From: Escherichia coli
GTDB lineage: Bacteria > Pseudomonadota > Gammaproteobacteria > Enterobacterales > Enterobacteriaceae
Assembly: GCF_024298765.1 (NCBI RefSeq)
Contig: NZ_CP101211.1
Strand: one strand, 5' to 3'
DNA: 64,000 bases
Part shown: positions 1 through 64,000 of the stretch, in pieces
Numbering within the stretch: position 1 is the stretch's first letter
Layout of the letters: every line of letters starts with the position of its first letter
The notes under the pieces: generated by a model
The model's input: the letters and a program-made list of their open reading frames with translations, nothing else
What the model was told of the DNA's origin: nothing
Databases searched by the model: none
Translations under genes and position numbers: made by a program

Positions 1-421
1 ACGGACCTTACTCATATTCACAACATAACGACAAAGTACAAAGCCCCGATGAAATTCGAGCAACGAGTAACATACATTCTGCTCAACTTTATCCATTATC
101 TGTGGGCAAGTCTGTTCACTAAGCAGAAGCCTTAGCGCTCTATCATTGGTAAGGCTGTAAAATGTCTGCAAAAGGCCCCATCGGTAAATTGTTGGGGCTT
201 TTTCTTTGCGTAGTTCTGATACGGTTTATCCTGTGGAGCATTATGGCCACCAGCCAGCTGGTGACTGGCCAACGCTTTGTATGACGTAGCCTACTCAGGG
301 CAGGCTATTTTAGAGGGACCGATTTTTATCCGGGCTAATTTAGAAAGAGATAATTTGAACTTAGGCGGGCTGACCACCAGCAGAGAGGTAAATCACTAGC
401 CGGTGATATTGACAGAAGTCG

Positions 422-784
422 TCAGGGGTTTAACGCCGGAATATTTTGCCAGGCCTCCTGCAAGGTCTGCAAGACTTCTACAAGTGATAGTGACGGCCAC
501 AGGACTGTTTCCGTCATTATCACTCCAGGTGGCTCGCACTCTACTGGTACCAGAATTAAAACAACACGAGTTCCTTTTACCTGGTAGGCAAGGTTTACTG
601 CCGGTTGGCGGTAGGAGGCCAGTACACCCTCACCATATTGAGCAGGGTTACTTGCCCAGTTCCGCACCATTGCATACACCTGAGGCATATACCGACTATC
701 CAGATCCCCTTTGGGCCGTCTGAACGGCACGATTTCTTCTGAGCGGTAGGTGGTCGTTGTTGTATTGGTTGTCATCTTTGTCAC
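422..784 (-). CDS. hypothetical protein (120 aa)
   Basis: ORF on the same strand as neighbouring genes; no recognisable motif. Confidence 0.3.
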   Translation of the reverse strand: MTKMTTNTTTTTYRSEEIVPFRRPKGDLDSRYMPQVYAMVRNWASNPAQYGEGVLASYRQPAVNLAYQVKGTRVVLILVPVECEPPGVIMTETVLWPSLSLVEVLQTLQEAWQNIPALNP

Positions 785-840
785 CTCCCCTGTTCGTCCA
801 TTTAGAGTTTTAAGCTGCTTTACACATCACACTCAACTGA

Positions 841-1125
841 TTATTTAAGCTGGTCATCGTCTCTGGCCAGCATAGCCCAACCATTCGACTGGTTTTCGCG
901 GGAGTAAGGATTCATTTCAAAATAACTATCTACCGCGTCGCTGTCCGCAACAGAACTGTTGTTAGCTCTCTTTGAACCCTGAACCACTACAGCATCAACC
1001 TCTGCGGCTTTCCCGTTGCGCTGTACCAGGATTTTAACCGTCTTGGGCTTACGTCTTGCGAGCAGTTTGTTGGCGATAAAAAGCACAACAATCCAGGCCA
1101 AAAGCACGTATAAAAATTTATTCAT
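841..1125 (-). CDS. small membrane protein (94 aa, N-terminal TM helix)
   Basis: hydrophobic N-terminus YVLLAWIVVLFIA followed by a basic patch; palindrome motif at 1289 lies ~165 bp upstream. Confidence 0.5.
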   Translation of the reverse strand: MNKFLYVLLAWIVVLFIANKLLARRKPKTVKILVQRNGKAAEVDAVVVQGSKRANNSSVADSDAVDSYFEMNPYSRENQSNGWAMLARDDDQLK

Positions 1126-1288
1126 AATGCCCTCCTTTGTATGTGATTATTATACCTGCTTCCATTGCAGGCCAAACAGGTTCGGTGTATGAAAAATAGA
1201 CTTCTCTCCGGCGTATAGCAATCTACTTACTGATCTGTTTTCGTATCAAACTGTATGGCATAACCGAGGGGCGTACGTGGTGAGTCAG

Positions 1289-1300
1289 AAAGTTACTTTT
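1289..1300. promoter_or_regulatory. AAAGTTACTTTT palindrome copy (candidate operator)
   Basis: exact palindromic core flanked by GG..CC; upstream of 841..1125. Confidence 0.5.
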
Positions 1301-1481
1301 CCGTAATAGTTAATTTCAGATCCTTCTTCCAGTTACGCTTCAGTATAAAACCGATACCCTCTAATTCAGCATCCTTCACGTTTAATACGCTTCACTTTAA
1401 GGCAGGGCTTTTCGGTTGATATGAATTCTTTTTCCGGTTGCTGGACATGGGTTTCATCCTGATAGTTAAAATTGCAGGCTA

Positions 1482-1784
1482 TCAGTCACCACCACCACCT
1501 CCTCCTCCTCCTCCTCCACCGCCACCATCACAACCACCAGCTATGCTATTTTCACCATTACAATCACCTCCGAGGGGGTTCAAATGGCTGCTCCCCTGTA
1601 GATGGTGTCCTTGCCAGATCGAACCCGAACCAGCGCCTCCTGAGCGTCTTTGCTTGCCCTGAGGCAATTGTGCAGGCTCACCAGCACCGGCGGTCCCAAA
1701 AATGTCCCGGGCAATTTTATAAAGAAGGTAAAAAGGTACGCCCAGCATCATAAAAAAGATTACTGAAAATATTACACGTTCCAT
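1482..1784 (-). CDS. small membrane protein with C-terminal poly-Gly tract
   Basis: N-terminal TM segment; C-terminus GGCDGGGGGGGGGGGGGGD encoded by a (GGN)n trinucleotide repeat at about 1485-1540. Confidence 0.4.
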   Translation of the reverse strand: MERVIFSVIFFMMLGVPFYLLYKIARDIFGTAGAGEPAQLPQGKQRRSGGAGSGSIWQGHHLQGSSHLNPLGGDCNGENSIAGGCDGGGGGGGGGGGGGD

Positions 1785-2216
1785 TGATGATCTCCTGTCT
1801 TGTGAGAGACCAGTTATATCAGGGTGATTCAGTATTTCCGTTTAGAAAAGAGTACTAATTTGGCCCTGTTCGATCTTAATTTGCCATCCGGGAAAAAGTC
1901 ATAGGGATAGGCCTGCCAGAGTCAATAACTTCCAGTGATCTGGAGGAGACCCCGGCTCTCTGAGCCCTCATGGATGGTACGGCTTTACCCCCTGTAAACA
2001 GATTCACGTTCCGCAGGACAAACATCGACTACTGACGTCTCATATTTGCTGACGCTAATCCGACGTCTCATTGCCGTCTGCTTGTTTTCTTTAAAGGGTG
2101 TATTAGACGAATATCAAATCGGAATGGTAGGGGATGTGTGGGCACCATGCCCGGCCCTCTTTGAGCATCTGAGAGATTGGAGACCTAGCCGGGTAAGATA
2201 GCTACTTTCTTACGGG

Positions 2217-2585
2217 TTACCCTTCAAATCCAAAGACGAAACGGACGCTGCCGTTCTCCACGTGGAGACGCTTTACTTCTTCGACAAATTCCTGGATCAC
2301 CTCTCCGGCGTTATCGGGTGGTATGGCTGACAAAATTTCTTCCGAAGTCAGCCATGAGTATGAATGTTCACCGAATAAATCATCATCTTCGGACGGTATA
2401 TCATCAGGTAATCCGCGTAATGCGTGGATAAAAACTGCTGATGTGCTCGCCCTTTCACGATCTACATCAAATCCGAGCCAGGCAAAGTGGAGATATGATC
2501 GGTCCCCTTTATAATTGCTTGATAAATTAATCCATTTACCAGGCTTTTCTTCCCTTTGAAATCGCCAGCAGATATCAACGCCCAT
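2217..2585 (-). CDS. hypothetical protein (122 aa)
   Basis: ORF in co-directional gene string; acidic, no recognised domain. Confidence 0.45.
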   Translation of the reverse strand: MGVDICWRFQREEKPGKWINLSSNYKGDRSYLHFAWLGFDVDRERASTSAVFIHALRGLPDDIPSEDDDLFGEHSYSWLTSEEILSAIPPDNAGEVIQEFVEEVKRLHVENGSVRFVFGFEG

Positions 2586-2749
2586 TAAGAAACTCCATTA
2601 CTATCGTTCGTATGAGATAACTATCATTTCAGAATACTATGACTTCTTCCCGTATAGAACTAATCGCTCACGCCAACTGGGCGAAGCCAACCGGTTCCGC
2701 CACTTCGCTCATTGGTTTTTAGGCGTAAGCACTGAAGCCAGTCTCCATG

Positions 2750-3292
2750 CTAACTGGCGAGCCTGCGAAAGTCAGACTCGTTGTTATAAAGCGGCATATC
2801 GTAAGCGGTGTCTGAAATGAACATGCGGATCTGCTCAAGCGTCATGCCACAATGAAAACGGTTTACGCTCACATTGGCCCGGGGGAAGTCAGCACAAAAC
2901 GCATTCAAAACATTTTCATGGACAATGCCAATGTTGATCAACGCAGCTGGCCCGTTGTCACGGAAGGATACGACACGGAATCCCCCATACCAGCCTGAAT
3001 GGGAGAAAAATGAAAATGCGCCGGATGCCAGACCATTAGACAGGTCATAGCGCAATTTCCCGCACAGAGACTGGCTGTCTTTGCTGTACACGCGATTAAT
3101 GAAAATACCGGGACCAACTTCTACCGGCTGCTTGTTGCTTGCTAAACACGGAAAGCCCACCAGCGAAACCTCCCTTTCTCCTGACCAGTTTACCTGATAC
3201 CCGGCAGTGAGAAAGTCCGTCAGTTCTACGCCAGAAAGAGCATTAATGGCCGCGATATCGGTAGTCAAAATATTTACGTTTTTCATATTCAT
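2750..3292 (-). CDS. hypothetical protein (180 aa)
   Basis: ORF in co-directional operon. Confidence 0.5.
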   Translation of the reverse strand: MNMKNVNILTTDIAAINALSGVELTDFLTAGYQVNWSGEREVSLVGFPCLASNKQPVEVGPGIFINRVYSKDSQSLCGKLRYDLSNGLASGAFSFFSHSGWYGGFRVVSFRDNGPAALINIGIVHENVLNAFCADFPRANVSVNRFHCGMTLEQIRMFISDTAYDMPLYNNESDFRRLAS

Positions 3293-3353
3293 CTCATCTT
3301 TATTCTAAAGTGCGTTTTTTGTCTATCAGCCCGAGGATTGAAAATTTGAATAT

Positions 3354-3791
3354 TTAATGTGACAGATAAATACCTGTCACTTTTTCAAAAACAGCCTGTA
3401 ATTGAATATCGAGAGAGTTCATTTTAAAATCCACCAGCTCAGCTTTATTATCGCAAACCAAATAAAAATAGGAGTCAAATGCGTCTGTATCTTCATCTTT
3501 AAAAATACGGAAGGAATTAATTTTATCATGCCCTTCAAATTCGGCATGAATACCATAGCGAACCGAGCCGTCATCGAACTGAACAACCCGTCGTACAGAA
3601 TTAATCCGGACGTACTGTTTTAAGGCCCTCGCGAAATCGGCATTTAACGCCAACGCTCGTAAGATTGAATCAGCGGTTTCATTCTGCTTTTTACGATCGT
3701 ATTCAAATATCCCACAGCCGGTGTTACGAAAGACCGGCTGAAGAGCATTAACCAGGTTGAAGGAATCCACGTTTCTGTCGTTTCTGTACAT
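3354..3791 (-). CDS. hypothetical protein (145 aa)
   Basis: ORF in co-directional operon. Confidence 0.5.
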   Translation of the reverse strand: MYRNDRNVDSFNLVNALQPVFRNTGCGIFEYDRKKQNETADSILRALALNADFARALKQYVRINSVRRVVQFDDGSVRYGIHAEFEGHDKINSFRIFKDEDTDAFDSYFYLVCDNKAELVDFKMNSLDIQLQAVFEKVTGIYLSH

Positions 3792-3835
3792 GAGATATCT
3801 CCTGCCCCTCCGCTATACGAAGGGGCTTGATAGGG

Positions 3836-4132
3836 TTACTGCCAGGCTGCGATCACTTCTTCGCACTGGAAATGAGATAAGCACTGCTGGAGTAGAAGAG
3901 CCAGCACCGCTGTGTTAGGGACGCGATTGTTACACCACGCGTTGAAAAGCAGCTGCCATGGACCGGCATAATACCCGGCCAGTTTCTTTTTTTGTTTAGC
4001 TGTACGGCAGCGGGAAATGGCCTGCTGATAAAGGCTTTCATTCTCATCACCAGCCCGTTTTTGCAGAGTGCGATAAATATACGAATAAAGACTGTCAGAA
4101 CAGTTTGAAGCGTACGCCAGTTGTTTTTTCAT
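3836..4132 (-). CDS. hypothetical protein (98 aa)
   Basis: ORF with AGGAGG RBS; preceded by the TTATTAGCC-N16-TATAAT promoter-like element. Confidence 0.5.
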   Translation of the reverse strand: MKKQLAYASNCSDSLYSYIYRTLQKRAGDENESLYQQAISRCRTAKQKKKLAGYYAGPWQLLFNAWCNNRVPNTAVLALLLQQCLSHFQCEEVIAAWQ

Positions 4133-4175
4133 AATACCTCCTGTTTAGAAGTATTATATGTAAACAGCCTCAGCG

Positions 4176-4187
4176 GCTAATAACCCG
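4176..4187 (-). promoter_or_regulatory. conserved promoter-proximal element (GGTTATTAGCC on coding strand) with TATAAT 16 bp downstream
   Basis: read on minus strand: GGTTATTAGCC gctgaggctgtttaca TATAAT, then AGGAGG and ATG of 3836..4132. Confidence 0.5.
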
Positions 4188-4252
4188 TAGCAATATAATT
4201 TGCATTTTTTCTATTTCTGAAGACGCTTTTTAAATTAATATTTACTGAGTTA

Positions 4253-4531
4253 TCACAACTTATTATTCTTCCCGTCTGCTGTTTTATTAATCCCCCAGTT
4301 AGTAATCACGCCAAGTCGGCGCAATTTTTCACGTTGTTCATAAATAAAAAAATCGCCAAGGCAGTCTTTTAAAACTTCACTATCCTGATATTTTATTTTT
4401 TGAAGCATCCTCGCAACTATGGCGCGTTTCAGGAATATGGCTGCATCAGACTCAAGCATTTGTGAGGACTGTCTGACGGTCTCCTGCATGTCGACGATAC
4501 TGCTGAGCTTTCGTCTGACCACGCTTAGCAT
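4253..4531 (-). CDS. hypothetical protein (92 aa)
   Basis: ORF in operon. Confidence 0.4.
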   Translation of the reverse strand: MLSVVRRKLSSIVDMQETVRQSSQMLESDAAIFLKRAIVARMLQKIKYQDSEVLKDCLGDFFIYEQREKLRRLGVITNWGINKTADGKNNKL

Positions 4532-4715
4532 AGTGTCCGGGAACCGCTTAGCGGCTGAATGTAACCCGCAACAACGTTACGCATTGTTTTACTCACTGCA
4601 ATTTTCCATTTAAGTCTGTTTGTTCCACCAGCTGCTAACATCAGCGTTATTCATCCTGAGGTTTCGCCCGCGATTGACAGATCAGAGGCAGCATGGATGA
4701 AATTGCCAGAGTAGA

Positions 4716-4997
4716 TCACTGCATACGCGAATAGTGGTTTGTATTCAGTTCTGCGTTTGCCTGCTTTTCCAGTGCTGTCATAACCCGGCGGAGCATCGCC
4801 AGAGCCTGAACAGGCGAGCTCCCAAACTGCACTTTCACTTCAGCCGTATCATGATCCTGAATCAGGTCGAGTATATTCACTTCGATCCCTGCCCCGTTTT
4901 CATCTTTTGCCGTGCACTGAATACTTACCCGGGTCACCGAATCCGTCAGGACTGGCAGTGGGTTAGTTTTGTCTACGTTGATAACAGCCTTCTTCAT
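4716..4997 (-). CDS. hypothetical protein (93 aa)
   Basis: ORF immediately downstream of ParB-like gene. Confidence 0.45.
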   Translation of the reverse strand: MKKAVINVDKTNPLPVLTDSVTRVSIQCTAKDENGAGIEVNILDLIQDHDTAEVKVQFGSSPVQALAMLRRVMTALEKQANAELNTNHYSRMQ

Positions 4998-5062
4998 TGC
5001 CCTGTTTCCCCTTGTCCTGAAAAAGTTACCGACCCGTCCGGATGGAGGGGTCGGTCAGAAAA

Positions 5063-6247
5063 TCATGACTGTCCCTTGTTCATCTTATCAGCATGCTTAC
5101 GCAGGTACTCTTTCAGGTCAGCATGAGCGTTGATGATATCGTTCATTTCATCATTGGTCAGAACAAGCGTGTAAGTATCAGTACTGACAGATTCACCTTC
5201 TTTAAGCTTGGCTTCTTCAGCAATACGTTCAAAAATCGGGATCGCGGTGTCTGCAATGACGGTCACAGTCTTTTTGTTCAGAACGCTGGACATGGAAGGT
5301 GCTTTACCTGCCGGGTTCTGTTTAGGAGCGCTGTCCTTTGGAGCTGGAGCCGGTTCCTGTACCGGTGGCGTATCCAGCGTCTCCGTATTGCTTTCATCGT
5401 TCAGTTGATCCGGTACCGGGGTGTTATCGGTAGTATCATCTGCCGGTTGCTCAGCACCGATGTTTTCCGGAGTCTGCGGATCTGCCATGCGCTCTTCTAC
5501 CTTGGCAGCTTTGACGAATTTCAGCGTGTTTTTCGTCGCCTTGCCATAGATGGAGATCGCTTTGTTGATGTTATCTACCGCATCCTCACCGCTGTACATA
5601 TACTCGTCCAGTGCAACGTACATGCTCACCTGATCGCTCACAAGCATGGTCTGTAGTTCAGAAGGCAGGTCCAGTACGCGAACCATCTGGCGAAGATGCT
5701 GCTCTGATTTACCACGTTTTTTTGCCAGTTCCGCAAAGGTCTTAGGCTCTTCTTTATCTTCAACCAGACGCTTAATTGAAAGCGCTTCAGCTACGACAGA
5801 CAGCGCCAGGTTGGAGTTGCCGGTCAGGGTGAAGAGTTCTGCTTTTGAAGCGCTACCGCGAAACTCTTCGCAGCGAATACGAGTAATGCGTTCACGCCCT
5901 TCTGCTTCCAGCTGGCGGTTTGCAATAGCGATGGAACGGATACGGCAAGCCCCCTGACGCAGTACAGGTACGCCATTAACCATCTGAACAACGATAGGCG
6001 TCACGCTGAACGGGTCTTCCATGTAGGCATCGGCCAGGCTGTTCAGGTGTTCCACAACGTGAGGCATTGAATAGTAGAGCTCGCCCATACCGGCCGTGCG
6101 GGTGTTAAAGCCTTCCTGCTCTACAACAACCGAAGGGTCAATGATAAGGCCGTTGCCTTTACGGGCACCGTTACCAGTGCGTTCCAGGTAACCACGAAGG
6201 CTGATTTCGTTGCTGTTGTTTTTTACTTCAGTTTCGATTGCGGACAT
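5063..6247 (-). CDS. ParB-like nuclease domain protein (394 aa)
   Basis: ParB/Srx-type N-terminal box (GVPVLRQGACRIRS, compare paralog VRQGHCRLK at 58095..59258); Pro/Asp-rich acidic linker; two palindrome copies upstream. Confidence 0.75.
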   Translation of the reverse strand: MSAIETEVKNNSNEISLRGYLERTGNGARKGNGLIIDPSVVVEQEGFNTRTAGMGELYYSMPHVVEHLNSLADAYMEDPFSVTPIVVQMVNGVPVLRQGACRIRSIAIANRQLEAEGRERITRIRCEEFRGSASKAELFTLTGNSNLALSVVAEALSIKRLVEDKEEPKTFAELAKKRGKSEQHLRQMVRVLDLPSELQTMLVSDQVSMYVALDEYMYSGEDAVDNINKAISIYGKATKNTLKFVKAAKVEERMADPQTPENIGAEQPADDTTDNTPVPDQLNDESNTETLDTPPVQEPAPAPKDSAPKQNPAGKAPSMSSVLNKKTVTVIADTAIPIFERIAEEAKLKEGESVSTDTYTLVLTNDEMNDIINAHADLKEYLRKHADKMNKGQS

Positions 6248-6315
6248 TTTTGTTCTCTTTTTTGGTTGGTTGTTTAACTGCGCTACAACACAACAATACC
6301 AGGTTCGACATTTTT

Positions 6316-6326
6316 CCTAATAGGTT
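6316..6326 (-). promoter_or_regulatory. CCTATTAGG element adjacent to palindrome, candidate -35 region for ParB-like gene
   Basis: variant of the GGTTATTAGCC element; 16 bp upstream of a TATTGT -10-like hexamer on the minus strand. Confidence 0.35.
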
Positions 6327-6335
6327 GCGGAGAAG

Positions 6336-6350
6336 AAAAAGTAACTTTTT
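6336..6350. promoter_or_regulatory. AAAAAGTAACTTTTT palindrome copy
   Basis: exact palindrome ~90 bp upstream of ParB-like start. Confidence 0.5.
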
Positions 6351-6462
6351 TTAAAAATTTTCCTGAGGCAATACTACTCGATCCGTCCGTTTTAAATCTT
6401 CACAACAGTGGGCCGTTTTTACGTTTAAGCAAAATAACTGGTTCAGAAGGTGACTCAGAGAG

Positions 6463-6475
6463 AAAAGTTACTTTT
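6463..6475. promoter_or_regulatory. AAAAGTTACTTTT palindrome copy
   Basis: second copy ~215 bp upstream of ParB-like start, with the extended form ...AGAAAAGTTACTTTTCCGG. Confidence 0.5.
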
Positions 6476-6662
6476 CCGGTTGTCTGGGCCAGTGATGGGA
6501 GAGTGGCAGGACAGGAATGGCTAAACCGGTGCGGGTCTCTTGTAAGTCGCAGGGGATTCAGGAGATATAGAGGTAAACTGGTACGTTCAGTTTTTGGATT
6601 GAGCCGGGCTTTTGGCCCGGGCTTAAGGAAGCAGAAATTTGAACGAACTGGCAGGTAATGCT

Positions 6663-6839
6663 TTATGCCGCCGACAGCTGGCCGTCAGTGCTTTGCTGTT
6701 CTGGTTTGACAGTTGGGGGATAACCGGCAGTTAGCCGCTGGCATTCCGCATCACAGAAAGCCCTGAGGTTGCTGAAGACGGACTCCATGAAATCAGCATG
6801 AGCATACGAGTCTACAGGACGTGTCTTGTTATCTTTCAT
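6663..6839 (-). CDS. hypothetical small protein
   Basis: ORF (MKDNKTRPVDSYAHADF...); weak support. Confidence 0.3.
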   Translation of the reverse strand: MKDNKTRPVDSYAHADFMESVFSNLRAFCDAECQRLTAGYPPTVKPEQQSTDGQLSAA

Positions 6840-7348
6840 CTTGTTCTCCTCAATCATTATTAAAACCAGCGGATTTAGTTTCTGGCGCTCCATCTGCTGA
6901 CCGGCTTTCCCAGAGAGCAGCGATGTGTCGGGTTCTTTTTCTCATTTTATCGTTTTCATCGGGCCCATCCGGGCGTATAAGAGACCGATTTGGCATGTTT
7001 AGGAAACGTACTGGCGTAATTAAAAGCTGAGGTTGGATTTGGAATAAAAGGATGCTTTTCCCGTTTGTCGGGTCTTTCGCCACCGCTGCACGATGATTCT
7101 GTCAGGCATTCTGCGCCCTCCCAGGCTGCACATCTGGAAACAAGCGTTGGGATGTTCCCTTCCCCTGCTCACCGTAGAAAGATCGGCAAGTCCCGACGGT
7201 CGTTCCGTACGAGCCGGGTCCAAATAATGAATAAATAAAACGCCGCTTCAATTGTATTGACAATAGAAGTCAGGAGGATCATAGTGTCATTCATGGTGCG
7301 GCTTTCGCACCACCGCCCCGGCGGTACCGGGCAGAACTGGAGTACCTC

Positions 7349-8293
7349 ATGAAACTTTCCCGTCAGACGACTTCTGATACTTCTGTTGATGGCCGTTCAC
7401 GCGCATATGCCTGGGGCCGTGTCCATTATTTCATTATCGAACATGCACCAATGGCTGAGCTGGTCGCTATTGACGAGCTGCTGGAAAAAGCTGGCTGGAG
7501 CAATGACGGCTGTCCGAACTATGAGAAAGATGACGAGTTTGGTAATGCTGGTTACAGCTGTGGTTACTGGATCGATATTGACAGCGTGGGAAGCTTCAAG
7601 GCTGACTACAAACGTCTTAAGGGGGAGATTAGTGCGCATATCGCCTCAAAGGCGGCAGAGGTGGAGATCCGCGTACTGGACTCGATGTCCGACAAAGAAT
7701 GTAAAGATGTTGCCTCGGTGGCATCTACTGTTCGCCGTGACTTACGTACGCAGTCCGAATCGCTTCATTCACTGCGTACAATCGTAACGGTTGATCATTA
7801 CAATCCCTATGTGACCACCAGCCGCCCGCTGAGCATTTCCGCCTGGACACTTATCCACGACTGTCTGAAAACAGGCACCATCAATGACGTCTGTTCACGG
7901 TTGAGTTCATTAATCCTGCACTCTGAAGCCGCGATTGCCCGTTGTAAGGGAAGCTCCGACTACTCTTCGGAACACGCTCAGCTATCGTTTTTTGCTGGTA
8001 ACGACTATGTCACCAGACGCACCCTTGTTGATGCAGCTCACGAAGAGGCTCTGCGAATGAACCGCCGCTTTGATGAACGCATTGCAATGAACGCGGATTC
8101 TGATGCCAGAAGGCTCCAGTGCGAATTCAACCTTAGCAACCATGTCGTACAGCGTAGGACCGTTGAATCTGCTCATATCCAGGCACTCAATGAAGACGTC
8201 ACCCGTTCACAGGCGGAACCACGCTGCCCTGGAAAGCTTCTTCTGAATATGACCAGTCATGAGGAAGTGCGGGACTCACTGAGCGCCTGTTAG
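7349..8293 (+). CDS. hypothetical protein (314 aa)
   Basis: first gene of a plus-strand four-gene block; TTGACA-like hexamer upstream. Confidence 0.5.
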   Translation: MKLSRQTTSDTSVDGRSRAYAWGRVHYFIIEHAPMAELVAIDELLEKAGWSNDGCPNYEKDDEFGNAGYSCGYWIDIDSVGSFKADYKRLKGEISAHIASKAAEVEIRVLDSMSDKECKDVASVASTVRRDLRTQSESLHSLRTIVTVDHYNPYVTTSRPLSISAWTLIHDCLKTGTINDVCSRLSSLILHSEAAIARCKGSSDYSSEHAQLSFFAGNDYVTRRTLVDAAHEEALRMNRRFDERIAMNADSDARRLQCEFNLSNHVVQRRTVESAHIQALNEDVTRSQAEPRCPGKLLLNMTSHEEVRDSLSAC

Positions 8294-8389
8294 TCCAGCG
8301 ACACCCCCTGCGGCTCTACTACCGGGCCGCAGTCTGCTCCTGCCCAGATGGTGCCAGTGGTGTAATGAATTTGTTTAATAAGGCTAAGT

Positions 8390-8992
8390 ATGATGAATAA
8401 AGAACAACTAATCGACAAACTGGAACGCGTGGTATGTGGTCAGTACTCCTACGAAATGCAGGAGCTTGCGTATTCGGCCCTCTGCTGCATTAAAGGCACC
8501 CCGGACGACTGCGCTAAGTTCCCTGTTACGCGTCCGCTGCCTGACACCTTAGTGGACGTATGGGACGAAATCGGGCAATACCTTGGCACAGGCAAAGCCA
8601 TTGAAACTCGCAGTTGCGGCGTTTCGCTTCTGCTTCATGGACACTGCTACGATTCAAATCATGTGCTTTACTGGCGCAATGCTGGCGCACTTCCAGCAGC
8701 TTGCGATACGCCACTGGCTGGTGGGTCTCGCAAACTGTTCACCTGCTCAGCCTGTGGAGTGGACGGTCTGGATGAACCACCTGAAACCAGTTGCCACTGC
8801 TGCACAGAGGGGGCCCACTGGGTTGAGAGCAGGCTCTTCACCTCCGGGCAGGCAGACCCTGAAGAATTTAGACCCGTGGCGGTCGTGAAAGAGTGTGCAG
8901 GCTCAACGCCGGATGATCGGCTCATCTGGAGTGTGATTGAACAGCTCAACGGCGAACTGGCGGAAGGCGATAAACTATTTAAGCGACGCTGA
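8390..8992 (+). CDS. Cys-rich hypothetical protein (200 aa)
   Basis: multiple CxxC/CC pairs (CSACG, CHCC); candidate metal-binding protein. Confidence 0.5.
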   Translation: MMNKEQLIDKLERVVCGQYSYEMQELAYSALCCIKGTPDDCAKFPVTRPLPDTLVDVWDEIGQYLGTGKAIETRSCGVSLLLHGHCYDSNHVLYWRNAGALPAACDTPLAGGSRKLFTCSACGVDGLDEPPETSCHCCTEGAHWVESRLFTSGQADPEEFRPVAVVKECAGSTPDDRLIWSVIEQLNGELAEGDKLFKRR

Positions 8993-9045
8993 CAGATCAC
9001 GGCAGCATTTATAACAGACGAACTCCAGAATAATTTAAAGCAACC

Positions 9046-9402
9046 ATGAACATGAAAAAGCCCAAAGCTGCATTACAGAATGCCATGAAAGAAGATGTGC
9101 CAGCTGTGACACAGATTCAGATGCGATCTACGGTTTCCAGAAAGGTTCGCTATGTAAAACAGGCAAATCGAGAGGGTCTGAAATTATCTGAGTGGATGTC
9201 GCGGCATCTCGACGCTGTCTGTGATACCGCAGATGAGATTCATAAAGGCAAACGCTCAACTCCGGTTGCGCCTGGGAAGATTCCCCCAGAGGTATACCAG
9301 GTGATATACGATCAGTGCGGCGGGTTCGTGGAGTGTGATGCTAATGCCCAGGTTATCTGGGAAGCCTGCCGTAATGCCATTCTTAACGGAGACAAAGGGT
9401 AA
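9046..9402 (+). CDS. putative ribbon-helix-helix DNA-binding protein (118 aa)
   Basis: N-terminal strand-helix pattern QMRSTVSRKVRYVKQANREGLKLSEWM; paralog of 35810..36067. Confidence 0.4.
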   Translation: MNMKKPKAALQNAMKEDVPAVTQIQMRSTVSRKVRYVKQANREGLKLSEWMSRHLDAVCDTADEIHKGKRSTPVAPGKIPPEVYQVIYDQCGGFVECDANAQVIWEACRNAILNGDKG

Positions 9403-9432
9403 ACGGCAGGTATCGCCTGTCATTTTACCCTT

Positions 9433-9651
9433 GTGAGGACAATACTGATGAACCATGAGAGCCGAACTGTATACCTGAACACGGCCATTGAGGCCCTGCT
9501 GAAAGCTGAGGCGGCTCTGAACGATCTGGCATTAGCCTATGAGCTTAAACCTGATGAAAAGGCAAGCGCATGCCATCCCAGAACCGGCACACTTTCCACT
9601 GCGTCCCAGGTAAAAAAACTCCGCCGTGTCCTTGAGAAGCAGAAGGTATGA
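9433..9651 (+). CDS. hypothetical protein (72 aa)
   Basis: ORF following 9046..9402. Confidence 0.35.
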   Translation: MRTILMNHESRTVYLNTAIEALLKAEAALNDLALAYELKPDEKASACHPRTGTLSTASQVKKLRRVLEKQKV

Positions 9652-9660
9652 AGGGCTGCA

Positions 9661-9963
9661 TCAGCCAGGCCCGGATATAAATACATGCTCTGCCAGGTGA
9701 GTACCACTGCCCGGTAGCCGAATGATAAGTTTTGATTTCACGGTTGCAATTTCTCCCTCTGGCATCACTGCTCCACGATGCACCCCGATCAGCTTAGCGT
9801 CTGAAAATGAAGATGCACCGGACCTGCATGAAGCGGAACGGTGCCCAGCTGAGTGTTTGTGGGCACAATGAACCGCAATTTCATGATGGGAATGAAAGAT
9901 GGCTGGTGGCCCGCTGATATGAACGCTTACCCTGCATAACGTTACTAACCACAATCTTTTCAC
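9661..9963 (-). CDS. hypothetical protein (100 aa)
   Basis: ORF downstream of hok terminator; weak. Confidence 0.25.
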   Translation of the reverse strand: MKRLWLVTLCRVSVHISGPPAIFHSHHEIAVHCAHKHSAGHRSASCRSGASSFSDAKLIGVHRGAVMPEGEIATVKSKLIIRLPGSGTHLAEHVFISGPG

Positions 9964-9964
9964 T

Positions 9965-10003
9965 AAAAGAAAAAAGGGTTCCTCCGCTTTAGAGGAACCC
10001 TTT
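9965..10003 (-). terminator. intrinsic terminator
   Basis: minus-strand stem AAGGGTTCCTC/GAGGAACCCTT followed by TTTTCTTTT. Confidence 0.55.
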
Positions 10004-10039
10004 CAAAAGGTGCCGATGGCATACTAATCCACACCCTGA

Positions 10040-10063
10040 AAAGAGGGGGGTTGCCCCCCTCTT
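10040..10063 (-). terminator. hairpin at hok 3' end (terminator or fold-back element)
   Basis: stem AGAGGGGGG-ttg-CCCCCCTCT just 3' of the hok stop codon. Confidence 0.45.
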
Positions 10064-10069
10064 TGTCAG

Positions 10070-10228
10070 CTACTTACCGGATTCGTAGGCCAGGATAGCA
10101 AATACCTCCCTTGTTCCGTCTTTCATCCGCAACTCGCAAAGCGAGTTTCGTGTGAGCCAGGTGAATATCAACAGCGTTAAACAAACTATTAATATGCACA
10201 AAACAATGGGTTGGTTCGGCATTTTCAT
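10070..10228 (-). CDS. hok: Hok-family membrane toxin (52 aa)
   Basis: [52 protein letters not shown] closely matches plasmid Hok ([26 protein letters not shown]). Confidence 0.85.
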
Positions 10229-10285
10229 GGCCTTCTTCTCCTTGCATTTAAGCAGGCAAGAGGCTACGCTGTGTGTGACTAGCAT
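10070..10285 (-). CDS. mok: Mok, in-frame N-terminally extended reading frame overlapping hok
   Basis: 71-aa frame with ...KEKKAMK junction as in MokC/Mok. Confidence 0.65.
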
Positions 10286-10326
10286 ACAGGGGCCTCGGGT
10301 TGTACTGACCCCAGAAAGTTGGACAG

Positions 10327-11178
10327 TTAAACACGAGGCATATAGGTCTGATTCCGATATTCAATTGGAGTCAGACCTTTTAATTTCAGGCTAATTCTTC
10401 TGCTGTTGTAGTATTCAATATATTCCGTAACAGCATCCTTCAGCTCGCTTATATTACTGAACTCATCAAGATAAAAACACTCCGACTTTAAGGTTCCAAA
10501 GAAACACTCCACCACAGCATTATCCAGACAATTGCCTTTTCTGGACATGCTTTGTTTAATACCATGTTCTTTAAGGATATTTTGATATCTTCTCATACGA
10601 TACTGCCATCCCTGGTCAGAGTGCAGAACAGGATGCTCGTGAGGATTAAGCTTTTTGAATGCCTGATCGAGCATATTCTCGACCATGTTCATCACTGGTC
10701 TTTCCGAAAGGCTGTAAGAAATAACTTCGTTGTTGAAGAGATCTATTACTGGAGACAAATACAGCTTGCGCCCATTGACTGCAAATTCAGTAACATCGGT
10801 AACCCACTTCTCGTTTGGCCGCGTAGCCTTGAAATCTCTTTGGAGAACATTGGGGGCGGTTTGCCCTACCTCTCCTCTGTAAGAGCGGTATCGCTTGACC
10901 TTAATCGCTGCCTTCAGTGAGAGGATTCCCATCAGGCGCTGAACAGCTTTATGGTTAATCTGTTTCCCTTCTCGATGAAGAGACAGCGTTACCCTACGGT
11001 ATCCGTATCGGCCTCTATTCTCATGATAAATCTCACCAATACGCTTTTTAACGTCCGCATACTTGTCAGGCTTGCTGAGAGCCTTTAGATGGTAATAAAA
11101 CGTACTGCGCGGTATCTCCGCAGCCCTGAGAAGCTCATCAAGAGGATAAAACTGCCTTAGCTCGTTGAGTACTTTCAC
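10327..11178 (-). CDS. insK: IS150 transposase OrfB (InsK)
   Basis: 283-aa IS3-family DDE transposase matching IS150 InsK. Confidence 0.95.
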
Positions 11179-11696
11179 TTTTTCGTGGGATGAGCTAAGG
11201 CTTTCAGCTTTTTTAGATACACAAGCCGCGTTTCAAGAAATCGAACTTGCCTTTCAAGATCCTCAATGCGTCGGTCTTTTGACAGCTCCAATGCTGATGC
11301 CGCTTTTTCTGGATCAACTGATATTGCAATGTTTCTTTTGGTGCCAATCTTGAGCGCGCGTAAACCAGCTTCTCCGCGCTCTTCATAAACCTTCAGCCAC
11401 CTGGCTACAGAACCACTACCAGCAAGCATAAAGTGAGCAGCAGCCTGATTAAGGGACATGTGCTGCTCGATCACCGCTTTCACGACCTTAATACGCAACT
11501 CAGGATCAGCACTAACACCTTTAGGTTTGGGAATTAAACCTTTTTCTCCATGTTTTTCATAGAGGGCAACCCATGTCCTGACCTGGGTTCGGGGGACACC
11601 AAAACGTGCCGAGATGATCCTGTAACCATCATCAGTAGTGAAGTAGTGATTCACGACTTCAAGGCGCTTTTCAAAAGGGTATTTTGGCTTTGACAT
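11175..11696 (-). CDS. insJ: IS150 OrfA (InsJ)
   Basis: 173 aa beginning MSKPKYPFEKRLEVVNHYF, matching IS150 InsJ. Confidence 0.95.
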   Translation of the reverse strand: MSKPKYPFEKRLEVVNHYFTTDDGYRIISARFGVPRTQVRTWVALYEKHGEKGLIPKPKGVSADPELRIKVVKAVIEQHMSLNQAAAHFMLAGSGSVARWLKVYEERGEAGLRALKIGTKRNIAISVDPEKAASALELSKDRRIEDLERQVRFLETRLVYLKKLKALAHPTKK

Positions 11697-11836
11697 ATCA
11701 GGGGCTATTCCATTTCATCGTCCAACAAAATGGGTGCAGTACAGGTTAATTGAAAAATTACTCGGGGCTTTCTGCTTTTACCACAGTCAAACAGTGTTAC
11801 CGCTGGCTGGGGCAAAAGCCTCCAGCACCAGCGTCA

Positions 11837-11863
11837 TTATATCACTCTGCCCTGATCAGCCAA
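11837..11863 (-). promoter_or_regulatory. putative sigma70 promoter (original hok promoter, now separated from hok by IS150)
   Basis: minus strand TTGGCT-N16-TATAAT. Confidence 0.35.
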
Positions 11864-12028
11864 ACACCCTGCCTGCATAAATCATTGATTTATAATTTAT
11901 TTGACATGAGTCACTTCCGGTTGTCGGAGACAGTCTTTTTACACTAAAGAAAAGGGTAACGGGCAGCTGCTTGGTCGGAACATACAGTGCAGTTCCTGCC
12001 CGTTTAATTTCCGGATGCAATGGTAGGA

Positions 12029-12634
12029 TCAGGAGGCACTGGTTCCGTTGATTAGGGAAAGCTTATGTGCCTGAATACGGCTGTATTCGAGATGGGATGG
12101 AATATTACAGATGCGCTCCAGTCGATCATGCAGCCTCGTGTAGGTCAGTCGATGAATACCGGACATTTCATCAAGTAGCCAGCGCTTGATGTAAGGGTTA
12201 CAGGAAAGCCGGGCAAGATCGTCGTCATCCACTTCGTCAAAGAACCAGTACTGCTCCATCGGGACTACCTGAAATATCCACGGCCGGGGATAGTCCCCTG
12301 TGACAACCAAAAACCATGCGAGAAAGCATAGACACAGCTCAACGATCATCAGCATCGAAAATTGCGAATAACTTAGACCAGGCACATAGGGTGAACTATC
12401 CGCAACATACCCCCTGAACAATTCCGCCACAAGGTAGCCCAATAGCGACAAGGCCAGCATCAGGGTCAGGATTAATCCCCCATTAAACGCTACCGAAGCC
12501 TTTTGAACCCGATCAGGTGCTGTCCGGCTGCGATAGTTGGTCACTACTCTTTCTACAAGTGCCCTTATGGCAGCCTGTTCTTTACTGACATCAGCTCCGG
12601 AAAAACCGGACGGGCTTTTATTTAATTCAGTCAT
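12029..12634 (-). CDS. membrane protein (201 aa)
   Basis: two long hydrophobic segments; acidic DDDD motif. Confidence 0.5.
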   Translation of the reverse strand: MTELNKSPSGFSGADVSKEQAAIRALVERVVTNYRSRTAPDRVQKASVAFNGGLILTLMLALSLLGYLVAELFRGYVADSSPYVPGLSYSQFSMLMIVELCLCFLAWFLVVTGDYPRPWIFQVVPMEQYWFFDEVDDDDLARLSCNPYIKRWLLDEMSGIHRLTYTRLHDRLERICNIPSHLEYSRIQAHKLSLINGTSAS

Positions 12635-12849
12635 ACCCCACTCCTGTTATGTGCTCTACTGAACAAACACGTAGATCATACAGAGCTCACGGACGCACTC
12701 CTGCCAGATAAAGGAGGGAATTTGGCTGTAAGACGGTTAGCCAACAGTTCAGGTTATGCGTGGGATCCGGCCAGTCAGAAAGGATTCCGTTATTAACAGG
12801 CAAGGTTAAAGGCAGATGGACGTTGAAATTGTGGATGCTAAAAGGGGTA

Positions 12850-13131
12850 TTACTCTTTTTCCTGCATAGCGGCTTTTTCAGCCCGGGTGGCCAGGCGAGC
12901 ATTTCCGAAAGGTTCACGGACAAGCAGGGGCTTCTCCTTCTTCCAGCCCCTGATAGCCGTTTCTCCAAAACGACGTGGTGCATTGCCGTTCCAGCGAGCA
13001 ATCACATGATTATCATGAATTTCTATAATGACAACGGGGTGGACAATGACCGTTGTAATGGTGGTATTTCCCATTTTGGTACGGGTTACAGACCAAACCT
13101 GCATCCCGGATTCCAGCTGGCTGATTTTCAT
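12850..13131 (-). CDS. hypothetical protein (93 aa)
   Basis: ORF with AAGGA RBS; competing overlapping frames are less protein-like. Confidence 0.35.
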   Translation of the reverse strand: MKISQLESGMQVWSVTRTKMGNTTITTVIVHPVVIIEIHDNHVIARWNGNAPRRFGETAIRGWKKEKPLLVREPFGNARLATRAEKAAMQEKE

Positions 13132-13505
13132 ATTATATCCTTAAGCCAACACGAACTGCGCCACAAAAATTAATGTGGCGCAATTTACCATAAACAATAA
13201 ACATCAGATACCCGTGAAGAGATTTCCCTTTATTTTAAAATTCTTCTGGAGAAAAAATGATATTTCCAGAAGAAGTCAGCGAAATTCAGAAACGGCCATC
13301 ACAATGGTGCTGCGCTGACGCTGGCGTTCTGCCTTGCGCTGCCTGCGGCGATAGATCTATTTTGCGCTGACGTAAGGGCAGTCCTCACGGGTATACCAGC
13401 AGCAGCCGCAAGGTTCGGGCCGGGGTTTTCCGGCAAGTCCAAATGGTTTCATCAAGTCACCTTTTTAATATTTTTAATGGCAAGATACTTCCCTAACACA
13501 TTGTT

Positions 13506-13817
13506 TTATCGCATATAACGCTGTTGCATAAACAGATACAGATAACCCTCAGGAGAAAACATGCAAAGGTTATCAGTGATAACCGCATCCAGATACCGAG
13601 TGTCAGTCTGTAAACGTTTTATCACCAGAAAATGTGCTGCCGCAGCCTTAATGCCAGAACTACCGTTTACAACATTATGTATACCCGCTTCGAATAACGA
13701 ACGAGCATGAATTACCTTTTCCCGGGCCGCTTCGATCTCCGCATTAATAACGCATTGCCGCGCCTGGATGACTGCCTCTCCGGTTAAATCGCGGAAATTC
13801 ATTAGAGATGTGATCAT
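13506..13817 (-). CDS. hypothetical protein (103 aa)
   Basis: ORF in minus-strand operon. Confidence 0.4.
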   Translation of the reverse strand: MITSLMNFRDLTGEAVIQARQCVINAEIEAAREKVIHARSLFEAGIHNVVNGSSGIKAAAAHFLVIKRLQTDTRYLDAVITDNLCMFSPEGYLYLFMQQRYMR

Positions 13818-14039
13818 GATTAACTCTCCAGATTATGTGGAATCATTATAACAACTGGCATCCCGCCACAAATAACCTGAGAAAAATTCTTTGAAATATT
13901 CCTATATATAAGGAATTACAGTCGGAAAAGAAACGATGAAATAGCGCCGACCGCTTAAAATCGATAAATTAAAATGGACGGCACTGGAATGAAAAACTGA
14001 AAGTAGTAAGACCGTAATTATCCTTCACGGATGTAAGCT

Positions 14040-14240
14040 TTATAAGAGGAGTACTGGCAAAGCTTTGCCAAGTACTTCGGCGGTTGTGTCTACGATTTTA
14101 CGGATGTCATCGATCTGCGAAGGCTTATTCAACACCACCGTAAAAAGCTCTCCTTCGTTATCAGCCTGCTCGCAGTTTCCGTATCGGCTCCCGTCGTACA
14201 GCTGCACAATACGTGACATAGAAGACTTTGTTTGTTTCAT
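14040..14240 (-). CDS. small protein, distant member of the PMTLNDLS paralog family
   Basis: weak similarity to 14280..14504. Confidence 0.35.
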   Translation of the reverse strand: MKQTKSSMSRIVQLYDGSRYGNCEQADNEGELFTVVLNKPSQIDDIRKIVDTTAEVLGKALPVLLL

Positions 14241-14279
14241 GGCTTTGCACCTGCTTTTAGGCAGTTTGGTTACTGGTTA

Positions 14280-14504
14280 TCAGAAGCTGGTTTCATGCGC
14301 TTCCGGCTGGGACACGAACTGGTATTTGACGCCGCCAGGCACACCTACTGCTTCGGCAATAGAGTCGCAAAGCCGCGATAAATCATTTAGTGTCATCGGA
14401 TATTCAATATCTACAGAATATAAAGCACCTGCATTTTCAGCATCTTCGATGTTTTTATACTGGGCACTAAATATAGCAATGGTCTGAATTTCGTGGTTAT
14501 GCAT
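14280..14504 (-). CDS. small conserved protein (PMTLNDLS...AVGxPGGxKY family)
   Basis: clear paralog of 20246..20485. Confidence 0.5.
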   Translation of the reverse strand: MHNHEIQTIAIFSAQYKNIEDAENAGALYSVDIEYPMTLNDLSRLCDSIAEAVGVPGGVKYQFVSQPEAHETSF

Positions 14505-14558
14505 GAACCGGTCCTTATTAAATTATAAAAGCCACCCGAGAGTGGCCTGAGTTGAAAC

Positions 14559-14762
14559 TTAAATCTGTGAAGTATTTTTGAGAGATTTTTTGCGATCCAG
14601 ATGCCGGGCAACAATGGTTCCGATAACAAGTAGCATGATGACCGCACTGAAGAAGGTGCTGTCAGGGACGCCCTGGAAAAAATCACTGAAACTGTAAACA
14701 ATAAAAATCAATGCGCAAAAATAGAAAACGATACGAACATAAGGGGTAAAAAACATTTTCAT
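14559..14762 (-). CDS. small membrane protein (67 aa, two TM segments)
   Basis: hydrophobic; first gene after palindrome at 14904. Confidence 0.4.
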   Translation of the reverse strand: MKMFFTPYVRIVFYFCALIFIVYSFSDFFQGVPDSTFFSAVIMLLVIGTIVARHLDRKKSLKNTSQI

Positions 14763-14903
14763 CGGTTGCCTTCCATTCAGGGAGAATTCTCAGTAATTAC
14801 ATCACACCTGAAGAGAAACTATTTTCGTATAAATGAGCATTTTCGACATATCAGAGGGGGGGTTTACTCATAAATGAGGTAGTAAGGGTCACACTTGAGG
14901 TGA

Positions 14904-14914
14904 AAGTTACTTTC
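14904..14914. promoter_or_regulatory. AAAGTTACTTT palindrome copy
   Basis: ...GTGAAAGTTACTTTCCTGG...; ~145 bp upstream of 14559..14762. Confidence 0.5.
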
Positions 14915-14941
14915 CTGGCTGCGAACGAACTATCTCAAATG

Positions 14942-15235
14942 TTAGAGGTGTGCGTTCGCCTTGAGAGCCTCATGCCCTGAGGAGCTCAACTTGAGCCGAT
15001 AGTATAAACCTGGCTCCAGATGGCTTGCTGGCTGGCATAACTCCACGAGGCCGAGCCGGAACAGGACCGGAGAGCTCCTGCACGTCACATCATCAGGATT
15101 CCCCATAAACGTACGCCGTTCTCTGGCCCGTCTGAAATTGCCAGAGATATCATAGACCGTGCCGGATGCCATCCGTCGTAACACGTAAATCTGTGCCATT
15201 GTAAGCTTCTGGGCGGAACTGCTTAAACCTGACAT
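14942..15235 (-). CDS. hypothetical protein (97 aa)
   Basis: ORF. Confidence 0.4.
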   Translation of the reverse strand: MSGLSSSAQKLTMAQIYVLRRMASGTVYDISGNFRRARERRTFMGNPDDVTCRSSPVLFRLGLVELCQPASHLEPGLYYRLKLSSSGHEALKANAHL

Positions 15236-15314
15236 ACCTTCCCCTCCTTATATAAAACAATCCGCCAGCAGCTCGACTGGCGGACAATGTTTGACTGGCA
15301 ACAGCAAGGACATA

Positions 15315-15806
15315 CTATTTAGTGACAAGTTTGATCTTGGTTTCACTCATTCGAAGTCGAAACTCCTGAAAACCCTGCTCTACCGCTAACTCCAGCCACT
15401 CAACGGGAATGGTATAGCTACAATCAGACCCACCCAAAGCGGCATCACAAGCGTAATCCCAGTCCTCATCCAGTTTTGGATTCATCCCCTGGGCGTAAGC
15501 CACAGTATCGCGGGATGCGGGAGAGCCCTCAAGCTCAGCATTAGTGATCAGGTATACACCATGACTGTGCGCGAGAAGCACTTTTGGCACCAGATGTGTG
15601 CTGGCAATTTTTGAGGATGAGGGAAAGAAAACCCTACCAGCTTTACGCGCCTCTTCTTCAGTCTGTCCCTCAGCGTTAAGGAGGGCTCCCCCCGGATAGC
15701 ATGCCGGGTCATAGATCTGATCTGCGGTGACCGAAAACGTTTTTGCGGTGCGAATTTCTTCGATCAGTTTATTAATATCCGCCATTTCAAATACGAGAGT
15801 GGTCAC
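15315..15806 (-). CDS. hypothetical protein (163 aa)
   Basis: ORF. Confidence 0.5.
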   Translation of the reverse strand: MTTLVFEMADINKLIEEIRTAKTFSVTADQIYDPACYPGGALLNAEGQTEEEARKAGRVFFPSSSKIASTHLVPKVLLAHSHGVYLITNAELEGSPASRDTVAYAQGMNPKLDEDWDYACDAALGGSDCSYTIPVEWLELAVEQGFQEFRLRMSETKIKLVTK

Positions 15807-16003
15807 AGGCTTACTCTCCCTCTTCAGTGGACAACATCAGATACTTTGTTGCCAGCAGAAGCTCTCCCACATCCTTGAGGGACAATTCAGCTTTGCCTTC
15901 TACGGCAAGCTGCAAGCGCTGTCGAATTGCATGAACAGAATCTGAAGATAAAGATGCCATTTTGCGCAAAACGGCATTAGCCTTTTCTGGTAATGACTCC
16001 AAC

Positions 16004-16507
16004 TTATTGATAGTGTTTTATGTTCAGATAATGCCCGATGACTTTGTCATGCAGCTCCACCGATTTTGAGAACGACAGCGACTTCCGTCCCAGCCTTGCC
16101 AGATGTTGTCTCAGATTCAGATTATGTCGCTCAATGCGCTGAGTGTAACGCTTGCTGATAACGTGCAGCTTTCCCTTCAGGCGTGATTCATACAGCGGCC
16201 AGCCATCCGTCATCCATACCACGACCTCAAAGGCCGACAGCAGGCTCAGAAGACGCTCCAGTGTGGCCAGAGTGCGTTCACCGAAAACGTGCGCCACAAC
16301 TGTCCTCCGTATCCTGTCATACGCGTAAAACAGCCAGCGCTGACGTGATTTAGCACCGACGTAGCCCCACTGTTCGTCCATTTCAGCGCAGACAATCACA
16401 TCACTGCCCGGTTGTATGCGCGAGGTTACCGACTGCGGCCTGAGTTTTTTAAATGGCGGAAAATCGTGTTGAGGCCAACGCCCATAATGCGGGCTGTTGC
16501 CCGGCAT
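16004..16507 (-). CDS. insB: IS1 InsB
   Basis: matches IS1 InsB. Confidence 0.9.
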
Positions 16508-16701
16508 CCAACGCCATTCATGGCCATATCAATGATTTTCTGGTGCGTACCGGGTTGAGAAGCGGTGTAAGTGAACTGCAGTTGCCATGTTTTACGGCAG
16601 TGAGAGCAGAGATAGCGCTGATGTCCGGCGGTGCTTTTGCCGTTACGCACCACCCCGTCAGTAGCTGAACAGGAGGGACAGCTGATAGAAACAGAAGCCA
16701 C
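16426..16701 (-). CDS. insA: IS1 InsA
   Basis: [30 protein letters not shown]... matches IS1 InsA. Confidence 0.9.
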
Positions 16702-16948
16702 TGGAGCACCTCAAAAACACCATCATACACTAAATCAGTAAGTTGGCAGCATCACCGCCTTTTCTACAGCAGGATACAGAATTTCTGAGTTGGTATTATC
16801 TTCGTCATTATCAAAGATAATTTCAGAATCCATATTGATGTTATCTTCAAGCCAGCTTGAAAGCACTTCAAGTAATGACATCACCTTTTCAATTTGCATA
16901 TCGCCTCCTCTGTTAATGTGAAACAAATATAACAAAGTGGCTTACCCG

Positions 16949-16963
16949 GCTAATAACCTGAGC
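16949..16963 (-). promoter_or_regulatory. GGTTATTAGCC promoter-proximal element with TATATT 16 bp downstream
   Basis: also forms one arm of a long hairpin (TAACCTGAGCAGAAAGTT / AACTTTTCTGCTCAGGTTA). Confidence 0.45.
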
Positions 16964-17414
16964 AGAAAGTTTTCGCACTTTGTTTGAAAACAACTTTTCT
17001 GCTCAGGTTAATGTTAAAGTCGCTGTGTAAAAGATAAAGGGCACTAAAGATGATTTAAGCATCAAACAGACTAAATCGGATTCCGTCTTTTATATCGCTT
17101 TTAAAATAGAATGAATGAAATATAAATTTAGCGTTTATGATTGAACGCTGTAGAGGTTGATTTATCCAGTGATATTCAGTTTGGGGCCTTAAAAAGGTTT
17201 TATTTTGGATTCGAATTACAAAGGGAGCACCGACATTTTTCTGGGGGCTCCCGCAGAGAAAAAGCGGTGAGGCTATGAAGACGAAGAGGAGGTATTCGAC
17301 GAAATACTGTATGGCCACAGGAGAGCTTCAGCACCCATATCCTGCCGTCTCGCTCGCCTGTAATGATTTCAACATGTACAACGTCATACCACGTAGTTGT
17401 ATTTCTCACTTTGT

Positions 17415-17735
17415 TTATGCTTCCTGACACCGTGTGAACGCAATCTTCGTCTGGATGCGTTCATAGATGGAAAACTGCCTTTCAATGGAACCGGCATTAG
17501 ACAGTAATTCATGAAGCTCAGCAGAGTCTGTATCGGGAACGATAGCTACAGAAACTCCATATCTCCGTCCAATTTTGATTAGGTGCGCAAGCTGTTCTTT
17601 TTCGGATTCTGTGAGCATTGCCAGATCTCTTCCGGACACCTGCTCTATAAACGAACCAAGGTTTTTGGGAAAAAAGGGTTCGGCATCAGAGTTATGTGCT
17701 GGGCGCGTCTGCGGCTTATCGAAGCTATTGGGCAT
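17415..17735 (-). CDS. hypothetical protein (106 aa)
   Basis: ORF ~150 bp downstream of palindrome at 17887. Confidence 0.45.
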   Translation of the reverse strand: MPNSFDKPQTRPAHNSDAEPFFPKNLGSFIEQVSGRDLAMLTESEKEQLAHLIKIGRRYGVSVAIVPDTDSAELHELLSNAGSIERQFSIYERIQTKIAFTRCQEA

Positions 17736-17886
17736 GAATAGAACCTATACAGTTAGAGAACTGGAGAATGGATAAAGACTCTATGAAAATCAGTTGTGCT
17801 ACACTCGAATGCTAATCAAGCTTTATGATGGCTTTAGTAGGGATGGCCGTCAACTTAAACCGATAAGAAGGGAGCCATTTATCGTT

Positions 17887-17897
17887 AAAGTAACTTT
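17887..17897. promoter_or_regulatory. AAAGTAACTTT palindrome copy
   Basis: ...GTTAAAGTAACTTTCCCGG... Confidence 0.5.
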
Positions 17898-17914
17898 CCC
17901 GGATGATGCTCTTT

Positions 17915-18142
17915 TTACGAAATAAGTTTCTCACACTCCTGTATAAGAGTCGCCCTGGAACGAGATCGACTGGCTTTGCTTAATGAAGAGCGTAGTTGAT
18001 GTTCATCAACCCCATCAGCGATAAACTGACCGATTTTTGTTTCAAGCCGCTGCATTGCCTCGTAAAGCTTGGCATCCGCATTATTTTTAAGAAACCTCAG
18101 TATATAATCAGCAATAATTTGGACGGGAGTGAACTTATACAT
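17915..18142 (-). CDS. hypothetical protein (75 aa)
   Basis: ORF. Confidence 0.35.
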   Translation of the reverse strand: MYKFTPVQIIADYILRFLKNNADAKLYEAMQRLETKIGQFIADGVDEHQLRSSLSKASRSRSRATLIQECEKLIS

Positions 18143-18369
18143 TATGTATCCTTAAGACGTTGTGTTAAATGATTCAAAAAAATTTATAACCAGACGTAAA
18201 TTATTATACATAAGTAAGCACTTTAGCTAACAAGCTGGAGGAGTGAATTTCGGTTAGCAACTATATTTTAGAAGCTGATTGCTGAATAGACAAAGCCCGG
18301 CTTACCGGGCATTCATTTAATTAGATGCTAGAAATCTGACCCGTCGTCTGACTTTTATTCCAGGCAGAG

Positions 18370-18981
18370 TTAGGAACTAATAATGATGGCCTGGTCAGTT
18401 TGAGGAAGCCGGTTTCCTCTGATAAATGCAGGGTGGTTTAAACGAGAAGAAGAAATGGTCATCGCCAGAAATGTCTCTTCACGCGAACGCAGAAATTCCC
18501 CCCATGAATAGGTTTCCCATACGTCGTGAGAAAGGTCGGATTCCTTTATGTACCGGGATTGCATTGTTGGCTCAAAATCGACAGGGGCTAAACTGTCATA
18601 GGATGGATGAACACGGTACCCCAATCCCTCCTCCGTCTGATGGTATGCATGTGCCAAAAGGACATCGTGGGAGACCAGGTCATAGTCGTTGTCCTGAACG
18701 AGCGTTTTTACGGTATGACTAATTTCCCCAAAGCCGTCTATTTCCCAGAGCGTTATCATTGTGAACTCAGCTAAAGTTCGTGGGCTCTTTACCAGAAAGC
18801 CATTTAATGCTCGTCGCCCCTTCAGCATGCCAACGTGGTAGGTCTTGTTGGGATAGGGTTTCATTGCCACCAGCGAATCAGCTTTAAGCTCAAGTGACAA
18901 TTCAGGGACAGACACGGACATGAGAGTACACTTGTTTTTCATATGGTGAAGAATACGTGGCACAAGATGCAGATACATCAT
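18370..18981 (-). CDS. hypothetical protein (203 aa)
   Basis: ORF. Confidence 0.5.
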   Translation of the reverse strand: MMYLHLVPRILHHMKNKCTLMSVSVPELSLELKADSLVAMKPYPNKTYHVGMLKGRRALNGFLVKSPRTLAEFTMITLWEIDGFGEISHTVKTLVQDNDYDLVSHDVLLAHAYHQTEEGLGYRVHPSYDSLAPVDFEPTMQSRYIKESDLSHDVWETYSWGEFLRSREETFLAMTISSSRLNHPAFIRGNRLPQTDQAIIISS

Positions 18982-19092
18982 TTTCTCCTTTTATGGATAT
19001 AACTGGCAGATCCTCAGCAGCATCAAAATAGTTAATAGACTTTTTTAATTGGTTAACCACTGTTGATTGACTTGTTTTATGTCTCTGAGAAA

Positions 19093-19659
19093 TTATTCGT
19101 TTTGTTTCTGTTCGTTATACTGCTCAAACCAGAAGACGACCGGTTTTACTACAATATGAAGCAAACCAAAACGTTCTGCGGTACGGAAATTCACGCTATA
19201 TGCGCGAGCCCGTTCAACCTGTTTGGTAATTTCATTTCTCATTCCTTCAACACTAAAAGCTCCTTTAAAAAGGTTGCAGGGAGCGCATGATGGAAATAAG
19301 TTTTCTATTGCATGCAGTTCAGGGTGCATAACCTTACCCGTACTTCGGGCAACATGAGTTACGCCGCTGCCGACCGGGGCTCTCACCAGTTCAAAGTCGC
19401 GTCGAACAGGCTCAACATGATCGGCATGCCACCCTTTTTCAGGAAGCTTGCAACCACAATAGGCACAACGCCCCCCAAATTTCATTCGCAGCTCAGCTCG
19501 CTGTATTTTAGAGATCTTATTTTTAGGTTTTGAGAACCTACCATCAGGTGATTCCGCTTTGGATAACTTTGCTGAGGGCTCAGGTAACTCAACTAAATTC
19601 CCGTTGATATTTATCACCTTGACCATATCATTTTCCGCCTTTACTAATCTCACGGGCAC
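19093..19659 (-). CDS. HNH endonuclease family protein (188 aa)
   Basis: CAYCGC...WHADHVEP...H...CAPCN arrangement typical of the HNH zinc-finger nuclease motif. Confidence 0.6.
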   Translation of the reverse strand: MPVRLVKAENDMVKVININGNLVELPEPSAKLSKAESPDGRFSKPKNKISKIQRAELRMKFGGRCAYCGCKLPEKGWHADHVEPVRRDFELVRAPVGSGVTHVARSTGKVMHPELHAIENLFPSCAPCNLFKGAFSVEGMRNEITKQVERARAYSVNFRTAERFGLLHIVVKPVVFWFEQYNEQKQNE

Positions 19660-19871
19660 AGGAGCTGGCTTAAGTAACCGCTGAAGTTAACAGCCACTGA
19701 CTGCCTCTACCCAGACCTTCTGTTTATACTCAATAGGCCACCCCTCTTTATCTGCCCGGATGACGCAATCATTTACCGTGGTGCGTGACCGGATACGAAC
19801 ATCAAGCGGAAGCGAATCGTTATCCACACGAGCCTGTGCCTCATTTAAAATGCGTAAAAACATCTCTTTGG

Positions 19872-20183
19872 TCATTCAGATACCCCCTCAACTTTGCGAA
19901 TTTTGATCAGATGAGGGCGATTCAGTTTACAAAGTTGTTCTGTCGCTTCATCAATCGAATTGAACCGATGAGCCTCTTCGATATTTAAAGTCCAGTATTT
20001 CGCTTTCCCTTCTCCCAGATCGGACTCAAAATAATTTCGCTTTACATCCATTTTTTTAGGCCTGCCATTTATCTTGACGACATTATGTCTGTCATCAAAA
20101 AGAAATTCGTCCCCCTCAAAAGTGATTAATACAAATGGCCCCTCAGGCTTGGAAGTCCGGGGACTTCCCATTTTCAAAGTCAT
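19872..20183 (-). CDS. hypothetical protein (103 aa)
   Basis: ORF. Confidence 0.4.
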   Translation of the reverse strand: MTLKMGSPRTSKPEGPFVLITFEGDEFLFDDRHNVVKINGRPKKMDVKRNYFESDLGEGKAKYWTLNIEEAHRFNSIDEATEQLCKLNRPHLIKIRKVEGVSE

Positions 20184-20245
20184 ACTTCAGCCTCTCGATA
20201 GAACTCATGAAACCTCAAATTAAAATGGACTCACACCACACTGAT

Positions 20246-20485
20246 TCAGTATTCCTCCTGAACCCCATTAGGCTCTGTTGTGATTTCATATTTAATACCG
20301 CCAGGTGCTCCCACAGCGTCCGCGACCGACTCACACAGCAGCGAGAGATCGTTGAGGGTCATTGGGTGTTCAATGTCCAGCGTGAAGAGTTTCCCGGCTT
20401 GCTTGGCGGCTGTCTTGTCAGCATGTTCAGCATTAAAAAGGTATACGGTGTGTTTTTCCTGAGCGGGGGTATTTTGATTTTGCAT
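20246..20485 (-). CDS. small conserved protein (PMTLNDLS...AVGxPGGxKY family)
   Basis: paralog of 14280..14504. Confidence 0.5.
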   Translation of the reverse strand: MQNQNTPAQEKHTVYLFNAEHADKTAAKQAGKLFTLDIEHPMTLNDLSLLCESVADAVGAPGGIKYEITTEPNGVQEEY

Positions 20486-20617
20486 TGATGATCCTTTTGT
20501 TTAGTTCCCCGATTCCGGGGGTGAGTGAATTAATTTAAATTTATATTTGTCTGGTTTAATTAGAACGTTTCCAGGCTATGCGTAAACAGGTAATGCAAAG
20601 GCTGTATCAACAGGATT

Positions 20618-20629
20618 AAAGTTACTTTT
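20618..20629. promoter_or_regulatory. AAAGTTACTTTT palindrome copy
   Basis: ~135 bp upstream of 20246..20485. Confidence 0.5.
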
Positions 20630-20734
20630 CTGGATGCAGCAACGCTTGGACATGATGTCCACATTACATCACGATCAAAGCTAAGTTTTTTTTGTATAAC
20701 CCCTTCATTTTCGTGTGTTTCGCGTTTCAGACGC

Positions 20735-23119
20735 TTATACGACCTGCCTGACCATCCTCATCAGAAGGCGGTTTAACAGTCCTTTCGCTGTCGGGCGATT
20801 GCTATCGACATAGTAAAAACCTGTTTTGGTCGTACCGTGAGCACTGCTCAGCACCCTCAGTTCCCAGATAACGTCACGGATAACGCCGCCATTTTCTGGC
20901 TTAAGGCATTCAGATAAATGGCGCATGAAACGAGCTCTTACGGCACGGTAATAGCGGAACTCCTCTGGCTGGTTAGTATTTTCTTTCACCCGGAGTCGCT
21001 GGTTACACAGAGTTAGAACTGCATCCATCATTCCCGCCTTCAGCTTCGCCTGGATCGCACCTTGTTGCTGTTCCCTCTCACCTTCGAGTAACGTTAAGAT
21101 TCTTTCTCCGAGTGCCGTCTTGTTGTGTACGTGCAACTGTACACAGGCAGCTACGCATGCCCAGAATCTGAACTTTTTTATCTGTCCACGCAATTTCCGG
21201 GCTACAACCTGACGGTATGCAGTATCGCTGAGTATTTTAAAACGCCGACTGGCAACCAGCTCTGGAAGCGACACTCTTTCGCCTATCCCCAGGCGGGAAA
21301 AGGTTTGTCCCCGTTGTGCGAGACGATGATAGACAGCGCCCTTCCCTTTTGAAATTCGGACCGCGCCATAACGAAGAAGATACTGAGCAGCAGTCGTTGG
21401 AGTAAACTCACCGTCAGCGATGCTCTGGCGTAACCCGTCGTATTCATGCCAGATAATCCAGGACGCCGTATCTTCTTCAACAGTCAGCTCATCCTCTTCC
21501 TCGAATGCCACGACGACAGAACTGCTCTCTCCGGTCTTTAGGCTACGTGAAGCCCTGGGGTCAGCCTGCCCGTCAAAATAGGTCATCAGCGGCAACGTAT
21601 CAGTCAGTCCATCATAAGCTGTACCGAACCGGCCTCCGGGCAGTTTCATCCAGAGTGGAGCTGGCATTGGTGTACGGGCCACAGGCAGCATGTCAGGCTC
21701 ATCCTCAAGAAGGTCCAGATCGGCCTCTTCCCAGACTCTGCGATAGATCTCAATTGCCCGAAACGGGCGAGGGTTGAAACAGTGCAACGACCAGAGGAAA
21801 TCAACGTGGATCACGTTTGCTTCATGTACAAGCCGAAATTGTGGCTCAGCCATACGACGGTTATAAGCCGTATCGTCCACCTCGCCGGAAAGTAGCTTTC
21901 TGCGATGCTTTGCCGCACGTCTGGCTTCAACATAATCAAGGCTGCAACAGACATGAAAAAGACGTTCAGTCAGGGACGAAGAAAAGATATTGGGTTGAAG
22001 ACGCACATACCCGCCTTCGAACACTTTACGACCGATATAATCCCGCAGGCTCCAGTCGTACTGGATCTTAGAAAGAAATCGCTGAAGACGACTTAGGCCT
22101 GCCTGATAACCATATTTCTCAGGGTCAGTGCGAAGGAGCGTTTCCATTGAATGGTCAACCCCTACGGCTGTGCAAAGCGAGCACCCATATCTAGCCCCAC
22201 AAGCTGAGGTTCGCGTGGGTTTCTCCGGCGACCAGATACACTCTCCGGTGGCGTCTTTATAAAGCGTTGCCAGGCTGAAGTTATCCGGCATAAAGCTTGG
22301 TAAAGGGAAGCGGGATTCGGAACCACAGGCCATTAGAAAAGACCAGATGTCCTGAGTGCGCCACTCCTTTACTGGATAGAGTTCACCACCGTGCTCAGTC
22401 AGGGTTACTTTCCTCGCCTGCCCTCCCATTTTGAGGATATTTCCGGCCCTTCGGGCACTTTCATCATCCCTGGAGCCCAGCATCAGGCATACCCTGCTTC
22501 GTACGGATGCCGGGGCGTTTTTTAGATAACGAGCTTTGGCCTTGCGCAGGGGGGCGATTTTGTAGTCGGTTGAGCACTGACGGGTTGAAGAATTAGTCCA
22601 GGTCGGAAGTCCACGTCCAGTCAGAATGCGGCCTACCCAGCTCTGCGTAAGAGACGGTTGGGCGACAAGGACTGTGACCGGTAGCTGGTGTTCAGCAATG
22701 AACATTCTAAGCTGGTTGAGAACCTGTGAAGCCTGATAGTGCATCTCAGGGTTTTCGATCAGCGTATCGGACATCTGAATGAAATGATGTTCGCTGATAT
22801 TTGTGCCGTTACGTACTGCCCTGATCAATGCCATCAGAAATAGGTGAAGAAGAGAATGGGAGTCTTTACCGCCACTGTATCCCACGCACATCGTCCATCC
22901 GTCCGTAATAGCCTGATAAATAGCAGATGTGGCTGACGTGACCAGAGAAGAAAGACTCACAGTCTCCTTTTCATCGGTATAGTTCAGATCGGCATCGGTT
23001 GTCAGGGTCTCCCAAACATCAGCCCATTTATCATGTTTCAAAATGGCAGCATTAGCCGCCTCAGGAAAAATAACTTCTGAGGGTAATTCAAGGAATGAGT
23101 CACTTTTTTCAATAAACAT
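20735..23119 (-). CDS. PAPS reductase-like PP-loop protein with long C-terminal extension (IbrA/DndC-like, 794 aa)
   Basis: PP-loop motif GYSGGKDS near N-terminus; size and architecture like IbrA-type PAPS-reductase/DUF3440 proteins. Confidence 0.7.
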   Translation of the reverse strand: MFIEKSDSFLELPSEVIFPEAANAAILKHDKWADVWETLTTDADLNYTDEKETVSLSSLVTSATSAIYQAITDGWTMCVGYSGGKDSHSLLHLFLMALIRAVRNGTNISEHHFIQMSDTLIENPEMHYQASQVLNQLRMFIAEHQLPVTVLVAQPSLTQSWVGRILTGRGLPTWTNSSTRQCSTDYKIAPLRKAKARYLKNAPASVRSRVCLMLGSRDDESARRAGNILKMGGQARKVTLTEHGGELYPVKEWRTQDIWSFLMACGSESRFPLPSFMPDNFSLATLYKDATGECIWSPEKPTRTSACGARYGCSLCTAVGVDHSMETLLRTDPEKYGYQAGLSRLQRFLSKIQYDWSLRDYIGRKVFEGGYVRLQPNIFSSSLTERLFHVCCSLDYVEARRAAKHRRKLLSGEVDDTAYNRRMAEPQFRLVHEANVIHVDFLWSLHCFNPRPFRAIEIYRRVWEEADLDLLEDEPDMLPVARTPMPAPLWMKLPGGRFGTAYDGLTDTLPLMTYFDGQADPRASRSLKTGESSSVVVAFEEEDELTVEEDTASWIIWHEYDGLRQSIADGEFTPTTAAQYLLRYGAVRISKGKGAVYHRLAQRGQTFSRLGIGERVSLPELVASRRFKILSDTAYRQVVARKLRGQIKKFRFWACVAACVQLHVHNKTALGERILTLLEGEREQQQGAIQAKLKAGMMDAVLTLCNQRLRVKENTNQPEEFRYYRAVRARFMRHLSECLKPENGGVIRDVIWELRVLSSAHGTTKTGFYYVDSNRPTAKGLLNRLLMRMVRQVV

Positions 23120-23291
23120 ATATTTTCCTGAACCACGGCATATGCTGCATCACTGATATTTTTATTAGAACTTTAAAATAACTACAGCGCAACCATTTAG
23201 CGAAATTATATTAAATCAAAATCACGCAAATTTAATTCTTAAATAGATTTAAAATAAAAACCCATTGTAATTTAATCTCCCAGCACAGCTA

Positions 23292-23741
23292 TTAGATATA
23301 GGTTGGTGGTGTAATAAAAGCCGTGACATTTGTTTTCAACTCAGACAGCGGAATTGAAGGAGTGTTAAGAGTCATGTCATCACCACAATGGCGTGGTAGA
23401 GCAGAAAGCTGAAATGAATCTTTCATCACCCTAATAACCGGGCATTCCGTACGTGCTGATGGCATTACTTCCCGCAGCATCGCTTCCTGCCTTGTGCTAT
23501 CGCTATGCTTATATTCATCCTGGTCTGTTATTTCTTGAATTTCATCTTCACCACAAAATGACCAGTTAGCGTCATAGAAGTAAAACTCAGTTAACTGAAG
23601 ATCGTTTTTTTTCACGTATGTCGCCAATTTGCGGATACGCTGTTCAAGCATTGTATCTATCCGTAAGGAAACACTTTGCGGAACATCACTTGCAAAGTCA
23701 TTGATGCAAACAACGGTAGATACTATGAATTTATTGGTCAT
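23292..23741 (-). CDS. hypothetical protein (149 aa)
   Basis: ORF directly upstream of the PAPS-reductase-like gene. Confidence 0.45.
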   Translation of the reverse strand: MTNKFIVSTVVCINDFASDVPQSVSLRIDTMLEQRIRKLATYVKKNDLQLTEFYFYDANWSFCGEDEIQEITDQDEYKHSDSTRQEAMLREVMPSARTECPVIRVMKDSFQLSALPRHCGDDMTLNTPSIPLSELKTNVTAFITPPTYI

Positions 23742-23792
23742 GGCAGGCTCCAGGCCACCGGGGGAACCGGTGGCTACGGTTATCAGGCAGGC

Positions 23793-24584
23793 TTATGCGC
23801 CGCAAAGGGTGTCAAGGGAAGGAAGAAGCTTGCTCAGCTTGTCGTAATCGAGCGGAGACAGTTCTGTAACGAGTTCGACCGAAAGACTGGTGTTGTCTTC
23901 TTCACTCAGAATATAGATTCCGTCTTCTGGCTCTTTTCCGGCACATGCCTTCAGTCGTCTGTTAACGACCTCCTGGGCTGAATCCGCTACGTCGCAGCTC
24001 AGGACATAGCTTGCCACATAGCTGCTCTCACCGTGGTAATGCGTCACTTTACACAGAGCATACTGGATACCGGCTTTGTGAGCCTCATTCATGAGACGAG
24101 AAAACTGACAGCCATCCTGGTAATAGTGGGTATCCTTTGTGACCAGAATAGTCATACCCCCAAATTCATCTGTCCGGCTTTTACTGCATGTAAATGCAGC
24201 AGTAATTGTTACCATTTCCGGGAGGTCGAATACCGACAGCACGGCAGTTGTGAGGCAAATTGCATGGTCAAGATCAATAGTCTCTCCATGAAAAACTGAC
24301 AGCCCACTGCTGTTAACTTCTGTTGCGAACGACAGTTCATAATTACAGTCTGGGCAGGATGGTTGCCCAAAGCTCGGCTCTGAAGGGTCATACTCAGGGT
24401 GGTTCTCAATAATACTGAGAATCAGCTTCTCAGTCAGAGAACAATCTGCCAGTGGCTTATCAAGCAAACGCTCACCTTCTGCAATTTCTGCTTCGGTAAC
24501 GAATGTGATTGCTTCTTGTGCCATTTTAGCCTGCTCCTGAGTGCAGGGAATAATAAACGACGCCAGAGTATAATTATCTGCCAC
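23793..24584 (-). CDS. hypothetical protein (263 aa)
   Basis: ORF; promoter-proximal element at 24651. Confidence 0.5.
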   Translation of the reverse strand: MADNYTLASFIIPCTQEQAKMAQEAITFVTEAEIAEGERLLDKPLADCSLTEKLILSIIENHPEYDPSEPSFGQPSCPDCNYELSFATEVNSSGLSVFHGETIDLDHAICLTTAVLSVFDLPEMVTITAAFTCSKSRTDEFGGMTILVTKDTHYYQDGCQFSRLMNEAHKAGIQYALCKVTHYHGESSYVASYVLSCDVADSAQEVVNRRLKACAGKEPEDGIYILSEEDNTSLSVELVTELSPLDYDKLSKLLPSLDTLCGA

Positions 24585-24650
24585 AGTTGACTCCTTGATT
24601 ATTTAATTAATGTATTTGATGAGAAGATCATAACAAACACACTACTACCA

Positions 24651-24666
24651 ACTAATAACCTGAAGT
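24651..24666 (-). promoter_or_regulatory. GGTTATTAGTT promoter-proximal element with TATGAT 17 bp downstream
   Basis: minus strand CTTCAGGTTATTAGTT-N17-TATGAT. Confidence 0.45.
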
Positions 24667-24754
24667 CGTTTTTTTAGAAAAAATATTAAGAAGAATATGA
24701 ACACCACCTCATCTTAAATTAATATTGTTCAGGATTAATATTCATTTTTGCAAA

Positions 24755-24780
24755 TAAAAACCGCCAGACGGCGGCTTTTA
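24755..24780. terminator. bidirectional intrinsic terminator
   Basis: stem CCGCC-agac-GGCGG flanked by A-run and T-run. Confidence 0.5.
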
Positions 24781-24810
24781 TAAAGAGGGAAATATCATTG
24801 GAAGCTGAAA

Positions 24811-25068
24811 TTACTTCACGGCAGGCCGACAAATTACGCGACTGCTGTGAGCTGAAGCGAAACTTGTAGAGGAAACTATAATCACCTTTTCTAAGTCGTC
24901 GGCACTGTCGGCAATATGATGCCGAAAAGCCTCCTCTGCATCACCAGGGGAATCGGCTTCGACCGGGTAGGCCTGATCATCATCATCAAACATAATGCGC
25001 CCGGAAATGAGATAAAGTCGGTTCAAATCTGGCGTCGCTGCGCTCGTGCTTCGTTCGTTCAGATTCAT
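24811..25068 (-). CDS. hypothetical acidic protein (85 aa)
   Basis: ORF. Confidence 0.4.
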   Translation of the reverse strand: MNLNERSTSAATPDLNRLYLISGRIMFDDDDQAYPVEADSPGDAEEAFRHHIADSADDLEKVIIVSSTSFASAHSSRVICRPAVK

Positions 25069-25133
25069 TTTTTCTCCGTCTGTTGCTCGTAAAAAGAATG
25101 ACGCCGGTTTAAAAGGCGTCGCCAGGGTTCAGG

Positions 25134-25460
25134 CTAAAACGCAGGGTTGCCATCGAGGAAGCTCATTGGCTGGCCAATAGCGGATGCCACCCTGAGAATT
25201 TCACCTGGTGTGGCATAGCGCAGCATTTCTGAGCGTCCAAATTTCTGATACTCATCTACTGACATCTTTCTCCACTCGGGGTGAGGATCTTTTCCGCACA
25301 GTGACCAGTTGCTTTCAGAGGAATCACGACGGAGAACGTACACATCAAGCGAGGCTGTAAGCCCGCTTCCATATCCCCGCTGCGCTACAATACGAACCTG
25401 AGAACCATCGTCGCGTTGCAACGTCTGGGTTAATTTCGTGATAGGATCCTGAGAATGCAT
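25134..25460 (-). CDS. hypothetical protein (108 aa)
   Basis: ORF; promoter-proximal element at 25511 and palindrome at 25666 upstream. Confidence 0.45.
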   Translation of the reverse strand: MHSQDPITKLTQTLQRDDGSQVRIVAQRGYGSGLTASLDVYVLRRDSSESNWSLCGKDPHPEWRKMSVDEYQKFGRSEMLRYATPGEILRVASAIGQPMSFLDGNPAF

Positions 25461-25510
25461 GCCATTTACCTCGTTTTTAAAAGAATTACCGTAAGTAAAT
25501 GATACCGAAT

Positions 25511-25524
25511 CGAGAATTCTGGCT
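25511..25524 (-). promoter_or_regulatory. CCTATTAGCC promoter-proximal element with TATCAT 16 bp downstream
   Basis: variant of the GGTTATTAGCC element. Confidence 0.4.
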
Positions 25525-25665
25525 AATAGGTCAGAAGAAAAAATATTGCATATTTTTGAAGTGTAGGATAATGATTAGAATAAAATGGCCTGAATAAATC
25601 GTTAGCTTTAACTCTGCTTATTTCAGAAAAACTCTGAATTAGTAGTGATGGAAAACGACGCGGTG

Positions 25666-25678
25666 AAAAGTAACTTTT
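25666..25678. promoter_or_regulatory. AAAAGTAACTTTT palindrome copy
   Basis: exact 13-bp palindrome. Confidence 0.5.
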
Positions 25679-26302
25679 ACACCGCAATTCAGAAAAAAGT
25701 TTCAGTTAGTCACATTACGAATAACCCGGCTTACTTTCGCATGTGCGTTCCCCTGCATGTTAAAGTAAAGCCCTCCGGGCAGACTCGTCGCCCACTTAAC
25801 GCCTCGCTCAGCCATACGCTTCGGTGTTTCCAGCCAACCACGAGGAATATTGCCCGGAACGTTACCGATAACCCGTCAAATGCATGCTGCTACCCGGATG
25901 CCGCCGGGAATATCGCATTTGGATTCAACAATATGCATGACCTCAGATAAAGCACCATGCCGCTGGACATGATCGCCAATGTGCAACTCGATAGGAGAAG
26001 CCATTTCTGAATCTGACTTCATATCTGTCCACCTTTAATTTAGAAACCGTCTAAATTACCAAATTAGTTAATCCAACAACATCTGTATCACAACCATCAA
26101 TTTGTTTTTGTTGGGTCTATATCGTAGAAACAAGTGAATAATGAATACACTCGTTAATACAGACAACCGGAAATGAATGACTACCTGATTATCTCAGCGG
26201 TATATGCTAAGCCGTTAATATTGCCATTCTCTGGTGGAACCACTGCTAAATGAATAAACCGTTTGTCGCTTCAAACCACTTTATCAAAACCGTTAACTTG
26301 CA

Positions 26303-27553
26303 TTAAGTCCGATACAGTTCGGCGAGCTCATCCAGCATGGGGTTACTCTTATATCCCGGTGCGGCCGTAAAAAGGTTTCGGGAAATCGCCAGCCACTCCA
26401 TGATTTTGTCCGTCGCCAGCCAACGTCTGCCAAGTCGCTCGGCTGCGATGGGGACTTTATGCAAGCCAGCGAAGGGATCTACAACAAGATCTCCCGGCTC
26501 TGTCAAAAACTCAATCAGAAACGCTGCAAGCCTGGTAGGAGACGTTGCACCGTGCAGCGGAAAACCGAGCTCGCGGGCAATGGAATGGCAAAATCTCGTA
26601 TCAGCGCAGCTATTGCCGTAAAACAAAGTATTCTTGGGGATCGTTCCTTCTGTTTTATTTCCAAAGGAACCGCTTTTAAGCTGGTACGCCCCATCACCAT
26701 AAAAGGTCGTGCGATTTTCACCGCCTGCTGCCTGCAATTTTAGATGCTGGTCTGAATGCGGTTGTAGTACACGTAAGTTGTTTGAACGAACCTTACTCGC
26801 ATCATTGGTAAACCACAGCACAGGCTCATACGATGAGCAGAGCTGCACCCGTTGCTTACATGCCCAGTGCGTTGGCGATGGGGGCTTACTGCGATTCACC
26901 CACTGAAGCCTGTCCATGAGCTCAAGCCCCAGCTTGTCACATAATGCCAGTGTCAGACGCTCCAGATACAGAGAACGTGAAGGCCTACCCCTATTAAAGC
27001 TATCTTGAGTGATATTCAATGCCACACTTGCGCCCGGTACAAGCTGTTTCACGATCGGTTCGAGGATACGCAGAAGCCAGTCAATATAAGCCTGCTCGCC
27101 ACGCCCCCCTCCGTGCCCGTAGTCTCTTGAATTTCGAAGGAGGTAAGGTGGCGAGGTCAGGCAAAGATGAATTTGCTCGGTGATATTGCTGAAGAAGGCA
27201 TAGGCGTTTCCAAAAACCGATGCCCCAAGAGAAGTTGAGAAACCGACAACACAGAGCTTTTCCCATGACTCATGCAGGTTTGTTTTCGTCTTAGAGGCGT
27301 ATCTCCAGACGCCCCGTTTTTCTGGAACGCGTTCGATGACCCCGGCCTGACGGAGAGTCTGCTGAAACCAGCGAACCTTATGTTTGACGCCGCTGGTTCT
27401 GGTTTTATCTGACCCAAATTCTTTCAGTTCGTGCAATTCGGCATCCGACATGCCAGTTTTACGCTGCACTTCGCGATAAAGCTCGTCGTTGGTCAACGGC
27501 GATTCGGAGGCAGCGTAGATATGCGCAATTAAGTCCGTATTAATCGTACTCAT
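26303..27553 (-). CDS. orphan DNA methyltransferase, N4/N6 beta-class (416 aa)
   Basis: TSPPY catalytic motif and C-terminal DPFAG...ATD SAM-binding motif; no adjacent restriction endonuclease recognised. Confidence 0.8.
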   Translation of the reverse strand: MSTINTDLIAHIYAASESPLTNDELYREVQRKTGMSDAELHELKEFGSDKTRTSGVKHKVRWFQQTLRQAGVIERVPEKRGVWRYASKTKTNLHESWEKLCVVGFSTSLGASVFGNAYAFFSNITEQIHLCLTSPPYLLRNSRDYGHGGGRGEQAYIDWLLRILEPIVKQLVPGASVALNITQDSFNRGRPSRSLYLERLTLALCDKLGLELMDRLQWVNRSKPPSPTHWACKQRVQLCSSYEPVLWFTNDASKVRSNNLRVLQPHSDQHLKLQAAGGENRTTFYGDGAYQLKSGSFGNKTEGTIPKNTLFYGNSCADTRFCHSIARELGFPLHGATSPTRLAAFLIEFLTEPGDLVVDPFAGLHKVPIAAERLGRRWLATDKIMEWLAISRNLFTAAPGYKSNPMLDELAELYRT

Positions 27554-27721
27554 CAGCCATCCTAATGGGGATACAGTTATTATATCGGCCTGATGGTTGG
27601 AAGTGAGATTACTAAATCAGACCGATCTGGTTTGTTGAAGACTTTGCCAAATCATGCAGCACAGCTGGGCTTGCACAGAGCGAGCCGGGCTCCTTTAGCG
27701 GAGACACCTTCGCAAGTTGGA

Positions 27722-28342
27722 TTAATCAGCCTCAAGATTCTGGAACTCAATGAGCTTTTGCTCACACTCCTCCCTGCCCCACGATCCCTGCCAGTCACAG
27801 ATGTCCCGGTACTTACTTTCCAGCTTATCCATCTGTGCGAGATTAGCTGTTGCGAAGTCTGTCCATATGTCATGCCAGCAAGCGTTGTACGTAACGCCAG
27901 CTGGTGGACAATACTCCATTGCATCAGCATTAATAATTTCAACGCGAAGATCGGTTGCAAACGAGGCTGCAACGAGGTTAATAACATCCTGTTCTTTTTC
28001 GATTACCGTGACATGGGTTACATCGTCTTTCTGAAGAATGGCGTGGAGCACCATACCAAGACCAAGACCATTAATGAGCACCCGCCCGGTGGCTCGCTCT
28101 ATAAAATCCTGGCAGGTTCGGATCTCCATCGGGGTATTGGACATCACCACATCCCAGCCGTTGGACAAGCGGCGATATCTACCGGGCGGGATAAACTCAT
28201 CTGTATTACCAGTACACTCGGCACGAAGGGCGAGGGTCAGCGCCTTATCTGTGGTAATTTCGAAAGTGTCCAGTTTCCAAGTTCCGGACTTGCCGTCTTT
28301 AACGGGTAAATCAGAAAAGCAGCTCTTCATCGAGGCAACCAA
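27722..28342 (-). CDS. hypothetical protein, possible Rossmann-fold methyltransferase-like (206 aa)
   Basis: VLINGLGLGMV resembles SAM-binding motif I; otherwise unassigned. Confidence 0.4.
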   Translation of the reverse strand: MVASMKSCFSDLPVKDGKSGTWKLDTFEITTDKALTLALRAECTGNTDEFIPPGRYRRLSNGWDVVMSNTPMEIRTCQDFIERATGRVLINGLGLGMVLHAILQKDDVTHVTVIEKEQDVINLVAASFATDLRVEIINADAMEYCPPAGVTYNACWHDIWTDFATANLAQMDKLESKYRDICDWQGSWGREECEQKLIEFQNLEAD

Positions 28343-28485
28343 AATTCCAGTAGTTTTGTTACGCTGAACCTACCACAAACCCGCTCTTAATGAAGGCATC
28401 AGGAGCGATAGCGATCTTTGAGGCATCGTTTAAAACAGCGGCATCCTGTAACAGACACCCGATATTTTTTTTAATGCCGCAGGTG

Positions 28486-28743
28486 TTAAAGGTAGCGTTG
28501 CAAAGTTGCAACATCTTCAGGGGCAACCTCCACGCAGCTCCTGACACTGTAGTGATTTTCGCCGTTGTAGTCATAAACCCCACCGTCTTCAAAACTCAGC
28601 TGTTCAACCTCGCCAGCACACTCGGAAATCAGTGCCGTCTGGCAAGCATTTTTCTCACAATCGCTGACGAGTATACGAACATAGCTTTTCTCATGGTCGC
28701 CGTTACGGTTCTGGATCTTTACGATAAAGTGTTTTTCAGACAT
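28486..28743 (-). CDS. hypothetical protein (85 aa)
   Basis: ORF with GGAGG RBS. Confidence 0.4.
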   Translation of the reverse strand: MSEKHFIVKIQNRNGDHEKSYVRILVSDCEKNACQTALISECAGEVEQLSFEDGGVYDYNGENHYSVRSCVEVAPEDVATLQRYL

Positions 28744-28807
28744 TTGTGCCTCCAGCTCAGGTTGAGGTTAATTTAGCGTTGCCCCGGTTCACCGGGGCAA
28801 GAATAAA

Positions 28808-29236
28808 TCAACCCTTAATGAAATTGTGCCCCCAGGTGTTAGGCTTAAATGCCTGCTCTTTGATATATGTTTTCATTACCTTGCAGGTTTTTTTCAGGGC
28901 TTTGGTATTGGCATCGGTTACTGGGATAAAATGGCGAGAATGACGGTTTTCCCGGTACTGCTTATCAGCGTTTGGGTCAATTGCTTCGCTTTGCAGGAGC
29001 CCTTCGTGCCTGCCAATTACTATTACGTAGTTCATTTCACCTGAAACACGATCCGTGAGTAATTGAAGGGAAATATCAGCTGCTCGCGTGGCCTGGCTTG
29101 CAGATATTTTTGCATGCAAGAAAGCCCCCTTTCTGAATTTGGCCGGAGTTAGCCCTGTAATATCCTCAACACTAAAATTAAGTGAGGAAAGAATTGAAAA
29201 TAAGTCGCAGCTAATGACTTCAGTATTATTAGGCAT
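28808..29236 (-). CDS. hypothetical protein (142 aa)
   Basis: ORF; inverted repeat operator-like element upstream. Confidence 0.45.
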   Translation of the reverse strand: MPNNTEVISCDLFSILSSLNFSVEDITGLTPAKFRKGAFLHAKISASQATRAADISLQLLTDRVSGEMNYVIVIGRHEGLLQSEAIDPNADKQYRENRHSRHFIPVTDANTKALKKTCKVMKTYIKEQAFKPNTWGHNFIKG

Positions 29237-29266
29237 TTTACCCGTCCCCGTCCATATTCATGATAC

Positions 29267-29295
29267 GGTAATGATACCAGGTCGATATCATTACC
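29267..29295. promoter_or_regulatory. inverted repeat GGTAATGATA-N9-TATCATTACC
   Basis: perfect 10-bp arms overlapping the putative promoter of 28808..29236. Confidence 0.4.
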
Positions 29296-29330
29296 TAATA
29301 ACTTGGTGAAAGAAAATCTGTAATTTTTAG

Positions 29331-29708
29331 TTAACTAAAATTAATAGTCTCAATACTGCTCAAGAATTCTTTTTTTACGTCCGGTGTAAAAGGTATACGT
29401 TCAATGTATTTATAAAGTGTCGCAAATGTTTTGGGTTCAATGTTTCGGGAGATAATGTCATCAATCGGATCTTCGAACATATTGATAAAGATATCGACAT
29501 GCTGCTCTCCGCTTTCTGATGCCTTTGAAAGAAGACTGACCACTTCAATGTAGCGATTATCCTGCTCTGCAATGAACAACCAGTGCCCTTCGTTAAAGGC
29601 GGGTGCAGCGCTGTAGCGTTTAACAACAATTTCTGAAAGATTATATCCTGCCTGATTCAGCAGATTATTAAAGTTGAGTTGAGTTGAAATCACGTCTAAC
29701 GTTTTCAT
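29331..29708 (-). CDS. hypothetical protein (125 aa)
   Basis: ORF with AAAGGAGG RBS. Confidence 0.45.
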   Translation of the reverse strand: MKTLDVISTQLNFNNLLNQAGYNLSEIVVKRYSAAPAFNEGHWLFIAEQDNRYIEVVSLLSKASESGEQHVDIFINMFEDPIDDIISRNIEPKTFATLYKYIERIPFTPDVKKEFLSSIETINFS

Positions 29709-29755
29709 AAAACCTCCTTTTCATCTGTACTTATTATACTGTTACCCAACCCCCA

Positions 29756-29770
29756 GCTAATAACCTCCCA
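29756..29770 (-). promoter_or_regulatory. GGTTATTAGCT promoter-proximal element with TATAAT downstream
   Basis: minus strand GGGAGGTTATTAGCT ... TATAAT ... AAAGGAGG ATG. Confidence 0.45.
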
Positions 29771-29877
29771 GCAAATTTTCAGAAAAAAAACACCGCCTTT
29801 TATTTAAGATTGAACACATCCTTTTTAAATACCAACAATGATTATGAAACCACAATGTAAGTGAAGCGCCATTATGG

Positions 29878-29890
29878 AAAAGTAACTTTT
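29878..29890. promoter_or_regulatory. AAAAGTAACTTTT palindrome copy
   Basis: exact palindrome ~170 bp upstream of 29331..29708. Confidence 0.5.
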
Positions 29891-30115
29891 GTGCAGCTCA
29901 TAAATTTTATTTATTAGTTACGTTCCTTTGTCTTGTGGTCGAAGTTCATCAGGCGAGGCCTAAGAAGAATATGTGTGGTTTCAGCCAATGCGGTGATCGG
30001 GCATTATAATTTGGTCGGGCTATTATACGTGGGTAAAGGTAGTGGTAGGGAGAGGATCAGGTTAAATTGCATTTTCCCGGTTGCCTTCCCTGGCCTACCG
30101 GTTTCAGGTCAGACG

Positions 30116-31297
30116 CTAAGACCAGCGGTAATACTTAAAGTAGTCCTCATTTACAGCCAAAAACTCCCTTAAACCGTTCATTAATCCCTTTTCAAACGCT
30201 GTAACGATAAACCGGTATCCGTCCAGTGTTTCAATGTAGTAGATCCCGCCCGGTGTTATTCCAACATGCAACACCTCGGCTGTCATCATAAACTGGCCTT
30301 CCGGAAAATCATGCGACAGGTATATAAAACCCGTCGTGGCCGGTGCGGGTGTGGCATTCACTAAGACACCGTTAAACTGCTGCCCGTGCCTCGCCGGTAC
30401 AAGCTCACTTCCCCTGGTTGACTTATCGAGCAGCCCCTTAACATCTTTTTGCTCTTTAGATGAGGTATAGCCCCGCACATCACTCCCATCACCTGGGCGA
30501 GAGCCGGTGCCGACATGTGCAAGACGACGGTAAGCGCTGCGCATATTGATGTGGCAGGATGCCCCGGCTCTACCCTGAAGCCTTACGCCAAAATCTTCGC
30601 AAAGTAATAAAATCTGACGTAGCTGGTGTTCATACACGGACGCAGAAAGTGAAAGGTTGAAACTGGAAAAGGTCAGTTCTAAAACCTTTTCCCGTTTGTC
30701 ATTGAAATGTGCTTCCAGCCTGATGATTGGCTTTTCCGACATTGCAAAAGCTTTGTCCGTTGCTCTGTACCGGCATTCATCTCCGAAACATTCTTCAACA
30801 ACGCTGGCTATAACCGTGTCGTGATCGCCATCTTCCGGAGCTGGCACAAAGATTTCAAATTGTGCCGGTGTCTCCGGCTCCAGCAGAACGGGATATAAAC
30901 GCGGAGAATTAAGCAATGCGCATTCAGAATTAATGAGCTTAACCCAGGCGCTTTTGTCGTCCGGATCCTTAAGCTGCTGTCCAAGGTTATCGCAAAAGTC
31001 TACTATCTGACGGGTATGCTCATCCGTGACTGCACAGATCAGGTTAAGACCATGCGTGGCCATACTCAATTCCCGGGTTCGGGACTGGGAATTGATCGAC
31101 CAGGGGTTAAGTGAAAGCGAAATAGGGCTTATGGAAGGGACGACCGTCTCATTCTGCAAATCTGTAAGCTGGCAGTTCGCAGTAGGCTTCGGGGAAAGGG
31201 TACTAAATATGTAACTTGCCTGTTGTTTAGTACTGGCCTGGATATAAAACATCGCGTCCATGCTTGTATCCCGGGATGAAATTGAAAATAGCTTCAT
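30116..31297 (-). CDS. hypothetical protein (393 aa) immediately downstream of HigB-like gene
   Basis: starts 9 bp after the higB-like stop; no HTH recognised. Confidence 0.5.
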   Translation of the reverse strand: MKLFSISSRDTSMDAMFYIQASTKQQASYIFSTLSPKPTANCQLTDLQNETVVPSISPISLSLNPWSINSQSRTRELSMATHGLNLICAVTDEHTRQIVDFCDNLGQQLKDPDDKSAWVKLINSECALLNSPRLYPVLLEPETPAQFEIFVPAPEDGDHDTVIASVVEECFGDECRYRATDKAFAMSEKPIIRLEAHFNDKREKVLELTFSSFNLSLSASVYEHQLRQILLLCEDFGVRLQGRAGASCHINMRSAYRRLAHVGTGSRPGDGSDVRGYTSSKEQKDVKGLLDKSTRGSELVPARHGQQFNGVLVNATPAPATTGFIYLSHDFPEGQFMMTAEVLHVGITPGGIYYIETLDGYRFIVTAFEKGLMNGLREFLAVNEDYFKYYRWS

Positions 31298-31305
31298 TTT
31301 TAACC

Positions 31306-31602
31306 TTAATGGATGAGCGATTTATAGTCATGTGCTGACAAATGGACATTATGTGCGCCATCATTCCATTCAAAGAATAATCGATACTTAGAGTTTACTC
31401 GAATGGAGGAATAACGGTTTGACGTCATTCTTAAGCGTTCATAACGCAAGCTGTTGGATAATAACTCCCGCTCACTCTGGACATTATCCAGCGTTTCGAG
31501 TCGACACAGAATCGCGTTAATAATTTCAGAAGGAATACCTGCCGTTGTTTTTCCATTACGGAAGAACTTTTCAAGCCGTCTGTCTTTAAATGAATGGATC
31601 AT
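31306..31602 (-). CDS. HigB-family (plasmid killer) toxin-like protein (98 aa)
   Basis: FKDRRLEKFF...IPSEI...SIRVNSKYRLFFEW.DG aligns with Rts1 HigB (FKDKWLEQFY...SIRVNKQYRLIFKW.DG). Confidence 0.7.
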   Translation of the reverse strand: MIHSFKDRRLEKFFRNGKTTAGIPSEIINAILCRLETLDNVQSERELLSNSLRYERLRMTSNRYSSIRVNSKYRLFFEWNDGAHNVHLSAHDYKSLIH

Positions 31603-31651
31603 AGTTCCTCCGTAATAATTGACCTTAAAATTAAATTAAAAGGGCTTTGAA

Positions 31652-32122
31652 TTAATGAATCCCTAAAATGCGGGCGGCGACTGCCAGCTGCTTATCACTT
31701 AACTGACGCTGGTGGGTTAAAGAAGACTTAAGGCTTTCCAGAAAATTATTACTGCTGGATTGCTGGGTGATTGCATCAACCATTTTTTGATGAGATCTGC
31801 ACCATGCATTGAACGCAGAGTTGTGGGCGTTTTCAGTCCTCAAACGCTCGTTTTGCAAGGATGCTGACACTTTGCGGGCAGCTTGAGCATTAATGCGGTA
31901 CAGCGCATTCAGCGTGTAAGCAGTGCGGGTCGTTTCGAGGCTGTAACCCGTGGCTTTACAAGCCATACAGCGACTTCTATAAAAATGCTTACGCTCTCCC
32001 CGACCATTGCATTTATCGCAAAGAATACGAAAAGTATATTCCGCAGTACCTTTTACAGAATCAACACAGCGGATTTTTGCGCTGGAGATTTCAATTCCAC
32101 TGCGATCATAATATTTGGTCAT
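31652..32122 (-). CDS. zinc-ribbon protein (156 aa)
   Basis: CDKC...CMAC cysteine pairs. Confidence 0.45.
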   Translation of the reverse strand: MTKYYDRSGIEISSAKIRCVDSVKGTAEYTFRILCDKCNGRGERKHFYRSRCMACKATGYSLETTRTAYTLNALYRINAQAARKVSASLQNERLRTENAHNSAFNAWCRSHQKMVDAITQQSSSNNFLESLKSSLTHQRQLSDKQLAVAARILGIH

Positions 32123-32174
32123 AATGTGATTCCTCCGGTTAGTTCTGGAGTAATCATGACAGAATGAATCTACT

Positions 32175-32189
32175 GGCTAATAACCTGAG
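32175..32189 (-). promoter_or_regulatory. GGTTATTAGCC promoter-proximal element
   Basis: minus strand CTCAGGTTATTAGCC ~60 bp upstream of 31652..32122 start. Confidence 0.45.
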
Positions 32190-32556
32190 AGTAAATATTT
32201 TAAAAAAACATTGAGAGAGGGTCTGCAAATTTATACACGAAGGATTCAAATATAATTTTGTTTAAAAAATTAAGAGCATTCTGAAGTAAAAGTGCATCAA
32301 AAAGCATTCATGGATAAATCATGTACTGGTGCCAGCCATTTAAACGCGGGCATTGTTCCGGAGTGATTAAACGGTTTAGCATCATAGATTAAAACCAAAA
32401 GGAAGGCGTCCTTCCCGTCTCGGGAATATTACTTTCCCGTTTGCAATTTAAGAGCCACTTAATGAGAAAGTAATAATTAAGTCATGCTCAACTCTACATA
32501 TTACATTGAGGATGGCGTAACAGGGTACGGCATACTACCGCACCCTTCTGAAGAGC

Positions 32557-34947
32557 TTATGTTTGAGGGAATTCTATAGCAAATGTGGCCGTGCCAGATT
32601 GACCACTTACAGCGGGAGTAACGGGATACGTGCGCTCTTCACCATTACCAAGATCCAGTGACAGCGATTTAGTTTCACCAGGCTGGACCGTAACTCCGGC
32701 AACCGTAACGCCGAACTGGGCATTTTTCTGAACAGTCAGGGTTCCGTTTAACTGTCCGGTAATGATAGAACCGTCCTGACGCCGCAACACACTGGTTCGG
32801 ATGATGGCCAGCGGCGTGTTGTCCGTTGCTTTCAGTGCTACGGCTGTGGCCAGCGTCTTGAGATTATCCAGCATAATCAGATTCGCAGGCTGGTAGGTAA
32901 AATTAAGCGTTTTAGTGGTCCGGTTACCTGATTCGTCAATAGCCAGTGCCTCCAGATGATACATCTGTCCCGATTCGTCAGTGTTGGGGAAGATTCTGGG
33001 GTATTCCGGAATAAAGACATCCTTGGATAACGGCGTGAATGCCAGGGTGACCTTTTCAGAGTTAGGTCCACCAGCGAGCTGAAGCGATGTCAGGGAAGCA
33101 TCCCCAGAGGCATCAGTAACGCTTATGCGAAGGTTCTCAAGCCCTTTAACCAGTTTTCCTTCTGCGTCTGCGCCATTAAAACTGAACGCGATAACCGGAA
33201 GCGTTGAGTCAATTTTCAGCGGTGCATTAAGCGTTTTGGTTCCGGTGTTTCCAACAAGATCCGTGGCAGAGACGCTAACCACCGTATAATCCCCGTCCGG
33301 TAGACCAGCGTATGAGAAGGTGGCGTTTTTGGTTTTATAATCGCTTTCACTGACGGTCACAGGCTTCAGCGTGAAAGGTTCCCCCCGGGCATTTTTAAGG
33401 GTGGCTTCGAAAACTTTGGTATCCCAGTAGCTGATGTTCCAGGCGTTGACGCGATCATTATCGGTGGCCGTCATAGTGATTGTCTTGGAGGCCTTGTTTA
33501 CCTGAGCGACATTAACCACCGGTGGGTTGTTATCCCAGATAACCGTAAAATTACCAGCAAGCGCATCGAATATGCTGTCACCATCTTTTCCCGAGTAAAG
33601 GTGCAGATACTCAAATCCTTTGTCACTGGTGTAGTTGAAGTTAACCGTCATCTCGCATGAACTTTGTCCGATAGGTATAGTGCAGAACCAGGCTGCATTT
33701 TTTACCGTTCTGAACTTTTGCACGTATGGTCGGGGTTCAGCGGTTACCTTTATGCGGCTAATGGTGGCGGTTTTAACGCTGATTGAGGCCTGAGTTAACC
33801 ACTCACTGGTATCACTCCGGTACATCTCTTTAGCCACTATCTTCGGGGCTATTTCCATCGCCGGGGCTGGAGTGAAGTTGAGGGAGTTATGATGAATTCG
33901 TCTTACTCCTCCTGCCAGAGTCTGGAATTCATGATAAGTATCCCCCACATTGGGATATATGTATTTGAAAGTATAAATATTATAAGTGCTATCGGACGTC
34001 TGGAAATTCGAGTCCGCCCAGCCATATTTGGAACCGTTAACAGCAGTAAAGTCACTTTTTTTCCTTAATACCCGTACGGAAATAGGGTTCTGGAAGACGG
34101 TCATGCCAGACTGATAAGTGACCCATGATCCGGTAGTGGCGTCCTGCACCTGGATGATATCGTCAGGCTTAACCCGATCAATTACGCTTCGGCGGCTTAG
34201 TTCGATCCTGTTTCCCGCTTTGTCATAAAGGTAGATCCCCACTTTATATTCAGAGCGGTTTTCCGGTGCCAGGGCATTGCTGCTTGCGTCGGCGACTTGA
34301 ACGGTTACGCTACCTTCCACTGTATTAATTTCCGCTGGCTTTTTACGCTCCACTCCAGCGGCATCGGTTATGAAATATTCAGCATTAGCAAGCCCGGAAC
34401 CTTTATCACTCAGTCCATTAAAGACCAGTGCCTGGACGCTGGCGTACTGCATACCGGCTGGTACTGAAGTGAAGATCGCTTCGCTGCCAAAGTTCCACCC
34501 GTTTCTCGTATAACTTATGGTACCCGTTGCCGGAGGCGTTCGGTCAATTGCAAGCGGGTAATCCTGCCGGGAGACCTCCTTCCCTTGCAAGTCGGTAATC
34601 ACCTCTCTGAGGGTGAAGCTATCTTCTCCCATCGCTGGTACGGTCAGAGTCTTGCCGTAATAATCAAAGCCTGTCGAAGATGTGGTACGGTCATCTACGG
34701 TAACCAGGCTGCTTTTCGTGCTCCAGATGAGGCTCCCGTCACTTTTCAGCAGACTGAGCGTAATATAACGGTCCAGACCGGAAATAACGGCAACGTCAAA
34801 GCTCGTTACCGGATTAATCCATACGGATGCAGGCGATACGGTCTTTTTAACGTTCAGGGTATCTTTAAAGCTGAATTCTGCGATTTCAGCGGAAGCTCCT
34901 GCGCTGAAACCTGCAAATGCAATAAGCAGGGCTAGTTTGATTTTCAT
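32557..34947 (-). CDS. secreted Ig-like repeat protein, paralog 1 (~796 aa)
   Basis: Sec signal peptide MKIKLALLIAFAGFSAGASA; repeated D-x-T-P-P domain starts; paralog of 40500..42920 and 48582..51038; start chosen at the internal Met with AGGAGA RBS. Confidence 0.7.
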   Translation of the reverse strand: MKIKLALLIAFAGFSAGASAEIAEFSFKDTLNVKKTVSPASVWINPVTSFDVAVISGLDRYITLSLLKSDGSLIWSTKSSLVTVDDRTTSSTGFDYYGKTLTVPAMGEDSFTLREVITDLQGKEVSRQDYPLAIDRTPPATGTISYTRNGWNFGSEAIFTSVPAGMQYASVQALVFNGLSDKGSGLANAEYFITDAAGVERKKPAEINTVEGSVTVQVADASSNALAPENRSEYKVGIYLYDKAGNRIELSRRSVIDRVKPDDIIQVQDATTGSWVTYQSGMTVFQNPISVRVLRKKSDFTAVNGSKYGWADSNFQTSDSTYNIYTFKYIYPNVGDTYHEFQTLAGGVRRIHHNSLNFTPAPAMEIAPKIVAKEMYRSDTSEWLTQASISVKTATISRIKVTAEPRPYVQKFRTVKNAAWFCTIPIGQSSCEMTVNFNYTSDKGFEYLHLYSGKDGDSIFDALAGNFTVIWDNNPPVVNVAQVNKASKTITMTATDNDRVNAWNISYWDTKVFEATLKNARGEPFTLKPVTVSESDYKTKNATFSYAGLPDGDYTVVSVSATDLVGNTGTKTLNAPLKIDSTLPVIAFSFNGADAEGKLVKGLENLRISVTDASGDASLTSLQLAGGPNSEKVTLAFTPLSKDVFIPEYPRIFPNTDESGQMYHLEALAIDESGNRTTKTLNFTYQPANLIMLDNLKTLATAVALKATDNTPLAIIRTSVLRRQDGSIITGQLNGTLTVQKNAQFGVTVAGVTVQPGETKSLSLDLGNGEERTYPVTPAVSGQSGTATFAIEFPQT

Positions 34948-35081
34948 GGGTTGTCTCCTGATCAGGTTCCCCATGATACTTTTTCAGTGTTCGAGATCTT
35001 TTCGGGAAAATAGCTAATTTTAATGTTTTTCTTTTCTGCCCGGCGGGACTTGTTTTGTTTACGTAAATGCAAAAATACAAG

Positions 35082-35095
35082 AAAAGTTACTTTTT
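35082..35095. promoter_or_regulatory. AAAAGTTACTTTTT palindrome copy followed by TGATAG
   Basis: ~110 bp upstream of paralog 1; extended match to the copy at 51259. Confidence 0.5.
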
Positions 35096-35350
35096 GATAG
35101 GGTTAAAATTAGGTTTTCCCAATTTCCAGAAGCAAGCGAAAGCAGAACTAGCTTAATAGCCATTAAAAACGCCATGCCTATTGATAAATAAAGCTCATTA
35201 CATTTAATGATTAGAGCATTTAAAACTGAATTAGCGAAAGAATTTCGGTTAGCTTTTTATTGCATGAGTGAAACAGTATTAATAATCCGGAGCCATCAGA
35301 ACGTACTCTAAAGACTCCGGTATACAGATATCTTGCCAGTAAAAATGGCC

Positions 35351-35602
35351 TTACTCCTCATCATCCCCCAGCGCTTTTTTGATGGCGCGGCGGCGGGCTG
35401 CATCACCTACACGATATCCGACTGAATATACGTCATTCAACCGGCGCAGAATAAGATTTATTTCCTCATCCTGAATGTAGGCAGGTAAACACAGAACTAC
35501 GTCGCCATCTTCATCATAGACTCGAACAACTTCCTTCTGCCCATCTCGCTCGCGAATAATCTGGACATGCTGAACCCTGGTGTAATCTGGGATTACGCTC
35601 AT
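35351..35602 (-). CDS. hypothetical protein (83 aa)
   Basis: ORF. Confidence 0.4.
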   Translation of the reverse strand: MSVIPDYTRVQHVQIIRERDGQKEVVRVYDEDGDVVLCLPAYIQDEEINLILRRLNDVYSVGYRVGDAARRRAIKKALGDDEE

Positions 35603-35809
35603 TTTAAATATCTCTCTTTAATTGTTGTTACCAGTTAGCTATAAGCCGGTTTATTCAGGTACTCAGTGTTCTGCACAGCAATCGCCTGTTCGTGGATCAT
35701 TAACACTGCTGGGCGGGCTTTAAGGCGCTTGCTGGTGAGAAAACGCTTCACTTCTTTAAGTTCGCTGCCAGCCGACAGCATATTGAAGACATGCTGTTTG
35801 AGACTGTTG

Positions 35810-36067
35810 TTATTTTTGGCCACTTGTTTCTCCATCATCTTTGTACATGGTTGTGTCGGGCTGGCCTGCCAGATCACACACGTTATCCATATGCTTTTGG
35901 ACCCAGTCTGTTAGACCCAGGCCTTCGGCCTTTGCCTGATTGACGTAACGCAGTTTCCGATCAGGGGTAACCCGCATCTGTAGTTGTGCCGTCGCTGGAA
36001 CCGCCTCTTTCAGGGCGTTAAGGCCCCTCTGATCACGGGCCTGATTTGATGGTTTACCGTTTGGCAT
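35810..36067 (-). CDS. putative ribbon-helix-helix DNA-binding protein (85 aa)
   Basis: paralog of 9046..9402 (QLQMRVTPDRKLRYVNQAKAEGLGLTDWV). Confidence 0.4.
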   Translation of the reverse strand: MPNGKPSNQARDQRGLNALKEAVPATAQLQMRVTPDRKLRYVNQAKAEGLGLTDWVQKHMDNVCDLAGQPDTTMYKDDGETSGQK

Positions 36068-36491
36068 CTGAGGTATCGCTCTCCCGGCGAGCGGTGGACG
36101 ACTCTAATTCTTTTGCGATTGCTTTATCTACGGCATCCAGCTGCATAGCAAACTTGATTTCAAGCGAACAGCGTAATGCCTTCAGGGCGCGTTCTTTGGT
36201 GCTGTATTGTGGTATGCCGTTCTGGCTACCATTCATGCCTCGCATGCGGCGGGAGGTTGCATCGACAACCTCTCCCTCTTCCCGTGTGCCGTGAACCGTA
36301 GTTCCGCTCCATGTCGGATAAACAGTGCCAGTGGCGGTGTTGAAGCTCCAGCCGTTTTGGTATTCCCCCGAGACCTCTGGTACGGGCATATCGCGTTCAA
36401 CGCTATAGTCAGACCAGCGTAAAGCGCGGTTTATTCTGGCCTGTGCCACCAGCTCATCATAGGCGGCTTGTTCTTTTTTATTCATCGCCAT
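36054..36491 (-). CDS. hypothetical protein (145 aa)
   Basis: ORF. Confidence 0.45.
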   Translation of the reverse strand: MAMNKKEQAAYDELVAQARINRALRWSDYSVERDMPVPEVSGEYQNGWSFNTATGTVYPTWSGTTVHGTREEGEVVDATSRRMRGMNGSQNGIPQYSTKERALKALRCSLEIKFAMQLDAVDKAIAKELESSTARRESDTSDAKR

Positions 36492-36594
36492 TTAGGGCAA
36501 TCTCCTTAAAGGGGAATTAGGTGTTATATCGGTACGTAAGTGCTTTTCAGGCCTAATCTCTGACAAGGCCTGATGTGCCAGACTGCCGTTGCAT

Positions 36595-37119
36595 TCACCG
36601 TTTTATGGCGGTTGACTGAGCCTCATTAAGAGCCGCAATTAGTTCAGGCGAAGTCGGCTCCAGATTTTTGGAAGCGTTCAGCAGCTCCTTAAGTGAAGAG
36701 ATTTCCTTTGGCTCTACCTGGTTTGCTTCAGGAGCCGTTTTTTGAACTTCATCCAGAGTACGCTGTGCACCGTTATCCAGCACCAGCACACCCCCAGCAC
36801 GAATTTCTGAAATGGTGCGCACCGTATACATCATTTTATCCCAGACACGGCTACCAACCTCGATCCCGGAATCAGCTACTTTTTTTTCATTATGCTTTTG
36901 AAAAATTTCTTCTAACCATGTGGTGAAGCGCTTTCCAAAAGTATTGGCGGCTAAAGAAGTGCAGGAATAAACCTGTTCGACCTGTTTTGTTCCATTTTTA
37001 TCAGTGAATGTAATGAGACCGATTCGTCCACTGTTAACAGTGTAAAAGCGAGGTTGAAAGCCAGCTTTGAGAAGGTTTTCAATAGCTGAAAAAAAATCTT
37101 TTTTGAGCATCGGTTTCAA
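36595..37119 (-). CDS. hypothetical protein (174 aa)
   Basis: ORF. Confidence 0.5.
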   Translation of the reverse strand: MKPMLKKDFFSAIENLLKAGFQPRFYTVNSGRIGLITFTDKNGTKQVEQVYSCTSLAANTFGKRFTTWLEEIFQKHNEKKVADSGIEVGSRVWDKMMYTVRTISEIRAGGVLVLDNGAQRTLDEVQKTAPEANQVEPKEISSLKELLNASKNLEPTSPELIAALNEAQSTAIKR

Positions 37120-37439
37120 GATGGTTTTCCTTTTATGCCCGGTGCCGCCGGGACGGTGGCATTAAATATACGCCATGTAAGTAAATTAATTTTTACCCAT
37201 TTGATTGTCAATACAAACAAAAAATAAACCATGTTTATTATTTTACCAGCGATGCTATTTTAAAGTCCGTCTAAAATAAAAAACCAAAAAGTTAAATTTG
37301 AAGCCATCCTTCCTAAATTCATTTCTTGCGCATATTAGCCCCTGCTTTAAGTATATAATTTTTGAAAAAGTTGTCTGGAGGTTATTAGCTCGTGCATCTG
37401 GATTGTTAATATAAAGCCAACACAGAAAAGGAAAACAAA

Positions 37440-38204
37440 ATGTATAAATTAGTATCTCCTCGTGAACTGACTGAGATTATTACCGGTTTACTGCTTAAAC
37501 CTGAACTCCTTGGTGAGCTGGACTCACCAGAAAAGCATCGGATGTTTATGGCAGATTTAGGCCGGGTGGTGGCAGAACATTGTGGAGGTCTGGTAAACAG
37601 CGTCGTCTTGCCAGGAGCTGAAGTTACAGTGCCGGATGGGTTACCGCTTAACGGCCAGCCAGTACGTTATCTCGGAATCAAAGAGAGCATCCCTCACCTC
37701 CTTGTAGAGCCTGATGCTTCCTTACCTTCGCTCGCTAAAAACGTCTGGATGTATGCAGATCCTGAAGGCTGGAAAGAACATTTTGGAGCTGAGGAAGACT
37801 GCCTTACTCATGAAATGATGCAGCTGTTCCGTAAAGGTATCCAGGCTCTTCAGAAGGAGCATGATACCCCTGAAATTAGCCTCACACTTCAGGACTGGCG
37901 CCTGGAGGAGGAAACACTGAGAGAAGAGGACAGTCAGGCCTATCAGGTCAGCGTTACCGGCCAACATAACATCCACTGTGAAGTTGTTAACAAGGAAGGT
38001 AACCCCTGTTTTGGTGTCATGTTCGAAATCGATCAGGGTGTGCCTGCCTTACACATCAACACCGGCGGGGATATGTTGCTCCACATTCATTGCGCCCATA
38101 ACGGACTCGTTCTGACCCCTGATGCAAGCGGTCAGCGATTTGAGAAGGCTCCCGTTGACCGCTTCGCTTATAACAGCCCATCCCTGCTGTTGTCTGCCGA
38201 CTAA
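37440..38204 (+). CDS. hypothetical protein (254 aa)
   Basis: first gene of plus-strand block. Confidence 0.5.
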   Translation: MYKLVSPRELTEIITGLLLKPELLGELDSPEKHRMFMADLGRVVAEHCGGLVNSVVLPGAEVTVPDGLPLNGQPVRYLGIKESIPHLLVEPDASLPSLAKNVWMYADPEGWKEHFGAEEDCLTHEMMQLFRKGIQALQKEHDTPEISLTLQDWRLEEETLREEDSQAYQVSVTGQHNIHCEVVNKEGNPCFGVMFEIDQGVPALHINTGGDMLLHIHCAHNGLVLTPDASGQRFEKAPVDRFAYNSPSLLLSAD

Positions 38205-38284
38205 CCAAGGCCAAATCTGAATTGTCCTGTTTAAGTAACCAACCCGCTGCCGCCAGGCGGGTAAATCCTCTTAATGGAGTTTTA

Positions 38285-39046
38285 ATGCAAATCTCAACTG
38301 AAGTTCTGAACGTCTTATCTCGCTGCCGTGCTGAAGGGAACTTTCTTTTCCTGGCCGACCAGCTCGACCGCAGCATTTATGTTAAGACAAACAAAGTGCT
38401 GGAAGCTGCCGGTGGCAAATGGAACCGAAAAGAGCAGGCACATATTTTTACGGCGGATGCAGCTGAGCGTATCGAGCAAATCATTCTGACAGGTTCGGTC
38501 GACATCCCACGTGATTTGTTCAATTTCTTCCCTACCCCTGAGAATTTAGTCACAGATATGGTTCTACGCGCTGAACCAGCTGCCGGGGAACGTGTTCTGG
38601 AGCCTGAGTTTGGTGATGGCCGCATTCTGAAAGCCTTAAAACTGGCGGCTCCGGATGCATTGATTACCGGGATCGAATTGAACGATGAGCGATTCCTTGC
38701 AGTGAAGAACGATAGTGTCCTTAGCACAGGGGCCGAGCTGGTGCATACCGACTTTCTTGGGTACCAGCCCGATGAAACTTTTGATGTTATCGTTATGAAT
38801 CCACCATTCCTTAAACGCTCTGACGTTAAACATGTCATGCATGCCATCGCAATGCTCGCTAAGCGAGGTCGCTTACAGGCCATTCTGTCAGCTGGGGTAT
38901 TGTTCCGGGAAGACACACTGACAAAAGCGCTCAGGGAGCGAGTCAAACAACTTGGCGGACAAATTTCGCCTCTTCCGGATGATACATTTAGGGAGTCCGG
39001 AACAAAGGTCAAAACAGCCCGCCTTGAAATTGATCTTCGCCGCTAA
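38285..39046 (+). CDS. orphan DNA methyltransferase (NPPF motif, likely N6-adenine)
   Basis: VIVMNPPF catalytic motif; start taken at the internal ATG with GGAG RBS. Confidence 0.7.
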   Translation: MQISTEVLNVLSRCRAEGNFLFLADQLDRSIYVKTNKVLEAAGGKWNRKEQAHIFTADAAERIEQIILTGSVDIPRDLFNFFPTPENLVTDMVLRAEPAAGERVLEPEFGDGRILKALKLAAPDALITGIELNDERFLAVKNDSVLSTGAELVHTDFLGYQPDETFDVIVMNPPFLKRSDVKHVMHAIAMLAKRGRLQAILSAGVLFREDTLTKALRERVKQLGGQISPLPDDTFRESGTKVKTARLEIDLRR

Positions 39047-39139
39047 CTGACAAGCAACCGGAAAGAAATCTTAATACGAGTAGCCGGTTAAAGTTACCTG
39101 ACCGGCTTAACTGACTAAATCAATAAAGAGTGAACAGAA

Positions 39140-39403
39140 ATGACGCATACTGCCGTTTCTCAGGCTAATAGTGCTTTGCAGCTACCCACGCTGGAGCATG
39201 TCTACGCACTTCTGAAAGCAAATTGTAAACCTGACCGCTTTGACGGGCGTGACGGCCCCGTGTGGGGCCAGGAATACTCGTGGAATCTGGCAAAAGATCG
39301 CTTACAGGATCTGGAGAAATACGGTAAGGCATATGTCTCCCGTCATGAAGACCGTATGGGGGAAGGATTTAGTTTTGGTCCTGACCTGTTAATTATTCGC
39401 TAA
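39140..39403 (+). CDS. hypothetical protein (87 aa)
   Basis: ORF. Confidence 0.4.
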   Translation: MTHTAVSQANSALQLPTLEHVYALLKANCKPDRFDGRDGPVWGQEYSWNLAKDRLQDLEKYGKAYVSRHEDRMGEGFSFGPDLLIIR

Positions 39404-39423
39404 CGCTCTTAAGGCCTGATGAT

Positions 39424-40035
39424 ATGGTAAGCACAACTGGAAAAAATATGTTTTCAAAGCCTATGACCACTTTCACACCAGAACGTATTGAACAAATTTT
39501 GGAATTTTCCGAGGGTAGTAACCCAAGCGAAGCAATGAGTCTTAGAGCTGACGAAGTTGCTGTACTGGCACGTATTGGAAAGGCAGTTATGTCGATTGCG
39601 CCTGTTTATCAGTGCGAGTTTTGCCACCATGACGCAACCGGGCAACTTCAGTGGCACTGGGAAGATGTGAACAAAGCTTTTTATGATAAATACGATCCAG
39701 ACAGACGCGGAAGACGTCGAATCCTCTATACCGCCCCGCCGATGCCTTTAGTTTCGGCTGACCTGCTTAACATGGCTTCATCTGCTATTGAAGACTTGCT
39801 CACTAACAAAGACAGAAGTGGTGCGGGAATGTGGAATGACATTCCAGAACAGCTACGACGCGCAGCAGAACTGGTAATGGATAATAGCCGGGCCGCTGAA
39901 ATAGAAGCGATGCTGATGCGTCTTTATGTAGAATGTGACACCGGTGAGCGCAGAGGCAACGGCAGTCAATCTGGCGTAGCAATGCCTTCGTGGCAAACCG
40001 TTGAAGAGGCACGTGTGTTGCTGGGGGTGAAATGA
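39424..40035 (+). CDS. hypothetical protein (203 aa)
   Basis: ORF. Confidence 0.5.
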   Translation: MVSTTGKNMFSKPMTTFTPERIEQILEFSEGSNPSEAMSLRADEVAVLARIGKAVMSIAPVYQCEFCHHDATGQLQWHWEDVNKAFYDKYDPDRRGRRRILYTAPPMPLVSADLLNMASSAIEDLLTNKDRSGAGMWNDIPEQLRRAAELVMDNSRAAEIEAMLMRLYVECDTGERRGNGSQSGVAMPSWQTVEEARVLLGVK

Positions 40036-40499
40036 TGCAGTTCTCGCCAGGGCAGTTTGTAATTCACAACAAGAAGCGCCTTGCGGAACGAAGGTAGACG
40101 TACTGACTGAGGTTCACTCCCCTCTCGACTGGTGGCGTAATACCGCCAGGTTTTGATTCATATATGCCGTCCGTTAACGCATTTATATCTGTCATACCTA
40201 ATTTATCCTGATTCTTTTTTACACAAAGTAAAAGCATCACTTAATGCGATATGTGGATGCCGATAGTTTCAGGCTAATGTTATAAGTTTTGCAATCGTTG
40301 CCAGTTTGGATACCACAGCAATGTCAGATGTAATTCCAAAAAGAAAGATTTACGTCCTGAACGCACAATAAGGTTTGTCGAAAGGCAAATTATAGATTTG
40401 TAATTTCGAGCACCATATGGAGAAGTTTTTTATACTTTTACGAACATAGTGACCTTTAGGAAAAGCTTAAAATAACACCAAACCTAAAGGGGAATAAGA

Positions 40500-42920
40500 A
40501 TGAAACATCTCGCTTTTATTACTGCTGTAGCCGGACTCGGTATGTCTGTTCAGGCCCCAGCTCAGATATATGAATCGGCCTTTAAGGACACGAACGGTAT
40601 TGAGATCCACGCCCCGTCTTCTCGTCTTATGCTTAATCCGGCATCACCGGTAACTTTGACACTTATTTCAGGTCTTGATCGTTTCGTTAATGTCAAAGTC
40701 ACGAAAGACACTGGAACTGTCATTCTTAATACTACGACTACACGGACGGGTGTATCAGACCGACTAACAGCTGCTGACGGTAGTGAGTTCTACGGCAAAA
40801 AAGTAACTTTGCCTGCTTTGGGTGAAGGCAAATTTGTCGTTCAGATAAACGTGTTAGATCTCAATCAGAAGCCTGTAGCGACCTATAACTATAACTGGCT
40901 AATTGATGTCACCCCTCCAGCGGCAAATGCTCTTACCGCTAATACTGGTTCTGGCTCTACCGCTGGTGACGTGTGGAAGCTTGGATTAGAGGCAACGGGG
41001 CAGTATGACTTCACCTCTTCGGGCGTAAGTGATGCAAATGGTATTGATAAGGGCCTAATATATATTTACAGGCAGGACGGTAGCCTCTACAGCACTACAC
41101 AGATGCAGTATGACGTATCCGGCCAAAAGATGTACCACACTTACTCTAAGAATTCAGTTAAGGGAACCGGAATACCAGACAGCAACCTGGATGAAGACTT
41201 TACTGCAAAAGTTGTTATCTTCGATAACGCAGGTAATAGCCGAACGCTGCCAACTCAAAAATTTCGCTACGACAACACGCTGGGTGAGATGACACTGTGG
41301 GCCGTTCATGATCCAAATACGTCTTCCAGCGTCGTACCCGGGGTTTCTAATTATCCGGCTTACAAAGCCGGTATGGTCGTTAACGAAAACCCTATTCGAT
41401 TAGTCTACCGGATCCCAAAATCTAACTACCGTGCTTATTCAGAAGGTGGGCTTCAGTTCATCAATCAATATTCCGCCCCCAAAGAGATAGCTGTAGACAG
41501 CACTTATGCTTATGTTGAAATGACTCTTCCCTATGGCTCAATTAATGGGGATATGGCTCGTATGGCGAACTTTGGCCAGTGGGGAGGGTATTATCCGTCA
41601 TACAGCCTCGTTCTAAACCCATCTGCAAACCAAACGCCTGCATTTGCGGGTACCTGGGTAGATTTCCTCGATGATAAGGGGAACTGGGTTAAGTGGAAGG
41701 ATTTTGAGAGTGTGGCTTCATCACGACTGCCAATTAAAATTTCCCGACTTCGTTTTAACGTTGAAGCCCGGCCCTTTGCACAGGAGATCGGCGGTAAGGC
41801 GACCTGCACCATTCCGGCAGGAAAAACCTCGTGTGAAGCGCCTGAGACGTTTGATATGGCCTTGGGTACCCAGGGCTACAATAGAATCCTTTACTTCGTT
41901 CGCAGCATCAGCAATCCCATTTTGCGGTCTGAGCAATGGATTATGACACGCTGGAACAATAAACAACTGCCGGTAATAAACTCGATATCATATGACGAGA
42001 CTAACAAGCAGCTGGATGTACTGGCGTCACTTGAAGGCGATGGTAACTGGTTCGACTCGGTCTCATTGAGGGAATTTTATCTTTCCGATAAGAACACCGG
42101 TACCCGGATGTCACCAACAGGCGTAATCAAATCTCGTATCTCAGGTAACTACACGATTGCTTATGATTTATCCCGTCAGTCTGAAGGAAAATACAACGTT
42201 GAGGTCAACATCAGGGACTTCTTCCAGAACCAGACCAATAAAACTTTCGGAGAAATTGCTCTGGATAACACTCCTCCGACAGTGGCCATAACATTCGACG
42301 GAAAGCCGGTAAAAGACGATACGGTAGTGTACGGCCTGGAGAACCTCAGGATCGCTCTGGCAGATAATCTGACAACCCCGAGGATAACCCGTCTTCAGCT
42401 CGTAGGTGGCCCCACAGCTGATAACGTTGAGCTTACGTGGTCACCGGCAGGCAAAGATACATACATGCCTGAGTATCCGAGGCTGTTCCCAAATTTCGAA
42501 CCATCTGAAAATTATTCAATTAGCGTAACAGTTGCCGATAGTCAGTCGAATACCAAAACCTATACTCAGAAGTTCAGTTATCTACCGAATAACCTTGTGC
42601 AGTTACATAATCTACGCACATTGTCGGTCAGTTCACCTCTCAAAACGACAGATGGCGTACCACTTGCGTACCTGTCCACTAACGTTCTGCGTAAGACAAA
42701 TGGAGAAATTGCTAAAGGGGTCCAGAACGCAACGCTGACTGTGCGGAAGGATGCAGCCTTCGGTATTAAATTTAATGGGGCACAGGCGGCTCCAGGCGAG
42801 TCAGTTGAGGTGCAAATAGATATGGGCCAGGGGGATAATCTTCTGTTACCCGTTTATCCTTCCGAAAATGGGAAAGTTGGCACCTCAGAATTCATGATTC
42901 AGATCGACGAGTTGAAGTAA
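40500..42920 (+). CDS. secreted Ig-like repeat protein, paralog 2 (806 aa)
   Basis: signal peptide MKHLAFITAVAGLGMSVQA; D-x-T-P-P domain starts; C-terminus ~55% identical to paralog 3 by eye. Confidence 0.7.
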   Translation: MKHLAFITAVAGLGMSVQAPAQIYESAFKDTNGIEIHAPSSRLMLNPASPVTLTLISGLDRFVNVKVTKDTGTVILNTTTTRTGVSDRLTAADGSEFYGKKVTLPALGEGKFVVQINVLDLNQKPVATYNYNWLIDVTPPAANALTANTGSGSTAGDVWKLGLEATGQYDFTSSGVSDANGIDKGLIYIYRQDGSLYSTTQMQYDVSGQKMYHTYSKNSVKGTGIPDSNLDEDFTAKVVIFDNAGNSRTLPTQKFRYDNTLGEMTLWAVHDPNTSSSVVPGVSNYPAYKAGMVVNENPIRLVYRIPKSNYRAYSEGGLQFINQYSAPKEIAVDSTYAYVEMTLPYGSINGDMARMANFGQWGGYYPSYSLVLNPSANQTPAFAGTWVDFLDDKGNWVKWKDFESVASSRLPIKISRLRFNVEARPFAQEIGGKATCTIPAGKTSCEAPETFDMALGTQGYNRILYFVRSISNPILRSEQWIMTRWNNKQLPVINSISYDETNKQLDVLASLEGDGNWFDSVSLREFYLSDKNTGTRMSPTGVIKSRISGNYTIAYDLSRQSEGKYNVEVNIRDFFQNQTNKTFGEIALDNTPPTVAITFDGKPVKDDTVVYGLENLRIALADNLTTPRITRLQLVGGPTADNVELTWSPAGKDTYMPEYPRLFPNFEPSENYSISVTVADSQSNTKTYTQKFSYLPNNLVQLHNLRTLSVSSPLKTTDGVPLAYLSTNVLRKTNGEIAKGVQNATLTVRKDAAFGIKFNGAQAAPGESVEVQIDMGQGDNLLLPVYPSENGKVGTSEFMIQIDELK

Positions 42921-43022
42921 CTACCCGGAGCCGACAGTAAAACTGACGGCTTCAATTTTACTGCCCTCCTCGACTCCGATCAGCCAGTACGTCTTCAGAG
43001 ATTCGCAAGGAAGAACCGAAAG

Positions 43023-43034
43023 AAAAGTTACTTT
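43023..43034. promoter_or_regulatory. AAAAGTTACTTT palindrome copy (not upstream of a minus-strand gene start)
   Basis: lies 3' of paralog 2 and next to the iteron-like array. Confidence 0.4.
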
Positions 43035-43074
43035 AATCGTACGTTTCCAGCGATGCTTTCAAAAGACAATGCAT

Positions 43075-43377
43075 ACTCGTTGATTACGACAATGGGAGTG
43101 AGTGTCGAACCCCTTGAGTAAGGATACTTGGTAAATATACAGCCCCGGGGATTCTCTTCCTTCAACCGGGGATGACAACGGGAGTGAGTCCGGCAACTCA
43201 CACCTGTTGTCACTTCTCTGACATATCGTCATACGAGCTTACTCAAGCGCATCCACAAAGATGGGATCGTTTTGAATCTAAACTGGTACTGGTTAGCCAG
43301 TCACTTGCATCTACTCCCCCGTCGATATTTAAGTGACAATTGTAGTGATCTGCAATACTGGTGTCTCAGAAACACTG
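43075..43377. repeat. iteron-like palindrome repeats (left part of array split by IS)
   Basis: units such as ATGACAACGGGAGTGAGT...ACTCACACCTGTTGTCAC. Confidence 0.6.
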
Positions 43378-43421
43378 TGTTGTGGTCAAGTTTTTTTGGA
43401 CACGCCGATCAGATGGTAGGG

Positions 43422-44662
<1,241 letters not shown>

Positions 44663-44680
44663 TTAAATTTGACCACAACA

Positions 44681-46312
44681 CTGACGACGGTAGAGACTCA
44701 ATACCCTAACCCCTGACAACAGAAGTGAGCTTAGAGGTGTTACGCTGCTGTCACCTAATGCTTGGGAATTGCCTGACTCACAACCATTGTCATCCGGAGC
44801 TACTGATTAACGTTGAACCGCTGGACTTTAATGACAGTGGTAGTGATGGATAGGCTCATTTCCATTGTCGTCATTTTATCGGACAAGCCTCTTCGTCCTA
44901 CAGGTTTAAGCTGACAATGGTAGTGATTGGATGATCTCACTACTGTTGTCACTCAGTTCTTTGAGCGGACCCTTCCCTCGGTTGGTCGGCATTAACAACG
45001 GTAGTGACTCGATTGGCTCACTGCCATTGTCATCGTGTAAATGACGTACCTTATCAGCTCAGCTGAAAGCAATGACAACGGTAGTGACTCTAATTGCTCA
45101 CTGCCATTGTCGTCGTGTCTATTGAGAGCCTTATCAGTGCACCTGAAAAGCAATGACAACGGTAGTGACTCTAATTGCTCACTGCCATTGTCGTCGTGTC
45201 TATTGAGAGCCTTATCAGTGCACCTGAAAAGCAATGACAACGGTAGTGATTCTAATGGCTCACTACCGTTGTCACCGTGTGTATTGAGAGGATGGTCCAC
45301 TTAACTGGACGTATATGACAATGGTAGTGACTTTAATAGCTCACTACCATTGTCGGTGTGTGAATTGAGAGGATGAGCAGCTCAGCTGTACGTCCATGAC
45401 AATGGTAATGACTTAATGAGCTCACTACCGTTGTCACCCTGTTAATTAAGAGGCTCATCTGCTCTTCTGGAAGGCTATGACAACGGAAGTGACTTGCTGG
45501 GCTCACTGCCATTGTCGCCGTATGAATTGAGAGGATCATCCGCTCTTCTGGATGGCAATGACAACGGTAATGACTTAATAGGCTCACTACCATTGTCACC
45601 CTGTGAATTGAGAGGATGATCTGCTTAACCAGACGGCCATGACAACGGTAGTGACTTTCTGGGCTCAATACCGTTGTCACCCTGTGAGTTAAGAGGTTGA
45701 CCCGCTCTACTGGACGGCCATGACAACGGTAGTCACTTTCTGGGCTCACTACCGTTGTCACCCTGTGAGTTAAGAGGTTGACCCGCTCTACTGGACGGCC
45801 ATGACAACGGTAGTCACTTTCTGGGCTCACTACCGTTGTCGCCATATAGAATGAGAGGAGCATCAGCTCAACTGAACGGCAATGACTACAGTAATGAGCT
45901 GGATGAAGCATAACCATTGACATCTGGCCCAACCGGAAGCCGTATTCGCCAATCCAATCGAGATTCACAATGGCCGTGACTCGCCGCATTAAGTTCCGGT
46001 GTCCTCCCAAAGCTGAACGCACACTCGGAGGACAATGACAATGCCAGTAAGGTACACATCATTACCATTGTCACTATAGCTACCAGAGAAGCCGGGATTT
46101 GAATGTCGATGGTAGTGAGTGGGTCAACTCACTGCCATTGTCACCCCGTTACGATATTTTCCGTTGGATGTACTGGCCAATGAAGTAAAGCGTAGAAACC
46201 GGGTGTTAACAGGTGACTCAGGAGAAAGCGTTGAATTTCGCAATCTCGATCTACATAGGGTGGTAGAGAACAATGACAACGGTAATGACTTTTGACTCAT
46301 TACCGTTGACGT
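44681..46312. repeat. tandem array of about 20 x 81-bp repeats, each with an inverted pair of iteron-like 15-mers (TGACAACGGTAGTGA / TCACTACCGTTGTCA)
   Basis: exact 81-bp periodicity visible (e.g. 45069, 45150, 45231); adjacent units identical or near-identical. Confidence 0.85.
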
Positions 46313-46385
46313 GAAAGAGCGGGCTGGGACTAACGAAAATCGAAGAAGTAATTTAGCACCCGGAGCCTAAACCGCCGGGTTAACT

Positions 46386-47474
46386 TTAGCTGGCGTTGCT
46401 GTTCTTTTTCTGGCTTCGAAGACTACGAATATAGCGCAGTTCTTCAGCGGTTAAATCATGGACGGTAAGAACATCATCGCCGTCAATCGGGTCAGCTGGT
46501 GGGCATAACTCACCTTCTAAAACAGAAGACCCTGAGTTCTCTTCTTCATCTTCAACCACTTCTAAAGGAGGCTGAGTATTGTTCAAATTCAGATCGGGAT
46601 CCCGCTTATGAATCTGGAAGTATACTTTTCCGTCTTTCTTAATTTCGGTGTACTTGAGGTATCCTATCGATGCCAACTCTTCAAGAGCCTTTCTCACGGT
46701 AGCATTCTGACTATTTGCTCGTGTTTTGAGGTTCAGACGATTTTTCAGCCGAGTAAGGGATATCGGTATAGGATTTGGCGGTAATGACTCTATGAACGTA
46801 TAGAGAGCCTGGGCGCTTTCCTTCTTGGCCAACTCCTTAATTGCCTTCAGCTGCATCAAAACCTTATGATCGTATTGATAGAGCTCGAAAATCTTAGGAT
46901 CAACCTGAAGGACAACCTGATCTGATTCCGGGTCTAACAGGGCAGACTGTACCAGATGCGTTGTATAGACTTTGGACGAGTTATTACTGGTGAACGACAA
47001 GGTAACGGATGCTAACCTGCGTAAGGAGGCGTCTATACGTTTTCTGGACGCTGTAGATGAGCGATAATTTTCAGGCGTACATAGCTTGAGGAATTCAGTG
47101 AATTTTAAGCTTATCGTGTCATTGTTAATCGGATGATTGGCATAGGTTCGAATGATGCCCATCCACGTCTTAAAATCTACTGACATATTAAGACGCTCAC
47201 CGACAATTGAAATATTGGTGAACCCCTCGCTCTCCATTAAAGAGAGCGTCTGTAACTCTTTCGTTGCGTCAAAGCCAACCGTTTTATATTCCCGATTTTG
47301 ACGCCCCACACTCTTTGGTGATGGGACGAACAGCCCGAGCCGCATCAAAGCAATAGACTGCACCGTACGGTTGCTGTTAGGACGCAAAATGATGTCTTTA
47401 CCTGATTCTTTCTCTCTAACAGAGAAAGCCCTGGTGACCAGGTCCTGCTGCTCAGTATCTTTCTCTTTAGTCAT
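46386..47474 (-). CDS. repA: RepFIB-family replication initiator RepA (362 aa)
   Basis: ESAQALYTFIESLP.P.PISL.RL..RLNLK and N-terminal NTVQ..ALMRLG.FVP match RepFIB/P1-type RepA; flanked by iterons. Confidence 0.85.
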   Translation of the reverse strand: MTKEKDTEQQDLVTRAFSVREKESGKDIILRPNSNRTVQSIALMRLGLFVPSPKSVGRQNREYKTVGFDATKELQTLSLMESEGFTNISIVGERLNMSVDFKTWMGIIRTYANHPINNDTISLKFTEFLKLCTPENYRSSTASRKRIDASLRRLASVTLSFTSNNSSKVYTTHLVQSALLDPESDQVVLQVDPKIFELYQYDHKVLMQLKAIKELAKKESAQALYTFIESLPPNPIPISLTRLKNRLNLKTRANSQNATVRKALEELASIGYLKYTEIKKDGKVYFQIHKRDPDLNLNNTQPPLEVVEDEEENSGSSVLEGELCPPADPIDGDDVLTVHDLTAEELRYIRSLRSQKKNSNAS

Positions 47475-47599
47475 AATAAGTTATCACTGAATGTGTAAAC
47501 AGATTGGTGAATAGTAAGCCCCAGCGAACTCTATGTCACTGGATGGATCATTGTGATGATCCATATCTGTGCATAAGTTCTACCTAAAAAAACGACTCC

Positions 47600-48250
47600 A
47601 CTCATTAAAACTTGGCAAAAACTCTTTGCATACAATGACCTGCAACTCTTATCAACAACGGATCAGATCAAGTTAAAAAGATCTAATGAAAAGTCACTAC
47701 TATTGTCGCTCTGATCACTACTGATGTCAAAAAACTCATTACCAACGTTATAATAATCACTACTAATGTCAAAATAATCACTACTGTTGTCACTGATCAC
47801 GTCTCAGGCCTTGTGCCGTCTGGCCTGGAGGCAGCGGGGATCTCTTTTGATCTATCAGGAACACTAAGGTACTAATTATTGGAACTACCTTGTGGAAAAT
47901 GGGGATAAATAAATGCTTAGTTCTTATACAGGTCTCAACTTGCCTCCCTGATAAAAACTGTCGTCAAAGCTAAATCACAGCCACAGGCATTTTCGGTGGA
48001 TAAATTTTTGAGAAATAGAAGCATACATGCAGACTCGTGTCGCAAGTAATTGAAAGTAATGATTTATTTAAATAATGCGAGTCACCTTACCTCACAGTGG
48101 AAGTTTAAGTCTAACCTCACTACCATTGTCACTTAAAATCATTACCAACGTCGAAATAGTCTCTACCATTGTCTTTTAAGTCACTCCCGTTGTCACTTAT
48201 GTCGCTACTGTTGTCAGTGACAATGCTCCAGCCCAGTAACCATGCGGCCT
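47600..48250. other. putative iteron-type replication origin
   Basis: two sets of ~5 direct iterons (TCACTACYRTTGTCA, ~21-23 bp spacing) at 47693-47800 and 48116-48228; GATC cluster at 47661-47690; AT-rich spacer. Confidence 0.6.
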
Positions 48251-48452
48251 ACAGCGTACCGGGATCTTCTTTGTACTCTCTGGCACCTTTGGGATCATTT
48301 ATTGGATCTACATGAGGGATAAAATCTTTTGACGATTTCGTAGTGCAGTTATACCAGCGACTTAGCAAGACAAAAGCTGCAATTTAGTGACGAGTTACTA
48401 GTCTGCCCAACAAGAGCAATGCAGAGAAGATATGTGGTGAAATGACCATGGT

Positions 48453-48486
48453 AGTGAGTCTAATCACTACCATGGTCCGCAGTAAG
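48453..48486. promoter_or_regulatory. perfect inverted repeat GACCATGGTAGTGA-N6-TCACTACCATGGTC (iteron-like palindrome)
   Basis: 14-bp arms; sequence related to iterons. Confidence 0.45.
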
Positions 48487-48581
48487 CGTTACTTACGCAA
48501 TGAACGTCGGACTGATTTGCAACAACATGGGCTACGGCGCATCAGAAGGCGGCCGTTGTGCTTCAGCAAAACAGCCCTGCT

Positions 48582-51038
48582 TTATTTTAATTCTTCAATG
48601 TTAATCATGAACTCAGATCTGCCAGTAAGGCCGGATACAGCAGGGAAAATAGGAAAGCTACGGCTGTCCCCGAGCCCCAAATCCAGTTGAAGCTCTTTGC
48701 TTTCACCTGGCATCGCAGAAACGCCATTTACAGTCACGCCGAATGCAGCGTCCTTACGGACAGTAAGCACTGCGTCCTGAAGCCCTGTAGCGATTGAACC
48801 ATCCTTTTTACGCAGCTGGCTGGCATACAGAACAGCCAGAGCAGTATTGTCAGATGTTTTGAGAGAAGCATTGACAGCTAAGGTTTTCAGATTCTCTAGC
48901 CTGACGAGATTGTTTGGAAGGTAGTTAAATTCGACTGAGCTTTCTTTAACGTTGTTCATCTCATCTTTGGCCTGAACTGTGAGAGTGTATGTTTCGCCTT
49001 CATTAAGAGACGGAAAGATCTTGGGATAATTAGGTGCATACAGGTTGTTTCCCAGATTCACCCAAGACAATTCCACCGCATCAGAAACAGGGCCACCGCG
49101 AAGAGTCATACGGCTTAAGGATGGTTTAGTTAGAGCATCGGTGAGCTGTATACGGACGTTCTCCAGCCCATATACTGTTACGTTTTTGCTGATCGGTTTT
49201 CCTTCGTAGCTAATACTTACAGATGGTGCTGTATTATCAACGACAACTGTTTGATAAGGGAGGTTACCGGTATTGTTGAATGTATCTTGGGCATTAATCA
49301 CCACGTTATAACTGCCTTCTGGTACCTCTTTCATGTTGAACTCATACGTGTAGTTCCCAGACGCCATATTTCTACCTGTTTGTTTGCCGGTTACGCTTAT
49401 TTCTGCGTTGTTACGGTTTTTATCTGACAACCAAACTCGATTTACATAAACATGGTCGAAATATGAACCATCTCCAGGTTGATTCACGTAAACCTGGAGA
49501 ATGTTGGTGGTTTCATTGTAATCAAATCCAGTGACGGAGGGACCCAGTGTATGCCAGGCTATATTCTCCCATATAGGGGCAAAGAAGGTTGCTTCGGTGG
49601 TTGACCTTACTTCATAGCCACTATGAAGATAACCGGTAGTGCCATTTATAATATCCTGGGGCAAAGAGACGGTACAGGTTGTTGAGCCAGCTGGAATACT
49701 GCATGTTGCTCCGCCAGTGATTTTTTGATCATATGGCCTGGCCTGTACATTGAATCGGATATTAGTAAGTTTTATAGGCATATCAGATGCCTTGAACAGG
49801 TTCCAGTTTACGCTGTTGAACCATGTTCCATCAGCCTTTTGTCGTTCTATGGGTGAACTTCCCCAAGCCGGACTCTTTACAGAGGCAGGATCCCAGTTGA
49901 GCCAGCTGGCATACTGACCAAGATCTCCTCCAGACCATTGATATGTATTCACAGGTCTATAGTAGTTTCCATCTAAGGCACCCTGTGGCAGCTTAACTTC
50001 CACGTAGACATAGGTGGCATCTTCGGAAAGGACCTGTACTCCGCCATAGTTATTGGTAATGCTCATGCCACCATTTCGATATGGCTTCCAGTTAGTTCTT
50101 GGGATACGTATAACCAACTTGTAGGGGTTTTCCAGCACTGTAAGGCCTCGTTTAAACGGGACGTATCCCGAAGAAATGCCGGGTACAACACTGGTGCTTA
50201 CACGTGAGTCATGAACTGCAAATGGCGTAAATTCTCCCATTTGATCGTCATATAAAAACCGCTGGGGAGGAATGTTAAGCGTATTTCCTGCCAGGTCCGT
50301 AACGATGAAATTGAAGGTGAATTCTTCATCAAGATCACTTGAGGGCATGCCAGCCTGGGTGTTCATATCTTTAATCCACGGATAGAACGCACGTTTATTG
50401 GCTGTGTCATAACTCAGGTTATTGTCGGAGACCACAGAACCATTACTTCGTTTAATGACAAGACGGATCTTGTCAATTCCACTAGCATCCTCAATACCGT
50501 CTGCAAATATAGAAAACTGGCCACTACCGCCTCGGCCCAACTCCCAAAGTGGCCCAGAAAGTACCATGTCGTAACCTGCGTTTTGACTCGGATAAATACT
50601 CTTATAGCGTGGAGGAGTTGTATCAACGATGAAATGATAAGTAGATGTGCTCACTACAGTCTGGCGAATATCCAGAGTTTCATTGACTACAGTAAAGGTC
50701 CCTTCTCCGAGCGCCGGTAGAACCATATCCTTTCCATAGTATTCTGTTCCATCGGCAGCAACGATACGATCTGCAACGCTCGTTTTGGTCGAGACGGAGG
50801 AATACATAACCTTTTTATCGCTGTCTCGTGTGACCGTCACTCGCTCGTACCGATCAAGACCCGATATCAAGTTCAGAGTCAAAACACCAGCGGGATTAAG
50901 ATATGTTTGTGTTGCAGGTTTGATATTCCGAACAGCCTTATTGGTATCTGTAAATGAGTAGCTAAATACCTGAGCATGTGCCGAAGATACAGTAGCAAGG
51001 GCAGTTGCAACCATGCAGCCAATTAGAGTTTTACGCAT
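48582..51038 (-). CDS. secreted Ig-like repeat protein, paralog 3 (818 aa)
   Basis: signal peptide MRKTLIGCMVATALATVSSAHA; D-x-T-P-P domain starts; two palindrome copies upstream. Confidence 0.7.
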   Translation of the reverse strand: MRKTLIGCMVATALATVSSAHAQVFSYSFTDTNKAVRNIKPATQTYLNPAGVLTLNLISGLDRYERVTVTRDSDKKVMYSSVSTKTSVADRIVAADGTEYYGKDMVLPALGEGTFTVVNETLDIRQTVVSTSTYHFIVDTTPPRYKSIYPSQNAGYDMVLSGPLWELGRGGSGQFSIFADGIEDASGIDKIRLVIKRSNGSVVSDNNLSYDTANKRAFYPWIKDMNTQAGMPSSDLDEEFTFNFIVTDLAGNTLNIPPQRFLYDDQMGEFTPFAVHDSRVSTSVVPGISSGYVPFKRGLTVLENPYKLVIRIPRTNWKPYRNGGMSITNNYGGVQVLSEDATYVYVEVKLPQGALDGNYYRPVNTYQWSGGDLGQYASWLNWDPASVKSPAWGSSPIERQKADGTWFNSVNWNLFKASDMPIKLTNIRFNVQARPYDQKITGGATCSIPAGSTTCTVSLPQDIINGTTGYLHSGYEVRSTTEATFFAPIWENIAWHTLGPSVTGFDYNETTNILQVYVNQPGDGSYFDHVYVNRVWLSDKNRNNAEISVTGKQTGRNMASGNYTYEFNMKEVPEGSYNVVINAQDTFNNTGNLPYQTVVVDNTAPSVSISYEGKPISKNVTVYGLENVRIQLTDALTKPSLSRMTLRGGPVSDAVELSWVNLGNNLYAPNYPKIFPSLNEGETYTLTVQAKDEMNNVKESSVEFNYLPNNLVRLENLKTLAVNASLKTSDNTALAVLYASQLRKKDGSIATGLQDAVLTVRKDAAFGVTVNGVSAMPGESKELQLDLGLGDSRSFPIFPAVSGLTGRSEFMINIEELK

Positions 51039-51193
51039 ATGATGCTCCGGGAATAGGTTATAGCCTTATTCTACGGATTCAGCCTACAAGGTCCGGTCGG
51101 ATAAAGTGATAATTTGCCTGTTAAAAGAGACATCAAGTGAGAAAGCAACCAACGTACAGAATGCAAAATGGCGGCAGTGCATCTGGATGACGC

Positions 51194-51207
51194 AAAAGTA
51201 ACTTTTT
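51194..51207. promoter_or_regulatory. AAAAGTAACTTTTT palindrome copy
   Basis: ~155 bp upstream of paralog 3. Confidence 0.5.
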
Positions 51208-51258
51208 GTATCCACTTTTTTGGATTTTAGCCTTCAAAATGAGTATTCAACCAATCAT

Positions 51259-51271
51259 AAAAGTAACTTTT
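51259..51271. promoter_or_regulatory. AAAAGTAACTTTT palindrome copy followed by TGATAG
   Basis: ~220 bp upstream of paralog 3. Confidence 0.5.
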
Positions 51272-51410
51272 GATAGACGCTGCTCCTTTATGTTTGCCAA
51301 TTGTGCTGATATGTTTGTAAATTCAAGGAAGCGAGATTTTAAAAGCATCTGTTGAGTCAAATTTATGTAAAATAACAGGGAAACCATCACTTCTAGGTTG
51401 AGGAAACCCA

Positions 51411-52037
51411 ATGTTATACATGCTCTTATGCTGTTTTCTGATGCTCAACAGTACATTCGTTATGTTCAGAGCAATGTCTGCAATAAGTAAAGGATCCGCT
51501 AAAGAAAACCGGTCTGAAATATCGCTGATAGTCCTAGCAACACTTGGAATCGCATCACCATTCATTGTCGCAATGATTACTATTAATGAAAGTATGACAT
51601 CTAAAACAGTAACAGATTTTTCTTTGGGTGCTCAGTGGTACGGAATGGTTTCAGCGGTAGCGCTAATGGGGTTATATGCTCGACGCGTTTGGAAAGAGAA
51701 GAAGTCCTTATTTACTGGCGCTTTCCTGGCCTCTTCCTTAATGGCCTTTATTTTTACTGACAGCCTTGTTTTCGTATCCCAGAAGGACACCGGCGTTCTG
51801 GCTACTTTCGTACTCGATAAAAACGCTGGAGATATTGATTGTAGTCGCCCGGCTATGATTGTCCATTACAGTAAAGGTGTTCCAACGGACTGGCGTTGCC
51901 CAACCAGTATCATGTTGATGGCGTATTCTTCATATCCTTTTTTACCCTGGCCTGAGTATAGCCATGGTACCAGCCAGTCTCTTACGGTTGTTATTGATAC
52001 ATTTATGGAAAACGCTGTTAATCTCAGCCAAAAATAA
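51411..52037 (+). CDS. integral membrane protein (208 aa)
   Basis: multiple hydrophobic segments; followed by terminator. Confidence 0.5.
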   Translation: MLYMLLCCFLMLNSTFVMFRAMSAISKGSAKENRSEISLIVLATLGIASPFIVAMITINESMTSKTVTDFSLGAQWYGMVSAVALMGLYARRVWKEKKSLFTGAFLASSLMAFIFTDSLVFVSQKDTGVLATFVLDKNAGDIDCSRPAMIVHYSKGVPTDWRCPTSIMLMAYSSYPFLPWPEYSHGTSQSLTVVIDTFMENAVNLSQK

Positions 52038-52043
52038 AAAATA

Positions 52044-52068
52044 AACCTCACTAGTGAGAGGTTTTATA
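52044..52068 (+). terminator. intrinsic terminator
   Basis: stem AACCTCACTAGTGAGAGGTT followed by TTAT. Confidence 0.5.
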
Positions 52069-52130
52069 AACCTGAGCCACCAATCTAATTAACTCTATAT
52101 TTTTGTTTTAGCTTTTTTAAAGATAGACTT

Positions 52131-53186
52131 GGCTTTGTTGAATAAATCGAACTTTTGCTGAGTTGAAGGATCAGATCACGCATCTTCCCGACAACGCAGA
52201 CCGTTCCGTGGCAAAGCAAAAGTTCAAAATCACCAACTGGCCCACCTACAATAAAGCCCTCATCAACCGTGGCTCCATAACTTTCTGGCTGGATGATGAA
52301 GCTATTCAGGCCTGGTATGAGTCGACAACGCCTTCATCACGGGGAAGACCTCAGCGCTATTCTGATCTCGCCATCACCACCGTTCTGGTCATTAAACGCG
52401 TGTTCAGGTTGACCCTGCGGGCTGCACAGGGTTTTATTGATTCCATTTTTACACTGATGAATGTTCCGTTGCGCTGCCCGGATTACACCAGTGTCAGCAA
52501 GCGCGCAAAGTCGGTTAATGTCAGTTTCAAAACGTTCACCCGGGGTGAAATCGCGCATCTGGTGATTGATTCCACCGGGCTGAAGGTCTTTGGTGAAGGC
52601 GAATGGAAAGTCAAAAAACACGGCAAAGAACGCCGTCGTATATGGCGAAAGTTGCATCTGGCAGTTGACAGCAACACACATGAAATCATCTGTGCAGACC
52701 TGTCGCTGAACAATGTGACGGACTCAGAAGCCTTCCCGGGCCTTATCCGGCAGACTCACAGAAAAATCAGGGCAGCCGCGGCAGACGGGGCTTACGATAC
52801 CCGGCTCTGTCACGATGAACTGCGCCGCAAAAAAATCAGCGCGCTTATTCCTCCCCGAAAAGGAGCAGGTTACTGGCCCGGTGAGTACGCAGACCGCAAC
52901 CGTGCCGTTGCTAATCAGCGGCTGAGCGGAAGCAATGCACGGTGGAAATGGACAACGGAATATAACCGTCGCTCGATAGCGGAAACGGCAATGTACAGAA
53001 TGAAGCAGTTGTTGGGAGATTCACTGACGCTGCGTGACTACGATGGTCAGGTAGCGGAAGCTATGGCCATGGTGCGTGCGTTGAACAGGATGACAAAGGC
53101 TGGGATGCCAGAAAGCGTGCGTATTGCCTGAAAATCCAGCCAGCTCCAGGGTCGTTCGCACGAAATCTTATTTATTCAACAAAGCC
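52131..53186 (+). mobile_element. IS903/IS102-like element (IS5 family), no target duplication detected
   Basis: 18-bp terminal repeats GGCTTTGTTGAATAAATC; flanking 9-mers GATAGACTT and CATCTCATC differ. Confidence 0.85.
52163..53131 (+). CDS. IS903-type transposase
   Basis: near-identical over long stretches to IS903/IS102 transposase as recalled. Confidence 0.9.
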   Translation: MKDQITHLPDNADRSVAKQKFKITNWPTYNKALINRGSITFWLDDEAIQAWYESTTPSSRGRPQRYSDLAITTVLVIKRVFRLTLRAAQGFIDSIFTLMNVPLRCPDYTSVSKRAKSVNVSFKTFTRGEIAHLVIDSTGLKVFGEGEWKVKKHGKERRRIWRKLHLAVDSNTHEIICADLSLNNVTDSEAFPGLIRQTHRKIRAAAADGAYDTRLCHDELRRKKISALIPPRKGAGYWPGEYADRNRAVANQRLSGSNARWKWTTEYNRRSIAETAMYRMKQLLGDSLTLRDYDGQVAEAMAMVRALNRMTKAGMPESVRIA

Positions 53187-53447
53187 CATCTCATCTTCTA
53201 ACACGCTTCGGTAAATGGTCTTGGCCGAGAGTGTGCCCGGTAACGAGTACTCAACATAATTGTTTGAAACTCTTACCGATTTAGGGATTTTACCACTGAG
53301 CTGGGTTTCATTCGTTGAAGGCATTACAGTTACTTTAATCACAGTTGCCGGTGACCAGAAATCCTGATAACGCACTTTATGAATTTTATCAGCTCTAAGG
53401 CCTAACGTAAGCGTGCAGTGAGAACCGTATTGACGAAGTGAAGCTGG

Positions 53448-54983
53448 TCAGGCAGGCAGAGTAACCCGCCACGGGAGCAGAGCACCCACCCGGTTCACAG
53501 GCCAGTCGGCGATGACATCAAGTACATGATGCAGATAGCGTTCCGGATCCACGCCGTTTAATTTGCACGTCCCGATAAGACTGTACAGTGACGCACCGCG
53601 CTCACCACCATGATCCGAGCCGAAGAACAGCCAGTTTTTTCTCCCCAGACTGACCAGTCGTAGGGCGTTTTCGGCAATGTTATTATCCACCTCCACCCAG
53701 CCATCTTCTGCATAGCGGGTCAGCGCCGGCCACTGGTTCAGCGCATACCCGAACGCCTTCGCCAGTTCTGAGTGCCTTGAGAGGGTTTTCTGTTTCTCCC
53801 GCAGCCACCCCTCCAGTGACGCCAGCAGCGGCAGCACTTTTTGGTGCCGGACTGCCTGCCGTTCCTCTGCTCTTTTACCTCTGAGCTCCGACTCGATGGC
53901 ATACAGCTCGCCGATCCGTTTCAGCGCCTCCTCCGTCAGGGCTGACGGGGTACGGACGTGAACATCGTGGATTTTTCGGCGGGCATGGGCCCAGCACGCG
54001 GCTTCCTTTATATGGCCGTCGCGGTAGAGCTCGTTGAACCCGGCGTAGGCATCAGCCTGCAGTACGCCACTGAAGCCTGCAAGATGGGTCTGAGGGTGGA
54101 TACCTTTTCTGTCCGGGCTGTAAGCGAACCACACTGCGGGGGCCAGCGCTGATCCGGCGTTGCGGTCGTCTCGAACGTACGTCCATAAGCGCCCGGTCTT
54201 CGTCTTCTTATTGCCTGGCAACAGCACCGGGACAGGCGTATCGTCAGCATGGAGTTTGCCGTCGGTCAGGACATAGTGCTGAAGGGCTTCATCCAGCGGT
54301 GCCAGCAGACGACAACACGCATCCACCCAGCCCGACAGTACAGAACGACTCAACACTACACCCTGGCGGGCATAGATCTCCGACTGGCGATACAGCGGTG
54401 TGTGCTCTGCATACTTTGAGGTCAGCACTCGGGCCAGCAGCCCCGGTCCGGCGATCCCCCGTTCGATGGGGCGCGAAGGAGCCGGGGCCTGAACGATGCG
54501 ATCGCACCGACGGCAGGCATGCTTTTCACGGACTGTCCGGATAACCCGGAAGGCGCTGCGCATCAGCTCCAGCTGTTCGGCGGCATCCTCACCCAGGTAA
54601 CTCAGCGAACCACCGCACTCCGGGCAACACGGCTCAGTCGGCAGCAGCCGCTTCTCATCCCGTGGGAGTGACTCAGGGAACGGTTTGCGGGTGCGGGTCT
54701 GACGCAGCGGGCGCTGCACTGCCGGGTCATCCACCCGGCCGGTCAGCGTATCGCTTTCCTGCTGCAGCAGGTTCAGGTCAGCTTCCATTTGCGCGATACG
54801 GCGGGATACCTTTTCGGAACGACTGCCGAAGTTCATCCGGCGCAGCTTATCCAGTTGCGCCTGCAGATGGTCTATTTCGCGTTCCCGGTTGCTCAGCTTT
54901 TCCTGCAGGGCGTGGATCAACGCTTCCTGTTCGGCCAGGCGCTGTTTCAGCAGAAGGATGTCGTCAGAAGAGGTGTCGTTCAT
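53448..54983 (-). CDS. IS66-family transposase TnpC
   Basis: 511 aa with zinc-finger CPECG...CRRC and leucine-zipper N-terminus typical of IS66 TnpC. Confidence 0.9.
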   Translation of the reverse strand: MNDTSSDDILLLKQRLAEQEALIHALQEKLSNREREIDHLQAQLDKLRRMNFGSRSEKVSRRIAQMEADLNLLQQESDTLTGRVDDPAVQRPLRQTRTRKPFPESLPRDEKRLLPTEPCCPECGGSLSYLGEDAAEQLELMRSAFRVIRTVREKHACRRCDRIVQAPAPSRPIERGIAGPGLLARVLTSKYAEHTPLYRQSEIYARQGVVLSRSVLSGWVDACCRLLAPLDEALQHYVLTDGKLHADDTPVPVLLPGNKKTKTGRLWTYVRDDRNAGSALAPAVWFAYSPDRKGIHPQTHLAGFSGVLQADAYAGFNELYRDGHIKEAACWAHARRKIHDVHVRTPSALTEEALKRIGELYAIESELRGKRAEERQAVRHQKVLPLLASLEGWLREKQKTLSRHSELAKAFGYALNQWPALTRYAEDGWVEVDNNIAENALRLVSLGRKNWLFFGSDHGGERGASLYSLIGTCKLNGVDPERYLHHVLDVIADWPVNRVGALLPWRVTLPA

Positions 54984-55032
54984 AAGCCTGTATTTTACCA
55001 GGCTTATTCTGCGACAACCAGGATAAAGAGCG

Positions 55033-55380
55033 CTACAACATGGTCAGGGATGTCAGTAACCGCTTTGGCTGTCGCCAGTCGATACCTTCCATCAGCATCG
55101 CCAGTTGCGCCGGCGTCAGGAACACTTTGCCATCGCGGGCTGAGGGCCAGGCGAAGCGACCACGTTCCAGTCGCTTTGTCAGCAGGCACAGACCATCGCC
55201 GGTGGACCAGAGCAGTTTTACCTGACTGCCGCTGCGTCCCCGGAAGATGAAGACGTGGCCGGACATCGGGTCATCTTTCAGCGCGGTCTGCACCTTTGCG
55301 GCGAGGCCATTGAAGCCGTTGCGCATATCGGTGATACCGGCAACCAGCCAGATTTTTGTGCCTGCGGGAAGATTTATCAT
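55033..55380 (-). CDS. IS66-family Orf2 (TnpB)
   Basis: 115 aa, typical IS66 Orf2. Confidence 0.85.
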   Translation of the reverse strand: MINLPAGTKIWLVAGITDMRNGFNGLAAKVQTALKDDPMSGHVFIFRGRSGSQVKLLWSTGDGLCLLTKRLERGRFAWPSARDGKVFLTPAQLAMLMEGIDWRQPKRLLTSLTML

Positions 55381-55760
55381 ACAGGCCCCCGCATCAGTTC
55401 GCGCAGGACAGTGCTCATGAGTTCAGCAGAGGGATGAGTCAGTGTTATTTCTCCTCCCCGACATTTTATGTGGCAGGTAGCGGGAGGAGAGCAGGATGGT
55501 AGTTCGAAGGTTGGGAGAGAAGAGCCCGCCTGAAGCTGCACGGGTATCAGGGCAGGAAGCGACGATGAGTTTTTTCGGGGCCGACAGACCCGCCCTTCAC
55601 GCTGCCAGAGCCTTATCCATTTAAAGAGCAGGTTATCATTGACGTCATGTTTCCGGGCCAGTGCGGCAATACTGCCTTCTTCTTCAAGAGCCAGCCTGAC
55701 CAGTTCCATTTTGAATTCAGGGGAATAGTGTTTCCGGGGAAGTCTTTCTTTAGCGCGCAT
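55377..55760 (-). CDS. IS66-family Orf1 (TnpA)
   Basis: 127 aa HTH protein overlapping Orf2 by 4 nt. Confidence 0.8.
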   Translation of the reverse strand: MRAKERLPRKHYSPEFKMELVRLALEEEGSIAALARKHDVNDNLLFKWIRLWQREGRVCRPRKNSSSLPALIPVQLQAGSSLPTFELPSCSPPATCHIKCRGGEITLTHPSAELMSTVLRELMRGPV

Positions 55761-56155
55761 GAGGTGTCCACCTGCAAAATAAGTGGGTGCTTAAGTTACA
55801 GGATCCTGGATTCGGGACCAGACGGTACTCAGACGACGCTTACGGCCTAACCACACATTTCCGGCGATAAGAACAATAAGCAATCCATAAACTGATCGTC
55901 GAATGTTACGCCTTTTAATCACAATGTCCCCCATCCCTCAAATATCATTCTAAATAACTGCACCAGGATATCATGAGCGTAATTAATAGAATTCTTCATA
56001 ACCGGGGTTTTCAGTTGAGTTTGCGGACTCTTTACTTTGCGGTTTCTCACCCTCTAGTTGAGTATCCCTGACAGGCTTGGATTTACCCATGCTCCTCTGA
56101 AAGGTATCCATAACAAACTCAATATCTTCTTCTGGCAGGCTGGTGGGTTGGTTGC

Positions 56156-57847
56156 TCATAGGACTTCCTCTTGTTGAATACGTTCGGCGTACAGGATGCG
56201 AACCGAAACGGTCGTGTTTTCAAACTCGTTCTCAAAAACGTCCATCCATTCCGTCCGGAATTCTTCCCCCAAAAGGTTATCGAGCCCCTGAAGAGATAAT
56301 GGAAGAACGGCTGCTAGAGATCCCCCGGCTGCGAGATGAGATGCAGCTGCCTGGAGATGCAGCCTGGCCCGGTTATCGGCAAAAGGTGGGTTCATCACGA
56401 CATAATCAAACTTCTTCTGTTGATTAGACTTAGACCATGTGAGGAAGTCAGCTTCTGTCGTATCGTATCCCTTAGCCCGGGAGATAAGGCAATTCAAAGT
56501 ATCAAGCTCGATGCCAGTAACGATCACACCGGCAGGGAATGATTTAAGCAAATCCGCATGGCCAATATTAGGCTCCAGGAGGGTATCCCCTTCCCCTGCA
56601 CCAAGCAGGGAAGATACATATTCGCTGATTCGGCAAGATGAAGGGTAAAACTGATGCGATACAATATCAGGCATCTCCCCTATCTGGCCGATGTAACGAA
56701 TAACCTCACACGGATCATAGGAAAATGTCACATCGTATTTTGTTACTGTTGCCCCTAAGAACCGAAGGGTGTCAGCGGCAACACTCGAAGATTTGCGTTC
56801 GGCGAGAGACCCTAAAGATGTCCAGCAACTCCATTTATTGTCCCCGTCATTTTTAAACATCAGTTCAGAAAGCTGCATCCGGGTATCAAAGTCGATGCAC
56901 TGCTTAAGTACAGGGAATGCCTCCAAAGATTTCTTGCTATGAGCCATACGGTCGGCAGGTAATGCCAGCGGTACGATAGCTGATAAAATATTGTTAAGCC
57001 GCTCGGCGATATCAGGGTGGACGTCAATATGCATTGATCCATTTTTGTAAACCCTGAAACGAATACTGTTGCCATCGATGCAGATCCATTTTCTGAACCC
57101 CTCATGTTCGACCAACGCCTCAACCAATGATTTGGTGTTATGGATCGCCTTCACCTGTTCGCCACGGAAGAATGCGCATATAACGCGGAGCTCGCTCAGC
57201 GGTGAAATGCCAGACTCTTTAAAATCCACCCTTAATTTCTGCCAGGGGTATTTAGACGGCTCGCAAACTCCGGTAGTGATCATGCGGGTGGAGAACCCAA
57301 AAGCTTTGTTTGTCTTGTGACTGCGGCTCAGAGACTGGAAGACGTCGTAAACCCTTTCTTTAATAAATTGATTGCGGTCATTAAGCAAAGCAACGACTGT
57401 GCCCACTACAGCGTCAGCTGTGAAATCAGGGATCACCTGAGGCGGCATAATATAACGGTCGGCCGTAAACTGCTTATCCCATTCGTTACGTTTGGCATCC
57501 GACATGATAGGCAAAACATCAGTGAGTGCCATAACGCGTTTCCAGTATTCTGATCTCAGAGCGTTTTCTGCGAACAAAGCATCCGCTTCTGAGATGCTGT
57601 GGTTGTAGCCTGAGAGATAAGAATAAAGTTTCTGGTGATTGTGGGTTTTGAACTGGACAGCCATGAGTTTCAACAAGCAGAGTTCATCATTATAGGACTC
57701 AACAAGATCCGCGATAATGCCGAGCTCTTTGCGCATATCTGGAAGAAATGTTTCAGGAGAGCTAACCACCAGGCTATGAGAGGTTGTTAAAGCCAGTACG
57801 CTGTGACCTGCATTATCGGGTTTAGCTTCAGAATCAAGAGATGACAT
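56156..57847 (-). CDS. orphan DNA methyltransferase with large N-terminal domain (563 aa, NPPF motif)
   Basis: C-terminal VVMNPPF catalytic motif; N-terminal ~400 aa unassigned. Confidence 0.65.
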   Translation of the reverse strand: MSSLDSEAKPDNAGHSVLALTTSHSLVVSSPETFLPDMRKELGIIADLVESYNDELCLLKLMAVQFKTHNHQKLYSYLSGYNHSISEADALFAENALRSEYWKRVMALTDVLPIMSDAKRNEWDKQFTADRYIMPPQVIPDFTADAVVGTVVALLNDRNQFIKERVYDVFQSLSRSHKTNKAFGFSTRMITTGVCEPSKYPWQKLRVDFKESGISPLSELRVICAFFRGEQVKAIHNTKSLVEALVEHEGFRKWICIDGNSIRFRVYKNGSMHIDVHPDIAERLNNILSAIVPLALPADRMAHSKKSLEAFPVLKQCIDFDTRMQLSELMFKNDGDNKWSCWTSLGSLAERKSSSVAADTLRFLGATVTKYDVTFSYDPCEVIRYIGQIGEMPDIVSHQFYPSSCRISEYVSSLLGAGEGDTLLEPNIGHADLLKSFPAGVIVTGIELDTLNCLISRAKGYDTTEADFLTWSKSNQQKKFDYVVMNPPFADNRARLHLQAAASHLAAGGSLAAVLPLSLQGLDNLLGEEFRTEWMDVFENEFENTTVSVRILYAERIQQEEVL

Positions 57848-57978
57848 TTTACCGGTCCTTTAGAAAAAACTTTTACCAGGATAGCAACGTCGCTCAGTAA
57901 CCTAATAGGTTCAGTGACACGAAAAAGTTTTTTATGTCTCTGAATAAAACTTAAAGATGTCAACTCATAGAAAGAAGC

Positions 57979-58005
57979 AAAAAAAAAGCCCCGCATAAAC
58001 GGGGC
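57979..58005 (-). terminator. intrinsic terminator downstream of ParB-like gene
   Basis: minus-strand stem GCCCCG-tttatg-CGGGGC followed by T9. Confidence 0.6.
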
Positions 58006-58094
58006 AAGAACGATACATGGAGGTTTAAAAAAGGCGGGCAAAAAGCCTGAATCCTTAATGACTCTGACAAAACCAGCACTTTGCCAAAAGTAAA

Positions 58095-59258
58095 TTATTC
58101 TGCGTCCGGCTGTGGGTCAGTATCCTGATCGGTCTCTTCCCCTGCCTTCTTAGCATTTTTTTTACGTGGGTATTTTGGCTTCTCACCATTAAGTTTTGCC
58201 TGACGATTCTCCGCACGGCGAAGCTGCTTGTTCTCTGATTCTGTGATCTCTTTTGAAAGATTTCTCAACATCTCCAGAGTACTGCGGTTCAACGTAATGT
58301 TGATTTCTTCGTCAGCACTTGAATCTGTCAGCTCCGGCAATTCAATATCCCCCAGTTTCTGTAATAAGCTGGTGGTGATGAGTTTGACGCCTTCTACGGC
58401 TTTTGTGGCAATAACCGGCGGAATCCGTGCTGGCTTGAAGTCTGAAGGTCTGACTCGTACCTGACCATGTTGGGTTTTTTTCACCGTGATGCCATTCGCA
58501 TCGGCCTGCTCAAGTTCTGCGATCATCTTCTTGATACGTGAAATTGCTTCTGTTTCGCCGAGCTCATCGATCAGTGAAAGCACGTTAACATACGAAATAG
58601 CGTCAGCATGAATCCATTTCTTGATAACAACAGAACAGGTTGTCAGGCGGATAAGAGAACTGATGGTCGTCGGGCTTTTATTTTCACGTTGAGCAATTCG
58701 TTCGAGTGACCAGCCAGCAAGAGAATGTAGGCGACGATAGGACTCGCCAAGCGCAACAGGAGAAAGCGCAAGACCACGGTTACCATCAATGGTCGCGAGC
58801 TCACAGCCAATTTCATCTTCTTTAATCTCAACGCAAAGGATTGTGATGTCATGATCTTCATCACATGCCATCATTGCGGCTTTTAAACGGCAGTGCCCCT
58901 GGCGAACAAAAGGTACCCCATCAATGACACGTACTCGGATAGGGTCTACATAGTCACCTCGAATGTAGGCATTCTTGATGTTGTAGATGTGTTCTTCAAC
59001 CTCAGGGAGCTTATAGTAATCGTCACCCATTCCCATTTCGCGGGAGTTGAAGCCTGGCGTGACCTGAATTACTGAAGGGTGGATAGCCCATGCTTTCTGG
59101 TCACTTACTTCAGTACAAAGTTCAGGGTTTGCATCACGGAACTGTTTAAGCCCAGTGACGTAACGGCCTGTGCCAGTAACTACTGAAAAGGCAACATGGG
59201 CCGTTTTAAAGACCTTGTCATTAGCTTGCTGTGTAGGTTCTGTCAGTAAAACACTCAT
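58095..59258 (-). CDS. ParB-like nuclease domain protein (387 aa)
   Basis: GVPFVRQGHCRLKAA ParB box; paralog of 5063..6247. Confidence 0.75.
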   Translation of the reverse strand: MSVLLTEPTQQANDKVFKTAHVAFSVVTGTGRYVTGLKQFRDANPELCTEVSDQKAWAIHPSVIQVTPGFNSREMGMGDDYYKLPEVEEHIYNIKNAYIRGDYVDPIRVRVIDGVPFVRQGHCRLKAAMMACDEDHDITILCVEIKEDEIGCELATIDGNRGLALSPVALGESYRRLHSLAGWSLERIAQRENKSPTTISSLIRLTTCSVVIKKWIHADAISYVNVLSLIDELGETEAISRIKKMIAELEQADANGITVKKTQHGQVRVRPSDFKPARIPPVIATKAVEGVKLITTSLLQKLGDIELPELTDSSADEEINITLNRSTLEMLRNLSKEITESENKQLRRAENRQAKLNGEKPKYPRKKNAKKAGEETDQDTDPQPDAE

Positions 59259-59334
59259 AGGGGCTCCGTTACATTTTTCTGCTTACTTTCTGCGTAGCGG
59301 GGATACTACCGAAAAAAAAATTCATAATTTTTCG

Positions 59335-59350
59335 CAAAAAAGGTACTTTT
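59335..59350. promoter_or_regulatory. degenerate palindrome variant AAAAAGGTACTTTTT
   Basis: one extra G relative to the core; ~80 bp upstream of ParB-like start. Confidence 0.3.
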
Positions 59351-59606
59351 TGAGCCTATTCTGATTTTTTACAAAAAAAGGTGGCTCCCCATTACTTGTG
59401 ATGGCATAAAAATCGCTTCATAAACAAATACATAAATCCAAAACATAAAGTTCAGGTATAAGTGAGGAAAAATCTTATAAATCCGAAATGCTGAAAGTCA
59501 AAACTGTGCGTCTTAAACAACTTTTTTTTGCTCCCTAAGTTATTAGTTAAAGCCCGTGGTTAGGTACGATACCAGCACCTAAATTTCTCTCTCAGGTATA
59601 GACACT

Positions 59607-60440
59607 TTGACTCGACATCTCAGACACATGCCGATAATCAAATGGGCTGGTGGAAAAACGAAACTGATGCCTTTCATCAGCCATCACTACCCACACGATC
59701 ATAGTTGCCGGTGGGTAGAACCCTTTATAGGCGGTGGTGCCGTTTTTCTGAACATGTTTGCACAAAATGCATTGCTTGCAGATAGCAATCCAGACTTGAT
59801 CAACCTATACAGGACTATTCAAAGACAGAAAACTAACTTTATAAATCAGGTCCAAAACTTGGCGGATAAAACCTTTGTCGAAAAGGACTACTATGAGATG
59901 AGGGACCGTTTCAACAAAACCTGTATTTCTGGTCAATCGCTTCAAAGAGCGGCTTTGTTTTACTCCCTGAATCGCCTGGGCTATAACGGTATGTGCCGCT
60001 ATAACTCAGAAAGAATCTATTCAGTGCCGTGGGGGAAACATACAGAACTGAAGCTTGACCTCAATAAAATAGACTACCTTTCATTTCGTCTTTCAGGTAT
60101 TGAACTGATCACCGCTGGTTTTGAGGAGACTCTGGCCGCAACCGGTGAAGGAGATCAGATTTACTGTGATCCGCCATATGACAAAACAAGCAAAACTAGT
60201 TTTGTCAGTTACGATGGTAAACCGTTCAGCCAAAGCGACCACGTGCTGTTAGCAAATATGCTCGTTGACGCTCACAGAAAAGGCGCTGCTGTTGCGATAT
60301 CAAATAGCCTGACATCATTCACTTTGGGCCTCTATGAAGAGCGTGGATTCGTCATACACAGACTCAGCGCTTACCGATCCGTAGGAAGTAAGCCGAATAC
60401 ACGGAAAACGGAAACAGAAATACTGGCCGTGCTGAAATAG
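59607..60440 (+). CDS. Dam-family N6-adenine DNA methyltransferase (orphan)
   Basis: IKWAGGK N-terminal motif, EPF.GGGAVFLN, NRLGYNGMCRYN and DPPY catalytic motif as in E. coli Dam; true start may be the ATG at 59628. Confidence 0.85.
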   Translation: MTRHLRHMPIIKWAGGKTKLMPFISHHYPHDHSCRWVEPFIGGGAVFLNMFAQNALLADSNPDLINLYRTIQRQKTNFINQVQNLADKTFVEKDYYEMRDRFNKTCISGQSLQRAALFYSLNRLGYNGMCRYNSERIYSVPWGKHTELKLDLNKIDYLSFRLSGIELITAGFEETLAATGEGDQIYCDPPYDKTSKTSFVSYDGKPFSQSDHVLLANMLVDAHRKGAAVAISNSLTSFTLGLYEERGFVIHRLSAYRSVGSKPNTRKTETEILAVLK

Positions 60441-60448
60441 AGTAAATT

Positions 60449-61114
60449 CTAATCAACTGGGCTAATCCATTCCTCAAAAGTTAATACCTCAGGGTAAGTT
60501 CGTTGAACATAAGGTATAAACTGAAGCTCTTCTATTCTCCGGTCGCCCCTCTTTCCTTCGCAAATAAATGAAATGAGTCCTTGCTGAGAAAGGCCAGTAA
60601 GGACGCTCATAAGTCTTATATTTAGACTTTTAAGCTGTAAGTCGTTATTAATGTCCTCCACTTTATGAGAGCTCTGGCCTGAACGTTTAAGATACTCGTA
60701 AACCATGAAATTCGAATTTCGTCGTTTTAACAATTTTTCGGTTATGCATTCCTGAATGAAGTCGCCAAGAGCATCTAAAAGCGGACTGAGAACTACCGGG
60801 AAAGTTAATGTGTAACTTTGAGAAGTTTTAGACAAAGTGAATGAGTTTAGAAAGCTAAAGTTTAGTCTCTTTTTTGAATATGGAACATAAGCGACAAGAG
60901 TAGTCGACATAACAGTAAGTAAAGCTTCAAGATGGTTCACTGTTATTAAAGTGGCTTTATCTGTATTTCTAAGATTATGGAAATCAATAAACGCTACTCT
61001 TGAACGGCTAAGCCAATCTTGTACTTTAATGTCGATAGAAAATTGCGAGATATGATTTGAACATTCATTTTGGGTGATAGGGCATGCAGACGAAAGATGG
61101 TTATGGATTATCAT
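60449..61114 (-). CDS. hypothetical protein (start placed at internal Met so that the palindrome is upstream)
   Basis: long ORF 60449..61306; upstream palindrome at 61202 suggests the shorter start; start uncertain. Confidence 0.35.
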   Translation of the reverse strand: MIIHNHLSSACPITQNECSNHISQFSIDIKVQDWLSRSRVAFIDFHNLRNTDKATLITVNHLEALLTVMSTTLVAYVPYSKKRLNFSFLNSFTLSKTSQSYTLTFPVVLSPLLDALGDFIQECITEKLLKRRNSNFMVYEYLKRSGQSSHKVEDINNDLQLKSLNIRLMSVLTGLSQQGLISFICEGKRGDRRIEELQFIPYVQRTYPEVLTFEEWISPVD

Positions 61115-61201
61115 GCATAGCACAAAAAAAGGAAAACGGCAGGCTGTGGGGCATTGAAAACCGGTTAAAGAAAGCTTAGACGTTTCATATGCGCTTACCG
61201 G

Positions 61202-61214
61202 AAAAGTAACTTTT
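61202..61214. promoter_or_regulatory. AAAAGTAACTTTT palindrome copy
   Basis: CCGGAAAAGTAACTTTTC. Confidence 0.45.
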
Positions 61215-61537
61215 CTTAACGTTGGCTTTGACGATGTTCTTGCATTTTTACAAATGAAACCGAGACCCAGATCATTGTGCATTTTAAAGTCCATCTCCAT
61301 CATCACCTTTTAGCCTTAACTGTATGGTATTGGTATACAAAAAATTAAAATTATAATTAATAAGATTATCATTTTTTTACAATAGAAAAGGTTCTGATAG
61401 AGGAGAATTTAAATGTAAAAGATTTATACTCGCAGATCTTTATGAGGGATAAAACCCATTGCGTAAGCAACAATATTACGTGAGTGAGTCCTAACGACAG
61501 TTAAAGTCTTGGCTCTATATTTAAGCAGCAAAAACAT

Positions 61538-62254
61538 TTAACTGTCTTGGAGTTTATTTAACTTAAAAACTGTTATTGCAGCATAATTTTTCGAATCAAA
61601 TTCATAGAATTTTCTGACTTTTCCAGTCAAATGATAACGTTCACCCAATAAAATGTGATCCTGTTTATCGGCCGTTAAAGCGATCCCGTCATTTCTAACT
61701 TTACCAGTAAATGTAAAAAAATAACTCCCTTTACTTTTTGCGTACGCGGCCCTGACTTCAGTAAATGTTAGTTCAATGCTTATGACCTGGCCGATATTGT
61801 AGCTATGTTTTAAAATTTCTTGTTCATTTTCCGGAGTTTCAGACAACATCACATCAAAAGTTGTAAAGAAACAATCCAGCTGGCGTTCTGTCAAGAAACG
61901 GTTATTGTCTAATTGCGCCAATATACTATTAGAAAACTTAGTGTTAGCCTTTTTTGCTTTCTCAATAAGGACGTGGTTTCTGGATTTCCATGCTTCGAGT
62001 GTTGGGTTAACACGCAGTTCCGGAATGTTATCGAGAAAGGTAATTGGCTCTAGTGCCACTAATTTTTCAATAATGGGTCCAACTGTTTGTACCCCATGAC
62101 ACTTTTCACATAAATCAGCCCCTTTGTGGCCTGTGCCCGCACATTCGTTACATTCTCTTTCGATAGGTGCATAATAATTTCCATCTCCGTTAAGTGATAC
62201 ATTCACTGAGGCTGGTACCATATGACCATCAAGAGTAAAGAAAAGAGATTTCAT
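61538..62254 (-). CDS. zinc-ribbon protein (238 aa)
   Basis: CNECAGTGHKGADLCEKCHG (CxxC...CxxC). Confidence 0.5.
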   Translation of the reverse strand: MKSLFFTLDGHMVPASVNVSLNGDGNYYAPIERECNECAGTGHKGADLCEKCHGVQTVGPIIEKLVALEPITFLDNIPELRVNPTLEAWKSRNHVLIEKAKKANTKFSNSILAQLDNNRFLTERQLDCFFTTFDVMLSETPENEQEILKHSYNIGQVISIELTFTEVRAAYAKSKGSYFFTFTGKVRNDGIALTADKQDHILLGERYHLTGKVRKFYEFDSKNYAAITVFKLNKLQDS

Positions 62255-62451
62255 TTTCGAAACACCTCCAAACGTGCCTCTACGATTGCTACAGCTTCTT
62301 TCACAGTTTTTTCATAGTGGTCATGCCCTTCAGGAAATTGATCAAAACGTTTACCGTGTTCTAACTCTTCCATGTTGCGTTTAAGGACTTCATGAGTTAG
62401 AAGCAAATCACTATAATTATCGATAAGAGTCAGCTTTATAGGTTTAATCAC
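62251..62451 (-). CDS. hypothetical protein (66 aa)
   Basis: ORF overlapping the downstream gene by 4 nt. Confidence 0.35.
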   Translation of the reverse strand: MIKPIKLTLIDNYSDLLLTHEVLKRNMEELEHGKRFDQFPEGHDHYEKTVKEAVAIVEARLEVFRK

Positions 62452-62468
62452 TCAACTAATCCTCGTTT

Positions 62469-63524
62469 TTAATATTCCTTAAGGAGATCTCGAATTTCCA
62501 GAAGCTCTTCTAATTTTGGTTTAGAAACAATGATTGCTGTATTTTCGTCGTTAAGTAAAGACAATAAAATATTTAGCTTTTCATCATTCAAGATTATTTG
62601 AACACCATCATTGGAAAATATTACATTATTACTATTAACATTTTTGAACAAGTGTGCACTATCTCTACCAAATTTTAGTTCTGTTTGAGTATTCGTTATA
62701 GATTCCGTATGTGTACTTTCCACAAGCTCAAGAAATTCAGATTTTAGCCGTTCTGTTTTCTTATGCGAGAGGCGCTTAATACCCAAAGTCTTACGAGTGA
62801 CTGCCGAATTTTTCTTTTCTGGTCCGCCTTTATTTAAGGTGTCTGGTCCTGCTCCAGCTGCATTGTGTTCAGGTATGCCTACAATTTTGCTCGTTGTAGT
62901 CTCAATATTCTTAACGCCAGGTAAGAAACCTTCTATATGTTTTAAAACCATTTTGTGATCGTTGGAATATTTTAACATTATTTCAATGGCGAGCGTTTTT
63001 TTGATTAGATTTAGGCTAATCAAATGTTGAAGCTCTAATGGCATATCAAGGATTTTTAGCATATTACGAATTGCGGTAGTTGATCGTTGATATCGCATTG
63101 CTAGTTCTTCAACCGAATACCCGAGACTAACAGCATGAGCTAATGCATGAGCTTGCCCAACCGGATTTAGCCCATTGCTTCTGTTACCATCGAGGTTCTC
63201 AAGGTATTCTTCAATTTCGTTTTTATAATCGATTAGGATAACAGATAATTTTGGAATATTAGCACCTTCAGAAATTGCTAATTTTAAGCCATGAAAACGA
63301 GTATGACCTTGACGAACTAAATATTTACCTTTTCTTTTTACGACCTTGATCATATCAACCTGCCTTCCTTCCTTAAAGGCTTGTTTGATTGACACAATCA
63401 TCGACTTGACAGGTTCTTGTTCGTAACACAAATCTCCGATTACCGCCTCTCGGGGATTAAATCCCTTTTCAATTTCAACTAGATTAGTATCCACTTCAAT
63501 GACTGTATGTTTGCTGTTGTTCAT
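62469..63524 (-). CDS. ParB-like nuclease domain protein (351 aa)
   Basis: GFNPRE and YLVRQGHTRFHG ParB-box signatures. Confidence 0.75.
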   Translation of the reverse strand: MNNSKHTVIEVDTNLVEIEKGFNPREAVIGDLCYEQEPVKSMIVSIKQAFKEGRQVDMIKVVKRKGKYLVRQGHTRFHGLKLAISEGANIPKLSVILIDYKNEIEEYLENLDGNRSNGLNPVGQAHALAHAVSLGYSVEELAMRYQRSTTAIRNMLKILDMPLELQHLISLNLIKKTLAIEIMLKYSNDHKMVLKHIEGFLPGVKNIETTTSKIVGIPEHNAAGAGPDTLNKGGPEKKNSAVTRKTLGIKRLSHKKTERLKSEFLELVESTHTESITNTQTELKFGRDSAHLFKNVNSNNVIFSNDGVQIILNDEKLNILLSLLNDENTAIIVSKPKLEELLEIRDLLKEY

Positions 63525-63729
63525 ATCTTCCTCCTGTTTACTACATGATACATGAACCTCAAATTTGCCAAATAGGGCTGATACATCTAAAAGGTAAACT
63601 CAAAAAATTTGCTTAATAAAATTAAAATAAAAACTGTCTTGAATAAAACAATGATAGTAGACCCTCGTTCATTTCCGTTTGCGATCTGTAGATATTGTTA
63701 AAGGAGCGCTATTCCTTGTTTTATATGGA

Positions 63730-63960
63730 CTTATCATTGTTTTCAACAGGATAGATCAATTCTTTAGATCACTAAAGATCAATAGAGTTCAAGTAAAGAT
63801 CACGGCATCTTTAACTCATTGATTATAGTGACTTTATGAAAGGATCCGGCATTCGGATGCATGCGAAAAGCATTTGAATGAATAAGGAAGGCATTTACTG
63901 GAATGCTTATGGCATTTAGGTTAATGCGTAAAAAGCATTTGCAAGAATATGTTATAAACA
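63730..63960. repeat. GATC-rich (AGATCA x4) and GCATTT-repeat region
   Basis: four AGATCA within ~60 bp, then five GCATTT in ~90 bp; upstream of ParB-like gene. Confidence 0.4.
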
Positions 63961-64000
63961 GTTTGCCAAATGAAAATCTTATCACCGACGAGTTAAGTTA

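What the first reader, a model, noticed from the sequence alone, without database searches (positions are those of the whole stretch)
30116..32122. HigB-like toxin paired with a 393-aa non-HTH protein instead of a canonical HigA
31306..31602 aligns well with Rts1-type HigB (FKD..LE.F...IP..I...L..L..LD......L.......E.L.......SIRVN..YRL.F.W.DG). In higBA modules the toxin gene is followed by a ~100-aa HTH antitoxin. Here the gene starting 9 bp downstream encodes a 393-aa protein with no recognisable HTH, and the gene 49 bp upstream is a 156-aa zinc-ribbon protein. Either this is a toxin with a new type of partner or antitoxin, or an orphan or domesticated HigB.
Basis: partly seen in the sequence, partly recalled or inferred. 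Interest (0 to 1): 0.6.

Follow-up and report, generated by a model that had tools for sequence, protein, structure and literature searches.

The report
HigB-like toxin cassette on IncHI plasmids
A HigB-type toxin gene with no normal antitoxin sits in a conserved three-gene cassette on IncHI1/IncHI2 resistance plasmids. Natural transposon knock-outs show the large downstream protein is not needed to keep the toxin in check, so the small upstream zinc-ribbon protein is the likelier antidote.

Summary
Window 31602..31306 (-) encodes a 98-aa HigB-like protein (Pfam PF05015, E=6e-18). A 393-aa protein with no recognisable domain or fold starts 8 nt downstream. A 156-aa CxxCxGxG zinc-ribbon protein ends 49 nt upstream. 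No HTH ORF overlaps in any frame.

The locus is IncHI2 backbone, near-identical in over 1000 sequenced plasmids. The trio is kept as a unit in IncHI1 and more distant IncHI-like elements (HigB 62-85% identical, partners 31-66%).

At least seven independent natural disruptions of the 393-aa gene coexist with an intact HigB gene: codons 57, 122, ~129, 207, ~220, 249 and 380, by IS66-family, IS26, IS110-family, IS5, IS21 and IS1 elements. HigB was identical to the window's in the five IncHI2 cases compared. A 59%-identical HigB relative has no 393-aa homologue at all.

In PLSDB the 393-aa gene is partly covered in 46 records, higB in 2, and the zinc-ribbon gene in 0 of 1025.

Best reading: the zinc-ribbon protein is a non-HTH antitoxin or regulator, and the 393-aa protein is a dispensable, translationally coupled accessory. 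An orphan, low-toxicity HigB remains a serious rival. Nothing was tested experimentally. This is a new variant of a known kind, of moderate interest.

The parts
31652..32122 (-). 156-aa zinc-ribbon protein ('ZnR'), the candidate non-HTH antitoxin or regulator. It has an N-terminal three-stranded sheet with a CxxCxGxG x2 zinc knuckle (C35, C38, C52, C55), a long helix (aa 79-110) and a C-terminal helical bundle.
31603..31651 (-). 49-nt AT-rich spacer between ZnR and the toxin gene. It ends in the toxin's own GGAGG Shine-Dalgarno, 5 nt before the ATG.
   Evidence: Sequence read directly. The spacer length varies from 36 to 63 nt among orthologous loci.
31306..31602 (-). 98-aa HigB-like (RelE/ParE superfamily) toxin gene.
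   Evidence: Pfam PF05015 E=6.2e-18. Rts1 HigB structures E=7.5e-6. Invariant R53, R68, N70, R74, H84, D92, Y93 in 15 family members. dN/dS 0-0.09.
30116..31297 (-). 393-aa protein of unknown fold, labelled 'flavin reductase' in RefSeq. It is translationally coupled to the toxin gene (8-nt gap, with the AAGG Shine-Dalgarno overlapping the toxin's stop codon). It is dispensable in nature.
   Evidence: ORF. No family match. AF2 model with pLDDT 71. No fold neighbours. Natural IS knock-outs. dN/dS ~0.15.
30935..31072 (-). First copy of the internal repeat in the 393-aa protein (aa 76-121; a beta-beta-alpha unit).
   Evidence: BLASTP of aa 76-121 against aa 207-252, E=1e-6 for the single comparison. 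The AF2 model shows four beta-beta-alpha units (E2-21/H24-34, E75-90/H92-105, E132-154/H159-171, E204-221/H223-236).
30542..30679 (-). Second copy of the internal repeat (aa 207-252).
30119..30415 (-). C-terminal domain of the 393-aa protein (aa ~295-393), its most conserved part (PARHGxxFNGVxxNATP...GQF..T.EVV...YIETxDGxRF...N..Y...RW). It is homologous to stand-alone 110-145-aa proteins of mobile elements.
   Evidence: Invariant columns. Stand-alone homologues with E from 2e-11 to 2e-4. No Pfam match for any of the 23 members.
32400..32416 (-). Terminator-like hairpin plus T-run after the upstream Ig-like protein gene. It marks the upstream limit of the cassette's transcription unit.
   Evidence: a consensus scan only. 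No sigma-70-like promoter was found on the minus strand between this hairpin and the ZnR start.

Best explanation
This is a three-gene cassette (zinc-ribbon protein, HigB-like toxin, 393-aa protein) that is conserved as a unit in IncHI1 and IncHI2 plasmids and in more distant IncHI-like elements.

The HigB-like protein is most likely a still-functional ribosome-dependent mRNA endonuclease. This is inferred from family membership and from strong purifying selection on its basic and Asp-Tyr active-site residues.

The 393-aa protein encoded 8 nt downstream is not its essential antitoxin. It is a dispensable accessory protein co-expressed with the toxin. It is built from duplicated beta-beta-alpha units plus a C-terminal domain that also circulates as small stand-alone proteins in mobile-element accessory gene arrays.

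The most likely neutraliser or regulator of the toxin is the upstream 156-aa zinc-ribbon protein. That would make an antitoxin-then-toxin arrangement with a non-HTH, zinc-binding antitoxin, the reverse of the canonical higBA order.

Shown: the gene content, the conservation, and the dispensability of the 393-aa gene when higB is intact. Inferred: toxicity of HigB, neutralisation by ZnR, and any role for the 393-aa protein.
For: (1) The trio is kept together in IncHI2, IncHI1 and more distant IncHI-like contigs even where the flanking genes are rearranged. HigB is the most conserved member: 62-85% identity, against 36-66% for ZnR and 31-53% for the 393-aa protein.

(2) At least seven independent natural disruptions of the 393-aa gene coexist with intact HigB and ZnR ORFs:
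- IS66-family at codon 57, seen in two SRA runs
- IS26 at codon 122
- IS110-family at codon ~129
- truncation at codon 207 in an Enterobacter hormaechei chromosome
- IS5 at codon ~220
- IS21 at codon 249
- IS1 at codon 380

(3) Counts in PLSDB of records whose best match covers less than 80% of each segment:
- ZnR: 0 of 1025
- higB: 2 of 1082
- 393-aa gene, N-terminal half: 11 of 1028
- 393-aa gene, C-terminal half: 35 of 1025
higB itself is hit by IS elements at five or more independent positions while ZnR stays intact: ISVsa5 at codon ~85 in an IncHI1 lineage (ZnR verified intact), IS1 at codon 53 (ZnR verified intact), and IS26 or other IS junctions at codons ~40, ~72 and ~75 (ZnR not checked). 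Toxin disruptions are tolerated and disruptions of one neighbour are never seen, which is the pattern expected of an antitoxin.

(4) The most divergent HigB relative (59% identity, L051) has no 393-aa homologue and no ORF after higB. It does have two tandem ZnR paralogues on the same strand, 1.1-2.3 kb upstream.

(5) HigB catalytic competence is plausible. D92 and Y93 align with Rts1 D90 and Y91, which are critical there (PMC5027501). R53, R68, R74 and H84 are invariant. dN/dS is 0-0.09.
Against: There is no direct evidence that ZnR binds or neutralises HigB.
- The ZnR-higB spacer is 36-63 nt and variable, looser than a typical antitoxin-toxin junction. The higB-393 junction is always 8-15 nt.
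- In L051 the ZnR paralogues are separated from higB by two other genes.
- The disruption counts are not independent events, because plasmids are clonally related, and they detect only large interruptions, not point mutations.
- ZnR might be protected from disruption for a reason unrelated to the toxin.
- Two Rts1 catalytic residues are not conserved (H54 aligns with E55, H92 with K94), so the toxin could be weak.
- No disruption upstream of codon 57 of the 393-aa gene was seen, so a short N-terminal antitoxin segment cannot be excluded.
Confidence: 0.42

Rival explanations
1. Orphan or domesticated HigB. The 98-aa protein is not toxic enough, or not expressed enough, to need a dedicated antitoxin. 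This could be because two of the four Rts1 catalytic residues are replaced, or because the operon is silenced on IncHI plasmids. On this view ZnR and the 393-aa protein are functionally separate neighbours, or partners in some non-TA function such as regulating plasmid or host mRNAs.
For: - H54 aligns with E55 and H92 with K94, relative to Rts1 HigB (residue importance from PMC5027501).
- Loss of the 393-aa gene is tolerated.
- In L051 higB stands alone, with no adjacent partner ORF.
- Neither neighbour resembles any known antitoxin.
- No PADLOC defence-system match.
Against: - HigB is the most strongly conserved of the three genes (dN/dS 0-0.09; 62-85% identity).
- The HDYK C-terminal motif is nearly invariant and three arginines are invariant, which argues for a retained enzymatic function.
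- ZnR was never interrupted in 1025 plasmids, while higB and the 393-aa gene are.
- A ZnR relative accompanies higB in every locus examined that extends upstream of it.
Confidence: 0.3
2. The 393-aa protein is the antitoxin after all, acting through a short N-terminal segment (about 57 residues or fewer, the first beta-beta-alpha unit). The gene order would then be the canonical higB-then-antitoxin order. The rest of the protein would carry another function that can be lost.
For: - The 8-15-nt junction is conserved, and the Shine-Dalgarno overlaps the toxin's stop codon.
- The toxin-first order is typical of PF05015 modules (PMC11980606, Table 1).
- Every natural disruption found keeps at least the first 57 codons.
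- M1, K2, Y18, A21, Q26 and P54 are invariant.
Against: - L051 has a 59%-identical HigB with the HDYK motif intact but no 393-aa homologue and no ORF of 50 aa or more downstream.
- With about 8 events, the absence of hits in the first 14% of the gene is expected by chance about 30% of the time (own calculation: 0.86^8).
- A 57-aa stub followed by an IS-derived tail would have to remain stable and sufficient.
- In PLSDB the 393-aa gene is partly covered in 46 records, against 0 for ZnR.
Confidence: 0.15
3. Tripartite conditional system. ZnR is the antitoxin, HigB the effector, and the 393-aa protein a sensor or modulator that releases or redirects the toxin, for example on phage infection or on entry into a new host. 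Loss of the sensor would then be harmless in routine growth.
For: - The third gene is dispensable but under purifying selection (dN/dS ~0.15; knock-outs).
- Its C-terminal domain family occurs in arrays of small acidic or hypothetical genes on mobile elements.
- The cassette lies among orphan methyltransferases and many small same-strand genes on the plasmid backbone.
Against: This is purely contextual. There is no match to any PADLOC model, no known sensor domain, and the fold is unknown. No phenotype data exist.
Confidence: 0.1

Closest known systems
higBA of plasmid Rts1 (Proteus vulgaris), the PF05015 'HigB-like' type II toxin-antitoxin module
   Same: The toxin belongs to the same Pfam family (E=6e-18) and aligns over 84-93 residues with the solved HigB. 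Asp-Tyr of the C-terminal active-site motif and Arg73 (here R74) are conserved. It is plasmid-borne, and the toxin gene precedes a tightly coupled downstream gene.
   Different: There is no HigA: no HTH-XRE protein downstream or in any frame. The downstream gene is 393 aa, of unknown fold, and dispensable. His54 and His92 are replaced by Glu and Lys. A zinc-ribbon gene lies upstream.
mqsRA (E. coli), a RelE-fold toxin with a zinc-binding antitoxin
   Same: It is a precedent for a RelE-superfamily toxin neutralised by an antitoxin whose toxin-binding domain is a four-Cys zinc-binding module (background knowledge, not tested here). ZnR likewise has four conserved Cys residues in an N-terminal beta/zinc module followed by a helical domain.
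Tripartite toxin-antitoxin modules: M. tuberculosis HigB1-HigA1-SecB-like chaperone (TAC) and paaR-paaA-parE
   Same: A three-gene operon built around a RelE/ParE-superfamily toxin.
   Different: The third components there are a SecB-like chaperone, or an extra HTH regulator. Neither ZnR nor the 393-aa protein matches these. In TAC, loss of the chaperone activates the toxin. Here, loss of the 393-aa gene is tolerated.
Flavin reductase family (the RefSeq/PGAP product name for the 393-aa protein)
   Same: Nothing detectable apart from the inherited database label.

Membership tests
HigB-like toxin family (Pfam PF05015, RelE/ParE superfamily) | Significant match to the family profile over most of its length | tested here: met
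   PF05015 i-E=6.2e-18, residues 4-88 of 98, model positions 2-88 of 91. PHROG 3066 E=9e-18. Rts1 HigB PDB chains E=7.5e-6.
HigB-like toxin family (Pfam PF05015, RelE/ParE superfamily) | Catalytic residues shown to be critical in Rts1 HigB (His54, Asp90, Tyr91, His92; PMC5027501) | tested here: inconclusive
   By the HMMER alignment, Asp90 aligns with D92 and Tyr91 with Y93; both are invariant in 15 relatives. His54 aligns with E55 and His92 with K94. R53, R68, R74 and H84 are invariant. Two of four residues are identical, and the other two are replaced by residues that could still serve in acid/base catalysis.
HigB-like toxin family (Pfam PF05015, RelE/ParE superfamily) | Growth inhibition by ribosome-dependent mRNA cleavage | not testable with these tools
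   This needs expression and cleavage assays.
higBA-type type II toxin-antitoxin module | Toxin gene immediately followed by a ~100-aa HTH-XRE HigA antitoxin | tested here: not met
   The downstream gene encodes a 393-aa protein with no HTH. No alternative-frame ORF has any Pfam match.
higBA-type type II toxin-antitoxin module | The adjacent partner is indispensable while the toxin is intact | tested here: not met
   This applies to the 393-aa partner. At least seven independent natural disruptions coexist with intact higB. For ZnR the criterion is consistent with the data but unproven: 0 of 1025 records interrupted.
MqsA-type zinc-binding antitoxin | Homology to MqsA (N-terminal zinc-binding domain plus C-terminal XRE HTH) | tested here: not met
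Flavin reductase family (database label of the 393-aa protein) | Match to a flavin-reductase profile or to the split-barrel FMN-binding fold | tested here: not met
Known anti-phage defence systems (PADLOC-DB 2.0) | Any of the three proteins matches a defence-system model | tested here: not met
   0 families for all three proteins at E<=0.1.
Type I/III toxin-antitoxin (RNA antitoxin) | A known antitoxin RNA family, or a tandem-repeat RNA next to the toxin gene | tested here: not met
   The Rfam E-value scan of 29500-32700 gave only one chance-level hit. There is no tandem-repeat array near the toxin gene.

The most novel reading that the evidence does not exclude
The 156-aa zinc-ribbon protein founds a new class of non-HTH, zinc-binding antitoxin for HigB-family toxins, encoded upstream of the toxin. 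The 393-aa protein is a toxin-coupled accessory, such as a sensor, modulator or anti-defence effector. It carries a previously undescribed domain that also circulates as stand-alone small proteins on mobile elements. Together they would form a new tripartite module conserved across the IncHI1/IncHI2 plasmids that spread mcr-1 and other resistance genes.
Probability: 0.3. Interest if true: 0.7.

Novelty: new variant of a known kind. Interest (0 to 1): 0.5.

Why it matters
IncHI1 and IncHI2 plasmids are major vehicles of multidrug and colistin resistance. This cassette was found in over 1000 sequenced IncHI2 plasmids, yet none of its three proteins appears to have been studied in the literature searched. 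One is mislabelled 'flavin reductase'.

If the zinc-ribbon protein is the antitoxin, it would be a new antitoxin architecture for a well-studied toxin family. It could also be an addiction module that contributes to the persistence of these plasmids.

The natural IS knock-outs already narrow the experiment to a simple three-construct toxicity and rescue test. The C-terminal domain of the 393-aa protein also defines an uncharacterised domain family of mobile elements.

Tried and rejected
- **Hidden HTH antitoxin in another frame.** Twelve alternative ORFs were scanned against Pfam and none matched.
- **RNA antitoxin.** Rfam and tandem-repeat scans were negative.
- **Known defence system.** PADLOC was negative.
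- **'Flavin reductase' label.** No profile or fold support.
- **Fold assignment.**
  - Both are uninformative.
- **More distant genomic contexts.**
  - The genome-contig scan with the ZnR alignment returned only IncHI-type copies: four at 97% identity and one at 66%.
  - Two viral-contig scans found nothing.
  - The metagenome scan with the HigB alignment gave one truly divergent context, L051.
- **Stand-alone homologues of the 393-aa C-terminal domain as possible antitoxins.** Their neighbours are not HigB-like.
- **Probable assembly errors, not counted as natural disruptions.** These are frameshifted variants from low-coverage or fragmented assemblies: L009 (coverage 1.9), L015, L048 (coverage 2.2), and P0023, P0027, P0030, P0032, P0073-75 and P0084.
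- **Complex prediction by fused chains.** Not attempted, because the structure tool returns no inter-residue error map, so an interface could not have been judged.
- **Full list of disrupted records.** I could not list every PLSDB record with a disrupted gene. Only counts and a spread sample are returned, so the joint state of the three genes is known only for the loci I fetched.
Full report
**What is there.** On the minus strand of the window lie three co-directional genes:
- 32122..31652, 156 aa
- 31602..31306, 98 aa
- 31297..30116, 393 aa

The gaps are 49 nt and 8 nt. Each gene has its own Shine-Dalgarno sequence. That of the 393-aa gene (AAGG) overlaps the stop codon of the 98-aa gene, so translational coupling is plausible (read).

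The 98-aa protein is a bona fide HigB-family member: Pfam PF05015 i-E=6.2e-18, PHROG 3066 'toxin of TA system' E=9e-18, and Rts1 HigB crystal-structure chains E=7.5e-6.

The 393-aa protein matches nothing in Pfam, NCBIfam, PADLOC, PHROGs or PDB sequences.

The 156-aa protein ('ZnR') has two CxxCxGxG motifs, with a weak DnaJ zinc-finger match (E=1e-3).

Twelve alternative-frame ORFs of 40 aa or more have no Pfam match. There is no Rfam family or tandem-repeat array that could be an RNA antitoxin.

**Where it comes from.** The region is 100% identical to the backbone of IncHI2 plasmids of Salmonella, E. coli, Enterobacter and other genera. It matches 1089 PLSDB records, 981 of which cover at least 80% of the 2.4-kb query. 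It is also found in 260 of 5426 complete E. coli genomes, almost always on plasmids.

RefSeq annotates the three genes as 'hypothetical protein', 'type II toxin-antitoxin system RelE/ParE family toxin' and 'flavin reductase (family protein)'. RefSeq gives the last one a start 12 codons downstream of the conserved Met1-Lys2. The literature library holds no study of this cassette. A 2025 survey of the RelE/ParE superfamily lists PF05015 modules as toxin-then-antitoxin with HigA-type partners, and I found no mention there of a zinc or comparable partner (PMC11980606).

**Conservation.** The large protein has only about 20 homologue clusters among 5.8 billion proteins, all 391-394 aa when complete.

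In every complete context examined, the same trio occurs in the same order: IncHI2, IncHI1 (pSY3626_190k_tetX) and more distant IncHI-like contigs. This holds even where the flanking genes are rearranged (L005).

| Comparison with the window's proteins | ZnR | HigB | 393-aa protein | Source |
|---|---|---|---|---|
| Amino-acid identity | 36-66% | 62-85% | 31-53% | |
| dN/dS between close alleles | 0.13 | 0-0.09 | ~0.15 | |

All three genes therefore encode functional proteins under purifying selection, and the toxin is the most constrained.

Within 15 HigB relatives, R53, R68, N70, R74, H84, D92 and Y93 are invariant, and the C-terminal H-D-Y-K is nearly so. D92 and Y93 align with Asp90 and Tyr91 of Rts1 HigB. 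Those two residues, with His54 and His92, are critical for Rts1 activity (PMC5027501). His54 and His92 correspond here to E55 and K94. Catalytic competence is thus plausible but not assured.

**Anatomy of the partners.**

*The 393-aa protein.*
- AlphaFold on a 15-sequence alignment gives a medium-confidence model (pLDDT 71, pTM 0.63).
- The model has four beta-beta-alpha units, followed by a poorly modelled linker (aa 244-274) and a C-terminal domain.
- Two of the units are a recognisable internal duplication: aa 76-121 against aa 207-252, E=1e-6 for that single comparison.
- The model shows no HTH and no flavin-reductase fold.

*Its C-terminal domain.* The C-terminal ~100 residues are the most conserved part. 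They are homologous to stand-alone 110-145-aa proteins (E from 2e-11 to 2e-4 in an exhaustive profile search), none of which has a Pfam domain. In the three contexts I could read, these small proteins sit in same-strand arrays of small, often very acidic, hypothetical genes. Those arrays include an SprT-like metallopeptidase motif and an Xre/MbcA/ParS-type antitoxin domain, but not HigB.

*ZnR.*
- It models well (pLDDT 84.6): a three-stranded sheet carrying the zinc knuckle, a long helix (aa 79-110) and a helical bundle.
- It is not MqsA-like (hhalign probability 0.4%).
- It matches PHROG 4046, of unknown function (E=3.9e-12).

**Which neighbour, if any, is the antitoxin? Nature has done part of the experiment.**

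*(a) The 393-aa gene is repeatedly knocked out while higB stays intact.* I verified these cases at the sequence level:

| Event | Position in the 393-aa gene | Where |
|---|---|---|
| 2.5-kb IS66-family insertion | codon 57 | two unrelated sequencing runs |
| IS26 insertion | codon 122 | — |
| IS110-family insertion | codon ~129 | a metagenome contig carrying the ~63%-identity allele |
| Truncation | codon 207 | an Enterobacter hormaechei chromosome |
| IS5 insertion | codon ~220 | pUWI-H17.1 |
| IS21 insertion | codon 249 | pR18.1297_279k |
| IS1 insertion | codon 380 | pHZ010 |

In all of these the 98-aa ORF is complete, and ZnR is intact. In the five IncHI2 cases compared (IS66-family, IS26, IS5, IS21, IS1), HigB is 100% identical to the window's protein. 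Further IS1 and IS26 junctions at codon ~351 exist as chimeric ORFs (P0028 and P0029).

*(b) Interruption counts in PLSDB.* These are records whose best match covers less than 80% of each segment.

| Segment | Length | Records below 80% / records matched |
|---|---|---|
| 393-aa gene, codons 1-197 | 591 nt | 11 / 1028 |
| 393-aa gene, codons 198-393 | 591 nt | 35 / 1025 |
| higB | 297 nt | 2 / 1082 |
| ZnR | 471 nt | 0 / 1025 |

*(c) higB itself is hit independently at least five times.* ZnR was verified intact in the first two cases and not checked in the other three.
- ISVsa5 replaces its last 13 codons, including the D-Y-K motif, in an IncHI1 sublineage seen in 53 sample blocks. ZnR and the 393-aa gene are both intact there.
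- IS1 cuts it at codon 53 in pEC17-AB02384.
- IS26 or other IS junctions occur at codons ~40, ~72 and ~75.

*(d) The most divergent HigB relative lacks the 393-aa gene.* It was recovered from a 96-kb metagenome contig (L051; 59% identity, HDYK motif intact). It has no 393-aa homologue and no ORF of 50 aa or more after it. It does have two tandem ZnR paralogues on the same strand, 1.1-2.3 kb upstream.

**Interpretation.** The 393-aa protein cannot be an essential antitoxin in the usual sense. The pattern is that toxin and third gene are hit freely while ZnR is never hit, which is what an addiction module with ZnR as the antidote would produce.

A rough rate can be taken from ~10 events in the 1182-nt gene and 5 in the 297-nt higB. 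At that rate, 4-8 hits would be expected in the 471-nt ZnR gene, and none is seen. This is my own calculation. The events were not placed on a phylogeny, so it is indicative only.

I therefore favour ZnR as a non-HTH antitoxin or regulator encoded upstream of the toxin, with the 393-aa protein as a co-expressed, dispensable accessory.

**Caveats and rivals.**
- Nothing shows that ZnR binds HigB.
- The ZnR-higB spacer is long and variable (36-63 nt), whereas the higB-393 junction is always 8-15 nt.
- In L051 two other genes separate ZnR from higB.
- ZnR could be protected from disruption for unrelated reasons.

*Orphan or weakly toxic HigB.* This remains quite possible (I give it 0.3), because two Rts1 catalytic histidines are replaced. 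The extreme conservation of the protein argues against loss of function.

*Short N-terminal antitoxin segment.* The first 57 or fewer residues of the 393-aa protein could suffice as an antitoxin. The knock-outs do not exclude this, because none lies upstream of codon 57. With about 8 events, that absence is expected by chance roughly 30% of the time. L051 argues against this rival. I give it 0.15.

*Sensor or modulator role.* A role for the 393-aa protein in a conditional, defence- or establishment-related system is compatible with its dispensability and genomic company. It has no positive evidence (0.1).

**Comparison with known systems.** The toxin is a member of the PF05015 HigB-like family. 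The module is not a higBA module, because the defining HTH HigA is absent, and it does not match MqsRA, TAC or paaR-paaA-parE. It is best described as a new variant of a type II-like toxin cassette. The RefSeq name 'flavin reductase' is unsupported.

**Verdict.** Interest is moderate (0.5). The cassette is widespread, on clinically important plasmids, unstudied and cheaply testable. All functional statements here are inference from sequence and natural variation.

Noticed in passing
window 30116-31297 (and RefSeq WP_000339752.1 in L001): RefSeq/PGAP names the 393-aa protein 'flavin reductase (family protein)' and starts it at Met13 (381 aa). No profile or fold evidence supports the name, and Met1-Lys2 is invariant across homologues, so both the label and the start look wrong.
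   Followed up: yes
window 30119-30415; loci L006 3989-4411, L007 646-1038, L008 2531-2950: The C-terminal ~100 aa of the 393-aa protein define an undescribed domain family (consensus G..FDGV...A....G..FGS..F.DG..I.TSEIV.VG.....YIET..GSRYLI.......N..YF...WS). It occurs as stand-alone 110-145-aa proteins with no Pfam match. These lie in arrays of small, often highly acidic genes that look like mobile-element accessory or anti-defence islands.
   Followed up: partly
L017-L019 (IncHI1-type plasmids), 4001-5572: An ISVsa5 (IS4-family) insertion replaces the last 13 codons of the HigB-like gene, removing the conserved H-D-Y-K motif, and separates it from the intact 393-aa gene. This allele (P0064) is indexed in 53 sample blocks, so a probably toxin-dead version is circulating widely.
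   Followed up: partly
L051 677-3297 (metagenome contig Ga0302173_10000011): The most divergent relative has two tandem ZnR paralogues (163 and 162 aa), then 84-aa and 218-aa unknown proteins, then a solitary HigB-like gene. These are followed by a TraR/DksA-type zinc-finger gene and a 562-aa protein. There is no 393-aa homologue.
   Followed up: partly
window 32557-34974 (-) and neighbouring Ig-like genes (L001 16669 onward; L030 4959-7415): Several ~800-aa paralogous proteins with DUF4165 and Big_3 Ig-like domains flank the cassette. Ig-like proteins of IncHI plasmids (RSP of R27) are reported to be exported and required for conjugation (PMC6764697). The relationship of these paralogues to RSP was not examined.
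   Followed up: no
window 26303-27553 (-) and about 12,000-30,000: An orphan N6/N4 DNA methyltransferase with an Mrr_N-like N-terminus lies here. Nearby are a 794-aa PAPS-reductase-family protein, an HNH protein and a long run of small same-strand hypothetical genes. No cognate restriction genes are annotated nearby.
   Followed up: no
window 30116-30706 versus 30707-31602: Between the two main IncHI2 alleles, synonymous divergence jumps from ~0.05-0.14 (higB and the N-terminal half of the 393-aa gene) to ~0.26-0.28 (its C-terminal half). Nucleotide identity falls from 97.5% to 92.4%. This suggests a recombination breakpoint inside the gene.
   Followed up: partly
window 31808-31852 (ZnR residues 91-105): The R478-type ZnR allele differs from the window's by N91D, N98S, N101S and N105T (plus L34V in some). 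The four changes cluster on the long helix. In two metagenome loci there are 4 nucleotide differences in ZnR, all non-synonymous, and no synonymous change. The number is too small to be significant.
   Followed up: partly
window about 15,200-17,000; 34,900-37,800; 43,200-45,500; 51,600-56,700: Relative to plasmid pD90-1, the window carries extra segments of roughly 0.8, 1.9, 1.4 and 3.1 kb (offset changes between 200-nt probes). These are probably IS or accessory insertions and were not identified.
   Followed up: no
window 31652-32122: ZnR matches PHROG 4046 (a phage protein family of unknown function, E=3.9e-12). It matches the zinc-finger region of Q-like antiterminators weakly (phrog_127, E=0.0024). 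The latter is a lead for a nucleic-acid or RNA-polymerase-binding role.
   Followed up: no

What the first reader, a model, noticed from the sequence alone, without database searches (positions are those of the whole stretch)
47600..48490. Putative origin with two iteron sets, GATC clustering, and a plasmid-encoded Dam-like methylase
Upstream of repA there are two groups of ~5 direct iterons flanking an AT-rich segment, with several GATC sites clustered at 47661-47690 and within iterons. P1/RepFIB-type origins are known to depend on Dam methylation of GATC sites. This element additionally encodes its own Dam-family methylase (59607..60440), which could make origin function or leading-region expression independent of host Dam. 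A perfect 14-bp-arm iteron-like palindrome at 48453..48486 is a candidate RepA autoregulatory operator.
Basis: partly seen in the sequence, partly recalled or inferred. Interest (0 to 1): 0.5.

Follow-up and report, generated by a model that had tools for sequence, protein, structure and literature searches.

The report
IncHI2 plasmid RepHI2A replication origin
This is the origin region of the known RepHI2A replicon of IncHI2 resistance plasmids, built like the phage P1 plasmid origin but with the origin core present twice, and its link to the plasmid's own Dam methylase is plausible but untested.

Summary
Two sets of five 21-bp-spaced iterons, a GATC excess, a perfect 14-bp-arm palindrome (really at 48444-48477) and a Dam-family gene (59607-60440) are all present. 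The window is IncHI2 plasmid backbone, 100% identical to pAPEC-O1-R and many other records. The gene at 46386-47474 (minus strand) is repHI2, 41% identical to P1 RepA.

The two iteron sets are not simply flanks of an AT-rich segment. They belong to two tandem copies, 424 bp apart, of a complete P1-oriR-type core: DnaA boxes, GATC-bearing heptamers, a GC-rich spacer and five iterons. Both copies align in register with the annotated P1 origin. Both are conserved at 69-93% in a sister lineage whose neutral sites are only 41% identical. Twin cores also occur in SSU5-like phage-plasmids and a Pantoea plasmid.

The palindrome lies 970 bp from the rep start and is absent from the sister lineage, so it is unlikely to be the autoregulatory operator.

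dam is a core, already annotated IncHI2 gene. P7 likewise carries dam beside a P1-type origin. A role for it in replication is untested. The replicon is known; the twin-core layout is the one possibly undescribed detail.

The parts
43088..46310 (.). Iteron field 3' of repHI2 (incA-like control region). It includes an 81-bp tandem array at 44995-45897 (11.2 copies, each an inverted pair TGACAACGGTAGTGA-n10-TCACTACCGTTGTCA) and further pairs. It is interrupted by an IS3-family element at 43377-44681.
   Evidence: literature: twelve 80-81 bp iterons about 500 bp from repHI2 in R478 (PMC8490738)
46386..47474 (-). repHI2 (RepHI2A initiator, 362 aa)
   Evidence: 100% identical to the gene annotated 'IncHI-type plasmid replication initiator protein RepHI2'; 41% identical to P1 RepA, E=2e-73; 55% identical to SSU5 RepA
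47511..47539 (-). Promoter-like site GTGACA-17-TACTAT, 37 bp upstream of the rep ATG (candidate rep promoter)
   Evidence: consensus match only, 9 of 12; the number of sites found is no more than in shuffles
47543..47564 (.). Inverted repeat ATGGATCAT-TGTG-ATGATCCAT carrying two GATC 12 bp apart. Both GATC are conserved in the sister lineage.
47568..47576 (-). DnaA-box-like TTATGCACA
   Evidence: conserved in pRHB35-C21_2
47649..47657 (+). DnaA-box-like TTATCAACA
   Evidence: conserved in pRHB35-C21_2
47661..47683 (.). Two of the three are conserved. It has no counterpart in P1 oriR.
47691..47795 (-). Iteron set 1: five 21-bp units (proximal core). Contains a promoter-like match TTGACA-17-GACAAT at 47730-47702.
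   Evidence: 84% identical to the sister lineage
47798..47836 (.). GC-rich spacer 1 (69% GC)
47837..47883 (-). Heptamer zone 1 (TCCAATAA...AGATCCC) with GATC at 47839 and 47849. It aligns with the annotated Dam sites of P1 oriR.
   Evidence: 83% conserved
47891..47908 (-). Tandem DnaA boxes TTATCCCCA + TTTTCCACA, in register with the P1 tandem DnaA boxes
   Evidence: 93% conserved
47995..48003 (-). DnaA-box-like TTATCCACC between the cores
48044..48084 (.). AT-rich stretch of lowest duplex stability beside iteron set 2. Its composition, but not its sequence, is conserved in the sister lineage (alternative unwinding site).
48114..48219 (-). Iteron set 2: five 21/22-bp units (distal core)
   Evidence: 75% conserved
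48221..48260 (.). GC-rich spacer 2 (60% GC)
48261..48310 (-). Heptamer zone 2 with GATC at 48263, 48293 and 48305. It is 79-85% identical to the origin core ahead of rep in IncHI1B-type replicons.
   Evidence: 82% conserved
48314..48322 (-). Degenerate DnaA box (TTATCCCTC, 2 mismatches) at the position of the P1 boxes
48444..48477 (.). Perfect palindrome of two near-consensus iterons (14-bp arms, 6-bp spacer)
   Evidence: not conserved in the sister lineage
59607..60440 (+). Dam-family DNA adenine methyltransferase gene (277 aa), with no recognisable restriction partner next to it
63740..64000 (+). Origin core of the plasmid's second replicon (TTTTCAACA box, four GATC heptamers, GCATTT-type repeats). 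Its rep gene starts just beyond the window end.

Best explanation
The 1.1-kb gap between repHI2 and the neighbouring Ig-like gene is the origin of the RepHI2A replicon of an IncHI2 plasmid. It is a P1-oriR-type iteron origin whose core is present twice in tandem.

Shown here. The initiator is a P1 RepA homologue. Each core has the P1 order, read toward rep: DnaA box(es), then heptamers with GATC ending in AGATCCC, then a GC-rich spacer, then five iterons at 21-bp spacing. Both cores are under purifying selection. A large field of inverted iteron pairs lies 3' of rep where P1 has incA.

Inferred from what is established for P1. RepHI2 monomers load on the five iterons and host DnaA on its boxes. 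The duplex opens in the AT-rich heptamer zone, or possibly in the AT-rich stretch at 48044-48084. Initiation needs the heptamer GATCs to be fully methylated by a Dam-type enzyme. After firing, hemimethylated GATC pairs 10-12 bp apart are bound by SeqA, which delays re-initiation. The 3' iteron field, and probably the upstream palindrome, titrate or handcuff RepHI2 to set copy number.

Unknown. Which of the two cores fires, or whether both do. The plasmid's own Dam-family enzyme most likely methylates GATC and would be redundant with host Dam in its usual hosts. A replication role for it is possible but not shown.
For: Identity of the element: 100% match to IncHI2 plasmids with repHI2 annotated. 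RepHI2 is 41% identical to P1 RepA, E=2e-73.

Both modules align in register with K02380.1, whose DnaA site, four Dam sites, incC iterons, repA and incA are annotated. The motif TCCAATAA..AGATCCC occurs exactly twice in the window and in every relative examined.

DnaA-box matches: 5 of the window's 15 fall in this 1.1 kb.

Purifying selection, compared with pRHB35-C21_2: iterons 84/75% identical, spacers 69/75%, heptamer zones 83/82%, tandem DnaA boxes 93%. By contrast, fourfold-degenerate sites of rep are 41.5% identical and the inter-core linkers are at shuffle level. 8 of 12 GATC are retained.

Family-wide: every iteron array detected in 54 of 73 viral-contig relatives has 2-6 GATC within 130 bp upstream.

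Twin cores recur in SSU5, a Pantoea plasmid and 11 viral contigs.

Dam: D12-class, TIGR00571. The best solved relatives are the GATC enzymes E. coli Dam and DpnM. By my own numbering of E. coli Dam read against the alignment, K9, Y119, N120, R124 and P134 are conserved.
Against: No experiment here shows initiation at either core, RepHI2 binding, or Dam dependence of this replicon.

The cores carry fewer GATC heptamers than P1 (2 and 3 against 4-5 in P1). The distal core has only a degenerate DnaA box.

The promoter-like matches are no more numerous than in shuffled sequence.

The primary paper on RepHI2A (Page et al. 2001) could not be read. The limits of the minimal replicon are therefore unknown to me. 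Secondary literature emphasises the 81-bp repeats rather than these cores.
Confidence: 0.85

Rival explanations
1. The plasmid-encoded Dam frees the origin (or leading-region expression) from host Dam, and the palindrome at about 48450-48480 is the operator through which RepA represses its own gene.
For: dam is a core IncHI2 gene: about 1110 plasmid records at >=95% identity, close to the number carrying repHI2. It lies between the plasmid's two P1-type origins, 11 kb from one and 3.3 kb from the other. The sister lineage with the same twin-core origin carries a different Dam-family gene, 33% identical, although its RepA is 88% identical. P7 has dam 5 kb from repA. The palindrome arms are near-consensus iterons.
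Against: All recorded hosts are Enterobacterales, which I take from general knowledge to be Dam+, so the gene is redundant for maintenance there. Relatives with the same GATC-bearing cores were not checked for dam, so co-occurrence is only anecdotal; about 3.5% of all plasmid records have a Dam homologue. The palindrome is 970 bp from the rep ATG with two origin cores in between, is absent from the sister lineage (35% identity, shuffle level), and no promoter-like site lies beside it. No tra or oriT genes are in the window.
Confidence: 0.15
2. Only one core is the origin. The other is a regulatory copy: either a decoy or handcuffing partner, or, for the proximal one, mainly the rep promoter/operator, as the incC iterons are in P1.
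For: The best promoter-like match (10 of 12) lies inside iteron set 1, as the rep promoter does in the P1 incC iterons. The distal core is the one most like single-core relatives (79-85% identical) and has more GATC. In SSU5-like elements the proximal core has decayed heptamers (3 against 6 GATC). The two linkers between the cores kept their length (78/77 and 106/106 bp) while losing all sequence similarity, which suggests the cores work as one spaced assembly.
Against: A pure decoy or operator needs only iterons. Yet the spacer, heptamers and GATCs of both cores are conserved far above the neutral level, and the proximal core has the better DnaA boxes. The plasmid already has a large control field 3' of rep.
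Confidence: 0.45
3. The Dam-family gene has nothing to do with replication. It is an orphan methylase serving establishment or anti-restriction (protection from GATC-cutting enzymes in new hosts) or gene regulation.
For: It matches PADLOC Type II and orphan methyltransferase models about equally. No restriction enzyme is recognisable beside it. It sits among ParB-like, DUF4942, HNH and other methyltransferase genes typical of plasmid maintenance and anti-defence backbones. Homologues are common in phages with no P1-type origin.
Against: Nothing here excludes a double role. The co-occurrence with GATC-dependent origin types in IncHI2, the sister lineage and P7 is suggestive.
Confidence: 0.5

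Closest known systems
P1 plasmid origin oriR with repA, incC and incA (GenBank K02380.1)
   Same: Homologous initiator (41% identical). Same order and register of tandem DnaA boxes, GATC heptamers ending AGATCCC, a GC-rich spacer and five iterons at 21-bp spacing ahead of rep. A second iteron cluster lies after rep.
   Different: The core is duplicated 424 bp apart. Each core has fewer GATC heptamers (2 and 3). The gap between iterons and rep is 216 bp rather than 57 bp and carries extra GATCs and DnaA boxes. The control field after rep is about 2 kb of inverted iteron pairs in 81-bp repeats instead of nine single iterons. RepHI2 has an extra acidic C-terminal tail of about 65 aa.
RepHI2A replicon of R478 (Page, Whelan & Colleran 2001; Gilmour et al. 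2004)
   Same: The same replicon. The sequence is 100% identical to IncHI2 records, and the 80-81-bp repeats about 500 bp from repHI2 match the description quoted in PMC8490738.
   Different: None expected. I could not read the primary paper, so I cannot say whether the two upstream cores and their GATCs were described. PMC8490738 places the long repeats next to the initiation codon, whereas here they lie beyond the stop codon.
Replication regions of SSU5-like phage-plasmids and a Pantoea agglomerans plasmid
   Same: RepA 50-55% identical. Two tandem complete cores ahead of rep, each with five 21-bp iterons.
   Different: Different iteron sequence (AACCACTATAGAGAG type). Core spacing is 271-389 bp in the SSU5-like contigs (375 bp in SSU5 itself). 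The better DnaA boxes are on the distal core, the reverse of IncHI2.
RepFIB / REPI of pColV-K30 and IncHI1B-type replicons
   Same: Same initiator family and a single P1-type core with GATCs. The IncHI1B-type cores are 79-85% identical to the distal IncHI2 core over 65-85 bp. A Dam role in REPI is indicated by the title of Gammie & Crosa 1991.
   Different: One core only in the examples read.
Phage P7/P1 dam gene
   Same: A replicon with a Dam-site-bearing P1-type origin that also carries its own Dam-family gene a few kb away (P7: repA 64334-65116, dam 70184-70975).
   Different: Only 38% identical to the IncHI2 enzyme. In P1 the gene is known, from my own recollection, chiefly for methylating the pac site during lytic growth rather than for plasmid replication.

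Membership tests
P1 oriR-type iteron origin | Initiator homologous to P1 RepA encoded immediately downstream | tested here: met
   41% identity over 266 aa, E=2e-73; tblastn hits to P1, P7 and SSU5 RepA. No Pfam or NCBIfam model matches it.
P1 oriR-type iteron origin | Five direct iterons, about 19-21 bp, at two-helical-turn (21-bp) spacing, all in one orientation | tested here: met
   Two such sets, 47691-47795 and 48114-48219, aligned in register with the incC iterons.
P1 oriR-type iteron origin | GC-rich spacer between the iterons and the heptamer zone | tested here: met
   69% and 60% GC against 46% for the window; aligned with the P1 spacer.
P1 oriR-type iteron origin | Cluster of GATC-containing heptamer repeats (Dam sites) beside the spacer | tested here: met
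   GATC at 47839/47849 and at 48263/48293/48305, in the columns of the annotated P1 Dam sites. AGATCCC is invariant in 8 of 8 cores aligned. There are fewer sites than in P1.
P1 oriR-type iteron origin | DnaA boxes at the outer end of the core | tested here: met
   Proximal core: tandem TTATCCCCA + TTTTCCACA (one mismatch each), 93% conserved. Distal core: only TTATCCCTC (two mismatches), so weak there.
P1 oriR-type iteron origin | Second iteron cluster beyond rep acting as copy-control locus (incA) | tested here: inconclusive
   A large iteron field is present at 43088-46310, but as inverted pairs in 81-bp repeats. Its control function was not tested here.
P1 oriR-type iteron origin | rep promoter embedded in the iterons, giving autoregulation | tested here: inconclusive
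   Promoter-like match TTGACA-17-GACAAT inside set 1 and another at 47539-47511, but the count is no higher than in shuffles.
P1 oriR-type iteron origin | Initiation requires Dam-methylated GATC; SeqA binds the hemimethylated core | not testable with these tools
   Needs replication assays in dam and seqA hosts.
P1 oriR-type iteron origin | One core per replicon | tested here: not met
   Two cores 424 bp apart. This makes it a variant architecture, shared with SSU5-like elements.
Dam family (GATC) adenine methyltransferase | D12-class fold with DPPY catalytic motif and N-terminal SAM-binding motif | tested here: met
   PF02086 E=1e-48 over 13-258; TIGR00571 228 bits against a cut-off of 115; DPPY present.
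Dam family (GATC) adenine methyltransferase | GATC specificity | tested here: inconclusive
   The best solved relatives are the GATC enzymes E. coli Dam (E=1e-39) and DpnM (E=2e-36). By my own numbering of E. coli Dam against the alignment, K9, Y119, N120, R124 and P134 are conserved, with L122M, R137K and Y138H. It scores below the E. coli Dam equivalog cut-off (169 against 441 bits). Needs methylome data from a dam host.
Dam family (GATC) adenine methyltransferase | Orphan status (no cognate restriction enzyme) | tested here: inconclusive
   The abutting 285-aa ORF and the ParB-like neighbour have no PADLOC hits, and the 285-aa ORF has no Pfam hit. Absence of a profile hit is not proof.

The most novel reading that the evidence does not exclude
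The RepHI2A origin, like those of SSU5-type phage-plasmids, is a deliberately paired origin. It consists of two complete P1-type cores held at a fixed distance: the linkers are free in sequence but fixed in length. The cores work together, for example as two alternative start sites or as an origin plus a cis-acting partner that loops with it. In this reading, methylation timing by host Dam plus the plasmid's own Dam sets when each becomes available. I could not establish whether this design has been described for iteron plasmids.
Probability: 0.25. Interest if true: 0.55.

Novelty: already known. Interest (0 to 1): 0.3.

Why it matters
IncHI2 plasmids are major carriers of multidrug and colistin resistance, so knowing exactly what their main replicon needs is useful for curing or incompatibility strategies. 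The practical gain here is a precise map of the RepHI2A origin by homology to the best-studied P1 origin. The map says which GATCs, DnaA boxes and iterons to mutate, and it corrects the operator assignment. If the duplicated core proves to be a functional unit, it would add a new regulatory layout to the iteron-plasmid repertoire. A proven replication role for the plasmid Dam would explain why several unrelated Dam genes travel with this origin type.

Tried and rejected
- Primary papers (Page et al. 2001; Abeles & Austin 1987; Abeles et al. 1993) are not held in the library. Their content is cited only from titles or secondary quotations.
- Literature searches linking IncHI2, iterons and Dam found nothing specific. 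One paper merely lists dam as a gene of an R478-like plasmid.
- Rfam scan of 44500-49000: no credible RNA family, so a known antisense-RNA control element in this stretch is unlikely.
- Palindrome as a terminator for the Ig-like gene: rejected. No terminator-like site was called there, and by my reading of the sequence no T-run follows the stem.
- Palindrome as rep operator: rejected on distance and lack of conservation.
- Dam as half of a DpnII/MboI-like restriction system: the abutting 285-aa ORF has no restriction-enzyme, Pfam or PADLOC match.
- GATC sites inside iterons as functional: the two sites (47713, 47795) are not conserved in the sister lineage.
- Whole-window GATC bias: none (229 observed, 247-255 expected), so the enrichment is local.
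- RepHI2 gave no Pfam or NCBIfam hit. Family assignment therefore rests on pairwise and tblastn similarity.
- I did not determine whether the twin cores arose once or several times. The reversed asymmetry of DnaA boxes between IncHI2 and SSU5 hints at independent events.
Full report
**What the window is.** The stretch 45200-48600 is 100% identical to pAPEC-O1-R and to many other IncHI2 plasmids of Escherichia, Salmonella, Enterobacter, Klebsiella and Citrobacter. In these records the gene at 46386-47474 (minus strand) is annotated 'IncHI-type plasmid replication initiator protein RepHI2'. The finding therefore concerns the RepHI2A replicon. According to secondary sources it was cloned from R478 by Page et al. 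2001 and is known for its unusually long 80-81-bp iterons. I could not obtain the primary paper.

**Checking the observation.**
- Upstream of rep, on the window's plus-strand side, lies a 1107-bp non-coding gap (47475-48581).
- It holds five 21-bp units at 47691-47795 and five more at 48114-48219. All are in one orientation, with the core TCACTACNNTTGTC.
- Every match to that core with at most one mismatch in the whole 64 kb falls between 43088 and 48477.
- GATC occurs 12 times in the gap against about 4 expected (P=8e-4). It occurs 8 times in 300 bp from 47558 against 1.07 expected (P=1.7e-5). These are the densest such stretches of the window, while the window as a whole shows no GATC bias.
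- The three sites at 47661, 47666 and 47680 are as stated.
- The ORF at 59607-60440 is a Dam-family enzyme: PF02086, E=1e-48; TIGR00571, 228 bits against a cut-off of 115.

**What the two iteron sets really are.** Aligning 47640-47960 with 48060-48400 shows that the similarity extends beyond the iterons. Each set is followed by a GC-rich stretch, a GGGATCT..TTTG block and TTATTGGA(A/T)CTAC.

RepHI2 is 41% identical to P1 RepA (E=2e-73) and 55% identical to SSU5 RepA. The original P1 record K02380.1 annotates a DnaA site, four Dam sites, the five incC iterons, repA and incA. I aligned the P1 origin with both IncHI2 modules (read toward rep), the two modules of a sister plasmid, two IncHI1B-type replicons and SSU5. 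All eight fall in register: DnaA box(es), (T)AGATCC-type heptamers, an invariant AGATCCC, a GC-rich spacer, then five iterons. The signature TCCA(A/G)TAA...AGATCCC occurs exactly twice in the window, at 47837-47883 and 48261-48306, both on the rep strand. The region is therefore two tandem copies, 424 bp apart, of a complete P1-oriR-type core.

- **Proximal core.** It has abutting DnaA boxes TTATCCCCA and TTTTCCACA at 47891-47908, where P1 has its tandem boxes.
- **Distal core.** It has only a two-mismatch box there.
- **DnaA boxes overall.** Five of the window's 15 one-mismatch DnaA boxes lie in this gap.

**Are both copies functional?** The only close but diverged relative is a clade represented by pRHB35-C21_2. 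Its RepA is 88% identical, and 110 plasmid records fall in the 80-90% identity band. Fourfold-degenerate sites of rep are only 41.5% identical between the two lineages, so neutral sequence is near saturation.

| Segment | Identity to pRHB35-C21_2 |
|---|---|
| Iteron sets 1 / 2 | 84% / 75% |
| GC spacers 1 / 2 | 69% / 75% |
| Heptamer zones 1 / 2 | 83% / 82% |
| Tandem DnaA boxes (proximal core) | 93% |
| Inter-core linkers | 32-36% |

- The two linkers between the cores are indistinguishable from shuffled sequence (z=0.3).
- Eight of the 12 GATCs are retained. The four lost include both sites in or at the edge of iterons.
- Both linkers have kept their length (78 vs 77 bp and 106 vs 106 bp) despite losing all similarity.
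- An AT-rich stretch of lowest duplex stability next to iteron set 2 (48044-48084) is conserved in composition only.

Both cores are thus under selection as whole cores, and their spacing seems constrained.

**Twin cores elsewhere.** They also occur in phage-plasmid SSU5 (period 375 bp), in a Pantoea agglomerans plasmid, and in 11 of 73 viral-contig relatives. Forty-three of the 73 have one core and 19 were not resolved by my detector. P1, two IncHI1B-type replicons, Cronobacter pCDU1 and another Pantoea plasmid have one core. Every detected iteron array has 2-6 GATC in the 130 bp ahead of it.

**The GATC sites.** By homology, the sites corresponding to P1's Dam heptamers are 47839/47849 and 48263/48293/48305. 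It has no P1 counterpart, and two of its three sites are conserved. A further conserved pair, 12 bp apart, sits in an inverted repeat at 47543-47564, just upstream of a promoter-like site 37 bp from the rep ATG. Their role is unknown. Pairs at about one helical turn are what SeqA is reported to need, judging by the title of Brendler & Austin 1999 seen. That P1 replication needs methylated DNA, and that methylation matters for the RepFIB-type REPI replicon, rests here on the titles of Abeles & Austin 1987, Abeles et al. 1993 and Gammie & Crosa 1991 and on the K02380.1 annotation.

**The palindrome.** Its arms are near-consensus iterons, each one mismatch from the core. It lies 970 bp from the rep start with both cores in between. 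It has no promoter-like site beside it and is absent from the sister lineage. In this family the promoter sits in or next to the proximal iterons (P1 annotation). Here the best consensus match is inside set 1, but promoter-like matches are no more frequent than in shuffles. I therefore reject the operator reading. The palindrome most resembles the inverted iteron pairs of the 3' field (spacer 10 bp there, 6 bp here). It is best seen as one more RepHI2 binding site that could titrate the protein or pair with other iteron sites. This is inference.

**The 3' field.** Beyond the rep stop codon lies an 81-bp array (44995-45897, 11.2 copies). Each unit is an inverted iteron pair. More pairs lie on both sides, from 43088 to 46310. 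This is where P1 has incA. In this plasmid an IS3-family element (ISKpn18-like in the collinear record) is inserted in the field.

**The Dam-family gene.**
- Its best solved relatives are E. coli Dam and DpnM, both GATC enzymes. By my own numbering of E. coli Dam against the alignment, K9, Y119, N120, R124 and P134 are conserved, with L122M, R137K and Y138H. GATC specificity is likely but unproven.
- It is core to IncHI2: about 1110 records at >=95% identity. A 70%-identical homologue is found in 281 other records. It is already annotated as dam and mentioned as such in the literature.
- No restriction enzyme is recognisable beside it.
- It lies 3.3 kb from a third P1-type core at 63740-64000, which belongs to the plasmid's second replicon. 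That replicon's rep gene starts just past the window end.
- The sister plasmid carries a different Dam-family gene, 33% identical. P7 has dam 5 kb from repA.

This is suggestive co-occurrence. However, Dam homologues are present in about 3.5% of all plasmid records and in many phages without such origins. All recorded hosts are Enterobacterales, which I take from general knowledge to be Dam+. No tra or oriT genes are in the window, so the leading-region idea cannot be judged.

**Verdict.** The replicon and the dam gene are already known. The one feature I could not find described is the duplicated, spacing-constrained origin core shared with SSU5-like elements. That feature is worth a modest follow-up.

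Noticed in passing
window 63740-64000: A third P1-type origin core: a TTTTCAACA box, four GATC heptamers (TAGATCA, TAGATCA, AAGATCA, AAGATCA), then GCATTT-type repeats. It belongs to the plasmid's second replicon, whose rep ATG lies at about 64013, just beyond the window. It is the second densest GATC cluster of the window.
   Followed up: partly
window 43377-44681: An IS3-family element (ISKpn18-like; orfA 44297-44662, orfB 43422-44300, 39-bp imperfect terminal inverted repeats) is inserted inside the iteron field 3' of repHI2. pAPEC-O1-R is 1387 bp shorter between the Ig-like gene and repHI2, which I read as absence of this element.
   Followed up: partly
window 47913-47990 and 48007-48112 vs L002 3434-3510 and 3527-3632: The two linkers between the origin cores have no detectable similarity to the sister lineage (z=0.3 against shuffles) yet are the same length to within 1 bp (78/77 and 106/106 bp). 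This suggests a spacing constraint.
   Followed up: partly
window 40500-42920 (+) and 48582-51038 (-): The replicon is bracketed by two large secreted Ig-like-domain protein genes (806 and 818 aa). A paper title (PMC6764697) reports that a class of Ig-like proteins is required for IncHI plasmid conjugation. In pAPEC-O1-R the right-hand gene is annotated shorter (661 aa) and an IS5 transposase gene lies just beyond it.
   Followed up: no
window 46386-47474: RepHI2 matches no Pfam-A or NCBIfam model although it is 41% identical to P1 RepA. It also carries an acidic C-terminal extension of about 65 aa that P1 RepA lacks.
   Followed up: partly
window 44995-45897 relative to 46386-47474: [quoted passage not shown] In this sequence they lie 489 bp beyond the stop codon, on the 3' side.
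   Followed up: partly
L092 31750-32571 (NZ_CP057148.1 81750-82571): The sister plasmid with the same twin-core origin carries an unrelated-looking Dam-family gene (33% identical) in a cluster with dnaN, rdgC and ssb. That plasmid also encodes dnaB, dinG, a Tus-like protein and umuDC.
   Followed up: partly
window 58095-59258 (-) and 60449-61306 (-): dam is transcribed divergently from a 387-aa ParB-like protein gene. Its 3' end abuts a 285-aa ORF with no Pfam or PADLOC match. A DUF4942 protein gene lies nearby in the collinear record.
   Followed up: partly
window 38222-39046 (+) and about 26300-27550: Two further methyltransferase-like genes lie on the same backbone. One is a weak class I SAM-methyltransferase match. 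The other is annotated 'site-specific DNA-methyltransferase' in the collinear record NZ_CP074357.1.
   Followed up: no
NZ_CP055676.1 (hit H51): In one E. fergusonii IncHI2 plasmid only positions 47920-48581 of the gap match contiguously, with a second matching place elsewhere in the record. This suggests an insertion in the non-conserved linker between the two cores.
   Followed up: no

What the first reader, a model, noticed from the sequence alone, without database searches (positions are those of the whole stretch)
63730..63960. GATC-rich and GCATTT-repeat region at the window edge upstream of a ParB-like gene
Four AGATCA motifs within ~60 bp are followed by five GCATTT repeats in ~90 bp. 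This could be a Dam-regulated promoter, a centromere-like site or part of a transfer or replication origin. It is truncated by the window end.
Basis: seen in the sequence. Interest (0 to 1): 0.35.

Follow-up and report, generated by a model that had tools for sequence, protein, structure and literature searches.

The report
IncHI2 plasmid replication origin (P1-like)
The GATC-rich stretch and the GCATTT repeats are the core of a plasmid replication origin of the well-known P1/RepFIB/RepHI1A type, and the initiator gene starts one base after the window ends, so the finding is real but ordinary.

Summary
Four AGATCA motifs lie at 63753-63802. Five phased repeats follow: four exact GCATTT plus one GCATTC, spaced 21, 21, 21 and 23 bp. 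No shuffle out of 500 reached either cluster.

The window is an IncHI2 resistance plasmid, and it ends exactly where many deposited records end. Base 64001 is the ATG of a Rep3-family initiator that is 44.6% identical to phage P1 RepA and about 87% identical to the IncHI1 RepHI1A-type Rep.

The region matches the curated P1 oriR map almost base for base. The order is DnaA-box-like 9-mers, GATC heptamers in an AT-rich block, five 21-22-bp iterons, rep, then at least ten more iterons downstream.

Between IncHI2 and IncHI1, only the heptamer block (87-91% identity) and the iterons (81-83%) are conserved. Spacers and flanks are 41-48% identical.

A Pectobacteriaceae plasmid with a 62% identical Rep and no ParB-like neighbour keeps the AGATCA heptamers but has different iterons. 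The elements therefore belong to rep, not to the ParB-like gene.

This is the origin of the RepHI1A(R478)-type replicon, named as an autoreplicative region in 2001. It is already known and of low interest.

The parts
63731..63748 (+). Two tandem DnaA-box-like 9-mers, TTATCATTG and TTTTCAACA. They are degenerate here. The aligned IncHI1 sequence is TTATCCACG TTTTCCACA, and P1 has TTATCCACA TTATCCACT at the same place.
   Evidence: Alignment A1; DnaA-box scans; P1 annotation 'protein_bind DnaA' directly left of the Dam sites. One-mismatch boxes are not enriched over chance on their own. The support comes from position and homology.
63753..63803 (+). Four AGATCA[A/C] heptamers at 63753-63759, 63766-63772, 63776-63782 and 63797-63803, in a 72% A+T block. 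They are presumed Dam/SeqA target sites and the presumed site of strand opening.
   Evidence: 0 of 500 shuffles. All four GATC sites are invariant and the block is 87-91% identical to IncHI1, against 41-48% in the flanks. They match the five annotated 'Dam methylation sites' (AGATCC heptamers) of P1 oriR at the same distance from rep. The 40-bp duplex stability, about -43.5 kcal/mol, is at the window's 99th percentile.
63843..63846 (.). A fifth conserved GATC (within GGATCC) abutting the first iteron.
   Evidence: Present at -158/-159 relative to rep in IncHI2 and in both IncHI1-type homologs.
63845..63952 (+). Five direct iterons, the presumed Rep-binding sites. The 22-bp units start at 63845, 63866, 63887, 63908 and 63931. 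Consensus AAAGGCATTTnnnTGAATG.
   Evidence: The spacing of 21, 21, 21 and 23 bp compares with 21, 21, 21 and 22 in P1 incC and 21, 21, 21 and 23 in pPrAq2. The array is 81-83% identical to IncHI1. The same motif recurs at least ten times downstream of rep.
63952..63960 (+). Right-hand DnaA-box-like 9-mer TTATAAACA, one mismatch from TTWTNCACA. It aligns with CTATTCACA in IncHI1. A weaker TTATCACCG lies at 63979-63987 and resembles TTATCACCA in P1.
   Evidence: The role is inferred from position only.
63580..63660 (.). The strongest A+T tract of the intergenic region (82-85% A+T). It is not conserved in sequence with IncHI1. It may hold the promoter of the divergent ParB-like gene, or be an auxiliary unwinding region.
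62469..63524 (-). Divergent ParB-like gene (351 aa). It is a neighbour of the origin and is not shown to be part of it.
   Evidence: Its synteny with rep is conserved in IncHI1 but not in pPrAq2 or P1.
59607..60440 (+). Plasmid-borne Dam-family adenine methyltransferase gene, 3.5 kb from the origin. It could supply the methylation of the heptamers.
   Evidence: ORF; RefSeq annotation; same position in IncHI1. The link to the origin is inference only.

Best explanation
Window 63731-63960 is the core of the vegetative replication origin of one of the two IncHI2 replicons. It is the one homologous to RepHI1A of IncHI1 plasmids, called RepHI1A(R478), repHIA or 'IncHI2A' in typing schemes. Its initiator gene begins at base 64001, one base beyond the window.

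Inferred mechanism, by homology with phage P1 oriR:
1. Rep monomers bind the five iterons. These are phased at two helical turns (21-23 bp).
2. Host DnaA binds the flanking 9-mers.
3. Together they open the adjacent A+T-rich block that carries the four AGATCA heptamers.
4. The GATC sites in that block are methylated by Dam (host or plasmid-encoded). Full methylation favours initiation. The hemimethylated sites made by replication are bound by SeqA, which delays re-initiation.
5. The additional iterons downstream of rep, at least ten in both orientations, titrate or pair ('handcuff') Rep-bound origins. This sets copy number and incompatibility.

Shown here: the elements, their statistics, their conservation, the Rep homology and the collinearity with the curated P1 map. 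Inferred: protein binding, the site of opening, Dam/SeqA dependence and handcuffing.
For: (1) The region matches more than 1,100 IncHI2 plasmids at 95-100% identity. Many records end exactly at window base 64000, and the rep CDS starts at the next base.
(2) The product has Rep3 WH1 and WH2 domains. It is 44.6% identical to P1 RepA (E 1e-66) and 86-87% identical to IncHI1 Rep.
(3) The curated P1 record lists, in order, tandem DnaA boxes, five Dam sites, five 19-bp iterons at 21-bp spacing, repA and nine incA iterons. The window has the same order and nearly the same distances. Even the junction GGATAGATC is shared.
(4) Conservation between IncHI2 and IncHI1 picks out the elements: heptamer block 87-91% identical, iterons 81-83%, spacers and flanks 41-48%. 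The distant blastn match covers only 63731-63949.
(5) Six of the seven SNPs between two IncHI2 lineages fall outside the elements.
(6) The iteron motif recurs downstream of rep in IncHI2 (at least 10 copies) and in IncHI1 (3 inverted plus 13 direct).
(7) GATC clusters sit 190-250 nt upstream of rep in every homolog examined: IncHI1, pPrAq2, P1, IncFIB(K) and SSU5. In E. coli IncFIB the cluster is present but lies further upstream. pPrAq2 keeps AGATCA three times but has a different iteron sequence, as expected if iterons co-evolve with Rep.
(8) Literature: the title of Page et al. 2001 names RepHI2A and RepHI1A(R478) as the two autoreplicative regions of R478 (cited). [quoted passage not shown]
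Against: The left DnaA boxes are degenerate in IncHI2: TTATCATTG has three mismatches and TTTTCAACA has one. One-mismatch boxes are no more frequent than chance. No sigma-70-like rep promoter was found by the consensus scan, so autoregulation through the iterons is not shown. No PDB chain matched Rep by sequence. Nothing here demonstrates Rep binding, the opening site, or Dam/SeqA dependence. The plasmid has a second replicon (46386-47474), so this origin may not be the one mainly used. The primary papers on RepHI1A (Newnham & Taylor 1994; Page et al. 2001) could not be read, so what they mapped is not verified.
Confidence: 0.9

Rival explanations
1. Centromere (parS-like) site. The GCATTT repeats would be binding sites for the divergent ParB-like protein and would serve plasmid partition.
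For: The neighbouring gene has a ParB HTH domain and a weak parB_part match. Its synteny with the repeats is kept in IncHI1. Centromeres are often arrays of short repeats near a par promoter.
Against: There is no ParA gene next to it. The same repeat flanks rep on its far side in both orientations, which is the iteron pattern. The second ParB-like paralog (58095-59258) has no such repeats upstream. The homologous five-repeat array with identical spacing sits upstream of rep in pPrAq2 and P1, which have no ParB-like neighbour. The ParB-like scores are below the NCBIfam cut-off (33.6 against 58.45 bits).
Confidence: 0.04
2. Dam-regulated promoter. The GATC cluster would switch transcription of the ParB-like gene or of rep according to methylation state, as in pap, traJ or IS10.
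For: There are four to five GATC sites in an intergenic region between divergent genes, and a Dam gene lies nearby. Hemimethylation-sensitive promoters are known.
Against: No sigma-70-like promoter was found across the intergenic region (0 found against 2.8 expected). The heptamers lie 230-280 bp from the ParB-like start and about 200-250 bp from the rep start. The same cluster is annotated as origin Dam sites in P1, where the upstream gene is co-directional. It is also kept in replicons with unrelated upstream genes.
Confidence: 0.05
3. Origin of transfer (oriT). The repeats and GATC sites would be relaxosome binding sites, because the Tra2 transfer genes begin about 2 kb downstream.
For: The region is close to trhA/traL/traE/traK/trhB. 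oriT regions are A+T-rich with repeats.
Against: Only mating-pair-formation genes lie nearby, and no relaxase gene is adjacent. The layout is found in non-conjugative P1 and SSU5 prophage-plasmids and in non-mobilizable IncFIB plasmids. From general knowledge, which I could not check here, the IncHI oriT maps to the Tra1 region.
Confidence: 0.01

Closest known systems
Phage P1 plasmid origin oriR (incC-repA-incA)
   Same: The initiator is homologous (44.6% identity). The order and spacing match: tandem DnaA boxes, GATC heptamers, five iterons at 21-22-bp spacing, rep, then downstream control iterons. The junction GGATAGATC is shared.
   Different: The heptamer is AGATCA[A/C], four copies plus one isolated GATC, against five AGATCC-type sites in P1. 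The iteron sequence is unrelated (GCATTTnnnTGAATG against GATGTGTGCTGGAGGGAAA). The left DnaA boxes are degenerate. The downstream iterons are more numerous and more widely spread.
RepHI1A replicon of IncHI1 plasmid R27 (Newnham & Taylor 1994) and RepHI1A(R478) (Page et al. 2001)
   Same: This is a direct ortholog. Rep is 86-87% identical. The iteron consensus, heptamers, spacing and gene neighbourhood are the same. The window replicon is almost certainly RepHI1A(R478) itself.
   Different: The spacers and the left and right flanks have diverged to 41-48% identity. IncHI1 has canonical DnaA boxes and a longer downstream iteron array (16 copies against about 10). I could not read the primary papers, so I cannot say which elements they mapped.
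RepFIB / REPI replicons (pColV-K30, IncFIB, IncFIB(K)) and SSU5-type phage-plasmids
   Same: The Rep proteins are homologous (42-46% identity). GATC clusters with roughly 10-11-bp spacing lie upstream of rep, with a DnaA box nearby. A role for adenine methylation in REPI replication is reported (title cited).
   Different: They have different iterons, more GATC sites (5-7), mostly GATCC, and different distances from rep.
The second IncHI2 replicon in the same window (repHI2 with 80-81-bp repeats)
   Same: It is a paralog with 43% identical Rep. Its own origin has TTATCCCCA/TTTTCCACA, then AGATCA and AGATCC, then 21-bp iterons.
   Different: It has only two heptamers and a different iteron sequence. 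It also has eleven or more 81-bp repeats beyond rep, described for R478.
Vibrio cholerae chromosome II origin (oriII / RctB)
   Same: It is an iteron origin with a DnaA box and a high GATC density, and it uses Dam and SeqA.
   Different: The initiator family is unrelated. Its GATC sites lie inside the iterons and govern initiator binding. Here they lie in a separate heptamer block.

Membership tests
Iteron-type theta origin of the P1 RepA / RepFIB / RepHI1A family | Adjacent gene for a Rep3-family (WH1+WH2) initiator homologous to P1 RepA | tested here: met
   Pfam Rep3_N and Rep3_C are above their cut-offs. tblastn gives 44.6% identity to P1 RepA, E 1e-66. The gene starts at base 64001.
Iteron-type theta origin of the P1 RepA / RepFIB / RepHI1A family | Array of about five direct repeats phased at about two helical turns, immediately upstream of rep | tested here: met
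   Five units at 63845-63952 with spacings of 21, 21, 21 and 23 bp; 0 of 500 shuffles reached this. P1 has 21, 21, 21 and 22.
Iteron-type theta origin of the P1 RepA / RepFIB / RepHI1A family | Second set of the same repeats beyond rep (control/incompatibility locus, incA-like) | tested here: met
   At least ten copies in both orientations at L001 8613-9202, beyond the window. IncHI1 has 16.
Iteron-type theta origin of the P1 RepA / RepFIB / RepHI1A family | Cluster of GATC-containing heptamers in an A+T-rich block between the DnaA boxes and the iterons | tested here: met
   Four AGATCA[A/C] heptamers at 63753-63803 in a 72% A+T block. They are aligned with the annotated P1 Dam sites by distance from rep.
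Iteron-type theta origin of the P1 RepA / RepFIB / RepHI1A family | DnaA boxes flanking the core | tested here: inconclusive
   In IncHI2 the 9-mers are degenerate (TTATCATTG, TTTTCAACA, TTATAAACA), and one-mismatch boxes are at chance frequency. The aligned IncHI1 and P1 positions carry near-consensus boxes.
Iteron-type theta origin of the P1 RepA / RepFIB / RepHI1A family | Autonomous replication of the cloned region; Rep binding to iterons; dependence on Dam methylation | not testable with these tools
   Only indirect support. The title of Page et al. 2001 names RepHI1A(R478) as an autoreplicative region. Titles of the P1 and REPI methylation papers appear.
ParB-parS partition centromere | Repeats associated with a parA-parB operon and tracking the ParB gene rather than other genes | tested here: not met
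   No ParA gene is adjacent. The repeats flank rep on both sides. They are absent upstream of the second ParB-like paralog. A homologous array occurs without a ParB-like neighbour in pPrAq2 and P1.
Dam-regulated promoter (pap / traJ / IS10 type) | GATC sites overlapping promoter hexamers or a regulator's binding sites | tested here: not met
   The consensus scan found no sigma-70-like promoter in window 63449-64099 (L001 7050-7700). This is a weak test, because non-consensus promoters would be missed.
Conjugative transfer origin (oriT, MOBH) | nic site with adjacent inverted repeats next to relaxase or accessory genes | not tested
   I had no MOBH nic consensus to search with. Against by context only: there is no adjacent relaxase gene, and the same layout occurs in non-conjugative P1 and SSU5.

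The most novel reading that the evidence does not exclude
The plasmid's own Dam methyltransferase gene (59607-60440) keeps its position about 3.5 kb from this GATC-heptamer origin in both IncHI1 and IncHI2. It may exist to methylate the origin heptamers. That would make initiation at this replicon independent of host Dam, or tie it to plasmid gene expression, for example to the temperature-dependent physiology of IncHI plasmids. The syntenic ParB-like protein might also modulate the origin, as ParB2 does at Vibrio cholerae oriII. The conservation of bases beyond GATC (AGATCA, and the invariant spacer ATTCTTT) would then point to a second reader of the heptamers besides Dam and SeqA, such as Rep binding to the unwound strand.
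Probability: 0.12. Interest if true: 0.4.

Novelty: already known. Interest (0 to 1): 0.1.

Why it matters
This region sets the replication, copy number and incompatibility of IncHI2 plasmids. More than 1,100 sequenced Salmonella, E. coli and Enterobacter plasmids carry it nearly unchanged, and papers in the library describe IncHI2 plasmids carrying resistance genes such as mcr-9. Current RefSeq records annotate nothing under it (one search lists 'none'), so an explicit element map has some annotation value. Biologically it only confirms that the P1 oriR design, including the Dam-site heptamers, is shared across the whole RepA/RepFIB/RepHI1A family. It opens no new question.

Tried and rejected
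- A megablast search of the phage collection with the DNA gave no match.
- The Rfam scan of the origin, rep and the downstream region found nothing at E<=1, so no known antisense or regulatory RNA is detected.
- The sigma-70 promoter scan found no site. By eye I found only weak candidates for a rep promoter inside the iterons, so I leave the promoter unassigned.
- The DnaA-box scan with one mismatch is at chance level and counts only together with the alignment.
- Rep had no sequence match in the PDB.
- The R478 reference record BX664015 is not in the collections.
- Page et al. 2001 and the P1 methylation papers (Abeles & Austin 1987; Abeles et al. 1993) are not held in the library. Newnham & Taylor 1994 I know only from a reference list. 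Statements about these papers rest on titles, citing reviews and my own knowledge.
- The centromere, oriT and Dam-promoter readings were considered and rejected for the reasons given under rival explanations.
- An isolated iteron-like site at 20902 lies inside a long ORF and was not pursued.

Full report
**What is in the sequence.**
The finding lies in a 476-bp intergenic gap. On its left is a ParB-like gene (62469-63524, minus strand), and on its right is the end of the window.

AGATCA occurs four times on the + strand, at 63753, 63766, 63776 and 63797. The whole window has only 32 copies on both strands.

GCATTT occurs exactly four times, at 63870, 63891, 63912 and 63935. A fifth copy is the variant GCATTC at 63849. 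The spacings are 21, 21, 21 and 23 bp.

In 500 block shuffles that keep local composition, no shuffle reached four AGATCA within 60 bp or five GCATT[TC] within 90 bp. Four bare GATC sites in 60 bp are not unusual (100 of 500 shuffles). The signal is the extended, co-oriented heptamer.

**Where the window comes from, and what lies beyond its edge.**
The last 1.6 kb matches 1,111 plasmid records at 95-100% identity. They are conjugative IncHI2 plasmids of Salmonella, E. coli, Enterobacter and relatives, roughly 180-450 kb in size. The phage collection gave no match.

In many records the match ends at the last base of the record. The window edge is therefore simply the conventional coordinate origin of these circular plasmids.

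In a record where the site is internal (NZ_CP039861, locus L001), the base after window position 64000 is the ATG of an 876-bp 'RepB family plasmid replication initiator' gene. That gene is followed by a 1.15-kb non-coding stretch and then the Tra2 transfer genes.

The product has Rep3 WH1 and WH2 domains. It is 44.6% identical to RepA of phage P1 over 92% of its length (E 1e-66). It is 86-87% identical to the Rep of IncHI1 plasmids typed IncHI1A and 42-46% identical to IncFIB, IncFIB(K) and SSU5 Reps.

**The repeats are iterons.**
GCATTT is the left half of a unit with the consensus AAAGGCATTTnnnTGAATG. Five units sit upstream of rep, starting at 63845, 63866, 63887, 63908 and 63931.

The same unit recurs at least ten times in the non-coding stretch downstream of rep. 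Four copies are inverted, one is palindromic, and the rest are direct.

In the window itself, no other cluster of this motif exists. There is one isolated site at 20902.

In IncHI1 the same motif gives five copies upstream of rep, then three inverted and thirteen direct copies downstream.

**Collinearity with P1 oriR.**
The curated P1 genome record annotates, in order:
- two tandem DnaA boxes;
- five 'Dam methylation sites';
- five RepA-binding iterons of incC at spacings of 21, 21, 21 and 22 bp, with the repA promoter inside them;
- repA;
- nine incA iterons.

The P1 sequence reads ttATCCACAttATCCACtGGATAGATCC..AGATCC..AGATCC..AGATCC..GATC.

The window reads TTATCATTGTTTTCAACAGGATAGATCA..AGATCA..AGATCA..AGATCA, then a fifth GATC at 63843, and then the five iterons.

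Distances from the rep start codon agree closely. The GATC sites lie at -247 to -203 here and at -254 to -203 in P1.

The left 9-mers are degenerate in IncHI2. The aligned IncHI1 sequence is TTATCCACG TTTTCCACA. A right-hand box-like 9-mer, TTATAAACA (63952-63960), aligns with CTATTCACA in IncHI1.

**Conservation marks the functional parts.**
A sensitive blastn search of the intergenic region against all plasmids found 281 distant records.

In the alignment of IncHI2 with two IncHI1-type sequences, identity to IncHI2 was as follows:

| Segment | Identity |
|---|---|
| Heptamer block | 87-91% |
| Iteron array | 81-83% |
| DnaA-like pair | 72% |
| Left flank | 45-46% |
| Heptamer-iteron spacer | 41-44% |
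| Iterons to ATG | 42-48% |

Between two IncHI2 lineages, six of the seven SNPs fall outside the elements.

**The elements travel with rep, not with the ParB-like gene.**
A Pectobacteriaceae plasmid (pPrAq2) has a 62% identical Rep. Its upstream neighbours are an AAA ATPase and a ribbon-helix-helix gene. It still has a consensus DnaA box, three AGATCA heptamers and five repeats spaced 21, 21, 21 and 23 bp. Its repeat sequence is different (GCGGTTACTTTCATAA) and also recurs downstream of rep.

P1, SSU5, IncFIB and IncFIB(K) replicons all have GATC clusters with roughly one-turn spacing upstream of rep.

The second ParB-like paralog in the window (58095-59258) has no such repeats. The adjacent ParB-like gene has no ParA partner, and its family score is below the curated cut-off.

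This argues against the centromere reading. The oriT reading has nothing in its favour beyond proximity to mating-pair genes. The Dam-regulated-promoter reading is weakened by the lack of any sigma-70-like site and by the origin annotation of the equivalent sites in P1.

**Mechanism, and what is inferred.**
By homology with P1, Rep monomers should bind the five phased iterons and DnaA should bind the flanking boxes. The duplex should then open in the adjacent heptamer block. That block is 72% A+T, and at its least stable point its 40-bp stability reaches the window's 99th percentile.

The GATC sites would need full methylation for efficient initiation. When hemimethylated after replication, they would be sequestered by SeqA. 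The support for this is indirect:
- the P1 annotation;
- a title on methylation control of the RepFIB replicon REPI (reference lists).

The rest of this step rests on my own knowledge of the P1 literature.

The downstream iterons would titrate Rep or handcuff origins, and so set copy number and incompatibility. None of these steps was or could be tested here. The rep promoter was not located.

**Identity with a described replicon.**
The window also holds a second Rep paralog (46386-47474, minus strand; 43% identical). It has its own P1-like origin and at least eleven 81-bp repeats.

A paper in the library describes exactly this for R478: repHI2 with twelve 80-81-bp iterons about 500 bp from rep, citing Gilmour et al. 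2004 and Page et al. 2001.

Page et al. [quoted passage not shown] The replicon at the window edge is orthologous to IncHI1 RepHI1A. It is therefore the second of those two regions, and RepHI1A of R27 was analysed by Newnham & Taylor 1994 (cited). I could not read either primary paper.

**Verdict.**
The feature is real, far beyond chance and clearly functional. It is the known origin of a known replicon, and its design was worked out decades ago in P1. Novelty: already known. Interest: low.

Two points go slightly beyond the textbook. First, a Dam methyltransferase gene sits about 3.5 kb from the origin in both IncHI1 and IncHI2. Second, bases around the GATC cores are conserved. Both are leads, not findings.

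Noticed in passing
window 45000-47910: A second complete replicon. The Rep paralog at 46386-47474 (minus strand) is 43% identical to the edge Rep. Its own P1-like origin lies upstream on the minus strand: TTATCCCCA/TTTTCCACA at 47891-47908, AGATCA at 47848-47853, AGATCC at 47838-47843, and 21-bp iterons at 47714-47792. Beyond the gene, at least eleven 81-bp tandem repeats lie at 45000-45897. This matches the repHI2 replicon with 80-81-bp iterons reported for R478.
   Followed up: partly
window 59607-60440 (+): A Dam-family adenine methyltransferase gene lies 3.5 kb from the GATC-heptamer origin. Its position and the whole gene order (DUF4942, ParB-like, Dam, hypothetical, zinc-finger-like, small ORF, ParB-like, origin, rep, Tra2) are conserved in IncHI1 (L012).
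   Followed up: partly
window 58095-59258 (-) and 62469-63524 (-): Two ParB-like paralogs (HTH_ParB; parB_part below its cut-off) with no adjacent ParA gene. Their function is unknown. Only the second one neighbours the origin.
   Followed up: partly
window 20902-20923 (+): An isolated, high-scoring iteron-like site (TAAGGCATTCAGATAAATGGCG, 21.9 bits) inside a 794-aa ORF (20735-23119, minus strand). It could be chance or an orphan Rep-binding site. A comparable lone site occurs in IncHI1 at L012:5045, inside the Dam gene.
   Followed up: no
window 61538-62254 (-): The ORF is annotated 'zinc finger-like domain-containing protein'. It has a sub-threshold DnaJ CXXCXGXG match and is conserved next to the ParB-like gene in IncHI1 and IncHI2. 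P1 RepA is known to be activated by DnaJ/DnaK, so a DnaJ-like zinc-finger protein beside the replicon is curious.
   Followed up: no
window 63887-63908: The third iteron is nearly palindromic (GCATTtactggAATGC) and scores on both strands (21.5 and 14.9 bits). The iteron unit in general has internal dyad symmetry (GCATT...AATG). This could allow binding of a Rep dimer, acting as an operator, as well as of a monomer.
   Followed up: no
L012 10620-11184 (IncHI1, downstream of rep): In IncHI1 the downstream control iterons form a regular 43-44-bp tandem array of thirteen direct copies. An annotated hypothetical CDS (L012 10593-10937) overlaps this array and may be spurious. IncHI2 has fewer copies and they are irregularly spaced.
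   Followed up: no
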